A stretch of DNA of 64,000 bases from an uncultured Nitrososphaerota archaeon. Lineage in GTDB: Archaea > Thermoproteota > Nitrososphaeria > Nitrososphaerales > CADDZS01. The stretch's first letter is position 1, and every line of letters begins with the position of its first letter. The stretch is taken from contig CAWCYI010000006.1 of assembly GCA_963799845.1 (NCBI GenBank), positions 1,440,001 through 1,504,000 on the forward strand, given 5' to 3'. Under the pieces are notes generated by a model. The model saw only the letters and a list, made by a program, of their open reading frames with translations. It was not told the DNA's origin and made no database searches. Shown here piece after piece: positions 1 through 64,000 of the stretch. Position numbers and translations under genes: made by a program.

Positions 1-1
1 G

Positions 2-1129
2 TGGCTTGTATTCCTTCCTACCAGGCGCCTCGTTGAAAAATACGCAAAGAGCTACGGCGGCGTTTACCTCCACGGCGGACTCGAGGGTGCCGAGGTCAAC
101 AAGATCCAGCAGAGGGCGGAGATAGACAAGAACCTGAAGATTTTTGCGACAAACGTCGTCGCCTCTTCAGTCAACATTTACGTGGACAATGTCTTGATCT
201 TCAACGAGACAATTGAAGGCAGAGACAAGTTAGGGCACAAAGTACTCGAATACAAATCGATTGACAATAATTCCCTTCTGCAGATGATCGGGAGGATTGG
301 GAGGTTCAAGCCGGGCAGGGCCGTGATCTTAAGCGACGTTCCTATCCCCAAGACCATTTCTCCCAAGAAGGTGTACAAGTCTCTCGAAAGGGAAACACCG
401 TTTGACCTTGTTCTACTGATGTCCAAGTACGGGTTGAAGCTAACAGATCTCGAGTTCATGTCCAAACTTAATCTAGATGAAATTGCCTTCGCGGAAAATT
501 GGCTCTTCGAAATCGGTGCGATCCAAAAGGAGATGCACACGATAACCGAAAAAGGTGTCCTGATGAGCGAAATCCCCTACGATCCCGATTTCGCCCACAT
601 GATCTCGGAAGCAATCGTCCGCGGAAACAATGGGGTAGCGAGATTTCTGCTGGCGGCGGGCTCGTTCGGGGATTCTCTCAATCATGCGTTCAGAACCGAG
701 ATGGAGGCGCAGGCGAGCGAGTTTCTCTACGCGTTCGACAAGACGAGCGAGCTTGGAGTCAAGGCAAAACTGCTCCAGAAATACTCCGAGGATCGCGAAG
801 GATTATTTCTCTCGAAGCTCGTAGACAATGGCATATATCCTCGGTTTCTTGAGGAGGCGTGGAAGAACTATGATGCAGCTCGCGATTCGCTCAACGACAT
901 CATCAAGAGAGAGGGAAAGGAGATACCAAAAGAAGTAGTCTCTGAGATTGACTCTTCAAAGCTAGAGGAGTATCTCAAAGACTGTCTGACCTTCGAGCAC
1001 TACTATCTCCACGAGGCAAAGGAGTTCGGCCTCGACGACCTGAGGATTGAGGGCGACTTTTACGCGAGGAGTATAACAATGAACTTCAGGAAGATCCTGT
1101 ATGACGTAGTCGCGATTGAACCGAACTAA
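2..1129 (+). CDS. DEAH/RHA-family (HrpA-like) SF2 helicase, 5'-truncated by the window edge
   Basis: The frame is open from base 2. It reads LVFLPTRR (motif IV), LHGG, IFATNVVASSVNI (motif V), QMIGRIGR (motif VI) and an HA2-like segment TEKGVLMSEIPYDPDFAHMI. Confidence 0.8.
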   Translation, partial: WLVFLPTRRLVEKYAKSYGGVYLHGGLEGAEVNKIQQRAEIDKNLKIFATNVVASSVNIYVDNVLIFNETIEGRDKLGHKVLEYKSIDNNSLLQMIGRIGRFKPGRAVILSDVPIPKTISPKKVYKSLERETPFDLVLLMSKYGLKLTDLEFMSKLNLDEIAFAENWLFEIGAIQKEMHTITEKGVLMSEIPYDPDFAHMISEAIVRGNNGVARFLLAAGSFGDSLNHAFRTEMEAQASEFLYAFDKTSELGVKAKLLQKYSEDREGLFLSKLVDNGIYPRFLEEAWKNYDAARDSLNDIIKREGKEIPKEVVSEIDSSKLEEYLKDCLTFEHYYLHEAKEFGLDDLRIEGDFYARSITMNFRKILYDVVAIEPN

Positions 1130-1914
1130 CTTGTGGAGATTTTTACCCGCGAATACGTCCTGTATGCGAGAGCAAAGAGAGCTGCAGTCTCAACAATAAG
1201 TACCAGAGTCTCGACCGGCTTCCAGGTATCCAGGAAATAGGCTGGGTTGCCGAGACCTGCCCTGATTCCATCGCTAATGTAAGTCAGAGGGTTGATGTAG
1301 GAGACCACTCGAAGCGGCAACGGCGTCACCGAGGTTATCGGGTAAAATACATCAGAAACAAAATTGATCACAAACAGAATAATTATCTGGATGGAATTGT
1401 ACATCTGGCTTGTCTTCACCTTGGCTGCGATGTAGAGCATCGTGGAACAAAAGAAAATCGCGCCGACCACGAGGTTCAGCAGAACTAGGCCCAGACCCTC
1501 GAATGAGAAAAAGATGTGAGTTCCCAACGGAATTGAGATTCCGATCATAATTGCCGCTCCGACGAAGGAGGCTGTAGTCGTCGCGATAATTATCCCGACG
1601 AGGTACTGGCTCCGCGTAAAGGGTCCTGAGAGGATCTGCGAAAACATGCCAAATTTTCGATCGAGCCACAGCATGCTTCCCCCAATCGTCCCTGCCATCA
1701 CGGTCTGAAACGCGACGATGCCGGGAGCAAGGTACGAGGTGTAGTTGAAGGTAACACCATTAACGGAAAAGTCGGAGACAATCGAGACAAACATCGAGCC
1801 AAGAAAGATCAGATACATTGCCGGCAGTCCAATGATAACGACGAGGCTCGCCGGGTCCATGTTCACTTTCAAATTTCGCCACGCGAGACGTATAGAGTTG
1901 GGGATCTGACTCAA
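1126..1914 (-). CDS. ABC-2 type exporter permease
   Basis: About 6 TM segments, YLAPGIV and INPLTY motifs; overlaps the upstream ABC ATPase. Confidence 0.9.
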   Translation of the reverse strand: MSQIPNSIRLAWRNLKVNMDPASLVVIIGLPAMYLIFLGSMFVSIVSDFSVNGVTFNYTSYLAPGIVAFQTVMAGTIGGSMLWLDRKFGMFSQILSGPFTRSQYLVGIIIATTTASFVGAAIMIGISIPLGTHIFFSFEGLGLVLLNLVVGAIFFCSTMLYIAAKVKTSQMYNSIQIIILFVINFVSDVFYPITSVTPLPLRVVSYINPLTYISDGIRAGLGNPAYFLDTWKPVETLVLIVETAALFALAYRTYSRVKISTS

Positions 1915-2930
1915 TAGGTACTCTCGCCCTCATCGGGGGACACGGTCTGAATGAATACGTCTTCCAGCGTGCTCTTTCTGATGTTCAGCCACTCGAGCTT
2001 TGCTTTCTGATCTGAAGTTAGAGCGATCATCGTCTCGATCACTTTTTCTGGATTTTTTGCGACGATGATTGCAGGTTCAGTTCCTTCCGGCTCTCTCGTG
2101 ATCTCTACTTCGGGATGTATTTTTTTCAATTGGGAGAAGAAGATTTCATACGACGGTGGCTTTCCATCCACTGGCGAGAGGATCAGCTCGATCGCTTTAG
2201 TCTCACCGTAGCGGCGTTTCAAATTTTCGGCTGTATCGAGAGCGAGCAGTCGACCCTTGTCCATGATTGCGATGCGGTCGCACAAATAGTCTGCCTCCTC
2301 CAGATTGTGGGTCGTGAACAAAATCGTGAGGTTCTCGTTTTTCGCTTTATCCTTCAAGAGATCGAGAATGCGACGGCGCATGATTGGGTCGAGGCCTACT
2401 GTGGGTTCGTCCAGAAATAGCAGATCCATAGGGTGTAGGAACTCCCTCGCGACCTGTACCCTTCTCTTCTGACCTCCGGAGAGCTCTGTCGCGGAAGTTT
2501 TCAGGAAATCTTCCAGCCCAAAGATCTTTACGAGTTCATCTCGTTTTTTCTCCCTGACTGGTTTCGGGACACCCCATAGAAAGCCGTAAAGATCGAAATT
2601 CTGCTTCACGGTCGTGAACTCAAACGAGACTTCTTGCTGGACGACGCCGATCCTCTTTCTGATCTCTTGCCCGCGTTTGGTTACATCAAAACCCAAGACA
2701 GAAATCTTCCCTTTAGTGGGCTGGAGCAAAGTTGTCAGAACTTTTATCGTCGATGTTTTACCGGCCCCGTTTTTGCCAAGAAGTCCGAAGATCTCGCCTT
2801 TCTTAACTTGAAACGAGATGTCGTTTACAACGTACTCCTTGCCGTTGTAAGTATGAGAAAAACCTTCGACCGAAATGGCGTTCTCATAGTCAACTAAGTT
2901 CGGCGAGTCGACAGACTCCTGCAAGGCCAT
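1911..2930 (-). CDS. ABC transporter ATP-binding protein (DrrA-like)
   Basis: Walker A GKNGAGKT, signature LSGGQ, Walker B LFLDEPT, H-loop TTHN, C-terminal STLEDVF. Confidence 0.95.
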   Translation of the reverse strand: MALQESVDSPNLVDYENAISVEGFSHTYNGKEYVVNDISFQVKKGEIFGLLGKNGAGKTSTIKVLTTLLQPTKGKISVLGFDVTKRGQEIRKRIGVVQQEVSFEFTTVKQNFDLYGFLWGVPKPVREKKRDELVKIFGLEDFLKTSATELSGGQKRRVQVAREFLHPMDLLFLDEPTVGLDPIMRRRILDLLKDKAKNENLTILFTTHNLEEADYLCDRIAIMDKGRLLALDTAENLKRRYGETKAIELILSPVDGKPPSYEIFFSQLKKIHPEVEITREPEGTEPAIIVAKNPEKVIETMIALTSDQKAKLEWLNIRKSTLEDVFIQTVSPDEGESTY

Positions 2931-2986
2931 TCGGTAACAATTCCACGGAGAGACTAAAGTGAATGAAATTGTGATTTAATTATTGC

Positions 2987-3460
2987 TCACGTAAGTTGGT
3001 CGTCCAAAGTCAACCTGTAGTAGTACCAATCGCTCAGTCTCCTCGCTCCTTGTTTCTCGTAAAATCTAATCGCGTTCTTGTTCCACGTGAGTACGGCCCA
3101 CTCCATCCTGCCGCAATCCTCTCTCTTGGCTTCACGCACGCATCTCAAGAAGAGATTCCACCCAATTCCCATCTTCCGGTGCTCTTCAAGTACGAAAATG
3201 TCTTCAAGGTAGAGAGTTCTCTTTGCAAGAAACGATGAATACGTGTAATAGTACATCGCATAGCCGACAACGTCTTTGTCTTTTTGATCTATAGCAACGA
3301 AAGTTTCTAGCCACTTTTTAGAGAAAATGTCATCGATAATTCTGCGTCTCGCGTCATTATCTGGAGGATCGAGATGTTCAAAATCTGCCAGAGCGACAAG
3401 AAGATTGAGGAGTTGAGACGAATCTTTCCGTTTGGCTCGACGTATCGAGTAGCGGCCCAT
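2987..3460 (-). CDS. GNAT N-acetyltransferase (spermidine/diamine acetyltransferase-like)
   Basis: LYLEDIFVLEEHRKMGIG and WNKNAIRFY motifs; likely start is the ATG at 3460 (MGRYSIRRA). Confidence 0.88.
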   Translation of the reverse strand: MGRYSIRRAKRKDSSQLLNLLVALADFEHLDPPDNDARRRIIDDIFSKKWLETFVAIDQKDKDVVGYAMYYYTYSSFLAKRTLYLEDIFVLEEHRKMGIGWNLFLRCVREAKREDCGRMEWAVLTWNKNAIRFYEKQGARRLSDWYYYRLTLDDQLT

Positions 3461-3584
3461 TTCGGTCTCTTTTGAGGGCCAGACTGTTAAACAATATTTT
3501 CTTCGATTTTTTTCTCTCAATATCTGAAATACGACTGCCAAGGTACCCCGCAAAGATTCAGCCCTGATCTGAGATTAAAGAAGA

Positions 3585-3620
3585 GGCGGGCTAACCGATC
3601 GAGCAGTGGCCGGCTAGCCA
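3585..3620 (-). terminator. Possible hairpin/U-tract terminator downstream of 3657..4556
   Basis: Near-perfect inverted repeat GGCTAACCG...CGGCTAGCC, followed on the minus strand by TCTTCTTT. Confidence 0.3.
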
Positions 3621-3656
3621 ACGATAAGTCTGAATTTTTCTGATCCAGATGCGCGC

Positions 3657-4556
3657 CTAGCTGACTTTGATTCTGACGCTAGCTTTGTTGAGGGATGCGT
3701 CAGTTGCTACTAAGGGCTGACCCCCTTTGACAGCTGTGGTGGGGATTTGAACCGGTACTGAAAATGATCCAGTGCCATCTGTTGTAGCAGTTGCCGTCAA
3801 GGCTGCACCGTTCAGAGTGAAACTGACACTACTACCTGCGGCGAATCCCGTACCAGTGACGGTGATTGTAGCTCCAGGTGCTGCGGTCGTCGGACTGGCG
3901 GTGATATGAGGGTTAACGATGAATGCTCTCTGGGCATTGTTGGTTCCATCGCTAGCAGAGACCTCTTGGCTGCCTTGAGGAACTGCGGGGACTGCAAACG
4001 TGGTAACGAAACCTCCAGTGGTACTAGATGTAGGCGTAGCCTCTGCCACTCCCGAGAAGTAAACTGTTACTGTCACACTTGGAAGGAATCCAGTACCAGT
4101 GACAGTCAGCATGGTTCCGACTATCCGCGGCTTGCCTCCGGTTGTCAAGACAATCTTCGCCGCGGTTCCAATCATTAGAGTATTCGTAGCCTGTAGACCC
4201 TTGGCATCAGTCGCAACAACAGGATATGACCCGACGGCAGTTCCTTTGGGAACGATGAAACTTGTTACAAAGCCCCCTGTAGAGTTAACTGGAACTTTTG
4301 AATCAACTGTTATTCCGTTGAATGTGATTGTGACTGTAGAACCAGCAGTGAAACGCAAGCCCGTTACTTTGACTGATTTTCCGGGCTCGCTGTTGAACGG
4401 CCTCAATATTATTTTTGGAGCAGTGGCCGCGAGCGGACTCGCAGAATATGCCGATGCCGAGATCGGCACTACAAACACCGATGTAAGATACACCGCCGCA
4501 ACAACCATGGCGAAATACAATCCAACACTTCTTCTCGACCGCAATACCTGATTCAT
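3657..4556 (-). CDS. Secreted protein with three IPT/TIG-like Ig repeats
   Basis: Signal peptide; three repeats of V.VTG.GF...S.VT..F.G....T...G.F...F.VP....G...V.A.D. Confidence 0.8.
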   Translation of the reverse strand: MNQVLRSRRSVGLYFAMVVAAVYLTSVFVVPISASAYSASPLAATAPKIILRPFNSEPGKSVKVTGLRFTAGSTVTITFNGITVDSKVPVNSTGGFVTSFIVPKGTAVGSYPVVATDAKGLQATNTLMIGTAAKIVLTTGGKPRIVGTMLTVTGTGFLPSVTVTVYFSGVAEATPTSSTTGGFVTTFAVPAVPQGSQEVSASDGTNNAQRAFIVNPHITASPTTAAPGATITVTGTGFAAGSSVSFTLNGAALTATATTDGTGSFSVPVQIPTTAVKGGQPLVATDASLNKASVRIKVS

Positions 4557-4934
4557 AATCGTTCGTCTCTTGTCTCAATGAGAAGAGTGAATTAATTATT
4601 TACACCTATTGATAGATTCTACTTATTGGAAAATCAAATTTTACGATAGAGAGCATTTCGATTATCGATACATCCCTTTCGGTAATCGAGTGACTTTTCT
4701 AATTATTTTGTTGTTTTGGTGTTTCATTTGTCAATTTTACGTTATAGTAAAAGTTTCAATTGTCACGAGCGTGGAAGTTGCGGTCATGATCGTGATTGGG
4801 AATGATTTCACTCGAAAATCGGGTTCGTCGAACTGAAATCAGCTAACTAGTTGCTCTCAGAGATCTAACAGAAAAGATTAACATGCAATGAGGCGTCCAG
4901 TAGAAGGCACCACAGTACATCGTGCGGTGAACCA

Positions 4935-5429
4935 ATGTCGGAAAATGAGACTCCTCCCAGACCAAGAAGAAGCCGAGGATCGAGGACCGCTCGAATTGTT
5001 AGAGATCCGATCACGGGCAAAGACGCGCCCACCGAAAAACGCGAGGAAAATATGGATTTTATCAGCAAGAAGCTCGCGAAGCTCGATACTCGGAGGCAGG
5101 ATCTTGCCAAGCGATTGGACGAGGCACAGAAATCTGCCGACTATGAAAATTTCCAGAGAATTGGCAATAGCTACCTAGGGACTATCCTCGAAAGCATAAA
5201 CCTCTACATTGATCTAATCAAGGAAATAAGCTCTGAGCCGGTGTCCAGCGAGCTGAAAACAGAGTTCTCTGACATTGTGAAAAAGGGCAGCAACACTAAG
5301 GGCATAGAGGGCCAGTCCGAGTGGATCTCGAACGACGTGTCCCCGCTATATGAAAAAGTCCGCCAGATCTGCGCGTGCGTTTACGCAGCCGTGGCAAAAA
5401 TCGATCAGGAAGCCAACAAGATATCCTAG
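4935..5429 (+). CDS. Hypothetical helical protein
   Basis: 164-aa ORF with ATG start and a coiled-coil-like charged segment; no recognisable motif. Confidence 0.65.
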   Translation: MSENETPPRPRRSRGSRTARIVRDPITGKDAPTEKREENMDFISKKLAKLDTRRQDLAKRLDEAQKSADYENFQRIGNSYLGTILESINLYIDLIKEISSEPVSSELKTEFSDIVKKGSNTKGIEGQSEWISNDVSPLYEKVRQICACVYAAVAKIDQEANKIS

Positions 5430-5623
5430 CGTCTAATGCCTGCTTCCCTTAGCATTTCTCTGCCGCGAATTTCAGCGTCTTTCCAGTGAACAGGACAGCG
5501 AGTTATCGACTCTCCGTTTACATCGGCCCAGAGCCATCCCTTCGAGTAAAGTATCTGAGCGCTACTCCTAGCAGAAATTCCGCAAATGTCGCAGTGAAGT
5601 TCCAAAAGTTCTTCGGTTGGCAT
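5426..5623 (-). CDS. Small putative zinc-finger protein
   Basis: 65 aa with CDIC...CPVH ligand pairs; convergent 4-bp overlap with the neighbouring gene. Confidence 0.6.
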   Translation of the reverse strand: MPTEELLELHCDICGISARSSAQILYSKGWLWADVNGESITRCPVHWKDAEIRGREMLREAGIRR

Positions 5624-5942
5624 AGGTCTGCGAATTTGGGGCGCAGTAAAAAACTTTGTTACCCATCGTCAGGCCAAAATATTTCTCCTACTGAAATCGT
5701 AACAAAGAATGGAAGAACGGTTGGATCCTAATTTACTATTGATTTTTTTATCGAAGAAATCCGAAATAGCATATCTAGTTTCGCCAAGTTTAAACCCAAT
5801 TACAATGAATGCTAGGCCGTGAGGAATTAAGTGCTGCTTAAAATGGATTGTAATTTTCAAGGATTAGACCTCGTAGAAACTTGATCAGATCGCGTCGGGA
5901 ATCCATTACCTTTAAGACAAACTTTTCGACTTGTTGAAGAAT

Positions 5943-6371
5943 ATGGCAGCCGGGCCGCACGGAGAGGACTTGAAGGGGAACACGCTTCGAGTCTATACGT
6001 ACCTCTTCAAGGTGCGCAAGTCCGGTATCAGGGAGGCCCAGAGATCGCTCGGGTTCAAGAGTGCCTCGCTCGCCCAATACCATCTGGACAAACTGGTAGA
6101 TCTCGGGCTTGCTGGAAAGGACGAACTGGGTAATTACGTCCTCGCCAAGGAGGTCAAAATCGAGGCTCTCGAGCAGTTCCTGAAAATCGGGACATACATC
6201 ATCCCCCGATTTGTCCTGTACTCAATCATGCTTTCGATACTCTTTGGATATTTCATCATCAGCCCCGAGGCTGGAATCTCCAGGGTAAGCGTCTGGGCAT
6301 ACATTTTCGCTGTCGTCGGCCTCGTGATAACTTGGTACGAGACTATCAGAGCTTGGAGAAGGTCGCCGTAA
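5943..6371 (+). CDS. Winged-HTH protein with two C-terminal TM helices
   Basis: LKGNTLRVYTYL...GIREAQRSLGFKSASLAQYHLDKLVDLGL wHTH, then two hydrophobic helices. Confidence 0.8.
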   Translation: MAAGPHGEDLKGNTLRVYTYLFKVRKSGIREAQRSLGFKSASLAQYHLDKLVDLGLAGKDELGNYVLAKEVKIEALEQFLKIGTYIIPRFVLYSIMLSILFGYFIISPEAGISRVSVWAYIFAVVGLVITWYETIRAWRRSP

Positions 6372-6436
6372 CTGTAAGGTTAAAAAACTCGGAAAATTAT
6401 GGGTCACTCGCCCTATTTGGAGATGCCAAACTCATC

Positions 6437-6733
6437 GTGTCCACAGCAGCTGAAAAGCGGGAAAAGCGTAGAATCGAAAATGAAGAAAAAGTTCAGAAAG
6501 CCCTAGGGACTCTACAGCAGATTGTAGAGAGTAACATCACTCCACGGAATATTCGCAAGATCGTAAAGGACGCGATCAATATGTTGAATGATACAAAGAT
6601 ATCGATCGGAGTTCGCGCTGCAAATTCCATCTCGATTCTGGAGGAGGTCAGCCAGGATCCCAATATGCCGTCTTTCAGCCGGGTTACTATATGGTCGGCG
6701 GTCTCCACGCTGGAATCCGTTAGAGAGTCATAA
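6437..6733 (+). CDS. UPF0147 family archaeal protein
   Basis: TPRNIR...RAANSISILEEVSQDPNMPSFSRVTIWSAVSTLE pattern; likely GTG start at 6437. Confidence 0.9.
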   Translation: MSTAAEKREKRRIENEEKVQKALGTLQQIVESNITPRNIRKIVKDAINMLNDTKISIGVRAANSISILEEVSQDPNMPSFSRVTIWSAVSTLESVRES

Positions 6734-6807
6734 ATTTTACTTTCGGATAACGCGCCAAAACAGATCTCTTTTATCCATGGGGCATACTATCCAAATCGCT
6801 TGGCGCA

Positions 6808-9309
6808 TTGAAGTTCAGCAATGCAACATTTCTTGCTATTGCGATTCTCCTTTTCATATATCAGCCGCTCCCCTCGATCAACCAATTAGGGCATCGTCCC
6901 GTTAATTTCACCGGAGTTGTGATAACTAGTCCAGTTCCTGGAGCTCCCGGCGGAAATCTCCCCGCGCGGTTCGAGAGTCTGGTTGCTCCCGGAAATTCTT
7001 CGATCCCAGTCGCAAATTTTGACGAACAGCTTGGTATGACGTTCACTCAGAATTTTAGCGTCCTTTCATACAATGTCACGGCTGTCAAGCAGCAGGATCT
7101 GAACGGATTCGGACCTGCTTACTTGCTCAATGGACTTTCGAATCTCGGCTATTGGTACCAGGTAGGGATTTCGTGGGACTGGCCGTTCCTTGGCGGTGGC
7201 CACTCTTCCGGTTTTGGGTTCAACTTCGAAGTGTTTTCATTCAACGGATCGTCGATATTTCCGCAAAACGCCGGGGGGCTGGTCAACTTTTCAGGGTCAG
7301 TGAATCCTGGGGACAACGTAGGCTTGTCTTTGATGTTCAATGGAGCCAACGTAACGATGCAGGCGGTAGACTGGGAAACCAGCGCCGTCGCAAACATCGG
7401 TTACAGCTCTTTTGGAGCGAATCAATTCGTCGGCTCTCCGCATTCTATTTCGAACCTGAAAGGATTTTTCACCGGACTAATGACCGAGCAGTATCACGTC
7501 GGCCAGTTCAACGGAAGCGAGCGGAAGGTCACTTATTCCGGTTTGAACGTTTCCTCCGCGTGGATGTGGGTCGACGAATTCAACGCAAACACCAGTAGTG
7601 TGCTATTTTTGGGTAGCACGCCGACCCCTGTTTCCTACACATCGAATCCAAACCAGTTCCGGGACTTTTTTTACAAGGGGTCGACGGTTATCTCCAATGC
7701 TCACGAATTCATTACCGGAACTTCTGGATCTGTATTGTTAACGGTCAGCTACTCTGAGATCGGCGGTGAATCTTTCGTAGCTCCAAAGCTCACATACGTC
7801 ACAAACGGGACAATTGAATCCGTCGATCTCGGAACAACTCCGACCACTTACTTGGCGGATAACGGTAGTACCTGGGGTGTCTCGGTCAATATACCAGGAC
7901 AGTCATCTGGAGAGAGATGGACCACATCAGACACGACCTCCGGCGTAGCAACAGGTCTCAATCCGATCAAAATAGTGTACTATCATCAGTATCTTGAGAT
8001 ATTTTCCTTCGCTGTCTTGGGTGGAGGATCAGGGTTTGAATCGCCCAACCTGACTTTTGTGAACTATGGGCGGTCGAATGCAATTATTTTAGGAAACGAG
8101 GGGTTAGGAATCTGGATGGACGCTGGATCCGCGTGGAACGCTTCGAATCTGCTCGGTGGATCTACTTCGCAAGAGAGGTGGGTAAGCAACGACACGATTG
8201 GTACCGCCGTTTCATCTCAGAACATATCGATGGATTACGTTCACCAGAACTTGATCGCGGTGGGCTTCAATGTTGTGGGCGGAGGAACTGGATTCACGGC
8301 GCCCCAAATAGTGTCGAGATCTCTCAACGGGCCGGTTAACGCCACATTATCCACAGTGCCTGTCACAATATGGCTAAACACTGGTGCGCGGTGGAGGGTC
8401 AATAGCATTCTTGAGGGTTCGACTCCCTCCCAGCGATGGGAGACTCCCGTCAGCGCCGGCCTTGTTAATCTTTCTAACATCTTCCCTGCTTACTATCATC
8501 AGAGTTTTGTGTCCCTGGGTTACTCAATCGTTGGTGGGGGCTCGGGCTTTACGCCTCCAAGAATAAATCTGACGACGTTTGGCGACCGGTTGAACATCGC
8601 TCTAAACTCATCCGTCTGGGTGGATTATGGCAGTCTCTACAGTTACCCCCGGATGCTGGAGGGCTCGAATGACTTTCAGAGGTGGATTGCAAATTCCATA
8701 AACGGTACGATTTTATCCCAGGGTTCGGTTACTGCGAAGTACCAAACTCAGTACTTGGTCGATATCGAGCTACAGTCGGCGGGAGGGGGGAACGTAGCGC
8801 CGGCTTCCGGCTGGTATAACGCGTCGTCAGTCTTGCCACTGTCTGCCGTGAGCGATCCAGGATGGAAGTTTATCGGTTGGTCAGGTAAAGGTGCGGAACC
8901 GTATTCTGGGAACTCCTCAAATGTGTCAGTTATCTTGGGATCCGCAATAACCGAGGTAGCAACTTTCTACCCGGGCTTCACTATTTCCTCAGGCCCGGGC
9001 GGGTCTGTCGTATACAGTTTCGATGGAAAAGTTGGGACGATCAGCGGCGGAAGCTCGACGACGATTTTTGTCCCGCCTCTGACCGAGGTCGGCCTTTCGG
9101 CCACTTCTTCGTCCCTTGATTTGTTCACGAGTTGGCGGGGCGAGATCAACTCGGGCAGAGAGTCCATCACGGTTCTTGTTGACTCACCTGAGGCGATTCG
9201 GGCAACGTTCGGGTTCAATTATCTGATAGTCCTCGTCGTTGTAATTGTCGCAGCTTTGGTTCTGGCGGCCGGTATTTTCTCAATTTTGAAGAGATACAGG
9301 TCCAGATAG
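6808..9309 (+). CDS. Membrane-anchored surface protein: beta-rich head (possible acid peptidase), four ~85-aa repeats, InlB-B-like domains, C-terminal TM
   Basis: Signal peptide; repeats YYHQ...GGG.G...P...W.D....ERW; GWY...GWKFIGWSG; TM followed by KRYR; many N-x-S/T sequons. Confidence 0.75.
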   Translation: MKFSNATFLAIAILLFIYQPLPSINQLGHRPVNFTGVVITSPVPGAPGGNLPARFESLVAPGNSSIPVANFDEQLGMTFTQNFSVLSYNVTAVKQQDLNGFGPAYLLNGLSNLGYWYQVGISWDWPFLGGGHSSGFGFNFEVFSFNGSSIFPQNAGGLVNFSGSVNPGDNVGLSLMFNGANVTMQAVDWETSAVANIGYSSFGANQFVGSPHSISNLKGFFTGLMTEQYHVGQFNGSERKVTYSGLNVSSAWMWVDEFNANTSSVLFLGSTPTPVSYTSNPNQFRDFFYKGSTVISNAHEFITGTSGSVLLTVSYSEIGGESFVAPKLTYVTNGTIESVDLGTTPTTYLADNGSTWGVSVNIPGQSSGERWTTSDTTSGVATGLNPIKIVYYHQYLEIFSFAVLGGGSGFESPNLTFVNYGRSNAIILGNEGLGIWMDAGSAWNASNLLGGSTSQERWVSNDTIGTAVSSQNISMDYVHQNLIAVGFNVVGGGTGFTAPQIVSRSLNGPVNATLSTVPVTIWLNTGARWRVNSILEGSTPSQRWETPVSAGLVNLSNIFPAYYHQSFVSLGYSIVGGGSGFTPPRINLTTFGDRLNIALNSSVWVDYGSLYSYPRMLEGSNDFQRWIANSINGTILSQGSVTAKYQTQYLVDIELQSAGGGNVAPASGWYNASSVLPLSAVSDPGWKFIGWSGKGAEPYSGNSSNVSVILGSAITEVATFYPGFTISSGPGGSVVYSFDGKVGTISGGSSTTIFVPPLTEVGLSATSSSLDLFTSWRGEINSGRESITVLVDSPEAIRATFGFNYLIVLVVVIVAALVLAAGIFSILKRYRSR

Positions 9310-9441
9310 TATGCAGGTCAGTTTTTCTCCCTCGTCAATTAGGTCATTTCCTTTCACGCAACTTAATCTAGGAGAGATTTGGGATGCATTAAGGAAAAAC
9401 TGTAAATTCTCTCCAAAGAAGAGTCTCCATTTAAGATCTTT

Positions 9442-9777
9442 ATGGGAAAAAAATTACTTTTAGTATCATTAGTATTCGTGGTCGTGGGTCTTGTTTTGCT
9501 CGTTTATCCGGACCCTCAATTTCGCGCGATCTTCAGCGGCGGGAGTACGAGCGGCTTTCCGACAACTTTTACTTCTTCTAGGTTTACATTCAACGGGACG
9601 ATCCCGGGGAATTTTACGTTTCCGGGCGCAGGAAACTTCACGCGTAGAGCTGGGTCAACCGCAGCACTCATCAATACAAACAATGAAATTGTAAGCTTGC
9701 TTGGAGCGGGCCTCGTCGCCGTTGGAGTGGTTTTCGTCGTCGTAGAATTGTTTCTCACTCCAGGGCGCTTGAAATAA
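9442..9777 (+). CDS. Small two-TM membrane protein
   Basis: Two hydrophobic helices flanking a G/F/T-rich loop with sequons; first gene of the ABC operon. Confidence 0.7.
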   Translation: MGKKLLLVSLVFVVVGLVLLVYPDPQFRAIFSGGSTSGFPTTFTSSRFTFNGTIPGNFTFPGAGNFTRRAGSTAALINTNNEIVSLLGAGLVAVGVVFVVVELFLTPGRLK

Positions 9778-9816
9778 AACGGAATTTTGTATTTACTTGC
9801 GAAGTGAACCCACGCG

Positions 9817-10533
9817 TTGCAACAGATTCAAAAATCGACTTATTCCGAAAAGGCAATTGAAGTTATCGATCTGATAAAGAAGTACGGGTCTGGCGAGAGC
9901 CTTACTTTTGCTCTTAAGAATGTGAGCTTCTCGATCGCCCAGGGAGAGTTTGTGTCGATAATCGGACCTTCTGGTTCCGGCAAGAGTACGCTTCTGAACT
10001 TGATGGGCGCACTGGACAGGCCCTCGTCTGGAAAGGTCCTGATCGATGGAGTGGATCTTTCAAAGCAATCCAACTCGTCTCTCGCGAAACTCCGCAACAA
10101 GAAGATTGGATTCGTGTTCCAGTCGTTCAATCTGCTCAATAGGATGACGGTTCAAGGTAATGTTGAGCTACCCCTGACGATAGCTGGAGCATCCCCAAAG
10201 GACCGGAAAGAGAAGGCACTACATGTGTTAGGTCAGTTTGGGATAGCTGGAAAGGCTACCCACAAGCCAGCCACTTTGAGTGGAGGAGAGCAACAAAGAG
10301 TGGCAGTTGCCCGCGCGCTGGTCACGAATCCCTCGATTATCTTGGCTGATGAGCCCACCGGGAACCTCGATACGAAAAACACTGAGATAATGATGGAAGT
10401 TCTGGAAGAGTTGCATGAAAAGACTCACAAGACAATTGTGATGATCACCCACAATACCTTGCTTGCAAACAGGACTCAGCGAGCGATTTCAATCAGAGAC
10501 GGAGAGATTGTGGATGGCGAAGAAGAAGCATGA
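9817..10533 (+). CDS. LolD/MacB-type ABC ATPase
   Basis: GPSGSGKST, IGFVFQSFNLL, LSGGEQQRVAVAR, ILADEPTGNLD. Confidence 0.95.
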   Translation: MQQIQKSTYSEKAIEVIDLIKKYGSGESLTFALKNVSFSIAQGEFVSIIGPSGSGKSTLLNLMGALDRPSSGKVLIDGVDLSKQSNSSLAKLRNKKIGFVFQSFNLLNRMTVQGNVELPLTIAGASPKDRKEKALHVLGQFGIAGKATHKPATLSGGEQQRVAVARALVTNPSIILADEPTGNLDTKNTEIMMEVLEELHEKTHKTIVMITHNTLLANRTQRAISIRDGEIVDGEEEA

Positions 10534-12548
10534 AAGCAAAAATCATTGCCGTTTTCCTCATGGGGCTGTTCCTGATAACCGCGCTTCCGGTTCTCGAGAA
10601 TCACGCTAGTGCCCAGACTCAGGGCTTTCAGATAATTAGCGCCCAATGGGGTACTTCGACCACAACCGCCGAGGCGGGGCCAGGCGATCAGGACGTACCG
10701 CTGACTTTGACTGTTCAATATGTTTACCCCTACAGTGCATTATACGCACAATTTGAGTCGAAGTTGCCGAGTGGATTCAGTGTAACGTCGGCAGGAATAT
10801 CCTCCCAATCGGGTGGCAATTCGACTCTGTACTACACCAACAAGTTGGTTCAAGGCCAGATCTTCCAATTGCAGATGTACCTAAATCTCGCTGAGAATGT
10901 CTCGATAGGGAAGTACAGTTTTCCCACCACGATTACCTGGAGCGCTGTTTTAACAAATTCCACGAACGAACCGGAGGTCTCCCTGAACCAGAGTACTACA
11001 TTTGCAGTCACAGTTGAAGGAGATTCAAAGCTGGCATTTTCTTCCCCGAACAGGGGACTCGTTTCGGGACAAATCAACAATGTAACTCTAGATTTGACAA
11101 ACTCGGGTACTGGAAATGTTTCCAATGTCTTGACAACAATTACCTCAAGCAATCCACAAACTATCAGTGTGTTAAGCGGGATCCCACAGACTTCGGAGCT
11201 TGACGCCGGCGGCTCTGTTTCATATACTGTTGAATTGTTCGTCGCTTCTTCGGCCGTTGGGTCTTCTGTTTCGCTTTCACTCAGTACGACGTATCTTGAC
11301 GCTTATGGCAATCAACAATCTGCCTCCCAATCGCTCGGATTGTTTGTTGCTTCTTCAACTGCCACTCCCACATTGGTATACAGGTCGCTGCAAAATTCGT
11401 TGACGCCGGGACAGGTCAATAATATCACCCTGAACGTCACGAACGAAGGCAATGTGGAATTGTCTGGAATCTCGACTCAGGTCGGCAGTTCCTCCCAGAG
11501 TGTGAGCGTTCTTTCCCAGCCCGGGGTAATACAGAGTTTGACGCAGGGATCCAGCTCCTCGTTTGATGTCGGGCTCTTCGTCTCCGGGTCGGCTTCCAAC
11601 ACGCCGGTAACGCTGACAATCTCCGCAACTTATTCGATCGCAGGACCGAACAATACGGGATCGGTCTCCCAGACTCTTGGACTCTATGTCTCCAGCCAAC
11701 AGAGCGCGACTGGAGCTTCAACTATTTCTGTATCCACTGTTTCTAACGATTTGAAAACGGGGCAAGAGTCTCTGGTGTCTTTTAGGATAAACAACGCGGG
11801 ATCGGTTCCGATATATTATCCCAGTCTGTCTATATCCGTTACTTCGCCGCTCGTGGTCATATCAAACTCGTCATACGCGATACCAGGTGGCCAGATTCCT
11901 GCGAATGGCGCTGTAATCTATGAGGTGACCATACTAACCTCACCGTCAGCGACAATCGGTGTTTACGAAGGTACGCTCTCGGTAAATTACTCGAACCAAT
12001 ATGGGATCGCGAATTCGCAGTCCGTACAGGTCGGATTTGTTCTTACCGGGACAATTGAACTGGTGATCCAAGACGAGTCGATAACCGCGGGTACCGGTAA
12101 TCTCACTGTAAGTGGAACATTGCTGGACGAAGGGACTGCCTCGGCGTATTATGCGAGCGTGGCGGGTTACCTGAACTCGAGCTCACATGCAGGGCCTTTG
12201 TCGTACGTAGGAGAGATCGATCCGAACACCCCGGTACCGTTCACAACAACTATTCCTTATACGGCGACAGCACCATTGCGACAGACCGTTGGCATTCTGG
12301 TTACTTACAAAGACAGTTTTGGCAATAACCTGACCTCAAAGAGCAGCGAGAGCACCACAATAACTCCCGCAGTATCCGTAGCCCCGTCAACGGGAACTAC
12401 GACTAGCTCGAGTGGTCAGGGACTGGTCGTTGCCGTATTCTATGCGATCATAATAGTTGTGATCATAGCAGTTGTGGCCGGTGTAGTTCTCGTGAGGAGA
12501 CGACGCCCTAAAAGCGACGTCGTCACTCAGGATTCAAAGGTCGTCTGA
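10530..12548 (+). CDS. COG1361-type S-layer-domain protein, membrane anchored
   Basis: Signal peptide, repeated Ig-like units (GQ.NN.TL..TN.G), YVGEIDPN motif, C-terminal TM plus RRRR; lies between an ABC ATPase and permease. Confidence 0.8.
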   Translation: MKAKIIAVFLMGLFLITALPVLENHASAQTQGFQIISAQWGTSTTTAEAGPGDQDVPLTLTVQYVYPYSALYAQFESKLPSGFSVTSAGISSQSGGNSTLYYTNKLVQGQIFQLQMYLNLAENVSIGKYSFPTTITWSAVLTNSTNEPEVSLNQSTTFAVTVEGDSKLAFSSPNRGLVSGQINNVTLDLTNSGTGNVSNVLTTITSSNPQTISVLSGIPQTSELDAGGSVSYTVELFVASSAVGSSVSLSLSTTYLDAYGNQQSASQSLGLFVASSTATPTLVYRSLQNSLTPGQVNNITLNVTNEGNVELSGISTQVGSSSQSVSVLSQPGVIQSLTQGSSSSFDVGLFVSGSASNTPVTLTISATYSIAGPNNTGSVSQTLGLYVSSQQSATGASTISVSTVSNDLKTGQESLVSFRINNAGSVPIYYPSLSISVTSPLVVISNSSYAIPGGQIPANGAVIYEVTILTSPSATIGVYEGTLSVNYSNQYGIANSQSVQVGFVLTGTIELVIQDESITAGTGNLTVSGTLLDEGTASAYYASVAGYLNSSSHAGPLSYVGEIDPNTPVPFTTTIPYTATAPLRQTVGILVTYKDSFGNNLTSKSSESTTITPAVSVAPSTGTTTSSSGQGLVVAVFYAIIIVVIIAVVAGVVLVRRRRPKSDVVTQDSKVV

Positions 12549-12568
12549 TCGCAGAGAGCGGACTTAAC

Positions 12569-13918
12569 TTGAAGATCAAGGATCAATTCCTGTTCGCGCT
12601 CAGGGCGATGTCTGATCGACGACTCAGGACTACGCTCACGATTATCGGAATCCTGATCGGTCCCGCGACAATAGTCGCACTGGATGCGGCAACGCAGGGT
12701 TACAGCAATGCATCCACGGCTCAGTTCAACAAGCTCGGTGCCACGACATTATTTCTTAGTCCATCTGGTAGAGGTTTCAGCCTCACGCAATCGGATCTTC
12801 CGAGCATTTCAAATCTGGCCGGCGTCTCGGTCGCAGTTCCGTACCAGATGCTAAGCGGGACTATCACCCAGGGAGGGGGTTCCGTTTCCGTGCAGATAAT
12901 CGCGGCCGATCTGTCAAAGCTTACGGCTGTGTTTCCAAGCCTCTCCATAGATGAGGGCTCTCTACCGACCAGCACGGATTTAGCTGGTGCGATAATAGGT
13001 AACTCGATTGCGTTCCCCAATTTGGCTGACGCGACCAACGTGACGGTGAATCAGATTCTTAGCGTGTCCGGCGTCGGGCGCGGCTTTAGCTTTGGACCTA
13101 ATTTTGGGTTTGGCTCGACGAGCAATACTGCCTCGTCGACAAAATCGTTCATAGTTCGAGGCGTCTACAACTCGTTCGGGCAGGGATTTTTTATCAATCC
13201 TGACGACGACGTGTTTGTGTCGCTTGCGACCGGTGAGGCGCTACTCCACAGTTACGACTATACGGGAGTCATGGTAGTAGCACAGAGTCCGGCACTGGTT
13301 GATCAGGTAACTTCTGAACTCACCGCATTATACGGGAGCGACGCAAGAATAACCTCAGTAAGCTCTATTCTCTCAACGATTACATCCGTAACCCAGTCCA
13401 CGGGGACTCTTCTGGAGGCGGTTGGAAGTATCTCGGTCCTCGTGGCGTTCATTGCCATCATGACAACCGAGTTCACATCTGTCATTGAGAGGACAAAAGA
13501 AATTGGGATACTGAAGGCGCTCGGGGCAAACTCGCGTACGATAATGTTCAACTTTATCTCCGAGGCCCTCGCGACCGGATTTATCGGCGGAATTATAGGG
13601 GCGGCCGTCGGTTCCGGACTCTCTTTTTTCATCATCGGTTTGCTGGCGAGCCGCTCGGCTATCCCAAGCGCTAGTAGAACTTCAGGAACCGGAGCCGGTG
13701 CGAGGTTTAGCTCGGGCGGTGCGGGTCTTGCCGTTTCTTTAGGCAGTCCCAGCACTTCTTCAAGCACTGCCTCGACCGTGGCGATAACACCAGTGTTGAC
13801 GCCTGAATTGATCTTGCTAGCGATTGCTCTCGCAACTGTGGTCGGGGGATTAGCGGGGATATTGCCTGCCTGGAGAGCATCAAGAATGAATCCGGTCGAT
13901 GCGCTACGTTCCGCCTAG
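12569..13918 (+). CDS. MacB/FtsX-family ABC permease
   Basis: RRLRTTLTIIGILIG N-terminus, SVIERTKEIGILKALGA, PAWRASRMNPVDALR. Confidence 0.95.
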   Translation: MKIKDQFLFALRAMSDRRLRTTLTIIGILIGPATIVALDAATQGYSNASTAQFNKLGATTLFLSPSGRGFSLTQSDLPSISNLAGVSVAVPYQMLSGTITQGGGSVSVQIIAADLSKLTAVFPSLSIDEGSLPTSTDLAGAIIGNSIAFPNLADATNVTVNQILSVSGVGRGFSFGPNFGFGSTSNTASSTKSFIVRGVYNSFGQGFFINPDDDVFVSLATGEALLHSYDYTGVMVVAQSPALVDQVTSELTALYGSDARITSVSSILSTITSVTQSTGTLLEAVGSISVLVAFIAIMTTEFTSVIERTKEIGILKALGANSRTIMFNFISEALATGFIGGIIGAAVGSGLSFFIIGLLASRSAIPSASRTSGTGAGARFSSGGAGLAVSLGSPSTSSSTASTVAITPVLTPELILLAIALATVVGGLAGILPAWRASRMNPVDALRSA

Positions 13919-13969
13919 ATGGCCCAAGATTGCTTTTCCTCGTAAGAGAGCGTTCAGGCGATATTATTA

Positions 13970-14332
13970 TTGAGGACGCGGACGGTGGTCGTTGCAATAT
14001 CCATGGATGCGTTCGAGCGACTGCTTTGGTGGCTGTTCGCGGGAAGCACGGGAGCAAAAACTAGGCTTCTCGTGCTCGAAGCGATCAAGGAGCAACCCCG
14101 GAACGCGCAGCAGCTGTCCCAACTGCTTCGACTAGACTACACGACTGTAAGGCATCATCTGGGAGTCCTTGAGAAAAACAGGCTCGTCCTGACGGAAGGT
14201 GACAAGTACGGCAAGTTGTACTTTCTTTCGGAAATGATGGAAGCAAACTGGGAGAAACTGCAGGAAATCAAAGCAAAAACCAGCGGCGAAGGCAACCGTG
14301 GAAAATTGAAGAGCGAAGAAAAAAAAGAGTAG
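13970..14332 (+). CDS. ArsR-family winged-HTH regulator
   Basis: LLWWLFAGSTG..TR...PRNAQQLS..L.LDYTTVRHHL..L...GDKYG.LYF; start codon uncertain. Confidence 0.85.
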   Translation: MRTRTVVVAISMDAFERLLWWLFAGSTGAKTRLLVLEAIKEQPRNAQQLSQLLRLDYTTVRHHLGVLEKNRLVLTEGDKYGKLYFLSEMMEANWEKLQEIKAKTSGEGNRGKLKSEEKKE

Positions 14333-14336
14333 AATT

Positions 14337-14792
14337 TTGATGGGCCAGGAAAAAAATGAGAATACTCCCAAGAAGGGTAGAATGATGAGCAAACTCTGGG
14401 TACCGATCGTGATCTTCATTGGGACCTTGATCGGCATACTATCATACGAACTTGCCAGCGAAAGCGCAGAATTTCCTCGCTTCAATCGGTTTGGCCCGCC
14501 GGTTGGTCCGGACCTATACTTGGAATTTCACGTCATATTGTCGACCATTGGAATGGCGTTGCTCGTCGCGCTGATTTTGGTATACGCGAGGACCTATCTT
14601 CAGACGAAAGCCAATTTCATTCTGGGGCTGCTGGTCGTCCTGTTTGCCCTCCTCCTCCAAGCAGTCCTGTCGTATCCCGTTCTCCTCGAGTTTGAAGTCG
14701 CCCCGGGCTTTGCCATCGCGTTCTTTTCGCCGGTTGCGGACGTGTTTATGATAATTGCCTATACCGTGTTCCTCTATCTGAGTCTCGAATGA
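14337..14792 (+). CDS. Four-TM membrane protein
   Basis: Hydrophobic helices; directly downstream of the ArsR gene. Confidence 0.75.
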   Translation: MMGQEKNENTPKKGRMMSKLWVPIVIFIGTLIGILSYELASESAEFPRFNRFGPPVGPDLYLEFHVILSTIGMALLVALILVYARTYLQTKANFILGLLVVLFALLLQAVLSYPVLLEFEVAPGFAIAFFSPVADVFMIIAYTVFLYLSLE

Positions 14793-14891
14793 TTTAGCTA
14801 ATTAGCGAGAGGAAAGCTGGTATTTCCAGTTCGCGAAGGGCTTGAGGTGTGTCGGCGCATCTTAATATAGCCCGCGTGCCCACGTGTGGGT

Positions 14892-15123
14892 ATGAGTGTT
14901 GTAGTTGAGGCCGACGAGCGTGGAAGAATTCTGCTACCAGCAGAAATCAGGCGCAAAATTCACACTAAAAGGTTCAAAGTCACAATGAAACAAAACCACG
15001 TTGAGCTGCAGCCTCTAAAAAGCGTCGAAGAGCTGAAAAGGGAAATACAAAGACATCATTAAGTCCGACTGGGAGGAGCTTGAGGAGAGGTCAGAAGATT
15101 TTGTCTCGAAGGGACGAAGGTAA
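14892..15123 (+). CDS. AbrB/MazE-type antitoxin (one extra base near 15036; probable sequencing error)
   Basis: Reads MSVVVEADERGRILLPAEIRRK (AbrB motif). Removing one A after GAGCTG restores ELKGKYKDIIKSDWEELEE...GRR*, 76 aa. Not in the ORF track. Confidence 0.8.
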
Positions 15124-15139
15124 TAATCTGGATTCTGTA

Positions 15140-15577
15140 ATGCTTTCAGATACTGATTTGTTTTTCTTTTATCTGAAAGGAGGTAAGTTCTCTTCCCAAG
15201 CAGAAATTGCAATCAAACGCGCAACATCAGGAAGTCTTGAATTGAGAACTTCTTCAGAAGTTTATGACGATGCTATCTCGGCCATGAGGGCAGACGGCGT
15301 TCCTCTCAGTAAGGTTCGTGATTTTATCTCGGACATGAAGTCAATTCCTCATAAGCCCTTGCCGATGAGTGCAGAAATTGCTGAAGAAGCTTTAGTGTTG
15401 TACCTGAAGCATGGAGGAAGACGAAAGCTAAGCTATTTTGATTCCTTCCATGTTGCTACTGCGAGAAGGTACGCACTTAATTTTCTTACCAGCGACAAAT
15501 ACGTATTAGAGCATGCCAGCACATTTGAAATAAAAGCGACTAGTCTTTCGTTTCTGTCTTCAAAAGCGCAGGCTTGA
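15140..15577 (+). CDS. vapC: PIN-domain toxin
   Basis: MLSDTD, SSEVYDD, LSYFDSFHVATA and LTSD acidic PIN residues; follows an AbrB-type gene. Confidence 0.85.
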   Translation: MLSDTDLFFFYLKGGKFSSQAEIAIKRATSGSLELRTSSEVYDDAISAMRADGVPLSKVRDFISDMKSIPHKPLPMSAEIAEEALVLYLKHGGRRKLSYFDSFHVATARRYALNFLTSDKYVLEHASTFEIKATSLSFLSSKAQA

Positions 15578-15627
15578 GGCAACCGGATCTACCCTTGCAG
15601 GCACTTATCTGACACCAGCCATACTCT

Positions 15628-18600
15628 TCAGTTTGGTTGCGATGGCAGGTAATAGCTTCGTCTGGACCTTCGCCTAAATGCAAGTAGCAACCCAGCGACA
15701 ATTACGGCGATCACTGCCACAATCACTACGATGTATCTGATGTCAAAGACCGGTGCACCAGGACTGAATCGTACAATCATTTTCTCCGTGCCATTGAGTG
15801 TGAGCAAGAATTTCACGTAGTAGTAATTTGAGTCCTGGAAGTATGACTGGTTGTGTGTTGCATTTCCGTTGATGATTACGCTCGGGACCAGTCCAGAAAC
15901 AATTGAGCTCTTTAGGACTTGGATTGTTGCGCTTGCGGTGGTTCCATTAACGCCGTTCAGATCAAACGACAATGCGTAGCCGCCGCCTGATTTCTGAAGA
16001 GTTACGTTCGACATCTGAGAAGCGATGATGTTGCCAGTTACCTCGATCGGAACGCTACCGGAAGCCGTCGACGCAAGGGCGGTAGTGTCGAGGATTGGAA
16101 TGAAGAGAGTCACCGTTGAATTACCGGAATAGTCAACTGGAGAAATTATTTCAGTCCCGTTTATCGAGGTTGAAGCGTTGTAACTTCCCGGGGAAAGCCC
16201 GCGGAAAATCGCGCGCCCGCTGGAATCTGTCGTCCCGTTCGCGGAATATGTTGAATTTTTCAATTCGATTAGAGAAGAGGAAATGGGTGTTTGACCAGGG
16301 CCGATCGTGTGGACTGTGAGGAATTCGTGGTTGACCGTAGATACGATCAGAGAAGCAGACGCATCCTGTCCCGCATCGTTTGTGATCCTGATCGTGATAA
16401 CGTGGATGCCGTCTGAAAGCGAGGTTGAGTTCCAAGCATAACTTGCACCAGAGACTGCTTGAGGACTCCCGTCGATGCTTAGGCTCTGGTTGCTTATCGC
16501 TTGCCCCGTCGAATTCCAGCGGATTACAACGTCTCCGCTTACCCTCGTGCCGTTCTGAATACCGGAAAACGATACCAGCGGCATATTCGGGTAAATGTCC
16601 TGTTGATTCCCGACGAGATTATTGCTCGATAATTCGGTGCTCTGCGAATTTACGAGATAAATCCCGTACTTGTTTGAAGAAAGTTCGTTTCTTGCAACGG
16701 TATTTGATGGAGAGCTGGAAATTACTATTCCGGCATCATTTCCGGTCGCGTTGTTCTGGTAAACAAGATTTTGACTCGAGCCCGTGGTAAGCAATATTCC
16801 AGCCCCGATCTTATCCGGAACCGTGCTGCCAGAGATCGAGTTCGACGTGATCGAGTTCTGCGAAGAATCGTTCGAGATATGAATGCCTCCCGCGAGCGAG
16901 CAAGTTTGCGTGGAAGAGCATTCCGTCCCGATCGATGAAATCCTGTTCTCCGTAACGGTGTTGTTTGTGCTCGAATTAAGCAGAATTCCATCGAACGAAT
17001 CCATGGAAATGTTGTTCTTATCCACTTGGTTTGTGCCGCCTCCGGCAAGTACTACGCCATTTAGGTCGCTACTCATGTTATTCAGATCAATTCTGTCGTG
17101 AGAAATTGACGAAGCAAAGACACCGTCGCCGGTGTTGTTGTTGAAAGTCATCATCGAGATCGAGGATCCTGTAACGTTTGAAAGAGTGAGGCCGTTACCG
17201 ATGTTTTTCGAATCAAAATTACTGATGATGATTGAGCCATTCAAGTTCGATTCGTCGATCCCATCACCTGCACTTGAAGAGTTCCCGTTTAGAGAAATGA
17301 AATTTCCAAGGATGCAGGAAGAATAAATGAAGCTGCTCGAGTTGTTAATGAATGAGACAACACATCCTCCTGACCCCACATATCCGCCCGAGATACTTAG
17401 GGCGGTATCATTGTTCTGCGATATCACGTCGTTTGTGACCAGAGCAAGGGAATTCTTGAATATCGCTCCGTAGCCGTTATGGCCGATAGTATCAGCAGAA
17501 AGCTGAACCTGAGAGTCGTTTTCTGAAAGAACGCCTATGCTGTTATTCTCGATCAGGGCGAGCTCAACAAATGCTATTGAAGAGTTAGTAACCGACCCTG
17601 TTACGTTCTGGTTCAAACCATTTATCTGTATTCCAACTCCGTTATAGAAAGCGGACGTAAGAATCAACTGAATTCCTCCGTAGCCCTGCCCTTGGTTTCC
17701 AGTTAGGTAAATTCCGACGGGGTTACTCGTCGCGATGTTAAGTAAGAGGGATGCATTCAGCAGATTGTCGAGATAGAAACCGAATTTTCCGTTGCCGGTC
17801 GCTGCATTTTCAGTGATTATTGCTTTCCGTGAGTTTTGCACGTTAAAGCCATCGACATTGTTGTCATTCGAGACGGATAGAGCGATGTCAGGAGGAAGCG
17901 AGCTTGAATCATTGTCGATCACGATACCGCTTTGGTGGTTTCCGTTCGTGACATCTGCAATCATAGTGATTCCCGGAGTTCCATTAACAGAAATTCCGTT
18001 GCCATCGTTCGAATTGGAATAAGTACCTTCGATCAAAGAACCCAACGTCGAAGGGGTGTTCAGGAATATTCCATCTCCGGAATTGCCTGAGACCCAGTCG
18101 TTTACTATAAAATAGATTGATGTAGCGCCGCCCGAAATTGAAATCGAAGTAGTGTTCCAGCCCGCAAATACGAAGGGATCGGTCGATGTTCCGTTTCCCT
18201 GGATGACTCCATTTTCAGCAGTGAACTGAGAGTCATTCGTAATTGAAATTGGTGAGTGAGTTTCTCCCTGGATGAAAAATGAGGTTGTAAGGTTCGCGTA
18301 ATTCCCAGCAGCGTCAAAGCCCTGGACGCTAACGAGATAGCTTCCCAGGCTCGCGTTTAGCGGGCTTGCTGTCCCGAAGAGATAGGGGCCAACAAAAGAT
18401 CCGGTGGAAGACGCATAAGTCAGCCGAATGAAATTTACGAGGAAAAGGAGCCCCCCATGGTTAAGATAGACAAATGTCACAACAGAACCTTGGGTTAAGA
18501 GGGAGCCGTTGGGGTAGGTAATTCTCGCCGAGACCATTGGTTCGCTTCCCCCATTAACTGAGATCGTAGAACTAGGGACCGTGATCGACCCCACGAGATT

Positions 18601-21420
18601 GAAGGGGGCAACTCGGATTACCGTTTCAGCTGTCCCGGCACTGCCCAGGCCGTTGTTCCCGCTGACACTTATCTCGTAAAAGCCGGTTGGAGAAGACTTC
18701 GCAAGCGGATACTTGCCGAGCCAAACCCCGGCAGTGGGATCATAAGTTAGCGGTAATGTTGCAATGACTTGAGAGCCATCCGAAATTGTAGCGGTAAAGG
18801 TTCCGGTACTCGCCTCAAGACCGCTACTGTATTCAGGAGTCGCCTTGACAGATATTGTGTCCCCCAAAACGTAGGTCGGCGAATCCGTACTCAAAACCAC
18901 GTTCAAGCCGACGTAGAGCCATCCATAGGTGCTTCCCAGATTGCCACTGGAATCTTTACCTGATACGTTCAAGACCCAGGAATCCTGGTCTACTCCCCGT
19001 GGAATTTTGAAGTGGGCAGTCCATCTTTGCGAAGTCGAATTGTAAGAAAGCTGAGTGCTCCCCTCGCTCTTCCCCATGGGCGAGTTCTCCGTGAACGTTG
19101 CCCTAAAATTACCCGTGGTTACACAACAGAGACCGTCGGGCGAAGTGATCGCAGCGGATATGTTTATTGTCTGACCCACGGTGAATTTTGCTGTCATGGC
19201 GGCGTTTGAAGCTGTCAGGTTGAAATACGGGGGAAGAAAGACCGATACCCCGTCCCCGACCGAAAATGTTGTTGTCCCCCAACCGGAAGACGATCCGGTC
19301 GTCACGAGAACCTTTGCCGTCCATTCACCCGGAGTGTCGGCCGATTTTATATTGTAGGAGCCACTCCATAACCCTGTACCAGGATCATCGGAAAATTGGA
19401 TTCCGTTCGCGATAGTTTCGCCTCCAGGCCCCGTAATGTTCGCTACAACGTTGCCACTGGAAACAATTCCACCATTCGCCGTCACGTTGGCGGTAAATCC
19501 GATTTGAGAACCGTATGCGAAACTCGATGCTAGTTGGCCGCTGAGGGAATTCTTAACGGAAACATCCAGCGATCCGCTCGGGGCGAGGTAATTTGCAAGC
19601 TCGCCGAGATTTGGAGAACCAAGCCCAGTCAGAGGGTCCCAGCCGACGCCAGCTGAGTACGGATTGTTGTTGCCGGAAGTTATATCGTGAAATGCCTTTG
19701 CATACTCCTGCTGATTGTTAAGAATCGCATACAGCTCGGGTGTGATGAGGCCCAGCCGTCCGCCAGCCTTTTGGTCTAAAAGTGCCATAGAACCGGCCCA
19801 ACTGGGGGAGCCCACGCTTGTCCCTCCTTCGATCTGATAGATCAATGAACCGGTCCCAATGTCAAACAAGGTTACGATAACGCCCGTTGCAGGATCGGCA
19901 TCCCACGCCACATCCGGAGAACCCTTCGTTCCCTGGGAGGAATCGAAGCCTGTACCGTGCTGCCATGGCGGAGTAGGAAATAGAGTACTGTAACCTCCGC
20001 CTGTACCCCAGGAATACTGATTGCTCCAGCTCCACGCAGTCTCCGAGCCGTATCCGCCTGTAGCATTTGAATAAGGAAACTGTATGGTCCCGGAAGTCGT
20101 GTTCATGTAAAGAGAAGTTCCTCCGACGCCTGTAACGTAAGGATCAGTGGATGGATAGATTGCTCCACCATATGGAAGGGACTCTCCGAAGCCCTGATCG
20201 TAAGCTCCCCAATCTCCACTGCTGGAGAATGCCGTGATGCCCTCGGCGGCCGCTTGCTGGAGCACCTGATCAACCCAGGGATACGATGCTCCTTCGATAG
20301 GAGCGATTGGGGAGGAAATTGCAAGACTATTCTCTTGTGTCCCCCAGCTCATGGATATTATGGAAGTTGAAGAGTTCATGACCGCCTGTTCAAGGGCATC
20401 GTAGAGAGGAAATGAGCTATTCGAACCGATGTAGAGGTTTATCGCTGCGTCAGGGGCCATCGCGTGTGCCCACTCCACGTCCAGAGCGATCTCCGGTTGC
20501 CACCCCTCCGTGATACCGTTGGAGTAATTGCACGGTCCGTCAACGCAGATCTGGTTCAGCGTCAACTGGGGCAGATTGAATTGGGTGCTGAAGTTGTCCA
20601 GCTCTTCTTGAATGTACGGATCGCCGTACGCGTCAACTATCGCAATAGTAATCCCCGTTCCCGTGTAACCTGCACTGAGAAGCGAGGATGAGTTGTATAT
20701 CTGATGTATTTCTGACGGCGTGTAGTAGATCGAATTTGAATCGCTTTGCTGCGGTTGCCCAGAGATCTTGCCAAATGTTCTGTACAATGGCACGGCAAAG
20801 TTCTGTCCTGATCCATAATTGGATAAGCCGGAAATTGACTGGACGAACGAATACTGACTCGGGAGCTCTGGCGATGTAAGGGGAGAGTAAAACGACTGGT
20901 TTGCAACTTTGAACGATTCGAGCGAGACGTGGAGAGCCCCGTCCGTTTCCAAGGCGTCTCCGCTAACCTGGAGAAGGTTTGGATTCGAATGGTCTTCAGT
21001 CACGCTGAGACCCTTTGAAGAAAAGTACGAAGTGAGCGAACTTATTTCAGCAGAATCAGGGCCGTAAAGTTCCGAATACTGACCTATACTTAGAAAGTGC
21101 CTGTATTGCGGGGATGCAGGATTGCTGATTTGGTTGATGTATTGCTGCAGTCCAAGCGCATTTCTCGAAGATATAAGGACACTAAACGATATGGGAGTTC
21201 TAGAAGGCAAAGCCGACTGAATTCTCGCCTCGGAGATCGGCGGCATTGAAATTGGAATACTTACAGAGCTTCCATTCAGGTTCGAGTTTGTCGACGGAGG
21301 AATCGTGATTGTACTTTGGCTTGAAAAAGCGGATGAGAAAAGAGAATTTTCAAAGGCGCCTGAAGCAGTCAAAAGCAGTGCAGCAAAAAGAGCGAACAGA
21401 GCCTTCCTTTGAGAATTCAT
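15628..21420 (-). CDS. S53 sedolisin-family protease with pro-domain, Ig-like domains, beta-helix repeats and TM anchor
   Basis: SNPASPQYRHFL pro-domain, EIALDVEW (E/D), SSGD, GGTSVGSP (catalytic Ser), GWDPLTGLGSP; N-rich GI.l....N.i..N beta-helix repeats; TM plus RRRSRR. Confidence 0.92.
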   Translation of the reverse strand: MNSQRKALFALFAALLLTASGAFENSLFSSAFSSQSTITIPPSTNSNLNGSSVSIPISMPPISEARIQSALPSRTPISFSVLISSRNALGLQQYINQISNPASPQYRHFLSIGQYSELYGPDSAEISSLTSYFSSKGLSVTEDHSNPNLLQVSGDALETDGALHVSLESFKVANQSFYSPLTSPELPSQYSFVQSISGLSNYGSGQNFAVPLYRTFGKISGQPQQSDSNSIYYTPSEIHQIYNSSSLLSAGYTGTGITIAIVDAYGDPYIQEELDNFSTQFNLPQLTLNQICVDGPCNYSNGITEGWQPEIALDVEWAHAMAPDAAINLYIGSNSSFPLYDALEQAVMNSSTSIISMSWGTQENSLAISSPIAPIEGASYPWVDQVLQQAAAEGITAFSSSGDWGAYDQGFGESLPYGGAIYPSTDPYVTGVGGTSLYMNTTSGTIQFPYSNATGGYGSETAWSWSNQYSWGTGGGYSTLFPTPPWQHGTGFDSSQGTKGSPDVAWDADPATGVIVTLFDIGTGSLIYQIEGGTSVGSPSWAGSMALLDQKAGGRLGLITPELYAILNNQQEYAKAFHDITSGNNNPYSAGVGWDPLTGLGSPNLGELANYLAPSGSLDVSVKNSLSGQLASSFAYGSQIGFTANVTANGGIVSSGNVVANITGPGGETIANGIQFSDDPGTGLWSGSYNIKSADTPGEWTAKVLVTTGSSSGWGTTTFSVGDGVSVFLPPYFNLTASNAAMTAKFTVGQTINISAAITSPDGLCCVTTGNFRATFTENSPMGKSEGSTQLSYNSTSQRWTAHFKIPRGVDQDSWVLNVSGKDSSGNLGSTYGWLYVGLNVVLSTDSPTYVLGDTISVKATPEYSSGLEASTGTFTATISDGSQVIATLPLTYDPTAGVWLGKYPLAKSSPTGFYEISVSGNNGLGSAGTAETVIRVAPFNLVGSITVPSSTISVNGGSEPMVSARITYPNGSLLTQGSVVTFVYLNHGGLLFLVNFIRLTYASSTGSFVGPYLFGTASPLNASLGSYLVSVQGFDAAGNYANLTTSFFIQGETHSPISITNDSQFTAENGVIQGNGTSTDPFVFAGWNTTSISISGGATSIYFIVNDWVSGNSGDGIFLNTPSTLGSLIEGTYSNSNDGNGISVNGTPGITMIADVTNGNHQSGIVIDNDSSSLPPDIALSVSNDNNVDGFNVQNSRKAIITENAATGNGKFGFYLDNLLNASLLLNIATSNPVGIYLTGNQGQGYGGIQLILTSAFYNGVGIQINGLNQNVTGSVTNSSIAFVELALIENNSIGVLSENDSQVQLSADTIGHNGYGAIFKNSLALVTNDVISQNNDTALSISGGYVGSGGCVVSFINNSSSFIYSSCILGNFISLNGNSSSAGDGIDESNLNGSIIISNFDSKNIGNGLTLSNVTGSSISMMTFNNNTGDGVFASSISHDRIDLNNMSSDLNGVVLAGGGTNQVDKNNISMDSFDGILLNSSTNNTVTENRISSIGTECSSTQTCSLAGGIHISNDSSQNSITSNSISGSTVPDKIGAGILLTTGSSQNLVYQNNATGNDAGIVISSSPSNTVARNELSSNKYGIYLVNSQSTELSSNNLVGNQQDIYPNMPLVSFSGIQNGTRVSGDVVIRWNSTGQAISNQSLSIDGSPQAVSGASYAWNSTSLSDGIHVITIRITNDAGQDASASLIVSTVNHEFLTVHTIGPGQTPISSSLIELKNSTYSANGTTDSSGRAIFRGLSPGSYNASTSINGTEIISPVDYSGNSTVTLFIPILDTTALASTASGSVPIEVTGNIIASQMSNVTLQKSGGGYALSFDLNGVNGTTASATIQVLKSSIVSGLVPSVIINGNATHNQSYFQDSNYYYVKFLLTLNGTEKMIVRFSPGAPVFDIRYIVVIVAVIAVIVAGLLLAFRRRSRRSYYLPSQPN

Positions 21421-21506
21421 CGAGCCTAGAGCTCGTTTGAGATTATTTAAGCCGAGTGGGAATGGGATTTGCTTATCTTAAGAAAATCTCGTTTCTAGAT
21501 TCGCTC

Positions 21507-21722
21507 TCACGATTTGAGAGTACCGAACTGCCAGCTGTTCTTCCCATACTTGCTCCTCCAGTCTGCTCTTTCCTGATGTCCGGGCATTTTTTGACTCATA
21601 TGGATCGCGAACCCCGTAGCGTTCTCATTGTGGATTCCGTCCCAAACCTTTTGACTACAATACGGGCATTTTCTCCAGATGCCATCTTCATTTTTTTCTA
21701 CGATGAATTCCGAGAACTCCAT
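21507..21722 (-). CDS. Small C2H2-like zinc-finger protein
   Basis: MEFSEF...CPYC...FAIHMSQKMPGH, 71 aa from the ATG at 21722. Confidence 0.6.
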   Translation of the reverse strand: MEFSEFIVEKNEDGIWRKCPYCSQKVWDGIHNENATGFAIHMSQKMPGHQERADWRSKYGKNSWQFGTLKS

Positions 21723-21910
21723 TTGTTTTCGCTGAACTCTTGAAACGACTGATAATCCGACGTCTTGATGACAGATAGCTCGCTCAAGCTTAAAGGATAG
21801 ATTGTTTCTTGGATAAAGATCAGCTGTACAGATGTGAAGCATATTAATTGTATTCAAGTTGAGGTAGTCTTTGCGATCCTTAATATTCTCCAAAACAGGC
21901 AACTGACCAA

Positions 21911-22825
21911 ATGCGTCCGAATTCAAATTCAACGAACGAAATTCGCGGCATCCTCAAAAACTTGGGATTTGAATTTGAAAGAGAACATAGAGATCGTGAG
22001 ATCGGCGAATTCAGGTCGATTAGGAAAGAAGCACCTGATCAGGCTTCCCTTGCAAGAGATAGGCTATTCCCAAAGATTCTTCAAAAGCACTTTTCGAATC
22101 AGGAAATTATCTTGAACTTCAAGAAGCTTCAATCCATCGCCCGCCGGAGGCTGGGTCTAACAGGCGACGTCGAGTTCGTGCAGAAAGGGGGAGGGAAAGG
22201 AAGGATCCTCGCGACTTCGGTTGCGAATTCTTCGTTGGAAATGAAACACACCGTTACCTATTCTGACGCAGAATCCATAGATCCGGCGGACGTTTATCAC
22301 GAGTTGTGCAGAGCGAGACTCTACGAGCTTGGGTTCAGGACGGTTGAGAATGCCACACTGATGGCACTGAAAGATTGTGCGGGCGATGATCCGAAGTTTA
22401 TTTTCGACGCAAACTCCTCCGTCGTTATAGTTTCGGAGGTCTACGTCAGCTGGATGTTGTACACTTACTTTCCCGAAGAGTCTGAAAGCAGAAGACAGGA
22501 GATCGTTCTGAGGTTCAAATCATCCGATGCGCTCACGAGCCTTCACACGCAAATGGGATTCTGGGGAACCGCCGGAATCGCGTACTACAGACTTGCTTCT
22601 GAATGGACGGGCAAGACTTTTCCTTCAAAGCAGGTCGAAGCTGCGATCTCCCAGGCTGGTGATGGAAAATCTCTCGATGAAGAGTTAAAGAAGATCGAAG
22701 TTGTTATCGCTGAACTACCTAGGATCGGGAAACCGATTCATGCTTTCTCTGATTCTGACCAGCTGCAGATTATTTCCGTAATTGTGGATTTGTTCTCGGC
22801 AAAGACAGGGCTTGATTGTAGCTAA
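21911..22825 (+). CDS. Hypothetical protein with a degenerate zincin-like motif
   Basis: 304-aa ORF; DVYHELCRARL followed later by VSEVYV; start uncertain. Confidence 0.65.
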   Translation: MRPNSNSTNEIRGILKNLGFEFEREHRDREIGEFRSIRKEAPDQASLARDRLFPKILQKHFSNQEIILNFKKLQSIARRRLGLTGDVEFVQKGGGKGRILATSVANSSLEMKHTVTYSDAESIDPADVYHELCRARLYELGFRTVENATLMALKDCAGDDPKFIFDANSSVVIVSEVYVSWMLYTYFPEESESRRQEIVLRFKSSDALTSLHTQMGFWGTAGIAYYRLASEWTGKTFPSKQVEAAISQAGDGKSLDEELKKIEVVIAELPRIGKPIHAFSDSDQLQIISVIVDLFSAKTGLDCS

Positions 22826-22830
22826 AATAT

Positions 22831-24163
22831 TCACCCGAATGGTGAAATCGCCGTCGTGTTTAAATTATCGCTTTCGCTAAAAGGGGAAATAATCTGGATA
22901 ATGTACTGTCCTCCCGGGACAATGGACAGTGGAGAGTAAGGGGCAAAGAGGCTGTTGAGCGTCGAAATTCGTCCTGTGAATGTTAATTGGACTTCTTCTC
23001 CCGGCGTAACTACCAAACCGACCTGGGTGCCGTTTTGATCGAGCGAGGAGAGCAATGGCTGTACTACTAGTTTATCGCTCAAAACTAGGAAACTCGCGAC
23101 GGTTTGGAAACTGGAGGTGTAGTTCGGAACTGCTCCGGAGTCTAATTGTGGCAATCGAGCGTCTAGTTGCGGAGTTTGTCCCAGTCCAACCACCGCACTG
23201 GAGGTTCCGTTAAGACTCGCAGCATTGCTCTGAGAAATCTCCGTAATCGTCGTCACAGTTGTTATAGTTTCTACGGTCGTCTCGGCATTCCCGTTTTGGA
23301 CAATCGCCCCAAGCAAATTGATACCCGATATAGTCACGTTCGCAGTCCCCGTATTGTTCAAAACCAAAACCATTGCGTTTGTCGTTATCAGAGCCGTCAG
23401 AACCGTGATTTGATCAGCTAGTCTGCTAATACTAGAAGCGAACCAGGCCTGTGAATCTAACTCGATCGTCGATCCTATCCTCTGATAGGCCGAGATCGGA
23501 ACGGAAGCCGGAATAGCGATCGCTCTGGCAAAAGGAACGAGCTGCAGGGTCGTCGAGTTTCCAGTTTCCGTCGGAACTACAGACGGCGCGATATCAAGAA
23601 TGAATCCCGCAGTACCATTCGGTCCCAGTCTCAGCTCCGCCCTGAATTGGCTCAGTGACAGTTGTTGAAGATACATAGGCACTCACATTCCTTCCATAGT
23701 AAGTAACGCTCGCCGCCGTGATGCTGAAACTAGCAAAGTCGTATAGCCCGCTGGATAAGACCGAATTTCCAATAGTTACACTACGGTTTGCAAGAGACGC
23801 AAGATCGACAGTTCCCCCGGGTGCTGCAACAAGCCAGGTGGAGACGTTCAACTCTGTTGTGTGCACTTCGATATTCGAATAAGTAACGTAAACGTGGCTG
23901 ACGCCAACCGGTTCATTCAAATAATCAGTTATCTGAGTGACCAAATTTCCGGTTGGAATCGACGACGTGGAGAACTTAGTTGATGTCTCTACGCTGAGAG
24001 AAGTGGAAATAACCGTGGAAGTTTGAGTAGTCGTCCTGCTAGTTGTAATCGTAGATGTTCCATTTGGTAGTGTGGAATTTAGAGCACTTACTCCACCGAT
24101 TATCGCGGCAGCAACGAGAATGCCGACTACCGCCATAAGGATAAGTTTCCCGGAGCCGTTCAT
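22831..24163 (-). CDS. DUF4382-like membrane-anchored protein (one extra base near 23630)
   Basis: N-terminal TM, S/T linker, QITD...SHVYVTYSNIEVH...TVDL...LSSGLY. Two overlapping ORFs join into 443 aa if one base beside AGCT 23633 is removed. Confidence 0.7.
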
Positions 24164-24231
24164 GAACGAATATTTCTCTTTCTATGTGGTTCTAACTATT
24201 CAATCTTAGGTATTGTAAGGAAAAAGCAATG

Positions 24232-24290
24232 ATATTTTGAGAAAAAGGTATCCCAAAAAGATACTGAAAATAAAGTAAAAGGAGGAGGAA
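24232..24290 (-). terminator. Oligo-T archaeal terminator region downstream of the putative S-layer operon
   Basis: Minus strand reads CCTTTTACTTTATTTTCAGTATCTTTTGGGATACCTTTTTCTC. Confidence 0.45.
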
Positions 24291-24338
24291 TAGAATGGAT
24301 TTTTTCCATTCTTATTCGATTACATTTTCCTGTTTAGA

Positions 24339-25028
24339 TTATTTCTTCTTCCGCATTGTGAGGACAACGAGTACGATAGCAACGATTGCTATGATCAGGC
24401 CGATTGCGCCAACTGCAAGTGCTGTGCTGTCCGTAGTTGGACTTTCTGTAACAGTTGTTGCAGTGGTAACAACTGAGCTGAGAGTTGTAGTTGTTTGTAG
24501 TGCTTGTGTCACAGTCGTTGTTGCTGCCTGGACAACCGTGGTTGTTACTGGAGCCTGAACGACAGTAGTTGTAAACTGCTCTACTACCGTAGTCGTTGTT
24601 GCGGCGCCTGTAGTGGGTGGAGAGGTTCCGTTGACTTGGAATACGTTTGTTACAGTGTATGCAGGGCCCGTTACATTTGCTGCCCAGACTGCTTTAACCG
24701 TGTATGTACCACTTGTAGTACCAGCAACCGATGTCGCACTGTACGAACCGCTCACACCGACCGCCGCAGACAAATGATCAGTTAAGATACCATTTGGATC
24801 CGTGACAGAGATCGTTACGTAGGTTCCGCTAGGCGGTGCTGGAGTGACTGTTCCGGAAATAGTTATCGTGGTTCCAGAGTTGTAGAGCGTTTTGTCCGTT
24901 CCGACTGTCACGACGTAGCTTGTGGCCGACGCGAAAACAGGGGTAAGGAAGAGGAATGCCAAAAGCATTCCCGCTCCTGCTAGCCGAGCCGCGTCTCGCC
25001 TGTCAATCACGGAATTCAGTGTCTTCAT
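24339..25028 (-). CDS. Membrane-anchored Ig-domain protein with Thr-rich stalk (SlaB-like anchor candidate)
   Basis: Signal peptide, one Ig-like domain, TTTVV-repeat stalk, TM plus RKKK; starts 19 bp downstream of the large surface-protein gene. Confidence 0.7.
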   Translation of the reverse strand: MKTLNSVIDRRDAARLAGAGMLLAFLFLTPVFASATSYVVTVGTDKTLYNSGTTITISGTVTPAPPSGTYVTISVTDPNGILTDHLSAAVGVSGSYSATSVAGTTSGTYTVKAVWAANVTGPAYTVTNVFQVNGTSPPTTGAATTTTVVEQFTTTVVQAPVTTTVVQAATTTVTQALQTTTTLSSVVTTATTVTESPTTDSTALAVGAIGLIIAIVAIVLVVLTMRKKK

Positions 25029-25047
25029 GTAAGATTACACCGAATCC

Positions 25048-27976
25048 TTAGACAGTGATTGCCACTGTTTGCGGTCCTGAGACAGTGATTCCGGCTGATG
25101 TGTAGGCTTGGACTGTTGCTGAGTATGTTCCCTTTGGAAGGACGACTGGTATCGGCAGAGTTGCCGAGCCCCCAGCTGCTATTGATCCAAAGTTCGCAAT
25201 TCCGATGTATACTGTTGCACCCGATGAGCTGTGCACGACAACGTACACGTACGCCGTGTATGAGGATGTGCCATTGTTCTTGATTGTTGCGTTGACTGCT
25301 GGTCCGGTTGGTCCCGTGACTTGAGCCGGTGCCGATGGGAAGACGAATGTTTGACCTGGTGGTGGTGGAACTACCGTGACTGTGACTGTTCCGCTAGCAG
25401 TTGCTGACAGACCAGCTATAGTCTTTGCAGATACGGATAGAGTCCATGTTCCTTCGGCCAAGTTGCTGATTGAGACTAGGTAGGTAACGCTACTTCCTAG
25501 TTTGTTTGTTCCTGATACGCTGATTTGACTGGCTGAGATTGCTGTTCCATTCGCTGTCGCTGTGACCGATGATGCATTGAGGTCGCCTTGAGCGGAAGTT
25601 ACGTTAACTTGCGCGGTCGACGACGTGGCAGACTCAAGTTTGATTGTTCCGAATACTGGAGCTGCAGTGTCTACCAACACTGTCCACGCTGGAGAGAGTG
25701 TAGTCAATGAGTTGCTATCAGTCACGTTGAAGGTGACTGTGTTGATTCCAACTGCAAGGACTAGTGGTACTGTCCAGACGATGTTGTGCTGCGAAGCAGT
25801 TGACACAGATTGCCATCCGCCAGTTCCTACCTTGTATCCAATTGTTGCGATGGTCGTAGAAGCAGACCCCGAGGTTGCGTTTGCAATGCCCTTGAAGGTT
25901 ACGAATGCTGTAGAGCTGTAGAGTACCTCCCGAAACGACTGCTGGTGAAGTGACGTTAATGGTTGGATACGCACTAACCGTCATCACCGAAGAGGTTCCT
26001 TGGACTGCTCTACCGTTCACGTTGGCTGAGGCCGTTATAGTCGCAGTTGTTCCAACTGTGCTCGGTAAAGTCCACAGAATAGCTCCAAAGCTGCTAGTGT
26101 TTGTCGATAGCTGTCCCGCAGAGATGTAAACTTGGGTTGCACTGAGAGCTCCGGATGAACCTGCCAAACCGATTTGGATTTGGTTGTTTGGTGCTACAGT
26201 CACCAAGTTGTTGTATGCGTCTGCGTATGCAACGTCAATGTATGCTGTGCTGCCGTTGACAATGAATTTGATGTTTGGACCAGTGTGTGGGAAATTCGCG
26301 GCTGCGATGTTGACGACCAGTGTCGAGATAGCACCAGCTACCGTAGTAACTGCTCCTGATACTACTGACGCAATTGTCGCAGTTGTAAGTATGGTAGTAG
26401 GGGCTGCTGCGGTTGCATTGAAGTAAGCAACACTATGCGCAGTAGTATTGACTGCTACCAACGACTCTACGCCGCCCGTGCTGTTAGATGTGAGAGTTAT
26501 CGCCGCAAGTCCGTTCGAGAACTTTGCATTGTAACTCGTTGATGTTGCGCATGGTGAAGTGCAGAGGTTGAGAGTTATTGGAACTCCCGATTGTGATTGA
26601 CTAAGTTGTTCTTGCACCAGAACCGTTTGACCTGCAGCAACGTTTGTCGCTGAAGTTGGTTTGGTTTGAGCTAGTGTGCCAAGCGTTCCTGTTATGATAT
26701 TCCCGCTTGTTCCAGTGTATTGTGTCGCTGAGATGAATATTGTGCCTGCGATTTCTCCTACTGCACCATAAACTGACGACTGCAGATAGGGGAATGGCAA
26801 CGCCAAGCTAGTCCCTGATGTCGGACATGTGAAGTGGCTGTTTCCAGCAACGACGGCTCCACATGATATTTCCGAATACAAGTTTGCTCCGGAGAGGAAT
26901 TGACCACCAACACCAGAAAGTGTGATGTTAGTTATTGTGACTGAGAATGCTACCGGGTTTGCGAAGGAATCTGATAGTGATGTCGATACCTCTGCTCCAG
27001 TTTCAGCATATAGTGTTGTACTGATCAGGTGTGGGGTTGTAAGATAGTCAGCTGGATAAGTCACGCTAGATACTGTGAAGTAGAACGATACTTTGGTCGG
27101 TGCGCCTGCTCCCGTTGTGATTGTTCCTGTTGCCGCAGTTGTAGCTGACGTGCCAATTGTCGCAACTACTGTTGTTGCATCTGGCGCGTGGTTACTGGGT
27201 GTGAATGTTGTTGAAGTTCCACTTGCAGTGGTGACTCCTGAAGTTGGACTCAGTGTAGCAGTGTATCCACTTGTTGGGTAAGCCGCGTTCGAGAAACTCC
27301 AAACGATTGGAACTCCCGCTTGACCCGAACTCAATGTGGCTGTCACAGTTAAAGCTGATCCACCTGCTGTGAATGTTGTAGTTACCGGGCTGACCGCTAC
27401 TGCGACTGTTGTTGTGAAGATGTTCCATTCTGTGAATGACCCTCCAGCGTAAGAAGCTGCACCGCTCGAGTCAATGACTAGAGTGGTGAAAGTTCCCTGA
27501 TTTGGAGGTTCAGTGGCAACTGGCGCCGCACCTGTCCAAGCCAGCGTTCCAAGTACAAGAGTGGCGGAGAAACCTGGTGGTAGACCAGAAGTTGCTCCGG
27601 CAGTGCACTGAACAGCAGTGGCAGATGTTACGCCTGGAGTCGCTAGACCACTTCCAACCGGTCCGCATGTGTTCGACCCTGCGAACGCCCAGTCAGCGGG
27701 TGCAAGTACCGTAATCGACGTAATTGCATACGCATTTGTGGACGGATTCGTCACCTTCACAGAGAAGGCGATCGGAGCGACACCCTGTATTACATCGGGA
27801 GTACCGACGACCGTAGGTGGGGCTCCATTTGCCGTTGGAGATGATATGCTTTTGACTGCTCCTGTCCGAGCTCCGCCTGTTGAGGCGAAAGCTGGTAAAA
27901 ACGCGAATGAGCTGCCGACTAGTAGAATAGTAACTACTAGAACAGATAGTCTTGTAGTGTCTTTATTATAGTTCAT
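25048..27976 (-). CDS. Large secreted surface protein, probable major S-layer protein (one extra base near 25925)
   Basis: Signal peptide, T/S/A/G/V-rich beta composition, no TM anchor. ORFs 25718..28027 and 25048..25974 join into ~975 aa. C-terminal N...AYVYVVV.SSSG.TV....G.YSATV domain resembles thaumarchaeal S-layer termini. Confidence 0.7.
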
Positions 27977-28007
27977 AGAGCTTTCAAAGTTCACGAAACA
28001 GGTTTTT

Positions 28008-28026
28008 TGTATATATATCTTTTCCA
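28008..28026 (-). promoter_or_regulatory. BRE + TATA box of the putative S-layer operon
   Basis: Minus strand GAAAAGATATATATAC about 35 bp upstream of the ATG at 27976. Confidence 0.6.
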
Positions 28027-28154
28027 CAGGAAGATCTGTGTTGAGAGATGAATTTTGGGATTAGGGCCGCGGTACGGAACACTCATCCAGAATCTCAATT
28101 ACATCTTATTTAGGACAATCACAAAATTCCTCTCAAACATAAGGGCAATTTCTC

Positions 28155-29990
28155 TCAAGTGAAGTTTTTGAGTTGGTAGATTCTCACATCGGGATTCTGG
28201 TACACTAGGGTAAGATTCGAATTGGAACTTGCCGGAAAGTTGTTCCAAGGGAACAAGTAAGGCACTGGGGGCAAATTGACAGTCAACACGTTTGTAACCA
28301 AAATGTAATTTGCACTCTCATTCTCAGCTATCGTGATCGCTTCCGAGGGAGTTCTGACATATTCATACAAGCTGGTTCTCCCGATAATGAGGTTAGTGTA
28401 CGTGTATCTCCAATCAGACACCGATAGGTACTTTGAATTATTCGGAGAGTTATCCTTGAGCCAATAAATTGAGCTATACACCGAAACCTGGGATTGCGAG
28501 ACAAGGCCGGAATCGGTAACGGAATCGGTGAAAACGGCCTGCCCCCAAGACCCTATCAGGATCGCACCAAATATGATAAGAATCAAGGCCGCTCTGGGAA
28601 TAGCACTTTCTTGCCTCCCGGACTTTCTCTGAACCATTGAAGATTTTCCTTTAGACTGCCTCGGAAAAAGACCGGAAAGTCCGTAGCCCGCCATCAGAGT
28701 CAAAGGAACAAGGGCCTCGTAAGAGAATCGCCATGCTGAGGTGTCGTTAGGTGCAGCGACGATTAAGGAGAAAAACCATACTATCGGAACAAAATAGATG
28801 GGATTTCTTGAGGGGAGGGCTCTGTACAAATAGAGTATTGATAGAATGAGCATTGCAATCAGGGCATAATCATCATAGACTTCTAGCGCGAGATAGCTAA
28901 GAACTGGGAGCGAAGAAAAGAGACTAGAAAGCGTCGTACTACCAGTAAGCAGGCCTCCGCCAGAGGAAGCTAGAGAAATAATCCTTTCCCCGAGGCCAGG
29001 AAACAAAATCAGCGGAATTACTGCGGGGGCCACAATTACTATTGCTGGAAACAAATATCCTTTTAGATTTTGGTGTTTGTCTTTGGCCATAAAATAATTC
29101 AGAACTGGCAAGAGTAGAATGGCAGGCAGTAGTGTAAGAAGAGTGTAGTGTGACATGTAGGCATTCACGACTGAGATCAGAAAGATGATCCAAGCCGCGG
29201 ATGACTTCCAATCACTGACTACAATACTTAGGGTAATCAGCAAAAACATTGCAGCGAGTATACCGTAGAAATTCGCAAACAACCCCGAGTCGAATACGCT
29301 GGCAAACCAGATTGTGCCGGAAAAAACATAGATCGCCGTCGTCACGAGGGCAGTCCGGGCATCCTGAAATATCTTCTTGGTTGATGAATAGAACAAGAGA
29401 GAAGATAGGACTACGAGTATGGCCATGGTCTGCCTTACAGTGACCAGAGGCTCTCCCCCGACGAATAGCAATCCCGAAGCTCACTGATAGTGTATCCCGT
29501 AGTACAAGATTCCGCTTGGAATCGAAGTGGTCGAGCCGGAGATCAGACCTTGGGCAAGCTGGACATGAATTGCGTAATCTTGACTTTGATATTCGGGGAA
29601 AATTGGGTATTTCGCAAAATAAAGGAGCAAGATTAGCGACTGCGCAAGAATGAATGCGACTAGAATAAAATCAAACTTTGTCGGTTTTGGAAAGCGAATG
29701 TCCCTCTTCCTCATGAATGACAGCAGCAGAGCTACTATCCCCGCGAGAATGATTCCGTAAAGAGTAAAGATGTCGATTCCTTTGAGTCCGCCCAATCCGG
29801 AAGTCCTGACAAGAAGGAAAATTGTATCGATCGACAGGCCTAGACCAAAAGCTAGTCCGATTCTTTCTACAACTGAGCTTTCCTTGCTCCACAGATGCAA
29901 AAGTTCCCCGAAACCAATCCCGGGCAGAAAAATCTCAGCGAGATATAGTAAGAATCCCGCGTAATTAGGTTCAGGAACCATTGGCTCCAT
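28155..29990 (-). CDS. Polytopic GT-C-type (STT3-like architecture) membrane glycosyltransferase, interrupted by an in-frame TGA at 29481-29483
   Basis: The two ORFs are in the same frame (YGIHYQ*ASGLLF). QDYAIH loop motif, many TMs, and a soluble C-terminus SIYWLKDNSP...LSVSDW. Confidence 0.7.
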
Positions 29991-30047
29991 GAGCGTTTTT
30001 GTTAATTAACATAAATCTTCCCAGCAAAAAACCTGCATGTAAAACTG

Positions 30048-31358
30048 CTAGGGAATAGATATCTTGAGAATGGTTTTCTGCGAAATCACCACTCCAAAGG
30101 ATTCCACGAGGATTGTGGCAGAATAGTTTCCCGGCGCAATTGAAGTGAAAGTAAGCTGACCGGTCGATGTTGAGTCGGGATTAAAAATAAGCGCTGTGAT
30201 TGCTGACGTTATCAACCGGCCCGAACTGTCGTTCAGGAGCGCATACACGATACACTGCAAATGCGCGGGTAAGTTATTCGTATAGTTGAAGGTGATAATT
30301 GGAGCATTGTTTGCCACTGAAACCGAGGGTTGCTGGGCGAGGGTCAAGACCTGACTTTGAGAAATCTTGCTGAACACAATGCTCACGATCTTGTTGGTGT
30401 CATTAAGGGCAAGAGAACCCGAAGCCGGTACGTTCTTGTACGCAGAACTAAAATTTCCGTCGAAATTGTATGCCACGTTGAAACTATAGTTACCATTCGT
30501 CAGTTCTGAGTAATTGATTGTGTTAGACTCTGATGACTCAGTGATTCCGTTCATTGTAACAGACCAGTTCAATTTAGAAGCAAGACCTGATTCAACGAAC
30601 GTTACGTCGGAAAAGTTTTGCAATTTTTCAGTCGCAACTGAGCTCGTTGTAGATGAAACGGGAATCTGAATGATAAGGGTGGTGGATTGGTTATTAGAGC
30701 TAGAAACAATCACGGTCACCGAAGCTGGGATAGATTGACCCTGTTGAAATATTCGGGAAAAAGTTCCGAGATTATTTGTCTGAACAAAACCGTCAGACCA
30801 TTCGGCTTTGAAAATATAGGGCGACCTTGCGCCGTAGGCCGTTACACCAAACGCTACCAATGTTTCGTTTTGCGGCTCAGAAAACACCCTTGTAAAAAAC
30901 TCTGAGGCGTATATGCGAGATAGATTAATCGTAGTCGTGATCACAGACTGACCACTTGTTGTCGTTATAACCAACTGAGCCGTTGTAGTCGGTATTCCAA
31001 TTATTGCAATCTCACTGGAAAAATATTGAATGCCGATTATTCCGGCCATAACTGAAATGACAGCGACGACCGCTAGAATCTTGTTTCTTCGTGAAAATTC
31101 GAATCTGTTCGAGACAGGAAGAGTTGTAGATCGTTCATTGGGATACGGTTTATTGCCATATATCGCATAAGATACTATTTGAAGAACTACCCCTAATATC
31201 AGGGCATAAAATCCGTAAGTTGCGAGTGTGTTCGCATTACTTACAACCGCTAGGCTAAGATCAATTGCAGCCCAAACCAGAAGAATCATGAACGCAAGAA
31301 CAAATGGGACACCCCAGTTGTATTGAAGGAAAAACCACGCTTTTCTCTTTAGCGACAT
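30048..31358 (-). CDS. Membrane protein (3 N-terminal TMs) with thermopsin-type repeat and an S-layer-like C-terminal domain
   Basis: VTFVESGL...WSVTMNG...NGNYSF repeat; C-terminal YTNN...VYALL.DSSG....GNYSATI domain. Confidence 0.7.
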   Translation of the reverse strand: MSLKRKAWFFLQYNWGVPFVLAFMILLVWAAIDLSLAVVSNANTLATYGFYALILGVVLQIVSYAIYGNKPYPNERSTTLPVSNRFEFSRRNKILAVVAVISVMAGIIGIQYFSSEIAIIGIPTTTAQLVITTTSGQSVITTTINLSRIYASEFFTRVFSEPQNETLVAFGVTAYGARSPYIFKAEWSDGFVQTNNLGTFSRIFQQGQSIPASVTVIVSSSNNQSTTLIIQIPVSSTTSSVATEKLQNFSDVTFVESGLASKLNWSVTMNGITESSESNTINYSELTNGNYSFNVAYNFDGNFSSAYKNVPASGSLALNDTNKIVSIVFSKISQSQVLTLAQQPSVSVANNAPIITFNYTNNLPAHLQCIVYALLNDSSGRLITSAITALIFNPDSTSTGQLTFTSIAPGNYSATILVESFGVVISQKTILKISIP

Positions 31359-31460
31359 CTGGGTTGCGAAAAGTCTTGCGTACTTTTTCTTTAAATCAAT
31401 TCATCGGTAAACTGGGCGTCTATTATATGAGAGAATGCAGACAAAAGTTATTTCTGGGTC

Positions 31461-32411
31461 TTGAAAGATAGTGGAAATGACTTAATTTCTTTTTATGATA
31501 GCATGATATGGGGAATGCAATTCATGATTTCAGGTCGAACAATCGTAGCTATCATTCCGGCTTTTAATGAGGAAAAGAGCATCGCGAAGGTTCTTCTAAC
31601 GACTGAGAAGTTCGTCGACCGAATTGTTGTTGTCGATGATGGATCAAAGAATCTCACCGGAGATATCGCAAAGCGGCTTGGATTTGAGACTTTGAGACAC
31701 GAATCAAATGAGGGTAAGGGGGCGGCGTTGAGAACTGGTATTGAGTACGCCCAGAAGAAACTCAAATTCGACATTCTTGTTACACTTGATTCTGACCTCC
31801 AGCACGATCCTTCGGAGATTCCACGCCTGATCGAGCCCATTATCGAGGATGCAGCCGACGTGGTAATTGGCGTCAGACCGATGGAGCCCGGAATTATGCC
31901 GAGAGAACGAATAGTTGGAAACAAGCTGTTGGATGCAATGTCCAATCAACAAGATGGGAAAAAGCACCGTGATACACAAAGTGGATTCAGAGCTTACGCA
32001 GAGTCTGCACTTAGCAAGGTTCAATTTCTTGAAAACGGGATGGCGATAGAATCGCAGACCTTCATGGATGCTGTGTCCGCGGGATTGAGGATAGTTGAAG
32101 TCCCAATATCGACCACATATGAAGGCATTACTCCAAAAAGAAGTCGCCTTAATCACCTTTCTCAAATCGTAGATTACTTGCTGACCAGAACGATCGCAGA
32201 TAGTCCCTTGCTTTACCTAGGAGTACCCGGAATAATAGGTGTCGTAATCGGAGTTCTAGCCGGTTTAAGAGTCCTTGAAATTTTTGTGAACAATCATCAA
32301 CAAATTGCTGCCGGTACTGCATTATTGTCTGTTACATTCATAATAATTGGAGCGGTACTGATTGCAACTTCTCTGATAATTAAGCTACTCAAAATTCAGG
32401 CACCGCGTTAA
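31461..32411 (+). CDS. GT2 glycosyltransferase (DPM1-like) with C-terminal TMs
   Basis: IPAFNEE, VVDDGS, NEGKGAAL, DSDLQH, DTQSGFRA. Confidence 0.92.
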   Translation: MKDSGNDLISFYDSMIWGMQFMISGRTIVAIIPAFNEEKSIAKVLLTTEKFVDRIVVVDDGSKNLTGDIAKRLGFETLRHESNEGKGAALRTGIEYAQKKLKFDILVTLDSDLQHDPSEIPRLIEPIIEDAADVVIGVRPMEPGIMPRERIVGNKLLDAMSNQQDGKKHRDTQSGFRAYAESALSKVQFLENGMAIESQTFMDAVSAGLRIVEVPISTTYEGITPKRSRLNHLSQIVDYLLTRTIADSPLLYLGVPGIIGVVIGVLAGLRVLEIFVNNHQQIAAGTALLSVTFIIIGAVLIATSLIIKLLKIQAPR

Positions 32412-33548
32412 TTGAATATCTGTTTTGTTAATAGCTACTATCCTCCTTGGGTAGGAGGAGCAGAGACGTACGTAAGAAACTTAGCAACTGCTCTGTCCGT
32501 CAGGGGGCATCAAGTTACAGTTTATTGCTCTGATAGACCGCTCAATTCCGGCGTAAGCTTTGACAACAGAATCAAGGTGATTAGAATGTACACCCCACTG
32601 GTGTTGTACGGAACGCCGATTGTGCTTTTTCCTCCATCAATAGTAGCCGAAGATTACGATGTAATCCATGCAAATTTTCCCAGCCCGTATCTTGCAGGCA
32701 TTTCTAGTTTCATAAGTGAAATTACTAGTATCCCTTCTGTCCTGACCTGGCACAACGACTTACCACCTGTCACTTCAGGTGCCAGAATTCTTGTAAGCCT
32801 GCATAATTCGCTTGCACCTTCTTATTTGCGCCATTTTGACCGTATCATTGCAACAACGAGAGTGTATGCGACAAAATCGGAAATCCTCAGAAGATTTTCA
32901 TCAAAGGTGAGAGTGGTGGATAATGGTGTGGACACCAAGAGATTCAACCCCGAAGTGAGCGGTGAAACTATTAGAGCTAGATACAACTTGGGCAAAAATA
33001 AGATCGCCCTCTTCGTCGGCGCGTTGACAACATTTCACGCCTACAAAGGAGTGGACGTTCTAATCCGGGCTTTCTCCTTAGTCTCAAAGCAGTGCGAAGG
33101 TACGAGACTTCTTGTCGTAGGCGGAGGAAACCTTCTCAATAGTTACAAACAACTCGCGCTTGAATTAGAGATATCGGATCTAGTAATTTTTGCGGGATAC
33201 GTCGACGATAATGAATTGCCCGAATATTATGCCGCGTCCGATTTCGCGGTTCTCCCAAGTAAGGATTCGTCCGAGGGCTTCGGCTTAGTTTTGATCGAAG
33301 CCATGGCTTGCGGGAAAGCCGTCATAGGTTCGAAAACTGGGGGCATTGTCGATGTAATCACTAACGGAAAAAATGGACTGCTCGTCCAACCGGGGGATGC
33401 CGAGGATCTAAGAGCCGCGATGATTTCTCTATTTACGAATGATAGGGAGCGATTCGCCATAGGCCTGGCCGGAAGAGATTTTGCGATGCTCCATGATTGG
33501 AGCAATGTTGCCGAAAAAGTAGAAACCATTTATAACGAGATACGGTGA
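32412..33548 (+). CDS. GT4 glycosyltransferase
   Basis: YYPPWVGGAE, NGVD, FVG....KG, EGFGLVLIEAMACG. Confidence 0.93.
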   Translation: MNICFVNSYYPPWVGGAETYVRNLATALSVRGHQVTVYCSDRPLNSGVSFDNRIKVIRMYTPLVLYGTPIVLFPPSIVAEDYDVIHANFPSPYLAGISSFISEITSIPSVLTWHNDLPPVTSGARILVSLHNSLAPSYLRHFDRIIATTRVYATKSEILRRFSSKVRVVDNGVDTKRFNPEVSGETIRARYNLGKNKIALFVGALTTFHAYKGVDVLIRAFSLVSKQCEGTRLLVVGGGNLLNSYKQLALELEISDLVIFAGYVDDNELPEYYAASDFAVLPSKDSSEGFGLVLIEAMACGKAVIGSKTGGIVDVITNGKNGLLVQPGDAEDLRAAMISLFTNDRERFAIGLAGRDFAMLHDWSNVAEKVETIYNEIR

Positions 33549-33551
33549 ATT

Positions 33552-34927
33552 TTGATAAAAATACCACGGATGAGACTTAGGACAGTCATTATCATTGGCG
33601 TTGTTTCAAGACTAATTCTCGCCCCATTTTTCGCACATCCGTTCGACATGAACGCATGGTACATCAACGGCGAAGCTTTGTTCAATGGCAAGCAGTCCTT
33701 GATCTACTTTCTAACACCTTATCGGTACTCATTCTTTCTTTTTGTATTCCCTGAAACTTGGCTCTTCAATCAATTGGCAAGCTTTTTCCGAACTACACCA
33801 TTCCAATTTCATCATTGGATCCGAGGCTCAATCCAGGTATTCAATGGGGAATATCGGTAATACCAGGAATTCTCTACGACTTCTTGTTGAAGATTCCACT
33901 TATTGTTTCAGATACAGGAGTCACTTTACTTATTTTTCGAATAGTGAACAATAATTTGCGAGACAAGAATTCGGCTACTCTCGCTGCGGCGCTGTGGTTC
34001 TTGAACCCTCTAGTGATTTGGGTATCCTCGGGATGGGGGATGTTCGATACGTTCCCGGCTCTTTTTACCGTACTTGCCTTGTATTTTGTGTTACAAAGAA
34101 AGTTTACCATAACAGGACTGTTCATCGTTGCAGCGACTTTGACGAAGTTTTACGCGATCGTGTTGTTAGTTCCTCTAATTCTAATTGTTTGGAGAAAAGG
34201 AGGTTTACGAAGTGCGTGGTGGTTTTTGGGTACAACTTCATTGTTTGCGTTGCTGGCAGCAATACCGCTGTTTTTCATTTCAAATCCCCTCTCTTATGTA
34301 ACCGCAACAACACCTTCTTTGGCATTCCAATATGCCGGCCTTTCGCTCTGGACTGCAGTTTCACTGATTTTTTCCGGGCCCTATCTGAACTTGATTTCGT
34401 ATGCTCTAGTAATAGCAGGCTTGTCTTTCGTTTATTTTTTCATGTTTAGAACAAAGTCTAGTTATGGCGAGCTGACAACAATAGTGTCATATTTTCTCAT
34501 CCCGATTATTATTCTGCTCCTTTTTTTCAAATTTGTCGGAGAAAACTACATAGTGTGGCTCGTTCCGTTCTCAGCAATTTTGGCCGTCAGTAATACTAGG
34601 ATTCTGAAGACACATTGGTCAATAAGTTTGGTAGCCCTGTTATCTAGTGTTACGGACTCTCTTCTTCCTTACTACATGCTGCCACTTTCACCCTGGATTG
34701 GTGGATTCCTAGCAAGTATGCTGGGGCTTGTGAGTTCAGAGCGAATCGCGCCGAATGGAACGGTTGTTCAAGGAATCACATTCGGAAAGTTGTTTCTATC
34801 TGCGTTAGGATTGATTTCTTTCGTTATCCTTGTTTTGATGCTGCTAGAATCCCTCCGGATAGTTAAGAAAAATGAAGCTAAAGAACTAGAAAATTTGAGA
34901 GTCGCAGCGAGATCCGCGGTCAGTTGA
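33552..34927 (+). CDS. GT-C (PIG-M/ALG3-like) polyprenol-phosphate-sugar-dependent transferase (one base missing near 33785)
   Basis: RLILAPFFAHPFDM, KIPLIVSD, WFLNPLVIWVSSGWGMFD; two overlapping ORFs join at AAGCTTTTTCC. Confidence 0.75.
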
Positions 34928-34987
34928 TCCATTCACCTTTTTCCACATGTTTTATTAGAAAATCACGACGAGATTTATTAGATTCAA

Positions 34988-35200
34988 GTGTCAGCTCCAG
35001 TGGAAAAGAAAGTTCCAGTAAACATGGATGAAGATCTCTATGTCCTACTAAAAAAAGCAATCATCGGAAGGGGTTTTGCGACGGTTGACGACTTCGTAAA
35101 TTACGTAATGCGCATAGCTGTTGGCAAAGAACATGTTGAACTTGATGAAGAAGATACGACGATAATAACTGCTCGATTAAAGGCCTTGGGGTATCTCTAG
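34988..35200 (+). CDS. Small CopG/RHH-like protein ending in RLKALGYL
   Basis: VPVNMDEDLY..L......GF.TVDDFVNYVMR ribbon-helix-helix pattern with an acidic tail. Confidence 0.75.
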   Translation: MSAPVEKKVPVNMDEDLYVLLKKAIIGRGFATVDDFVNYVMRIAVGKEHVELDEEDTTIITARLKALGYL

Positions 35201-36655
35201 ATTCCAGAGATTCGAGGAAAAGGTTCCGTCGCCTTCGATCGATTTTCCGTCCAAGTACCCGGGCAAGGGTAGATTAAAGTAAGCAAGGACGGTTGGAACA
35301 ATGTCGTGCACTCTAGCACCGACCTGGATATCTGAGGCGGTCTTCGAGTATGAAATCAGAACTCCATTCCTTCGGTGAATTCCCTTCTTAGTGAATAGAG
35401 GCTTACCGATCAAATGCTTGTTGTTCCATCGAGTAGTATCAATCGAGAGACCGTCCGCGGCTTCGACAAGAAGTTTACCCGGAGCACTAGGCGTGTATTT
35501 TCCGTAGTAAATTTCAGCGGTCTTGAATACATTTTTCAAAAGGCCTTTTGCCCTGAGCTCTTGCAATTGCGAAACCAAAGACTCTTGACTTATTTCTGGC
35601 TCGTGCTTTTCTGAAATTCGAATCCAAGCAACAGGCTCATTAATGTTAAGAGCAGTGACCTTCGAAGTGCGTAATTGAGAAGCCTCGTCAATTACCATGC
35701 TCTTACGCAGGCTTTCCTTGCTTTTGTCCAACAACCAAGGAAAATGAAGAAGCACGAACTTGTACACTTTACTAGCGGAACTTGTCGAATCGCTTAGAGA
35801 ATCCCAATTCACTCCTAGGGACATGAGAATACGCGACACTAATGTCTCCGACGAATTTACGTAGCCCTTCGATCTCAACCATTCATTCATAAACAGCAAT
35901 TTCTCAACTCCTCGAAATCCATGATCAGATACAATAAGCAGCCTATCTTCTTTTTCCATTCTAGTTAGCATCGCTCCTAACAGTTGATCGAGCTGCTCGA
36001 ACATTTGATCAACAATTTCGAAATTTCCGTAACTTATATGAAGCAGATCATCTGGCAAACTGTCCACGATTATAACTGCATCCCAATTTTCAGAGTCCAT
36101 CATCTTTGTTGTTGTCGCGATTCTTCTCTTAAGATCGCTAATCATTCGAATTGAAATGGGTTCATAACCTTCGGACACTATCCTCTCGATATTTTGTTCA
36201 GTCGGCAAGTCCTCATACTCGAATCCCGAAAGATCATAGTTCGTTATGATGGTTTCGGGATAACATGAGATTTTCGGTACAAATCTTCCTGTCACGAAAA
36301 CTCCATTTACTTTCGGGGCTGGATATAGGAATGGAACTCCTAGAACTAGAACTCTCTTATTCGCCCAACTGAGATAATCCCACAAAAATGGAATGTCTGA
36401 AGATCCCATATTGGACGGAATGATTTTGTCATTTACAATCTCAAACATTTCAAAAATTCCATGCTTTCCAGGATTCACGCCGGAAAATAGGGTTGTCCAC
36501 GCGGGAGCAGTGACGTAGGGGTAGACTGACAGTAGATCGGAAGATTTTCCTTCGTTAAGCATTTTTTCAAAGTTCGGTAAACTTCTTCTCTTCATCGATT
36601 CGTCCAATACATTCAATGATGCCCCATCGAGACCCAACAAAAATAGAGTCATCAA
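35177..36655 (-). CDS. AlkP-superfamily nucleotide pyrophosphatase/phosphodiesterase (COG3379-like)
   Basis: LGLDGA, PYVTAPAWTTLFSGVNPGKHG, D.L.H, VSDHGF, G.H...G, DIVPTVL. Confidence 0.9.
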   Translation of the reverse strand: MMTLFLLGLDGASLNVLDESMKRRSLPNFEKMLNEGKSSDLLSVYPYVTAPAWTTLFSGVNPGKHGIFEMFEIVNDKIIPSNMGSSDIPFLWDYLSWANKRVLVLGVPFLYPAPKVNGVFVTGRFVPKISCYPETIITNYDLSGFEYEDLPTEQNIERIVSEGYEPISIRMISDLKRRIATTTKMMDSENWDAVIIVDSLPDDLLHISYGNFEIVDQMFEQLDQLLGAMLTRMEKEDRLLIVSDHGFRGVEKLLFMNEWLRSKGYVNSSETLVSRILMSLGVNWDSLSDSTSSASKVYKFVLLHFPWLLDKSKESLRKSMVIDEASQLRTSKVTALNINEPVAWIRISEKHEPEISQESLVSQLQELRAKGLLKNVFKTAEIYYGKYTPSAPGKLLVEAADGLSIDTTRWNNKHLIGKPLFTKKGIHRRNGVLISYSKTASDIQVGARVHDIVPTVLAYFNLPLPGYLDGKSIEGDGTFSSNLWNLEIPQGL

Positions 36656-36679
36656 AGTTCAACCATGTGAATTCAGATA

Positions 36680-37672
36680 CTAGAAAGTTACCTCTTTACC
36701 TTCACGCGATGACTCGTACAGCGCTTCAACCATCTGCAATACTCTTAGTCCGTCTCCCCCACTTGGTACTGGCTGCTCTCCCCTACGTATATGGTCCATA
36801 AAATCCCGAATCTCAAGCTCATGGGATCTTGGGGGCAGATCTGAATAGTCGTACAACGTAGTGTAATCCTCTCCTCTTTTGCCAAGCAATGTTTTGTTTG
36901 CTCTTCTCGAATCCGTAATGACAAAACCGTCAGTCCCGTATACCTCGTAATACATGTATCCGTACCATTCAATCCACGAAGACTGAATCAACGCTGTCTT
37001 GCCATTATTGTTTCGGTAAAGTGAAAATCCATTATCTTCTAGAGGCGCGACTGGCCAATATGATGTACTTGTCATCCCCATGCACTGATTCATGTCCCCT
37101 AGACTTATTCTGCAAATATCTAAGAGGTGACATCCATTATCCAAGAAGGTGCCGCCGCCCGCGGATTCAGAGTCCCAGAACCACCTTCCTTTTAGAAGAT
37201 CTCCATTATGCCCGATGGAACCTCTGAAGAATATCGGGTCGCCTATTTTTTTTGAACTAATTAATTCCAAAGATTTCATTACGTTAGGAAAATATCTATG
37301 GTTGGATCCGGTTTTCAGGAAACCTGAACTAGATTTTGCAGCTTCTACCATTAAGGAGGCTTCCTTGACGCTCCTTGCCAATGGTTTTTCGCACAAAACG
37401 TGTTTGTTATTTTTCAAAGCAGAGACAACGGCGAGAGGATGCATAATATTAGGTGTGCAAACTATAACACAATCTACCCTAGGATCAGAGACTGCATTCT
37501 CAATCTCAGTAGTAAACTTCGCATTGGCATTTTTAGCCGCCTCTAACCCCTTTTCCTTGTCCAAATCAACAATCCATTCAATAGTTGCATCTTCTATTTT
37601 CTTCAGAGAGTCGATTCGCTTAGAACCAAACCAGCCAACTCCAATAATGGCAAAGTGAAATTCGTCTTTCAA
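36680..37672 (-). CDS. Gfo/Idh/MocA-family NAD-dependent sugar oxidoreductase
   Basis: IIGVGWFG, HVLCEKP, GGGTFLDNGCH. Confidence 0.92.
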   Translation of the reverse strand: MKDEFHFAIIGVGWFGSKRIDSLKKIEDATIEWIVDLDKEKGLEAAKNANAKFTTEIENAVSDPRVDCVIVCTPNIMHPLAVVSALKNNKHVLCEKPLARSVKEASLMVEAAKSSSGFLKTGSNHRYFPNVMKSLELISSKKIGDPIFFRGSIGHNGDLLKGRWFWDSESAGGGTFLDNGCHLLDICRISLGDMNQCMGMTSTSYWPVAPLEDNGFSLYRNNNGKTALIQSSWIEWYGYMYYEVYGTDGFVITDSRRANKTLLGKRGEDYTTLYDYSDLPPRSHELEIRDFMDHIRRGEQPVPSGGDGLRVLQMVEALYESSREGKEVTF

Positions 37673-37940
37673 CTCCAGTGCGCGGATTACGTTTCAAGTT
37701 TGATATATATTAATCCTAATTAGTTAAGAGCTAAATCTAAGACTGATTTAGATTATTTCTGTTGTTTCACTGTGACTGGAGAGTCTGTTCAAGTCCGCGT
37801 TTTTGTCAATCAGACCGGTGAACGAGAATGGGGAACACCCTTCTAATTTCCAACCTTTGCAAAAATGATGCCGTCCACCGCAGCATTTGAAGTCTGAACG
37901 TTTGGACGCGGTCATTCATCTCTTGTGTGTTTAGTTATGG

Positions 37941-39065
37941 TTATTTTCCTGCCGATGCTTGTCTCAACACATCGAGCGTTACACTTGCAGTATTCTCCCA
38001 ATTGAATTTCTTGCTGAATTCCTCTGCGTTTGCCGAGAACTCTCTCCATTTGACCTTGTCCGCCAGTATCGAAGTTGTTTTCTCAGAAATCAAATTAGGA
38101 TCATTCGAATCGAGCAAGTATCCATTTACCCCGTTGCTAACTACATCAATTTGCGATCGGGTTACCAAGACTGGCACTCCGGCTGTTTGACTCTCTATTG
38201 CTGCTATCGTCCAACCTCCTTCATCCAATGATGTACAAACATACAATGATGATGATCTTAGAATGCTAGCCTTCTCTTGTTCGGAGACGAAACCGCAAAA
38301 TTCGACATTTTCTTGAATTCCCAATGACCGGGATATGTTTCGAAGTGTGACTTCATAATCACCTTTACCGACTACCCGAAGTTTGACCCCTGGTATCTTC
38401 TTACGAATCAACGGAATAGCTTTCAATATGTCTTGGACGCCTTTGTATTTTTTCAATCTGCCGAGGTACGCAAGATTCGAGTTAGGCCTTTCGATTTTCG
38501 GCGCGTTTCTTAGCGATTCGAACCAACTATCTGACACACCCGGGTAAGCAACGTGAATTTTGTCTTTGTTAAAACCATATTTCATAATTAATTGCTTAGA
38601 GGACTGTGAAATTGTAGTTACTTCGCAACCATTGTAAATTCTTGGGATAAGTGCGGAAGCCGCATAGGCGACCAAGAATACAGGGGTCATATACCATTTT
38701 ATTTCTTGGGACAAAACAGACTTATTCTCAAGCGAATAAATTTGGGCGACGATTGGAAGTCTTGAGTAGCAGGGTGAAAAGAATGGAATCGTATTTATGC
38801 TTTCAAATATTGCGTCATATCGCTTCCCTTTTTTCGAAAGTAAATATTTTACCACACTAGGGTATATCGTGTATTTGTTGCCTATCCTCTGAACAAAGAC
38901 TCCGTCGATCTTTTCAATTTTCGGAGCATTCTTGAATGAAGAGCACAATAGGGTCACCTCATTGCCTAACTTGGTCCAGTGTGACGCAATTTCTTGGAGG
39001 TGTAACTCAGCACCCCCTGCCTCCGGATTGCGCACATCCCGCCAGTTTAACATCAAAATTTTCAA
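37941..39065 (-). CDS. GT4 glycosyltransferase
   Basis: LNWRD..NPEAGGAE, YLGRLKKYKG, EGGW.IAAIESQTAG. Confidence 0.92.
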   Translation of the reverse strand: MKILMLNWRDVRNPEAGGAELHLQEIASHWTKLGNEVTLLCSSFKNAPKIEKIDGVFVQRIGNKYTIYPSVVKYLLSKKGKRYDAIFESINTIPFFSPCYSRLPIVAQIYSLENKSVLSQEIKWYMTPVFLVAYAASALIPRIYNGCEVTTISQSSKQLIMKYGFNKDKIHVAYPGVSDSWFESLRNAPKIERPNSNLAYLGRLKKYKGVQDILKAIPLIRKKIPGVKLRVVGKGDYEVTLRNISRSLGIQENVEFCGFVSEQEKASILRSSSLYVCTSLDEGGWTIAAIESQTAGVPVLVTRSQIDVVSNGVNGYLLDSNDPNLISEKTTSILADKVKWREFSANAEEFSKKFNWENTASVTLDVLRQASAGK

Positions 39066-39300
39066 TTCAATATCTCAACCTCGGATTCGAGAACTCTATC
39101 TGCTGATCCAACCTAACAACGTGACCACTTACAATGGTTTGAAGTACCATTCTTATTTCTTCTTGTCGAGATACTCAACATTCGTGATCTTGCATGGGCT
39201 GTCCTAATTTTCTTTTGAACTCGATTTTCAGAATTTCTAATTCAGTGATCTCGTAAAATGGCAAAAGATTATTAGAGAATCTCAACAAGAGGTTACCTGT

Positions 39301-40425
39301 TTGACTGCCGTTCAAAACAAAGTGCCGATTGCTGTGCCCGCAATCAATGGGTCTGATGTCGAAGCTGTAAAATCGGTAGTCTCCTCCGGTTGGATCTCTG
39401 GAAGAGGTAAAGACATTGTTGATTTTGAGAATGAGTTCGGAGCGTGGTTAGGCATCAGGAACGCTGTTACCTGTTCTTCGGGCACAAGCGCTCTTCATTT
39501 GGCACTTGAAGCTATCAACGTGAGGTCGGGAGATGAAGTAATAATCCCGTCTTTTAGTATGGGGGCCATTTCGTTTGCTGTCTCATACACACGTGCCAGA
39601 ATTGTTCTAGTCGATTCCGAATTAAATACATGGAATATTGATTCTTCCCAGATAGAGAAAAAAATTACCCCGAAAACCAAAGCCATCATCGTTATGCATA
39701 CCTACGGCCATCCCGCTGATCTCGACCCGATAATCAAGTTGTGCAAGGGTCGCAACATTACCCTAATCGAAGATGCAGCGGAGGCACATGGTGCGGAGTA
39801 TCACGGAAAAAAGGTTGGCTCGATTGGAGACATTGGCTGTTTCAGTTTTTTCTCTAACAAAATTATTACAACCGGAGAGGGAGGAGCGGTCGTAACAAAT
39901 GACGATGAGATCTCAAATAATGTCAAAATTCTACGCGACATGGCCTTCTCTAGAAATCCGTCAAAAAAGTTTCTTCACGAGCGCATCGGATTCAATTATA
40001 GGATGACTAATATGCAAGCTGCATTGGGAAGATCTCAATTAAGACGAATCGACGAATTCATACTAACAAGGACAAATAATGCTAAGTTGTATAATATTTT
40101 GTTATCAAAAGTTCCAGGAATATTAACACCTCCTGAAACGACTTGGGCCAAGAGTGTTTTTTGGATGTACTCAATCTTAGTAACTCCGGAGTATGGATTC
40201 AGCAGAGATGAGCTAATGGTAAAGCTTTCCAATAATGGAATCGAAACTAGGCCATTCTTTGTTCCAGTCAATCAACAGCCCGTATTTGCGAATGAATTTC
40301 GCCATGAAAGTTACCCGAATGCTGAGATGCTATCTGAACAAGGTCTCAATTTGCCCTCTGGAAACACCTTGACAGCAGAACAGGTGCAGTATGTCGCTGA
40401 TGTGATTAGTTTAATTCAAAAATAG
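39301..40425 (+). CDS. DegT/DnrJ/EryC1/StrS aminotransferase (perosamine-synthetase-like)
   Basis: SSGTSALHLAL, IEDAAEAHG, FSFFSNKIITTGEGG (PLP Lys), GFNYRMTNMQAA. Confidence 0.93.
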   Translation: MTAVQNKVPIAVPAINGSDVEAVKSVVSSGWISGRGKDIVDFENEFGAWLGIRNAVTCSSGTSALHLALEAINVRSGDEVIIPSFSMGAISFAVSYTRARIVLVDSELNTWNIDSSQIEKKITPKTKAIIVMHTYGHPADLDPIIKLCKGRNITLIEDAAEAHGAEYHGKKVGSIGDIGCFSFFSNKIITTGEGGAVVTNDDEISNNVKILRDMAFSRNPSKKFLHERIGFNYRMTNMQAALGRSQLRRIDEFILTRTNNAKLYNILLSKVPGILTPPETTWAKSVFWMYSILVTPEYGFSRDELMVKLSNNGIETRPFFVPVNQQPVFANEFRHESYPNAEMLSEQGLNLPSGNTLTAEQVQYVADVISLIQK

Positions 40426-40483
40426 ATTCTTGCTCAGTGGAAATCATCCTGACTTTAGGCGTGATCAAGAGGTTATCTACTTA

Positions 40484-41216
40484 GAGATCATCCGGAAATT
40501 GCTTAGTGTTAGCTAACAACATGGTCTAATCTCATGGCCCTTGCATCGTAATGGCCACCCTCGATAGATGAGATTTCCGATGACGAAACATCATTGAAGC
40601 AGATAACGCTAGAAGAGCAGCAACAACAAGAAGAGGATCTGGGCATCGACAAGCGCTATCAGATCCCAGACGAGCTATGGAAGAGAATTCAGGTGCTGAT
40701 TCCTCCACCCCCACCAAGGAAGAACAAGGACAGACCAGGGCGTCCGAGGATGGATAACTGGAAGGCTATGAACGCGATATACTACATTGCCAGGACTGGA
40801 TGTCAGTGGAAAGCCCTTCCAAGATCACTCGGAGCTCCAAGCACCGTGCACGACAGGTTTCAGGAGTGGAGAGAAGCCTACGTATTCGAAAACATGTGGA
40901 AGGAAGGCTTGCTCGAATACGATTGCAATGAAGGGGATCGAGTGGGAGTGGCAGGCTATTGACGGCGCTCTCACAAAGGCTCCTCTCGGGGGGAAAAAGC
41001 ACGGGACCAAATCCGACCGACCGATCGAAATCTGGCACAAAAAGAGAACTACTTGTTGACGGGAACGGAATACCACTCGCCGTGGCGGTTGCGGGTGCAA
41101 ACAGACACGACGTCTCTTGATTCGATGGGAAAAGAAAGAGGAAAACTACTTGGCGATGCTACATATTGCCTGCGCATTCATAACGTATGGTCAGACTGAA
41201 ATTTCCGGATGATCTC
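40484..41216 (+). mobile_element. IS5-family insertion sequence (IS1031-like), internally deleted and non-autonomous
   Basis: Perfect 17-bp TIRs: GAGATCATCCGGAAATT (40484-40500) and its reverse complement (41200-41216), with TTA direct repeats on both sides. Transposase remnants GRPR, RTGCQWKALP, STVHDRFQEW, IDG, GANRHD, IRWEKK. Confidence 0.92.
40594..41190 (+). pseudogene. IS5 transposase remnant
   Basis: Frameshifted; jumps from GANRHD directly to LLIRWEKKEENYLAMLHIACA, lacking the DKGYD and VER segments of the catalytic core. Confidence 0.85.
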
Positions 41217-41333
41217 TTAATTAAGAATAAAACCGGACTCAGCTCGCATTTCTTCATTCCGAGACGGTAAATCATAGCAGTCTGCCACTCATCATAGGAT
41301 ATTCTAGTCGAGTTTGATTCTGATTACATAAAT

Positions 41334-41972
41334 ATGAATTCGGTATTACGTGTCAGGAGTTTGAAAGAATCGTTCTGGAAGCCTCATTGGGAGAAAATGG
41401 CGCTTTTAGATTCTAATGGACGAGAACACCAAGTTTTCGACTCTGAAATTACGAAAGACATTGACGAGAAGCTCAATCTGAGTTCGAACGAGACCATCTT
41501 GAACATTGGATGTGGAACTGGAATTTTGGAATCTGCCTTTCCGAGCTACCAAATATTCTCGATTGATTTCGCGAGAAACATGTTGCGAAAAAATGTCATA
41601 AAAAACGGAATTGTTGCTGACGCCTCTTACTTACCGTTTAAACCAAATTCTTTCGACAAAATATGTGCTTACTCTGTGCTGCAATATGTCGGGAGTTCTA
41701 AAGCGTCCAAGATGATCGAAGAAATTTCAGTTTGCCAGAAGGCTAGAGGACTATGCTTGCTGGGTGATGTAGAACTGCGATCCAATTCGCCTTTGAAATT
41801 ACTTCGATATGTTATTGCCTATTTGTTAGTCAAAAATCGTTTTTACTATTATTCCATCGCTCGTATTCGTGGCCAGTGCAATCAAAGAGGACTAAATGTG
41901 AAGGTTTTGAAGCAAGCTGCATACCTGCCTTTTTCTGATCGGAGAGTCGATCTTCTGCTTTCGGTCGACTAA
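41334..41972 (+). CDS. Class I SAM-dependent methyltransferase
   Basis: ILNIGCGTG, ADASYLPF..NSFD. Confidence 0.85.
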   Translation: MNSVLRVRSLKESFWKPHWEKMALLDSNGREHQVFDSEITKDIDEKLNLSSNETILNIGCGTGILESAFPSYQIFSIDFARNMLRKNVIKNGIVADASYLPFKPNSFDKICAYSVLQYVGSSKASKMIEEISVCQKARGLCLLGDVELRSNSPLKLLRYVIAYLLVKNRFYYYSIARIRGQCNQRGLNVKVLKQAAYLPFSDRRVDLLLSVD

Positions 41973-42223
41973 TAATAGGATGTGTTCGGTGAAATTCTTA
42001 GAATGCTTTTGAGTTACGAAGATCTTGGCTTGATTTAGACATATGGAGAAATGTGAGCGTTCCGATGTTTTCTTCAAAAGATATAGTTATGAATCTATCT
42101 TCTAGACTTCCAAAGACAGAAAGGTTCCGGTACGAACAAGTATTGTCGTACTCTGTCATCGCTTTCCAGGAATTGAACTCTAATTTTGGCATGTAATCAA
42201 AACTAGAATGTGGTTAACGCCAA

Positions 42224-43462
42224 TTGACTCTAGACCTCTTTTTCTTACCTAATCCATATTTTAGGTTCCGGCTAATCCCGAGTGTTGTTCAGTCACTTTC
42301 GTTCGAAGATATCCTAAGATCCTTAAATCAGGATTCTGATTCAACGATTACTTTTGGGGAAAACTTCTCGAACAAAGTTCTCGCCAGATCGGCAGTTTCT
42401 CTTGACTCGGGCCGAGCGTCGCTCAAGCTTGCACTCGACTTGCTAGGAGTTGGGAGCGGGAATGAAGTCATAATACCGTCGCTGGTGTGTGGAGTAGTAG
42501 CCGACGCAATCAGGAGCGTGAAAGCAAATCCGGTATTGGTTGATGTTAACTCGTCAAATGGAACCTTAGATCCTGAAAAGCTTGAACATTGCATTACTCC
42601 GAGAACGAAGGCAATCATTCCCGTACACTACCAAGGGCTTCCTTGCGACATGGAAGCGATTTGCGAGATCAGCAGAAAATATGGGATCGCAGTTATTGAA
42701 GATTGTGCACATTCAATTGGATCAACTTACAGGAGCAAGCTCCTAGGAGGATTTGGTGATTTTGCCTTCTACAGTTTTGGTCCAGACAAACCAATTACTA
42801 CGGGTTACGGGGGGATGCTGACTACAGCGTCTTCAGAATCTGCTCAGCTTTTGAGCCGAAAGATCCATGAACTACCTCAAGCTAAGAAATCTGACAGGTA
42901 CCGAAATTTGAAGTCGTTAATTGAAACTAACTGTTTGCAAGTCAAGCAATGTTTCGGTATTTGCACTCTTTTTTATTATCCTTTTTTCAAAATGCCTTTA
43001 TCAATTACTAAGCCTCAGCATCTCGCTAACTATAGAATGATGTCTAATCTTTCGGCTAAAGTTGGAATGATTCAGCTATCTGAAATGGATTCATTGATCC
43101 AGAAACGAATTGAAAACAGCTCAAAGATAAGGAAAATGGTTGAGGAAAATCAGAATTTGAAACAAATTGAACCGAGCAACGAAATCAAGCCTGTGTTCTT
43201 GCGATATACGGTATTGGCGAGAGATCAAACCTCGCGAGACAAATTAATGAAAAACTTCAAACGTCATGGAATTGAAGCTGGTCCAATCAACTGGAGGGTA
43301 CCATTACATCGCTCTGCCTACTATCGCCAAATTTGCCAAATAGGAAACGATTATGAGGGCACTGATAACTTCTGTGAAAAATTTCTCAACCTACCTTGTC
43401 ATCCTTTTTTGCGCGAAAAGGACCTAATCTCAATCAAAAACGTTCTCTCGGAAAATCTTTAG
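42224..43462 (+). CDS. DegT/DnrJ/EryC1/StrS-family aminotransferase
   Basis: SGRASL.LAL, VIEDCAHSIG, YSFGPDKPITTGYGG, NLPCHP. Confidence 0.9.
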   Translation: MTLDLFFLPNPYFRFRLIPSVVQSLSFEDILRSLNQDSDSTITFGENFSNKVLARSAVSLDSGRASLKLALDLLGVGSGNEVIIPSLVCGVVADAIRSVKANPVLVDVNSSNGTLDPEKLEHCITPRTKAIIPVHYQGLPCDMEAICEISRKYGIAVIEDCAHSIGSTYRSKLLGGFGDFAFYSFGPDKPITTGYGGMLTTASSESAQLLSRKIHELPQAKKSDRYRNLKSLIETNCLQVKQCFGICTLFYYPFFKMPLSITKPQHLANYRMMSNLSAKVGMIQLSEMDSLIQKRIENSSKIRKMVEENQNLKQIEPSNEIKPVFLRYTVLARDQTSRDKLMKNFKRHGIEAGPINWRVPLHRSAYYRQICQIGNDYEGTDNFCEKFLNLPCHPFLREKDLISIKNVLSENL

Positions 43463-43490
43463 GCATGATTTCATTCTAAATTAATGGAAT

Positions 43491-44537
43491 TCATCTTCTC
43501 AAGTGAGTGAAACGTCTGCTTTTAACCACTAAATTGTGAAATGCTTCGGAAGAGTAGTACATCCGAGAAGCAAGTGAGTAGGTTTTTCCCAGAAGATAGA
43601 CCGGAGTCGAAACTTTAACACCACCCCATTTGTTTTTGAAATCATAGATTCCCGACAAAGCCTTGAACTTGCTTGATGACGCCCCGAAGAGATCGAATAA
43701 CTTCGCATTATGACTTTGACCCCAAACAATTGAATTCCAGAGCAACGCATCGTTAGGTTGATAGCTCAGAAACTTAGGCGTCGAGGCATTCCTAAACCAC
43801 TGCATGCTACCATACGCAGCGTACAGTAGGGAGCCAGCCACAACCTCGTTATTAACAAGAGCGACCAAAAGCACGCACTTGCTTTTTGGTCTAAGCGTTG
43901 AATGAATTGCTCTTAAAGTATCTTCAGATAACATCATGTGAGGATACCCCTTCCTAATAGTTTCTTGTTTTTGAATTTGGAAGTAGGATTCCCATAGACG
44001 TAGGTCGTTTGTTTCTACGACTTTGACACTCTTTTTCTCTGCATTTTTGACTCCCCATCGCGCAGACTTCGAGATGTTTTCCCAGATCGTATTTTGTTCT
44101 GCCGTGAGGTTTATGAGAAAAGTGAAGCGTTCCGAATAGATTCCATCAAAGATTCTACTCTGTTCGGGAGCAAAGTAAGGACTGAACAGAAAGCTGCCGA
44201 AATTAGACCTTTTCTTCCAAAGTGAAATTAGGCGCATTAACATTTCGTTTGCAAGTGATTCGGATCCTGGCGAGTATATGGGACCTCCTGCGCTCATGAC
44301 GGCCGCACCGAGGCGAAGTCTCCTTTCCCATATTCGAATTCCCGCGATTTCATTTTTGCTTCCTCTGGCGATCACAAAGAAGCTATTTTCCGATTCAAAA
44401 TCATTTGCGATTTTTGCCCAATCGACATCCTGAAACAGACTGAAATACTTGCTTGTTTCAGCTATTTTATTCCATAGATTTACATCCAAATCATTTAGCG
44501 AACTGGTCGTAAGATCAATTAATGTCATATTTCTCAA
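43491..44537 (-). CDS. FemAB-like / GNAT-fold acyl- or aminoacyl-transferase
   Basis: SLFQ..DW, NLT....IWE..S..AR..V..AEK..V, YQPNDALLW, FDLFG, GIYDFK.KWGG. Confidence 0.82.
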   Translation of the reverse strand: MRNMTLIDLTTSSLNDLDVNLWNKIAETSKYFSLFQDVDWAKIANDFESENSFFVIARGSKNEIAGIRIWERRLRLGAAVMSAGGPIYSPGSESLANEMLMRLISLWKKRSNFGSFLFSPYFAPEQSRIFDGIYSERFTFLINLTAEQNTIWENISKSARWGVKNAEKKSVKVVETNDLRLWESYFQIQKQETIRKGYPHMMLSEDTLRAIHSTLRPKSKCVLLVALVNNEVVAGSLLYAAYGSMQWFRNASTPKFLSYQPNDALLWNSIVWGQSHNAKLFDLFGASSSKFKALSGIYDFKNKWGGVKVSTPVYLLGKTYSLASRMYYSSEAFHNLVVKSRRFTHLRR

Positions 44538-44550
44538 ATAATTTCCGTCA

Positions 44551-45186
44551 TCAGATTTTGGAACTTAGCGCAAATATCTCGTATCCCTTACCATCGGGAA
44601 CTATTTTTTCATAGTCGTCAGTTATTTTGGTTTCGATGAATCCTGGGACAGTTAGATTTACGTCAAATAATTTCCTGAATGGAAAGATAATCAGATCTTG
44701 AATTAAGACGCCCAATGCTACCGAAAAACTGGCTGAGCTGAAGATCGAGAGGCATTTGAATCCCGTTCTGCTGAGCATTTGATCTATCGTTTTAATGCTG
44801 TAATGTCTATGACGGCCTATGTAGATAGCCGGATCGAGAAGGCGATAAATAACAATGTCATTCGGCGTTGTCAATATCATCTTGCCTCCTTTTCTCATGA
44901 CTCTTTGAATCTCTATGAGTGATTGGATTTCTGAGCCAGCTGGTAAGTGCTCGATCACGTCAGTGAAAAAGACTAAATCAAAAATATTTGATCTAAGGGG
45001 GAGCATCAGAGCGTCCGCGGTAATGTCAGGACGTGATTCCCTTTCAATATCGATGTTTATGCACGCGAGGCGGGTCGCCTTCGAGCCGACCGACAAGGAT
45101 AGCCCCCAGTCGTCTTTCGCTAGTAATTTTACACTTTGAAGGCGACCTGGAACAGTTGAAGCAGTCCTACTACTACCGAAAGCCAA
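44551..45186 (-). CDS. Methyltransferase type 11
   Basis: LSVGS, ADALMLP....FD......VIEHL, GGKMILTTPN. Confidence 0.82.
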   Translation of the reverse strand: MAFGSSRTASTVPGRLQSVKLLAKDDWGLSLSVGSKATRLACINIDIERESRPDITADALMLPLRSNIFDLVFFTDVIEHLPAGSEIQSLIEIQRVMRKGGKMILTTPNDIVIYRLLDPAIYIGRHRHYSIKTIDQMLSRTGFKCLSIFSSASFSVALGVLIQDLIIFPFRKLFDVNLTVPGFIETKITDDYEKIVPDGKGYEIFALSSKI

Positions 45187-45193
45187 GACTTCT

Positions 45194-47452
45194 CTACAAC
45201 CCGAGCATCCTATTCCGCTTCATCCGGAAAAATCCAAACAATACAAGAACAGAAATAAAAGACGCCCCACTTACATAATCACCAACTATCTGGGCTTTTT
45301 GGGGAAGATAGTTGATCATTATGGTTCCATTCCCCGGACTCAACACCCAACCGTTGGCGTATTCGTTTACTTCAATATGACTCAATATTTTATTTGAGGA
45401 ATTCGTCGCGGTCCAAAGTGCAGAATATGATTCTGAAAACACCAAAACCGAAGTAGTCTTAGAAGAATACGTAACTCTGAATTGTGTACCGCTCAAGGTG
45501 TCCACTTGGATTTGCGGAGTCGCATTAGAATTATCTATGGAACTTAATGTTTGCCTTTCTGTTTGATTTGCAAATACTACACTTTCGATAGATCCTTGAT
45601 TTATTTGATTCTGCAGATCCGCCAATGAATCCACAAATTTCACATTAGTACTTGTGTAGAATAAACCCGTTTCATTCGTGTTGGATACCTCATATACTGT
45701 CAGCTGTCCAAATTGACCTACCTCATTTATGCTCTTTTGAGTGGTTAGAAAATTGTGATAGCCGAGTAGCTCCTGCGGCGTGAGTACGTTAAGCAAAGTA
45801 TTATTGTCAATTGAATTATCATATACAATGTACCTGACGTTCATTAGGTTCAAGAGTGATGCGGCGGCACTATCATTGCTCTCAATTAAGTTGTAAATTG
45901 TCTGGACAAGTGAATCTCCAGGTGCGAGATTGAAGTAGCTGACTGGAGATATTACTGGCCGGGCGAAGGCATACCACCAATAAAACGAGACTGGTCCTTC
46001 GTAGTTCCAGTCTGTTGACATGTATGTCTCGACTCTAGGAAGGATGATTATCCTGAAAAACCCGCTTTTCGAATTCAACCACGCGTTCAGCTGGCCGTAG
46101 TATTCAGGAACTGCGACGCCTCTTTGTGTTGGAGCATACCAATTAGTAACAACTGCGCCCGTAGCAACTGGCCAGCCAGCAATAACGATCGATGAAACTA
46201 TCCCTAAGATACAAAAGGTCATCAATGCTTTCCTGACTGACTTGCTGAGATCAGAATTCCTTACCCAACCGATTATGCCAACTACAAACACTGATACCAA
46301 AATGCTCAGTGCAATTTGCGAGATTGGAAGAAAAAATGTCGGATCTGCGAAGAACCTGAAAGGGTAGAAATTCTGGAGCAACCAAGTATAAATCTCCCCA
46401 GCGGGCACCCCGCTGCCTTTCGCGAAGAAAATTGTGACAAGAGCTGTTAGAGATAGGAAAAAATTCTTTCCGTTTCTAAAAAACAATAAAGTTCCAAAGG
46501 CCATAATCGGAACCGCAATCGTACTTATAATAACCACTGAATTCGTATAGTAGACCGGTGAGTACGCGACGTAAAGTTTACCAAAGGATCCTTGTTCATT
46601 AGCGAACCCCCAAGAGGCAAGCATTCGAAGAGAATCCAGCAAATTCAAATTGAGAACTGTTGTTGAGACAGGCCTAGTGGCCAAAGTAGCAGAGGCGACC
46701 CCAAGGTTGTAGATTTGAGGCAACAACCACCAAGCATTGAATAATATCGTGAACACGGATGAACTGAAAAGCATTTTCAGACCGAGAGCAAAGCTGCTCC
46801 TCTCGGCTATCAGAAGATATACTACGTAACAGATCATTAGAATCCAAAGCAGGATTGCGTATTCTATGACAGGAAAACTGAGAAACAAAATCGGTGAAAT
46901 GAAGGCTATCGTCAATGAAAACCAACTTGTCCGGTTTCGGATTCCATGAAGAAACAGAGCTAAAGAGAGCATGATCGCGCCAAGCTCTAAGACTCCTTGA
47001 AGTACACTTTCCATTCCATATATTACCAGAACCGGACTGAAAGAAACCGCTATTGCGGCAACTAATCCAACTGTTCTTCTATGTTCGCTGACAAATTCCC
47101 GTGCAAGGAAATAGCAAGCAAAGGCAAGGAAGAATAATGATGTCGCAACAAATGTTTTCATTACTTCAGTTTCGTTAAACCCAATAGACCGTAAGGTATC
47201 AAAAAAGAACGGCGTTATGGTATTTTCCAACGGTTGTATGTTGGGGTATCCTCCGTTCGCTCGAGGATCCCAAGTGCTCAGTGTTGCATGGGAAGCCAAT
47301 GGCCAAGTTGTATCGCCTTGCATTAGAGTATAAGGAGAAGGAAACCAAAAAAATACACGCGCACTAAGCAAAGCGAGCAGTACAATATCTTGGACAAATT
47401 CGTTTCTAATGATTAGATTTACCGAATGCGATATACGTTCTATTTTCATCAT
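45194..47452 (-). CDS. Large polytopic membrane protein, GT-C-like (AftD/YfhO-like)
   Basis: QGD..WP N-terminal loop, about 12 TMs, N.WWLLP, VPEYY, FRIIILP, NVRYIV.D, LVFSESYS..W, N.YANGW. Confidence 0.75.
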   Translation of the reverse strand: MMKIERISHSVNLIIRNEFVQDIVLLALLSARVFFWFPSPYTLMQGDTTWPLASHATLSTWDPRANGGYPNIQPLENTITPFFFDTLRSIGFNETEVMKTFVATSLFFLAFACYFLAREFVSEHRRTVGLVAAIAVSFSPVLVIYGMESVLQGVLELGAIMLSLALFLHGIRNRTSWFSLTIAFISPILFLSFPVIEYAILLWILMICYVVYLLIAERSSFALGLKMLFSSSVFTILFNAWWLLPQIYNLGVASATLATRPVSTTVLNLNLLDSLRMLASWGFANEQGSFGKLYVAYSPVYYTNSVVIISTIAVPIMAFGTLLFFRNGKNFFLSLTALVTIFFAKGSGVPAGEIYTWLLQNFYPFRFFADPTFFLPISQIALSILVSVFVVGIIGWVRNSDLSKSVRKALMTFCILGIVSSIVIAGWPVATGAVVTNWYAPTQRGVAVPEYYGQLNAWLNSKSGFFRIIILPRVETYMSTDWNYEGPVSFYWWYAFARPVISPVSYFNLAPGDSLVQTIYNLIESNDSAAASLLNLMNVRYIVYDNSIDNNTLLNVLTPQELLGYHNFLTTQKSINEVGQFGQLTVYEVSNTNETGLFYTSTNVKFVDSLADLQNQINQGSIESVVFANQTERQTLSSIDNSNATPQIQVDTLSGTQFRVTYSSKTTSVLVFSESYSALWTATNSSNKILSHIEVNEYANGWVLSPGNGTIMINYLPQKAQIVGDYVSGASFISVLVLFGFFRMKRNRMLGL

Positions 47453-47517
47453 AAATTTGCCCGTTTCTTGGAGAATAGTTTTCGTGTGACCAGTTGCAGC
47501 AATATTTTTTCGTGAAT

Positions 47518-48330
47518 CTAACTACGAGATCCCAAAACAAGGCCAGCGAATTCAATTGATTTCAAAAATATCAAGCCGAATCCATACTTTGGAGATCCGC
47601 TGATCATCATGATCATCGAATCGGACCGAATCAATCGCGATGGTGAAAGTTGGCGTCTTGCACGAATTTGATTTTTTGCTGTATATTGATGTATAGTACG
47701 GCCGTAATGGTACTTCTTCAAGAACATCTTGCGTAGTGAGACTAGTCCTTCATTGTGCCAGATAATGCTACTGGTACGACCCACTGTGAAATGTCGATCC
47801 GAAAGCTTCCTATGGATATCCCAATCTTCTCCCGCTTCTAAACCTTCGTCGTATCCCTTTATTTCGAAAAAACGATCCTTGTTGAAAAAGCAGGGTGATT
47901 CGATTAATTCATTACCCAGATAGATTCTCTTCTCAAGCGCAATACACTTAGACCAAAAACCTCTTCCGAAAGATAGTTCCGGAACTATAATAGCTGAAAA
48001 TGTCCCGCTTTCGCAAATTGAAACCGATTCTTCAATGACATTTTGTTCGAGCTCCATATCTGAATCAATAAACATCACATACTTGCCCCGCGACTTTTCA
48101 GCCGCGATATTTCTTGCTTTACTTCGTTTCTCTCCGCTTTCCAAAACAGTATCAGCATACTTATTTGCAAATGAAATTGTTGTATCAATGCTAAATCTAT
48201 CTATTACGATAATTTCTGTATTCGTATACGACTGGGATCTTATCGATTGAAGACAATCCGAGATAGTCTCGCCTGAATTGAAGGTTGGGACTACTACTGA
48301 TACAACTATGTCGTTGTATTCCAAGCCCAT
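47518..48330 (-). CDS. GT2 glycosyltransferase
   Basis: VSVVVPTFNS, IIVID..S.D.T, FIDSD, GYDE....ED. Confidence 0.92.
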   Translation of the reverse strand: MGLEYNDIVVSVVVPTFNSGETISDCLQSIRSQSYTNTEIIVIDRFSIDTTISFANKYADTVLESGEKRSKARNIAAEKSRGKYVMFIDSDMELEQNVIEESVSICESGTFSAIIVPELSFGRGFWSKCIALEKRIYLGNELIESPCFFNKDRFFEIKGYDEGLEAGEDWDIHRKLSDRHFTVGRTSSIIWHNEGLVSLRKMFLKKYHYGRTIHQYTAKNQIRARRQLSPSRLIRSDSMIMMISGSPKYGFGLIFLKSIEFAGLVLGSRS

Positions 48331-48388
48331 TATCTTCCGAAGCAGTTTAGATTAATCTTTTGTCAAGCAGGATTATTGGTATGCGATC

Positions 48389-49132
48389 TCATCTTTTAGA
48401 GTAGATCATTTCCTTACGTATACGATTGTGGAAGCCTTGGGCTTTCAAGGATTTAATCAAAGGTTTTGGATTACCGTGGAATTCAATTGCGCAGGCTTTG
48501 ATGTTAGGAGCGAGTCTTCCCGTGAGAACCGGGTACTCACATCCTTCGCAATCCATCTTCAGAAAGACTTCTTTGTCCTTATTTAATAGGCAAATATGAT
48601 TAATTTCTTCGGCTGAAGAAACTGACTTGTTATACAGCGTAATGACTCCATCAAGCGAGTTCTGTTTTACATTTTCAACTGCAATTCCAAATCGCTCATT
48701 GTCAGGCTCATACGCAAATACATAAGCGCCTTCGAGTGCAAAATGTATTGCGCTATCACCAATAGACGCTCCTATATCTATCGCAATTTTTCCCCTAAGG
48801 AGAAGAATGTCATAGATTTTGTCCAAGAAAATCTCGTCTATAACATGCGAATAACCTGTTGTCAGCATTTTCAGCTTGATGCCCCCTTGCAGGTTTACAA
48901 TGGGAGACCCTTCTCTTAGATCATAAGAAATTCCTTTAGACATACAGTGCAGGCTATAGAGCTTTTCGTAAAATTCAAGGTGTATTGAATTGCTTACGAA
49001 AGAGGTTTCACCATTTCGAAATATCACTACTGTTGAGTGTTTTATTCCAGAATAGACCACCAAGACTGAAACCCAATTCCTAACGTATTTCCTTAGCATT
49101 AAGACCCCTCTAACACTCTTAAGATGGGGCAA
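48389..49132 (-). CDS. FkbM-family methyltransferase
   Basis: IDIGASIGDSA, AYEP, LKMDCEGCEY, IEFH. Confidence 0.88.
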   Translation of the reverse strand: MPHLKSVRGVLMLRKYVRNWVSVLVVYSGIKHSTVVIFRNGETSFVSNSIHLEFYEKLYSLHCMSKGISYDLREGSPIVNLQGGIKLKMLTTGYSHVIDEIFLDKIYDILLLRGKIAIDIGASIGDSAIHFALEGAYVFAYEPDNERFGIAVENVKQNSLDGVITLYNKSVSSAEEINHICLLNKDKEVFLKMDCEGCEYPVLTGRLAPNIKACAIEFHGNPKPLIKSLKAQGFHNRIRKEMIYSKR

Positions 49133-49372
49133 CAGCTCGAAGATTGAATTTTTTCATTTAAGACTTTGGCAATTATGAGTGTAGGTTATTCGTTTTTTGA
49201 CTTGTTGGTTTGATAAACTGCCACAGATATAGGAATATTTAACAGGAGTATAGGGAAACGAATTACTTTCTGTCTTGAGGTAAAAGACCATTGTCAGCAA
49301 GATTGATTTAAAGAATCCAACTGCTGTTCACAGACTTGAGTGGAATAGCGAGCTGTATCAAAATTTTCGAGT

Positions 49373-50221
49373 CTACCATCGTAAGATTGGCTGGTAATTT
49401 TTCCTTCTTAATTCCAAATTACGCTGGTACCAATGTCTAATTCTCAACCGATATGCTATTCCTAACACGTCAATAAACATTCGAACTATGTTCTTATTTC
49501 TAAAATTGGATTCTAACTTGACGTTCGCAGGTAGTTCAACGATACGTAGTTTTAGTAATTTCGCAACTGTCAAGAGCTCCACGTCGAACGCATAATGCTT
49601 GACCGAAATCAATGGAACAATCTTCTGAAGAGCACTCTGCCTAAATATTTTGAACCCGGCTTGAGTATCGGAAAGTGGCAGCGACAACATCACTCGCACA
49701 AAAGTATTAAACCCGATGCTCAGGAATTTTCGCTTTACACCCGCGTTCACACGAGCTCCCGGAACTCGTTTTGATGCAATCGCCACATCGCAGCTTCTTG
49801 TCGCCGCTAAGTACTGGTTTAGATCAACTGGCACCGCTTGTAAGTCTCCATCGGCCAAAATTATCGATTCGCCAGTTGCGAATCTAAAACCATAGAGTAG
49901 AGCCTCTCCCTTTCCTCTGTTATCTTTGTACCCAACAGCTCGGACTCTTCGATCTTGAATCATGCATGCTTTTTCTAGAGTACTATCAGTAGAACCGTCG
50001 TCAACTATGACAAGCTCAAAACTGGGCAACAGCTCACCAAACTTTGTAATCGCTTTATCGACAAGATCAGTTATTGAGGCAGCTAGATTGTAAACGGGCA
50101 TCACAATCGAGACTGCAGGTTTCTGAATTTGACCTTCTGTGACCTCATGTTCCGTCGACGGCCGCTGGATTTCGATTACATCAGTTCTCTGCAAATTAGA
50201 CGGCCTAGGCTCGATCACCAA
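49373..50221 (-). CDS. GT2 dolichol-phosphate glycosyltransferase-like protein
   Basis: SIVMPVYN, VDDGSTD, NRGKG, DGD, DTQAGFK, AFDVELL. Confidence 0.9.
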   Translation of the reverse strand: MVIEPRPSNLQRTDVIEIQRPSTEHEVTEGQIQKPAVSIVMPVYNLAASITDLVDKAITKFGELLPSFELVIVDDGSTDSTLEKACMIQDRRVRAVGYKDNRGKGEALLYGFRFATGESIILADGDLQAVPVDLNQYLAATRSCDVAIASKRVPGARVNAGVKRKFLSIGFNTFVRVMLSLPLSDTQAGFKIFRQSALQKIVPLISVKHYAFDVELLTVAKLLKLRIVELPANVKLESNFRNKNIVRMFIDVLGIAYRLRIRHWYQRNLELRRKNYQPILRW

Positions 50222-50438
50222 GCCAGCGAATAATGTTATTAAAATCTTATCTAGTCAAAATCCATTGATTGTAGGGTTCGTTCCCTCCAAAGTCGCTATG
50301 TTGTTTTCGGTTAGCACTGGAAAGGATCTATTGATTATGGCTATTTCATTTGTAACGAAGGCTCACCCAATCAGATTTTATTTTCTGCAATTCTATCGGT
50401 CAATTCTCAGAACAACAGGGGCGAAATCAAAATAGGAT

Positions 50439-50906
50439 ATGAATGAGATCTTTTCGCAAATTGAGATTAGTGCTACGCCCAACCAGGTATGGCAGATCCT
50501 CATGGATTTCGAATCATACCCAAGATGGAATCCATACATTCGATATGCAAGAGGGACGCCGGTCGTTGGAAAAAGAATCGAAGTACACACCCAACCCGAA
50601 GGCTCGCGAAAGCTAGTCTTTCACCCCCTTATTCTAAGGCTTGAGGAAAACGCCGAGCTGAGCTGGCGGGGGTCTCCGCTCCCAAGATTCCTCTTTTCGG
50701 GAGAGCATATTTTCTTACTCCAACCGAAAAGTCCTGGGATTACTAGCTTTATCCAGCACGAGATTTTTACCGGTCTACTTGTCCCGTTCCTGAGGAGGAC
50801 TTTGGACAAGCGGACATTAGAAGGATTTCGCAAAATGAATGAGGCCCTGAAAAGAAGAGCAGAGGAAGTAAATGGAGGCCCAACACCTCTTGCAAATAAT
50901 AATTAG
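50439..50906 (+). CDS. SRPBCC/polyketide-cyclase-like protein
   Basis: IEISA.P..VW..L.DF..YP.WNP, GEH.F, F...E.F.G, GF..MNEALK.RAE. Confidence 0.88.
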   Translation: MNEIFSQIEISATPNQVWQILMDFESYPRWNPYIRYARGTPVVGKRIEVHTQPEGSRKLVFHPLILRLEENAELSWRGSPLPRFLFSGEHIFLLQPKSPGITSFIQHEIFTGLLVPFLRRTLDKRTLEGFRKMNEALKRRAEEVNGGPTPLANNN

Positions 50907-51319
50907 GCAGCCAACTCAGTCAATCGATTAATATGCAAACTCCAACAAAGAAATAGAGCTAAAACGAGGATTCATCAGCTTCGCTTACAGCTTTTCAAGT
51001 AGGAGTTCCCATTGATTCATAAAGAAAAAAATTCTGCCGTTTCGCAGCTGCGCGATATCGTTTTGACGGGAGAGCTTGTTTCAAGCTCTGTTCAATTAAA
51101 ACAGCTTGTTTCACCTGTCTGGAGCTTAAATAGAGCTCGAACGTGGCTGAATGAAAGCGCCTATTTGAAAACTGGCATCGACTAGAGATGGTTGGATCAG
51201 GCAATCAAACAAGTCGCTATTGTTTGGTTGACAGAAAGAATTCCCTCCTTTAGTTGATTGGAGAAAACGTTTGCTGATTGAATTACCATGATGATCGAGT
51301 TGCTGCTTGAATTGATCGA

Positions 51320-51650
51320 AGATGAACGATGTCGGGGCGTGGTTTCCTTGCGCTCAAGACTACGAGCATGATACCGAGTCTTCGGAATGAGCGATCACGA
51401 CAGTCGGGGCCTTCTCTATTCCAGCAGCTTTAAGCGCGACCATGGGCTGAGTCTCGTACTCAAGTTCGGCAAAGATCTGCTTTTTCACTAGTTCGTGGTA
51501 GAGGTTATGATCCCTTGTGAGTATGACGTAATCAAATCCAAGATCCTCCAGTTTTTCTGCGCCGTATCGTCCAAGGTGGCTGTATCCGAATACAATCACT
51601 TGGTCTTTTAGTTTGGTTAAGAGTCTCTTTTCAGCTTCGCCCTTCCAGAT
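51320..51650 (-). pseudogene. Fragment of a K+-channel TrkA-N/RCK domain
   Basis: LKDQVIVFGYSHLGR...LKAAGIEKA..V; no start codon or pore region; frameshifted before VLSARK.RPDI. Confidence 0.65.
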
Positions 51651-51729
51651 CGGGCTCTAAGTTAACTAACACGGCCGGGAGGGTTTAATAGACCTACATT
51701 ATCACCTCCGTGTAAGGTAGTCGCGATCA

Positions 51730-51834
51730 ATGGTCAACTGTGCAAAATGTGGAAAAGAAATTCCCGCCGGGCAAGAGGTAAAGAAAGGTTTCATAAGCAA
51801 GAAAAGCTATCACAAGGAATGCGCCCCTAATTAA
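51730..51834 (+). CDS. 34-aa LIM-like zinc-finger microprotein, copy 1
   Basis: MVNCAKCGKEIPAGQEVKKGFISKKSYHKECAPN*; AAGGT Shine-Dalgarno-like site and TTTAATA upstream; paralog 240 bp downstream. Confidence 0.75.
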   Translation: MVNCAKCGKEIPAGQEVKKGFISKKSYHKECAPN

Positions 51835-51969
51835 GAAGCAGGCTATACATCCGAACAAATAACCTGCATGTCACATTGTGGGCTCACTACGATCTGTGCT
51901 AGAGTCAAGATAGGGAGAGAGATTTGATACATCCGCATCAATGTCCGTGTGGGGCGAGGTAAAGTTGCA

Positions 51970-52074
51970 ATGGCCAACTGTGCAAAATGTGGAGGAAGAA
52001 TTCCTGACGGACAAGAGGTAAAGAAAGGATTTCTAATGAAGAAAAGCTACCATAAAGAATGCTCACCCAAGTGA
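51970..52074 (+). CDS. 34-aa LIM-like zinc-finger microprotein, copy 2
   Basis: MANCAKCGGRIPDGQEVKKGFLMKKSYHKECSPK*; GAGGT upstream; several synonymous differences from copy 1. Confidence 0.75.
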   Translation: MANCAKCGGRIPDGQEVKKGFLMKKSYHKECSPK

Positions 52075-52936
52075 CAAATTATCCGAAAAATAGCCTTGAG
52101 ATGGCCAGCGAAGAGTGCGCTTTGGAATTGAAATACTTCTTCTGCTTCCACGGATGCACAAACGAGTTTTCCATACATTTAGTTTAGACACAAAGACTTA
52201 TGCTCGTGCTTGCTGAAACCACGAGAAGGTCAGTGCATGCAAGCGCGTTTTCAGAAGAAATCGAAAGCGACCCACTTTGCTAGAAATTTCTTTCCCCATT
52301 TTTTCATTCACTCCCATAGTAATCCCGGACACGCGATTATTAGATTAACCTCAGTGCCAAGGCAATTCGTAGGTAAGCTTCTTGAATTGAGTACCGCATC
52401 TCTTGATATGGCGGCGTATTTTCTTGGGGCTGATGAGTTTGCCGCATTTCGGGCAGGTTGGCATTAAAATTTCTATTCTTGGTCTCTGGGTACTTGGATA
52501 AAAATTACATGGTTACTAGTTCCTTTTGTTATGGAAATAAAGCAAAGTAGCACTTCGCTGATTTTTTCGTCTAGTTAAACTACTTAATTCGGTATGGTTA
52601 GAAGTATGCGATGTAAAGTATGTCCTACTGAAATATCCGATTCGATTTGACCAAACAGGTAATCTTGATGTATGGGCTTGTTTTAGAGTAACTGGAAGTC
52701 GAGTGTTGTGCTATTGGAAGTATATTCAAGTTACTAGAAAGATTCTACCTGAATACGATTGAGGATGAGCTTTGTTTTTTATCTTCGATAGTCCGACCAG
52801 CAAGTACCAAGTTGGACTACCTTATGCCACCTAACGTTAGTTCGGTGGGACAGGAGAGTTCATTAGACCAAGCTAGGGATGACCTCAAGATCATATCTCT
52901 TGATCGTCCTAATTTCTCCACTTCGATTTTTGGAAA

Positions 52937-53168
52937 TTAACTAGAGATCATGAGAGTCTGAGTAGATCTGATTTTTTCTATCCTTCTTATTTTCCATGTG
53001 ATTGTTTCTTTGAGCAGCTGCTGTGTTTCAGCTTCCACCTTTACCACGAAATCATACGCTCCATAAACCAGATAGACTTCTCTAACGTTTTCGATGCCTT
53101 TTCAGCTCCCGGATGACTTCATCCTCCAAGCCTGCTTCAACGTTAATTAGAATGAATGCGATTGGCAT
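52937..53168 (-). CDS. Stand-alone Lrp/AsnC ligand-binding (RAM) domain protein (one extra base near 53100)
   Basis: MPIAFILINVEAG.E.EV..ELK|GIENVREVYLVYGAYDFVVKVEA...IRRIEKIRSTQTLM; 76 aa after removing one A following GAGCTG. Not in the ORF track. Confidence 0.85.
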
Positions 53169-53253
53169 CTACTTTTTGTGCTCGCTCCTTTCAACGTGTT
53201 CAACATGGCCGAATGCTATTACGTTCGCGACCCGGGACCGAGCGGTCACCAAG

Positions 53254-53497
53254 CTAATTCGGGCGATCGCGGAGCCCAGAGTAAACCAGAAACTCTGCTT
53301 TCTCTTCAGCTTCACGCAACGAAAGTTTCGAGTCTGCAAAAGAGATATTACACTCTTGACAGAACCACCACCCTTCGTAATTTTTCCGAAGTTCGAGTCC
53401 GCAGCTGAGAACAAACGGGGACTTGCAATTTGTTCCGAGTCCGTGCTTCAGTTGCTTCTAGTGGAGTATGAATTTCAGCTTCAACTTGTTTCTGCAT
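53254..53497 (-). CDS. Small zinc-ribbon protein (one extra base near 53407)
   Basis: Removing one base next to AGCT 53403 gives MQKQ...VCSSCGLELRKNYEGWWFCQECN...DRPN*, 80 aa. Confidence 0.6.
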
Positions 53498-53644
53498 CCT
53501 CTAACATCGGATTACTTTGTCCGGCGAATATTATTCTCTTTCCGAGAAGATTTCATAATCACTAGAAGATTGACGCAAAGACCGACTACAAATAATGTCA
53601 ATATGATCATCAAGATTTCAAAGGCTGGGTTGATTTTTGGATAG

Positions 53645-53865
53645 ACTTTTCTGAGCTCGGTGTTCTTTCCGAGCTACAGCAAGTAACCTCGTCCTGCGGC
53701 TGATCTTTCAGATCAACCCGCTCACGTACGTTGCCAATCTCGTGAGAAATTTGCTGGTGGGCATATCAGGTTTTAGCATGCCGCTGGAGCTCGGTGCGTC
53801 TTCGAGAGCATTGTTCTGGTCTACGTCGCGTCTCTTGCAATCAACAGGATCGAGCTGTGGTCTAC
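53645..53865 (+). pseudogene. C-terminal remnant of an ABC-2 permease
   Basis: Reads FLSSVFFP...LIFQINPLTYVANLVR with frameshifts and no start codon. Confidence 0.5.
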
Positions 53866-53962
53866 GAGGCTTCTCACATCTCTCTTAGATGATCGCTACT
53901 CGAAGATTGAGAGTAAGACGGAAGAATTAGTTTTTATCTAAACAATAACCTTTCAACAACTA

Positions 53963-56572
53963 ATGAACCCGGCAGCCGGCTGTAAAAGACATTTACCATC
54001 TCTTTACATGCTAATGGCGTTAGGTCTGCTATTAGGTTTCTTCGTTCTTTCGCTAACGGGCATCCACTCAGCTGCCCTAACCACCTCGTCGATCTCTTGT
54101 ATAACTGCAGAGGATGCACCTTCAGTGACCTTGAGCCTTTTGGTGAGCGGAAACGTAACAACGGTTTCGCCGACGAGCCTTGTTTGTAATGGAGTTTCTG
54201 TTTCTTTGACTCTTACAACAATGGAAAACGGAAAAGGAAATGTTTCAGTGGAAGTGCCTCCCCCCACCAATGTTTACATCAGAGACATTTTCCCTGGAGT
54301 TCTTCAGACGGAGCAAATCGCGACGTGCATATCCTCCGGATGCACCTTTTCGACAACTCGACTCTCCGTTTTCACCCAGGTCGAAGAGTTCTTCTCTTAC
54401 AAAATCTCAGGAGGGGGATCGGGGTACACTCCACCCACCCTCTTATACTACTACCAAGGCGCCCCCGATTCCACACCTCTAGGCACTGGTGTTTGGGTTG
54501 ATTGCTGCAGCTCCGACTGGACGGTGCCACGTACCCTAACGGGGTCGACTCTTTTGGAGCAATGGTCGGCGAACCCTGATGATACTGAAGGGATCGCATC
54601 CCCCGGTTCGGCAGGTTCTACTGTAGAAATCACCTACTATAATCAATATTCTCTGACCTCGAGCTTCACTGTGACCAGCGGGGCAGGATACCAGAATCCA
54701 CAATTGAGATATACGCAGTATGGTGGTTTGCAGCAGGTTCCGACAACGAGCTATCCTACTTCGTACTGGGCCGACGCGGGAACTCTGTGGAGCATATCCA
54801 GCACCCTGCCCGGTCCGACCCCTTCCGAGCAGTGGGCCGCCGCCCCAAATTCGGTTCTGTCGGGCACGGTTTCAGCGCCCGTGGCAATATCTCCCCACTA
54901 TTTCCACCAATACACGGTGATCGCTAACTACACCATTATCGGTACAGGAAGTTCTGGATACGGCAATCCTACATTTTTCTACACCTCGCTAGGATCCACC
55001 AATTCTACAACCTTGACGATGTCACCGGTAGAGTATTGGGTAGACGCCGCGTCCCAGTGGAACATTTCAAAAGCCCTTGCCGGGAACTCTACATTGCAAA
55101 GGTGGCAGACCAATCAACTGACGAGCGGGTCTGTAACCTCCGCTGAAAATATCACGATTGCGTACTACTGGCAGTACTTTGTCACATTCCAGTACTCGGT
55201 CGTTGGCGGCGGTGACAATTACATCACTCCGTCGCTGAACTATTCCCAGTTTGGGATAACGCTAGCAGGATCGCAGGGGCTGCAAGTATGGGCTGATGTC
55301 GGATCAAATTGCTCGTACACAAATCCTCTGATGGGGTCCACTTCGACCGAAAGGTGGTATGCAAGCCTGCCGACGTTGAGGGTATCGTCGAACACCGTCA
55401 ACGCGATGTATTACCACCAGTTCTCGTACTCGGCAAGTTACACGATCGTGGATGGCGGACAGGGGTACTCCAGCCCGATTTTTAGTTACACTTCTTTCGG
55501 AGCTTCCAATGAGACATTTCTGTCTACTTCAGCGACCACTTACTGGCTTGATTATAACACTCGCTGGGGTACGACTTCGCAGCTCAGCGGCTCCAACGCG
55601 ACGGAGCGATGGGCGACTAAGCAATTAGTTCAAGGTGTGGCAACAGCCCCGGCGAGCACTGAGTTTGGTTATTTCAACCAGTATGCTCTAACATTGAATT
55701 ACGAGGTCACACTCGGAGGCTCTCCACCAGCTCCGGCATTGAACTTAACTTCATTTGCGACGTCCAATTCTACTCACCTCAGCACGTCCCCGACCGTATA
55801 CTGGGTCGACGCAAGTACATCATGGTCGGTCACGAAAACACTCCAGCTCCAACCTAATGCTTCCTCGGAAAGATGGATAACGAATATGACGGTCTCTGAG
55901 GCGTCAGCTTCTGGCGCGTTTAACCAGACCATTGTGTATGATCATCGGTACTACCTCCTGGTTCAGCTGAACGACGCCCCAGGGGGAAGTTCCAACGCGG
56001 CCACTGGCTGGTACAACAATGGGAACAAGATTAACATCGCAGCGAGTGCCAATGCGGGTTGGGAATTTGTATCGTGGGACGGAGCAGGAAATTCATCCTA
56101 CACCGGTCCACAGAAGAACGAAACTGTTTCGCTGACTAGTCCAGCAAATGAAACTGCGATCTTCTACGCCGGTCTAGTGATTTATTCCGGTCCTAACGGA
56201 TCTGTAGAGTACAGTTACGGCAATCTGTCCGGAACTCAATCCGGGATCATCCAGCCGGGGACAAATGGAACAATCTTCGTTCTTCCCAATACTGGTGTTA
56301 ATCTCACAGAATCCCCATCAAGTGTACTCTATGTTTTCTACGGTTGGACCGGATACACAAAAGCTAACAGCGTAAGCGCTCTGATAGATGTCAATATTCC
56401 GAAATCGATTAAAGCTTCGTTTGTTCTGGATTATGCAGACATCACCGTTTTTGCGATTGTGACTGCGGGCGTGATCGTGCTGTCTTTCGGTGCATTTCCG
56501 GTACGGTTCAAGATTCGAGGCTTTTTTCTGAAAAAACGAGAAAGTTCCTCTTTAATTTCCGGTAAGGTTTAA
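53963..56572 (+). CDS. Membrane-anchored surface protein with six ~88-aa repeats and InlB-B-like domains
   Basis: Signal peptide, Cys-containing head, six Y..Q...GG..Y..P...W.D....ERW repeats, GWY...GWEFVSWDG, C-terminal TM and basic tail. Confidence 0.8.
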   Translation: MNPAAGCKRHLPSLYMLMALGLLLGFFVLSLTGIHSAALTTSSISCITAEDAPSVTLSLLVSGNVTTVSPTSLVCNGVSVSLTLTTMENGKGNVSVEVPPPTNVYIRDIFPGVLQTEQIATCISSGCTFSTTRLSVFTQVEEFFSYKISGGGSGYTPPTLLYYYQGAPDSTPLGTGVWVDCCSSDWTVPRTLTGSTLLEQWSANPDDTEGIASPGSAGSTVEITYYNQYSLTSSFTVTSGAGYQNPQLRYTQYGGLQQVPTTSYPTSYWADAGTLWSISSTLPGPTPSEQWAAAPNSVLSGTVSAPVAISPHYFHQYTVIANYTIIGTGSSGYGNPTFFYTSLGSTNSTTLTMSPVEYWVDAASQWNISKALAGNSTLQRWQTNQLTSGSVTSAENITIAYYWQYFVTFQYSVVGGGDNYITPSLNYSQFGITLAGSQGLQVWADVGSNCSYTNPLMGSTSTERWYASLPTLRVSSNTVNAMYYHQFSYSASYTIVDGGQGYSSPIFSYTSFGASNETFLSTSATTYWLDYNTRWGTTSQLSGSNATERWATKQLVQGVATAPASTEFGYFNQYALTLNYEVTLGGSPPAPALNLTSFATSNSTHLSTSPTVYWVDASTSWSVTKTLQLQPNASSERWITNMTVSEASASGAFNQTIVYDHRYYLLVQLNDAPGGSSNAATGWYNNGNKINIAASANAGWEFVSWDGAGNSSYTGPQKNETVSLTSPANETAIFYAGLVIYSGPNGSVEYSYGNLSGTQSGIIQPGTNGTIFVLPNTGVNLTESPSSVLYVFYGWTGYTKANSVSALIDVNIPKSIKASFVLDYADITVFAIVTAGVIVLSFGAFPVRFKIRGFFLKKRESSSLISGKV

Positions 56573-56609
56573 AATTCCAACTATCACTTTTATACAAGAA
56601 AGAAAGTTC

Positions 56610-57554
56610 TTGAAACGCTCTATATTGTTCTCTACAGCGTCGCTACTATTGATGATTCTTCTGGTCTTCAATAGTAATTCGGCGAGTGCCGCGACGTCGT
56701 GGGCCTCGGTGACTTCAATTCATGATCTAACAGGGGGTACGGCTGTCCAATCTGGACAGCCATTGATTGCAGGCCATTCGTACAACATTACATTCTTGAT
56801 AGCGGTTCCCTTCAATCAGACAAGTTCCCAGTTCCAGGTATCGCTCAACCCGCAATTGCAGCAGCAGGGGGCTCAATACTGGTATGTACTGACGCCCGGC
56901 TATTCCGGGTATGATTCTTCTAGCTTTACTGCTGGAGACAAGACCGTGAGTTTCACCCAGATTCAGGGTCAGCTAACACTTTCCGCGGAATTTCAGATAC
57001 CGGTTAACCTAACACTCAAAAGTGCCAGTGGACTGGTCCTTCACTTTCCGCAGAATGATTTTCAACTTATAACGGTGAGCGTGAGTGGCGGCTCGGTGGC
57101 GGGCAACGTCTCGCTTAACGTGCAAGACCAGACGATCGAAACCTATCTCAACACATACCAGTCAGATTCTAGGCTTATATCTTCTGGCACGATAGACAAG
57201 TCCTACTCGTCATTTGTCGATAACATTCTGAACCAATCTCAGTCGCTCTACAGTTCTGGTCTGGTATCACAGGCAACTAGCCTCCTCGGTGTGCTCACTT
57301 CCTCCACGTTCCCGGCCCCGTCTAACAGTTCTACCGAGACCTATCTCGGAGCTGGATTGGTGGTGGTTGTGATAATCGCCGTTGTTTTCGCTGTCATGGC
57401 GCTCCGGAAGAGAGGCCAATCCAGCGTCTCTTCGTCCGTGGTAGCCGACGTCCAGAAGGAGCTGGCAATGCTCGAGGTTACCGCATCAAGGTATGACAAG
57501 AACTTGGCTGAGAGGTTGAAAGCTTTGAGAGAGAGGTTGAATGATGTAGTATGA
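56610..57554 (+). CDS. Single-pass membrane protein with extracellular domain and short cytoplasmic coiled-coil tail
   Basis: Signal peptide ...SASA, TM GLVVVVIIAVVFAVMAL, tail VQKELAMLE...LAERLKALRERL; 4-bp overlap with the tubulin-like gene. Confidence 0.8.
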   Translation: MKRSILFSTASLLLMILLVFNSNSASAATSWASVTSIHDLTGGTAVQSGQPLIAGHSYNITFLIAVPFNQTSSQFQVSLNPQLQQQGAQYWYVLTPGYSGYDSSSFTAGDKTVSFTQIQGQLTLSAEFQIPVNLTLKSASGLVLHFPQNDFQLITVSVSGGSVAGNVSLNVQDQTIETYLNTYQSDSRLISSGTIDKSYSSFVDNILNQSQSLYSSGLVSQATSLLGVLTSSTFPAPSNSSTETYLGAGLVVVVIIAVVFAVMALRKRGQSSVSSSVVADVQKELAMLEVTASRYDKNLAERLKALRERLNDVV

Positions 57555-60229
57555 GTACGCGCACTTTTGCAAGCATCCACGTTATCGGACTCGGGGGAGC
57601 CGGCACAAACGTAATCCAGTCCCTCATAGAGAGCAAGAGGTTCACTCAACTTCTTTCTTCTGAGGATTTTTCGATCGCTTGCCTAGCTCTGGATATCGCG
57701 GAGGCGGATCTCGCCAATCTCCAAAAATCGTACAGGAGCGTTCAATCGGTTCTGGAAACGAAGGGGATTTCTCTTGAGAGACTCTGGGTCAGAGGTCTCA
57801 ACATAAAGTTCAGCACTCCTGACGCGCTGTTTGAGTTCATGGGCAAGTTCAACGGATATTTGATGAAGGATGGCATTCACGTAAACAACTACAAGCCCTG
57901 GATTGCAACGTCCATGTCCATTCCGCCACTCGCGGGTGGCGTAGGAAGGATGCGCTCCCTGAGCAAGGCAGTCTATAACCTGAATTACTATCATTACATG
58001 GAACTCAACAACGTGATGTCCGTTTTCAAGGACAAAGTTCTCACCTCCAAGAGGCAGCCAATTGTGGTACTCGTCTACGGTCTGGGTGGGGGAACCGGAA
58101 GCGGGATGTTGTTTGACTTTGCAAGGCATCTCAGATCCAAACTGGGCTCGTCAATTCCGATAATCGGTCTGTGTGTTTTGCCCAGCATTGCAGACGACCT
58201 TCTTGCAAGAGGACCGGCGTCGTTCACCAGCTTAATGGAAACAGACCTTCTATTCAACTTGGACCTGAACGAAATGGTTGCGAAGGAGTTTGGCGAAGCC
58301 TACCGCAACCCTTTCACCTCGCTCTTTTTTGTCCCACTGGAACCGGTGTACAACAACAGGAGCAATCTGGTGAACGCAAAGAAGGAACTGGACGATGCGA
58401 TCGTGGACACCCTGCACATACTCTCCACTTTCGATCTTGCGGATCTGCTTAGTCGGCTGGGGACGAACAACAATTTCGGTCCCAACTGGGTGCACACGAT
58501 GGCTTATTTGAAAATCAGGTATCCAGTGGACGATTACGTAGACTATTTTCACGAGTACCTCCATCTCACCGAGTTGATTGGAGGATTCATGAATCTCAAG
58601 AGGGAAGCTCTACTCCGGATAAACGAGACTCTGAACAACAGGTTCATCGAGTCCAAAGAACTTTATCGCAGACACCTCATTTCTATGAATCGCTATGCAG
58701 TGGAGACTTTTGACAAGGACGTCGAAGATGTAATCCACAGAGCCGGCAAGTTCGACTCGGAATTCAAAAGGCAGGCTAAGGGCCTCGAAGATTTCGTCCT
58801 CCGCTACAGTGATTCGTGGTCCAAGGTGCTGCAAGCCATGGTGTTCTCTGAGGATAGTGTGGAGTATTCCGTTGTATATCAGATAAAAAAGTGGAAAGAT
58901 CAGATTGCCCACATCGGCACGACATTTGAAGAATTGCAAAAAGACTTGCCTACTTCACTGTCTGAGCTGGAAGACACTCTGACGGCTAGCAAGCTTTTGA
59001 CTTCAAGCCAGATCCGACAGGTCCGCTCGTACGTCAGCTTTGTCTATCTGATCAACACGGCGCTTCAGACACTGACACTGTACATTAGAGCAAAAGCGCT
59101 CGCGGACGAAGTGGGGGTTCTCAACGGGAGGGACAACAAAGGTACCGCTGGAGGCAGCAGAAACGCCCGCGGCGCCAATAACAATGCTCCCGCAGAAGAG
59201 GCGCAGTTGCTTCCGCTGTTTAGGGCGGCCGGCTATATTCTGACGAGACCGGAGACCGAGGTGAAGGTCTCTGACCAGTATATTCCGGGTATCAGAGTAG
59301 TCAGGAAGAATGTAGATTCCACTTACAAAGAAGCCCTGGCAAACGCAGAATCCACTGAGAGATTGCTCGCTCAAAAGCAGACTGAGGTCACGAGACTCCA
59401 GAGGGAAGTAACGAAGGTGCGGATCGACGTGTCTGGAAAGAAGAAACTTTTGCAGAAGAGCCTGAACTCACTACACCACGATGCTGCAGCGCTCAGCGCG
59501 CAACTTTCCGAGCATAGAGCGGAGTGCGACAGGCTTCGGATTGAATCGGAGAAGCTGGCAGAACTTGAGAATGAATTGGAGATGGCCTCTCAGTACCACA
59601 AGACGCTCAGTCAAATCGTGATCAAGACGAATGAGCTGAACTCGAAGATGAGCGTGATCACGAATACCGGCAGCTACTACGAGAGGGTCGTGGAGCTGAG
59701 CGAAGCAGAGCAAGTGAAGATTATGGCGAAGATCCTTCGGGAGCAGGAAGAAGTGCTGAAGGGAGAAGGGATACTGAAGGAAATAGTGGACAAGGATCGA
59801 TTCAGGTCGATTGTGACGAGCTACATGAGGATCTTCAGCATTGCAAACTATTCCGGTCTCTCTGATAGTTTCCGAACGGACCTGATCTGGGCGACTGTCG
59901 GAATTCCTTCTGGCCTCTGGGATCAAGAGTTACAAGGATCCTTCGCAAATAGCCTCAACGTGTTTACCAGTATTGAATCGAGCAAGAGCATTTCCATTCG
60001 CCAGCTGAATGACATTGATCCCTGGACGATAACCTTCCTGATTATTCTCGCAAAAGCGAGGACGGATCAGCTAGAAAAGTTTCCGTCGATGAAAAATGAC
60101 ACGGAAGCTGTGAGCAAATCTGAAAGGGTTTTATTCAGAAGCTTCTTGCTGGAGCATGGAATTCAAAACATTGACGAGCTTACAATGAAGCTTGAGCAAC
60201 AAGAGTCCCCACACAAAGTGGAAGAATAG
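57551..60229 (+). CDS. Tubulin/FtsZ-superfamily GTPase (FtsZl1/Tubulin_2-like) with a large helical/coiled-coil insertion
   Basis: IGLGGAGTNV, LALD, GGVGRMR, signature YGLGGGTGSG (aa ~176-185), GLCVLP, T7-like FDLADL (aa ~294-299); heptad-rich region at aa ~590-700. Confidence 0.88.
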   Translation: MSTRTFASIHVIGLGGAGTNVIQSLIESKRFTQLLSSEDFSIACLALDIAEADLANLQKSYRSVQSVLETKGISLERLWVRGLNIKFSTPDALFEFMGKFNGYLMKDGIHVNNYKPWIATSMSIPPLAGGVGRMRSLSKAVYNLNYYHYMELNNVMSVFKDKVLTSKRQPIVVLVYGLGGGTGSGMLFDFARHLRSKLGSSIPIIGLCVLPSIADDLLARGPASFTSLMETDLLFNLDLNEMVAKEFGEAYRNPFTSLFFVPLEPVYNNRSNLVNAKKELDDAIVDTLHILSTFDLADLLSRLGTNNNFGPNWVHTMAYLKIRYPVDDYVDYFHEYLHLTELIGGFMNLKREALLRINETLNNRFIESKELYRRHLISMNRYAVETFDKDVEDVIHRAGKFDSEFKRQAKGLEDFVLRYSDSWSKVLQAMVFSEDSVEYSVVYQIKKWKDQIAHIGTTFEELQKDLPTSLSELEDTLTASKLLTSSQIRQVRSYVSFVYLINTALQTLTLYIRAKALADEVGVLNGRDNKGTAGGSRNARGANNNAPAEEAQLLPLFRAAGYILTRPETEVKVSDQYIPGIRVVRKNVDSTYKEALANAESTERLLAQKQTEVTRLQREVTKVRIDVSGKKKLLQKSLNSLHHDAAALSAQLSEHRAECDRLRIESEKLAELENELEMASQYHKTLSQIVIKTNELNSKMSVITNTGSYYERVVELSEAEQVKIMAKILREQEEVLKGEGILKEIVDKDRFRSIVTSYMRIFSIANYSGLSDSFRTDLIWATVGIPSGLWDQELQGSFANSLNVFTSIESSKSISIRQLNDIDPWTITFLIILAKARTDQLEKFPSMKNDTEAVSKSERVLFRSFLLEHGIQNIDELTMKLEQQESPHKVEE

Positions 60230-60332
60230 GGACTCTTGAAAGGACAGCAATATCAGCCTCAACGGGTCTTTGCTGGCGCGACGACTGTTACCACTGACAG
60301 CTGCATCGGTCGACAATAAAGAGGGGCCAGCG

Positions 60333-62635
60333 ATGTCCTCTTTGATGACGAAGGAATCTCCGAACACTTCTCCGGTCAGGGAGAAAATCAAGACCTACAC
60401 TTCTGCCCTAATTATCTGGATTGCCACGTTCGTGCTCCTTTCAGTAGTTCAGTTTCTTCCAGGAGATTCTATTTTAGCCGCCCTTCTGGGAGTTGGACTA
60501 TCCTTAGTTTATCTGAAAGCGGGGGGCCTCGCGCTCATAATCCTTTACATTCTCACATACTTTGCGATTATCTGGCAGCTCCTAGGGTTTGGATTCTTCC
60601 AGCTGCTGACTACTTTGGTTGGTGTAGTCGTTATGTTGGCCTTGATTCTCACATTGCTGAGCTTTTTCCTTCTTCGGATCGAGGCAATCTCGATCTCGCT
60701 GGTCATTCTTTCGGTCTCCCTGATGCTCACACCGCTGTACTTTCTCTCGATACCGTTGATACTTGTGGGGATGCTTTACGAAGGCTTTGGCAGCGCGAGA
60801 GTGCAATCAATCAATTTTGTATTACTGCTGACTCCGTTTGTGCTACTGGACAATGGAATTTACTACAACTCCTCTCCAAACGTCGCTTCGAATCCGCCGA
60901 TTATTTTTTCGCAGCTAAGTAACCTCGCCAACAACCTCAGGCCGCCTTTGTCCGGAATCAACCTGCTCCAGGGAACCGCGCCCTCGAATTTCCTCTACGC
61001 GCACGCGCTATCCGTGTCAAACTTCATGCTCACGAGGAGCTACATCGTCTACATCCCTCTAATCCTCTTCGCGGCCGTGCTCATAGTAACCGTTTCAGTG
61101 GCGAGTTTTTTGACAAACTCCCTTTTGAAGAAAATTTCGGTCATTGAAGTGACTCAAAACTATTCCAGGATTTTTGAGCCGATAGTAACCTCAGTGATCG
61201 TTGCTCTAGCCTTTATAGCGATGATGCTCGGTTTGTCTCCGCTCGGCGCTAACGTTCTCCAGACCGGCATTTCAATTGACGCCGGTTCGTACTTTATGAT
61301 AGCGGGGTCGATCGGAGTAGCTGGCTTGCTGACGGGGACCGAGCTGACTTACCCAGAATTTAGAGCGCACCCAGCTTTCCAAGACTAAGCTTGAAGAGTT
61401 GCTCGCAGATCTTGACCGCAGGATCATGACAATCAACGGCGAAATGAAGGAAATATCCACAAACGCTCCCTCGATCGACCTGAGCTCAGAAAGGAAGACG
61501 CTTGCCGAATATGTCTCGTACGCAGATGATGTAAGGAAGCGGCTCCCAACCGCGAGTTATGATTCCTTTCAAAGCTGGACATCTGACATCGAGAACAGAA
61601 TATTTCCCTCTCTTGATTTAATGCCCAATCTGCTTAGGACGCGTCTCACGGCCGGATTGCAGGTGCTTTCATCTGTCTCCCTGACGACGAACAGTCACTT
61701 AGACGAGAGCAGAGTCTGTCGGACCAAGATACCCGTCAATGGATCAGTTTGCCGTGTCCAGTCAGTCACAATTAGATGAAGAGCTTCAAATTTACCAACG
61801 AGTCGTGGATTCGATTGAGAAAACGACGACAACACTTTTTGATCACTATGTTAAGTCGATCAGAGCGTACAGCGAGCTTATGCTCGTTGAAGAAGTCACG
61901 CCTCCAGTCAGTCCGGCTTCATTGCTCGCCTCACGAGATTACGTTACCGCAATGAAGCTGGTTTCAGATGATTACTGGCTGAACTTTCACGTCAGAGAAA
62001 GTGAAAAGTACAGTGAAAAACTAAAGATGTTTCTCGATGCTGTGTCCAAGCTTTCGAGCGTTTCCAACGGAGAAGATGCCGAGCGATTGACTCGATTAAT
62101 CGCGATGAGCGCGAACATCTCTCCCTCGAGCGCGCCTTTGATGCTCGAGAATATCAGCAAAGTTATTGAATTTCTAAGAGATGCGATGGCGCGAGCCATA
62201 GATGAGATCGAGACTGTGAAAAAACTGGTGGCTACGGTGGACCCATCTTTCTCGAATGTGTTGAAGCTTAACACGACCGGGATCCTGGACGAGATGCTCG
62301 CAATCCAGAGCACGATGCGCGGAGCAAAGCCGGACTTTAGCGACGCAATCTCTCTTTCGAAGGAAGCCTTACCAATCCTCCTGGTTCTTTCGGAATACAG
62401 GAAGATGGACTCGGAGAGTCTTGTAGTAATATCCCAGTATCCGGTGGCGGTCAGGCTTTTGCATCGACTCTTTGACGAAAACAAAGAGGTGGTTCGTACG
62501 AGCGAGCTTCCCTTCCAGCGGGATGTAGCAAAATTCTTCGTCAGATCCCTTGCCGCGTCCAGCCGATCTTACTCGTACAACGAAGAGCGTGAGGAGCTCT
62601 CCTATGAGCAGGATAAAATGTATCAACGGTCATGA
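60333..62635 (+). CDS. Polytopic membrane protein with a long C-terminal helical domain (two extra bases, near 61347 and 61715)
   Basis: ORFs 60270..61388, 61399..61779 and 61739..62635 step +1 frame each and join into ~766 aa (TELLTQNLER...; SRAVGPRYPSMDQ). About 8-9 TMs, then charged helices. Confidence 0.7.
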
Positions 62636-63698
62636 AGAGTCCGAGTCCACTGCACTACGCTTGATGTGCAGCAACTGTGGAGGCGCCATGTTGTACAAAG
62701 ACGCCTGCGTCCAGCAGCTCCAGAATTTGCCCAAGGTGGAGCCCCCTTTCGAAAAGGTTTCAGTGATCTTTGCTGGATTGCCAAAGTCATCACCATTGGA
62801 GGGAGAGGACAGGGGCGTTTACGCCGCGTCCATAGTTGCCGGGGACGACGAAATCGAAAAAGTAGAAACTTTCACGATGAGGAGGTCCGAAGGAACGAGC
62901 TGGTTTGATTTTTACTCAAAGTACCTCGACAAGCTCGGCAGATGGATGAAGTTTGTCGGCCTCGGCCGATCTCACTACAGACTTTTGGTGGTGGACACAA
63001 GGAGACCCATATCCGTGCTCGTTCTTGCTGCAATCTCGCAATTTGGGAAAAATACAATCGTTCTTATGGTAACAGCCGATCAGACATCCACGCTGATCGA
63101 ACAGAACACGAGCTATGTCGCCATATCTACCGCCCTAAAATATAGCTTTCCATTAATCGCAGTCTCCACCTCATACGTAGATGACCTGATTTTCTACACG
63201 GAAAACGATGGACTCGTTGTCCGTTCTCAAGCTCTTATGCCCGTAATACACCTCTTGGTTTCTTCAATCGACAGCGTCACGGATATGATGGGAAACGATG
63301 TGCGTCTGGGAATAAGGGAGCACTGTCTTTCTGCCATCCTGTCAGCGTCTGAAAAAGTCTATCCCTCGGTAGACGATGTGCTCTACACGCAAGAGTCAAG
63401 CTTTTCGATTAATGCAAAAAAGGCCGATGTTTCGACGGCGTACTTGTTAGCTTTCGCTCCGGTAGATGTCCTGAATAGAATCGACAAAGCATTCTCAAAG
63501 TACAGGAGACAGGAATTGAAGGACGTTATAGGTGCCGATCATCAGGGGTACCCGAGAGATATGGGTGCATCCTCTGCTTTCTACGACCTCATGATGATCT
63601 ACGGGATCAAGGAAGGATCCACGTTCGCGCCACTGAAGAAAGGGTACGAGTCGGTGGCGAGCAAGGTTTCCGATCTAAGTGTCGAGAAGGTGATGTGA
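62604..63698 (+). CDS. Zn-ribbon protein with a probable degenerate tubulin/CetZ-like domain
   Basis: CINGH...CSNC at the N-terminus; IVLMVTA...STLIEQNTSY.AI..AL....LIAV, AYLLAFAP, GAD..GYP and DLMMIYGI follow the order of tubulin/CetZ elements; no GGGTG motif. Confidence 0.6.
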   Translation: MSRIKCINGHEESESTALRLMCSNCGGAMLYKDACVQQLQNLPKVEPPFEKVSVIFAGLPKSSPLEGEDRGVYAASIVAGDDEIEKVETFTMRRSEGTSWFDFYSKYLDKLGRWMKFVGLGRSHYRLLVVDTRRPISVLVLAAISQFGKNTIVLMVTADQTSTLIEQNTSYVAISTALKYSFPLIAVSTSYVDDLIFYTENDGLVVRSQALMPVIHLLVSSIDSVTDMMGNDVRLGIREHCLSAILSASEKVYPSVDDVLYTQESSFSINAKKADVSTAYLLAFAPVDVLNRIDKAFSKYRRQELKDVIGADHQGYPRDMGASSAFYDLMMIYGIKEGSTFAPLKKGYESVASKVSDLSVEKVM

Positions 63699-63703
63699 TC
63701 ACA

Positions 63704-64000
63704 ATGAGCGAAGCTGTATTCGACCTTCAATCGGTGAAGTACCAGGGCAGGATACACAAGAAATGCACTCTCTACGTGAACGACGAGCGAAGCGAAGCCA
63801 AGATTCTGGCGACGAAAAACCGTATCTTTTTCATGAACCGTCAGCTGTACTTTTTGAATCGACCCGTTTCACTGCTGTCGTTTACATACGATGCGTCCAC
63901 TACGGTAGATGTCCAGGGACGGTTACTGACGGTCAACAAGGACATTTTGATGGAAGCAAGCGAGCAGGGTGAATCTACAAGGATCGCTGATCTGATGCTT
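63704..64000 (+). CDS. Hypothetical protein, 3'-truncated by the window edge
   Basis: ATG 5 bp after the previous stop; the frame MSEAVFDLQSVKYQGR... stays open to base 64000. Confidence 0.7.
   Translation, partial: MSEAVFDLQSVKYQGRIHKKCTLYVNDERSEAKILATKNRIFFMNRQLYFLNRPVSLLSFTYDASTTVDVQGRLLTVNKDILMEASEQGESTRIADLML

What the first reader, a model, noticed from the sequence alone, without database searches (positions are those of the whole stretch)
57551..60229. Tubulin-like GTPase retaining a T7-type DLAD loop, with ~445 aa of helix/coiled coil inserted into its C-terminal domain
Seen: the GTP-binding motifs are intact (GLGGAGTN, GGGTGSG). FDLADL lies where FtsZ carries its catalytic T7 loop (N.DFAD). 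After the strand WVHTMAYLKIRYP the chain becomes helical from about aa 325 to 770, including a long heptad-rich stretch broken by DVSGKK, and then resumes beta-rich sequence (DLIWATVGIP, ISIRQL, WTITFLIILAK). Inference: a polymerisation-activated GTPase whose activation domain is split by a projecting coiled-coil arm that could bundle filaments or contact membrane partners.
Basis: partly seen in the sequence, partly recalled or inferred. Interest (0 to 1): 0.75.

Follow-up and report, generated by a model that had tools for sequence, protein, structure and literature searches.

The report
Tubulin-like GTPase with side arm
This soil archaeon encodes a very large relative of tubulin and FtsZ whose fold is predicted to be complete but interrupted by a long helical arm, and it sits in a conserved operon with two membrane proteins, so it looks like an untested membrane-linked filament system.

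Summary

The protein is not an orphan. It belongs to Pfam Tubulin_2, which PMC9871819 equates with the FtsZl1 family of 2010 (PMC2875224). That paper could not find T7 or the C-domain in FtsZl1. A second, mainstream Tubulin_2 member folds the same way.

The gene sits in a conserved module: bitopic membrane protein, this gene, then a ~765-aa membrane protein (79 and 70 of 81 loci). A zinc-ribbon protein that may have a degenerate tubulin fold follows.

Polymerisation and GTPase activity are untested.

The parts
56610..57554 (+). Gene B (314 aa). It has a signal peptide, an ectodomain of about 210 aa, one TM helix (about aa 245-267) and a conserved 47-aa cytoplasmic helix (invariant D296). Its TGA stop overlaps the ATG of the tubulin-like gene (ATGA).
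   Evidence: A homologue lies directly upstream in 79 of 81 loci by clustering, and in 57 of 80 by tblastn with the window protein.
57551..60229 (+). Tubulin/FtsZ-superfamily gene (892 aa, P0001), the finding itself.
57569..58366 (+). Nucleotide-binding domain, aa 7-272 (S1 to H6). It contains T1 GLGGAGTN (57587-57610), a T3-like AGGVGR (57932-57949) and T4 GGGTGSG (58085-58105).
   Evidence: Pfam match over aa 11-214. Secondary structure, invariant glycines, motif positions.
58367..58525 (+). Core helix H7 (aa 273-292), T7-type loop with FDLADL (58430-58447; D295 and D298), H8 (296-303) and strand S7 (313-323).
   Evidence: hhalign places FDLAD on IDFAD of FtsZ. D295 and D298 are each present in 32 of 32 aligned relatives.
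58526..59860 (+). Helical insertion of about 445 aa (aa 326-770) between S7 and S8. It contains long helices 326-378, 387-421, 437-479, 485-531 and 546-563, and a helix pair 567-622 / 630-676 with DVSGKK at the break. A better conserved compact segment spans 704-770.
   Evidence: for secondary structure and pLDDT. for conservation (0.35-0.38 in the arm, 0.56 in 704-770) and heptads.
59132..59191 (+). Low-confidence, poorly conserved Gly/Asn-rich loop (aa 528-547) inside the insertion.
   Evidence: pLDDT below 50. Mean identity 0.10. Variable length in alignment A1.
59861..60205 (+). Second half of the tubulin C-terminal domain (S8 779-784, H10 792-805, S9 814-819, S10 826-837), followed by C-terminal helices 844-852, 856-862 and 874-883.
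   Evidence: VIA-align ranges reach model residue 836-858 for FtsZ, CetZ and TubZ, and 878 for tubulins. W780 and W790 are invariant.
60270..62635 (+). One gene ('CDE', about 765 aa in relatives): a polytopic membrane domain followed by a cytoplasmic helical domain. In the window it reads as three ORFs in three frames (60270-61388, 61399-61779, 61739-62635).
   Evidence: tblastn of the intact L001 homologue gives frames 3, 1 and 2. Metagenome contigs lack one letter at 61346 and one at 61715. A homologue is present in 70 of 81 loci.
62604..63698 (+). Gene F (364 aa from the second Met; the ORF from TTG 62550 gives 382 aa). It has an N-terminal Cys/His zinc ribbon and a domain of about 320 aa that may be a degenerate tubulin/FtsZ fold without GTP-binding motifs.
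   Evidence: Alignment A5. Atlas lead at 0.88 to Tubulin-bearing clusters. hhalign to the Pfam-Tubulin protein c7 of the bacterial operons: probability 60.8%, E 8.2e-5. No direct match to FtsZ.
63695..64000 (+). Start of a paralogue of F (F2). It runs off the window.
   Evidence: It falls in the same BLAST cluster (c4) as F, and a second c4 gene follows F in 10 of the 15 loci with F that are not cut before that position. tblastn to L001 16169-16975.
53963..56572 (+). Gene A (869 aa): an N-terminal hydrophobic segment, a long Ser/Thr/Asn-rich repeated region and a C-terminal hydrophobic segment. It is not part of the conserved core.
   Evidence: Pfam Flg_new_2, E 2e-6. tblastn finds a homologue in 3 of 80 loci, directly upstream in L001 and L002 and elsewhere on the opposite strand in L012.

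Best explanation
The gene encodes a member of the FtsZl1 / Pfam Tubulin_2 branch of the tubulin-FtsZ superfamily. Its predicted structure is a complete tubulin fold: nucleotide-binding domain, core helix H7, a T7-type loop with two invariant aspartates, and the C-terminal domain.

The C-terminal domain is interrupted directly after strand S7 by a helical module of about 445 residues. By topology this is the S7-to-H9 connection, which is the position of tubulin's M-loop. That equivalence is recalled knowledge and was not checked on coordinates. An insertion there should project from the side of a protofilament and leave the longitudinal (GTP pocket / T7) interfaces free.

Most likely mechanism, all inferred. 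The protein binds GTP and assembles head to tail, so that D295/D298 of one subunit complete the active site of the next. The lateral arms and the conserved 704-770 segment dock the filament to the cytoplasmic parts of two co-translated membrane proteins. These are B, which has a conserved 47-aa cytoplasmic helix and an ectodomain, and CDE, which has a polytopic membrane domain and a helical cytoplasmic domain. F and F2, probably tubulin-fold proteins without nucleotide motifs, would cap, nucleate or co-assemble.

The module would then be a membrane-tethered filament system that organises or remodels the envelope. It is probably not the division ring, because the genome also holds three canonical FtsZ genes.

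Shown here: family membership, motif conservation, operon conservation, and the predicted fold with its insertion point. Inferred: GTPase activity, polymerisation, all partner contacts and the cellular role.
For: Family and motifs:
- Pfam Tubulin_2 44.6 bits (cut-off 27) and Tubulin 35.9 bits (cut-off 33).
- T1, T4, a T3-like AGGVGR, D295 and D298 are invariant in 32 of 32 relatives down to 22% identity.
- hhalign against the genome's own FtsZ gives probability 83% and E 9e-6. It covers aa 166-301 against FtsZ 112-233 and puts FDLAD on IDFAD.

Predicted fold:
- AlphaFold2 on 32 sequences: mean pLDDT 87.7, pTM 0.77.
- Foldseek's top hits are CetZ, TubZ and FtsZ, best E 3.9e-7.

Operon:
- B is present in 79 of 81 loci and CDE in 70 of 81, across archaeal and Chloroflexota records.
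- B's stop overlaps the tubulin-like gene's start as ATGA.
- B's cytoplasmic tail is conserved.
- In the Dehalococcoidia loci a Pfam-Tubulin protein (43.4 bits, cut-off 33) sits downstream of CDE. It aligns to FtsZ at probability 93.8% and to F at 60.8%.

Other FtsZ genes: three canonical FtsZ genes are present in the same genome.
Against: - No experiment exists, and every structural statement rests on AlphaFold2 models. I saw only first and last aligned residues, not per-residue superpositions or PAE.
- This protein has Thr, not Asn, at the first position of the T7 signature NxDxxD. Asn occurs in 10 of 32 relatives.
- Sequence methods alone link only T1 and T4 to solved structures.
- Pfam's Tubulin_2 match stops at aa 214.
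- F shows no direct similarity to FtsZ or to this protein. Its link to tubulins is indirect and modest.
- None of the partners typical of published FtsZl1 operons (vWA, P-loop GTPase, OmpA) was detected among the neighbours.
- Neither the arm nor the C-terminus shows an obvious membrane-binding element of its own.
Confidence: 0.6

Rival explanations
1. The protein is a GTPase that works as a closed dimer or small oligomer rather than a filament. The helical arm would drive dimerisation, and the T7-type aspartates would act across a single dimer interface, as in G proteins activated by dimerisation.
For: Long helices with partial heptad periodicity could form inter-subunit coiled coils. [quoted passage not shown] This protein has Thr rather than Asn at the first T7 position.
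Against: All elements used for longitudinal contacts in FtsZ and tubulin are predicted to be present, and the insertion leaves them free by topology. Both aspartates are invariant, as expected for trans-acting catalysis. From recall, not searched here: I know of no tubulin-fold protein that works as a closed dimer.
Confidence: 0.2
2. The protein is a static scaffold. It binds nucleotide as a structural cofactor, or not at all, and serves mainly as a large helical adaptor between membrane proteins. The tubulin fold would be a relic.
For: Half of the protein is helical arm. The partner F appears to have lost nucleotide motifs, which shows that motif-less tubulin-like proteins may be tolerated in this system.
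Against: The nucleotide-binding glycines, the T3-like motif and both T7 aspartates are invariant across 32 sequences down to 22% identity. The N-terminal domain is the best conserved part (0.58 against 0.35-0.38 for the arm). That pattern indicates selection on catalysis.
Confidence: 0.1
3. The split C-domain is an artefact of structure prediction. The last 120 residues would be an unrelated alpha/beta domain that AlphaFold2 packs against S7, and the protein would be, as described in 2010, an FtsZ-like N-domain plus coiled coil plus separate C-terminal domain.
For: No sequence method links residues 771-892 to FtsZ_C, Tubulin_C or CetZ_C. I could not inspect PAE or coordinates.
Against: pLDDT is 82-95 over 740-860 and pTM is 0.77. 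About 290 of 305 FtsZ residues align at rmsd 3.5-3.9, which cannot be reached without the C-domain. An independent model of a protein about 29% identical over its GTPase part gives the same result. S7 would otherwise be an orphan strand.
Confidence: 0.07

Closest known systems
FtsZl1 family (Makarova & Koonin 2010, PMC2875224) = Pfam Tubulin_2, PF13809
   Same: It passes the Pfam gathering score. It has the N-terminal FtsZ-like GTPase domain followed by long helices, and it sits in an operon with membrane proteins. The 2010 Additional file 5 lists Sulfolobus solfataricus SSO1376 and SSO1378, fragments split by a transposase, followed by an 831-aa hypothetical gene. That order parallels tubulin-like gene then CDE here. 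A Sulfolobus tengchongensis protein is 41% identical to this one.
   Different: [quoted passage not shown] Here, and in a second Tubulin_2 member, the models show T7 and a complete C-domain split by the helical module. No vWA, P-loop GTPase, kinase or OmpA partner was detected. The partners are B, CDE and F.
CetZ (archaeal tubulin-like cell-shape proteins; PDB 3zid, 4b45, 4b46)
   Different: CetZ chains are about 330-395 residues and have no insertion. No Pfam CetZ_C match was reported. Identity is 13-18%.
FtsZ
   Different: TIGR00065 scores 21.6 bits against a cut-off of 295.2. There is the 445-aa insertion. The genome has three canonical FtsZ genes of its own.
Tubulins, including BtubA/B and Asgard AtubA/B
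   Different: Identity is 8-14%. No Tubulin_C match was reported. No heterodimer partner of equal size is encoded here.
TubZ / phage tubulins
   Different: The gene is chromosomal and lies among membrane-protein genes. No TubZ_C-type Pfam match was reported. A TubR-like partner was not looked for specifically.

Membership tests
Tubulin/FtsZ superfamily | Signature GTP-binding loop GGGTG(S/T)G (T4) and glycine-rich T1 loop | tested here: met
   GGGTGSG at aa 179-185 and GLGGAGTN at aa 13-20. The glycines are invariant in 32 of 32 sequences. Pfam Tubulin scores 35.9 bits against a cut-off of 33.
Tubulin/FtsZ superfamily | Two-domain fold: Rossmann-like N-domain, core helix H7, C-terminal domain | tested here: met
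Tubulin/FtsZ superfamily | T7 loop NxDxxD/E after H7 | tested here: met
   DxxD is present in 32 of 32 sequences. The first position is Thr here and Asn in 10 of 32. hhalign places FDLAD on FtsZ IDFAD.
Tubulin/FtsZ superfamily | GTP-dependent head-to-tail polymerisation | not testable with these tools
   This needs biochemistry. A multimer of two full chains exceeds the size limit of complex prediction.
Pfam Tubulin_2 (PF13809) | Score over the gathering cut-off | tested here: met
   44.6 bits against 27, E 1.5e-11. The match covers aa 11-214, profile positions 2-209 of 356.
FtsZl1 sensu Makarova & Koonin 2010 | N-terminal FtsZ-like domain followed by an extended coiled-coil region | tested here: met
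   Long helices span 326-703. Heptad periodicity is significant in 4 of 7 helices at 14 or fewer of 500 shuffles.
FtsZl1 sensu Makarova & Koonin 2010 | [quoted passage not shown] | tested here: not met
   T7 and a split alpha/beta C-domain are predicted. The same holds for a mainstream PF13809 member. This is better read as a limit of the 2010 sequence-only description than as exclusion from the family.
FtsZl1 sensu Makarova & Koonin 2010 | Operon with a vWA-domain protein, a distinct P-loop GTPase, kinases or OmpA-family proteins | tested here: not met
   A Pfam scan of 8 neighbouring ORFs at E<=0.1 found none of these. The 2010 paper says the 'majority' of operons have vWA, not all.
FtsZ (TIGR00065 equivalog) | Score over the NCBIfam cut-off | tested here: not met
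   21.6 bits against 295.2, covering aa 7-28 only.
CetZ | Length of about 330-395 aa without insertion; CetZ_C domain | tested here: not met
   The protein is 892 aa with a 445-aa insertion. No CetZ_C match was reported at E<=1. The fold is nevertheless closest to CetZ.

The most novel reading that the evidence does not exclude
The tubulin superfamily contains a widespread, unstudied class of 'armed' polymers. Each subunit would carry, at the position of tubulin's lateral M-loop, a helical arm at least 8 nm long. That length is estimated from helices of 56 and 47 residues at 0.15 nm per residue. The arm would replace protofilament-protofilament contacts by contacts to membrane proteins.

Together with a nucleotide-motif-less tubulin-fold partner (F), a bitopic protein with an ectodomain (B) and a polytopic protein (CDE), this would form a transmembrane link. 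GTP-driven filament dynamics in the cytoplasm would position or move structures on the outside of the cell, in archaea and in Chloroflexota. The 2010 view that FtsZl1 lacks T7 and the C-domain would have to be replaced for the whole family.
Probability: 0.2. Interest if true: 0.8.

Novelty: new variant of a known kind. Interest (0 to 1): 0.55.

Why it matters
FtsZl1/Tubulin_2 was named in 2010. In five full-text searches I found no experimental study of it and no structural description. PMC9871819 set the family aside as too divergent.

If the models are right, these proteins are full tubulin-fold enzymes with the trans-acting catalytic loop intact. Their hallmark would be a large module inserted at the lateral face. 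That gives concrete handles for experiments: D295/D298 mutants and an arm deletion.

The three-gene core is strictly conserved (79 and 70 of 81 loci). It also offers defined candidate membrane partners. A cultivated Sulfolobus species encodes a 41% identical orthologue, so genetic tests may be possible.

The subfamily is patchy. It was found in 16 of 401 sampled genomes of the phylum and in 9 of 162 genera. It is therefore an accessory system, not a core one.

Tried and rejected
- Complex prediction with the full protein plus the cytoplasmic tail of B (aa 266-314), both as alignments: score 0.00, 'no answer'. This is neither for nor against binding.
- The look-up of sequencing runs listed 4 DNA runs of one soil-metagenome study and no RNA holder. 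Nothing can be said about expression.
- Sequence searches of the protein and of its profile against PDB sequences link only T1 and T4 to FtsZ, CetZ or tubulin. Other hits are generic coiled coils.
- F against FtsZ (hhalign probability 0.06%), against the tubulin-like protein (0.2%), against PDB sequences (best E 0.98) and against Pfam (0 families for the window's F; only stray weak hits in 15 members): nothing usable. F against the c19 family: probability 17%.
- Atlas search for CDE returned only unnamed archaeal clusters. Pfam found nothing for B, CDE or their analogues.
- Snf7 and CdvA profiles found nothing in the genome, which is 86.68% complete. The control rang only weakly for Snf7. I do not claim these genes are absent.
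- Rfam and tRNA scans of 50800-54100 found nothing.
- I considered a TubZ-like plasmid-partition role and a defence or mobile-element role. Nothing examined among the neighbours or in the related loci's conserved gene clusters was recognisably a mobile-element, partition or defence gene. I did no dedicated search, for instance with PADLOC.
- Coordinates and PAE of the models are not available to me, so I could make no per-residue superposition.
Full report
OBSERVATION

The ORF at 57551-60229 (+) starts with ATG and encodes 892 residues.

Pfam assigns the N-terminal 214 residues to Tubulin_2 (PF13809, 44.6 bits, cut-off 27) and to Tubulin (PF00091, 35.9 bits, cut-off 33). The FtsZ equivalog model fails clearly, at 21.6 bits against 295.2.

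The protein is conserved over its whole length.
- The word-indexed search found 484 proteins at E<=0.001 among 8000 scored candidates. Most are 860-910 aa. Those that carry a name are labelled 'tubulin-like doman-containing protein' or 'hypothetical'. They come from Nitrososphaerales, Bathyarchaeia, Sulfolobus tengchongensis (41% identity) and Dehalococcoidia.
- The exhaustive HMMER search of 1.84 billion cluster representatives found 111 at E<=0.001 and 27 at E<=1e-30.
- In one genome per species, 289 of 381 candidate stretches encode a relative.
- In an even sample of the window's own phylum, 16 of 401 genomes (9 of 162 genera) carry one copy, and 0 of 56 in the best sampled family of the same order.

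STRUCTURE

I aligned 32 relatives down to 22% identity (A1) and predicted the structure with AlphaFold2. Mean pLDDT is 87.7 and pTM is 0.77. Only residues 1-3, 528-547 and 886-892 fall below pLDDT 50.

The secondary-structure order follows the tubulin/FtsZ N-domain up to S6 (257-262) and H6. Then come:
- a 20-residue helix (273-292, H7);
- the FDLAD segment;
- a short helix (296-303, H8);
- a long strand (313-323, S7).

From 326 the chain is helical up to about 768. The helices are 326-378, 387-421, 437-479, 485-531, 546-563, 567-622, 630-676 and 681-703, followed by a compact segment with short helices. Strands return at 779-784, 814-819 and 826-837, with helix 792-805 between them. Three C-terminal helices follow.

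Foldseek ranks CetZ, TubZ and FtsZ first, with a best E of 3.9e-7. VIA-align tolerates long insertions, and it aligns whole chains:

The part of FtsZ up to S7 accounts for only about 220 residues. That figure is my estimate from recalled FtsZ numbering. Aligning about 290 of 305 residues therefore requires that the C-terminal subdomain of FtsZ lies on model residues beyond the insertion. I saw ranges only, not residue pairs.

THE T7 LOOP

Sequence searches against the PDB reach only T1 and T4. I therefore built a small profile from the three canonical FtsZ genes of the same genome and compared profiles.

hhalign aligns residues 166-301 with FtsZ 112-233 at probability 83% and E 9e-6. It puts F-D-L-A-D on I-D-F-A-D of FtsZ's NIDFAD. 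In A1, D295 and D298 are present in 32 of 32 sequences. The residue two positions before D295 is Asn in 10 of 32 sequences and Thr in 3 of 32, including this protein. The family therefore keeps DxxD strictly and the full NxDxxD in part.

RELATION TO THE KNOWN FAMILY

Makarova and Koonin (2010, PMC2875224; I read parts 1-2 of 5 of the text, and searched the supplements) defined FtsZl1. [quoted passage not shown] They stated that T6-H7 could not be identified and that no similarity to tubulin-type C-domains was seen. [quoted passage not shown]

Santana-Molina et al. (PMC9871819; passages seen) equate these FtsZ-like proteins with Pfam Tubulin_2 and excluded them from their trees.

The 2010 Additional file 5 lists, for Sulfolobus solfataricus, two FtsZl1 fragments (371 and 672 aa) separated by a transposase and followed by an 831-aa hypothetical gene. 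This resembles the gene order found here. I did not compare those sequences. The Culexarchaeia paper (PMC9723716; passages seen) also files the Sulfolobales proteins under FtsZL1.

This protein is therefore a member of a named but uncharacterised family. Five full-text searches gave no paper that reports an experiment on the family, a T7 loop in it, or a split C-domain. Subscription-only papers are not covered by that library.

IS THE SPLIT FOLD GENERAL?

I took P0223 (901 aa). It matches the window protein only at E 1.2e-4, over aa 111-346. It covers the Pfam Tubulin_2 profile from position 1 to 347 of 356.

The insertion after S7 and the T7-type DxxD thus appear in two distant branches of Tubulin_2. 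The window's subfamily differs in two ways. Its insertion is longer (about 445 aa against roughly 235 aa) and it has no long C-terminal helical extension.

GENOMIC CONTEXT

I clustered the plus-strand ORFs of 80 related loci plus the window. This gives a three-gene core.
- B: about 320 aa, present in 79 of 81 loci, directly upstream.
- The tubulin-like gene: present in 81 of 81.
- CDE: about 780 aa, present in 70 of 81. Several loci without it end at or soon after the tubulin-like gene.

B has a signal peptide, an ectodomain, one TM helix and a 47-residue cytoplasmic helix that is conserved in distant archaeal and Chloroflexota sequences. Its stop codon overlaps the ATG of the tubulin-like gene (ATGA).

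In the window, CDE reads as three ORFs in three frames. Contigs from two runs of one soil-metagenome study are otherwise identical to the window over 60200-62700. One contig of X1 lacks one letter at 61346. One contig each of X1 and X2 lacks one letter at 61715. These are the two frame changes. The breaks are therefore most likely indel errors of the assembly, and the gene is whole in those contigs.

The genes after CDE differ by clade.
- In the window's clade (16 loci) there is F, usually followed by a paralogue. F has a Cys/His zinc ribbon and a domain of about 320 aa.
- In the Dehalococcoidia loci there is a 324-aa protein and a 452-aa protein. The 452-aa protein passes Pfam Tubulin at 43.4 bits and aligns with FtsZ at probability 93.8%, E 1.7e-7.

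F aligns with that 452-aa protein over 200 columns at probability 60.8%, E 8.2e-5. The protein atlas puts F nearest to Tubulin-bearing clusters at a best score of 0.88, which is below the 0.9 mark and so only a lead. F does not match FtsZ or the window's tubulin-like protein directly. It also lacks T1- and T4-like motifs. I read F as probably a degenerate tubulin-fold partner. That note is unchecked and is not independent proof.

Gene A upstream (869 aa) has a homologue in 3 of 80 loci, adjacent in only two of them. It is not part of the core.

The genome also has three nearly identical canonical FtsZ genes and two degenerate FtsZ-like genes. Snf7 and CdvA profiles found nothing in the assembly, which is 86.68% complete.

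MECHANISM

The following is shown:
- a complete set of conserved nucleotide-binding and T7-type residues;
- a predicted complete tubulin fold;
- an insertion that starts directly after S7;
- tight, probably translationally coupled linkage to two membrane proteins.

The following is inferred.

1. GTP-dependent head-to-tail assembly with trans-activation by D295/D298, as in FtsZ and tubulin.
2. Lateral projection of the arm. In tubulin, the S7-H9 connection is the M-loop that makes lateral contacts. This is recalled knowledge of tubulin structure and was not checked on coordinates.
3. Docking of the arm, or of the conserved 704-770 segment, to the cytoplasmic helix of B and the cytoplasmic domain of CDE. 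My one complex prediction gave no verdict.
4. A capping, nucleating or co-assembling role for F and F2.
5. A role in envelope organisation or membrane remodelling rather than division.

My odds are about 0.85 that the fold and insertion point are right. They are about 0.55-0.6 for GTP-dependent filaments, about 0.6 for membrane association through B and/or CDE, and low for any specific cellular role.

VERDICT

The protein is not a new kind. It is a distinct subfamily of the named but unstudied FtsZl1/Tubulin_2 family, with its own conserved partner set. The useful new point is that the family's published description (no T7, no C-domain) appears to be a limit of sequence methods. The models show a whole tubulin fold with a large module inserted at the lateral face.

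Several other FtsZl1 operons with different partners have also been noted.

Noticed in passing
window 60270-62635: Three consecutive ORFs in three frames are one gene of about 765 aa in relatives. Metagenome contigs of one study lack one letter at 61346 (one contig of X1) and one at 61715 (one contig each of X1 and X2), exactly at the two frame changes. The window's assembly probably has single-base insertion errors, and other genes of this genome may be affected in the same way.
   Followed up: yes
G000 C6:603337-603819 (-), C4:780209-780691 (+), C6:493754-494236 (+); loci L081-L083: The genome holds three near-identical canonical FtsZ genes (353, 357 and 352 aa; 80-87% identity to each other) on two contigs. 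Estimated contamination is 4.87%. They could be true paralogues, or redundancy from assembly or binning.
   Followed up: partly
G000 C6:284415-284873 (-) and C4:1700620-1701003 (-); loci L084, L085: Two further FtsZ-like genes (355 and 309 aa) pass Pfam Tubulin but have altered T4 motifs (GLGGTVGS, GLGGSVGS) and no NxDFAD-type T7 visible by eye.
   Followed up: no
window 62604-63698 and 63695-64000; L039:15249-16607: The zinc-ribbon protein F and its paralogue may be tubulin-fold proteins that lost their nucleotide motifs. In the Dehalococcoidia versions of the operon, a 452-aa protein encoded two genes downstream of CDE also has an N-terminal Cys/His motif and keeps GGGTGSG.
   Followed up: partly
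window 50906-53963: About 3 kb has no ORF of 150 aa or more except 53113-53565, and no Rfam or tRNA hit. Only a short remnant (53645-53857) resembles the C-terminus of a 276-aa ORF that lies upstream in the related locus L001. It could be decayed genes or further frameshift errors.
   Followed up: partly
window 43491-50221 (- strand): By eye from the translations, the minus strand upstream carries what looks like a cell-envelope glycosylation cluster: two glycosyltransferase-like proteins, a 752-aa polytopic membrane protein, methyltransferase-like proteins and a FemAB-like protein. None of these was scanned against Pfam.
   Followed up: no
L038 (record titled Candidatus Sulfotelmatobacter sp.): One relative with the archaeal-type B-tubulin-CDE order lies in a MAG labelled as an acidobacterium. 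This could be gene transfer or a binning error.
   Followed up: no
PMC2875224 Additional file 5: In euryarchaeal FtsZl1 operons the order is A2 (about 280-294 aa), FtsZl1, membrane GTPase, then A1 (up to 821 aa). A2 and A1 have sizes and positions like B and CDE here. Possible distant homology was not tested.
   Followed up: no
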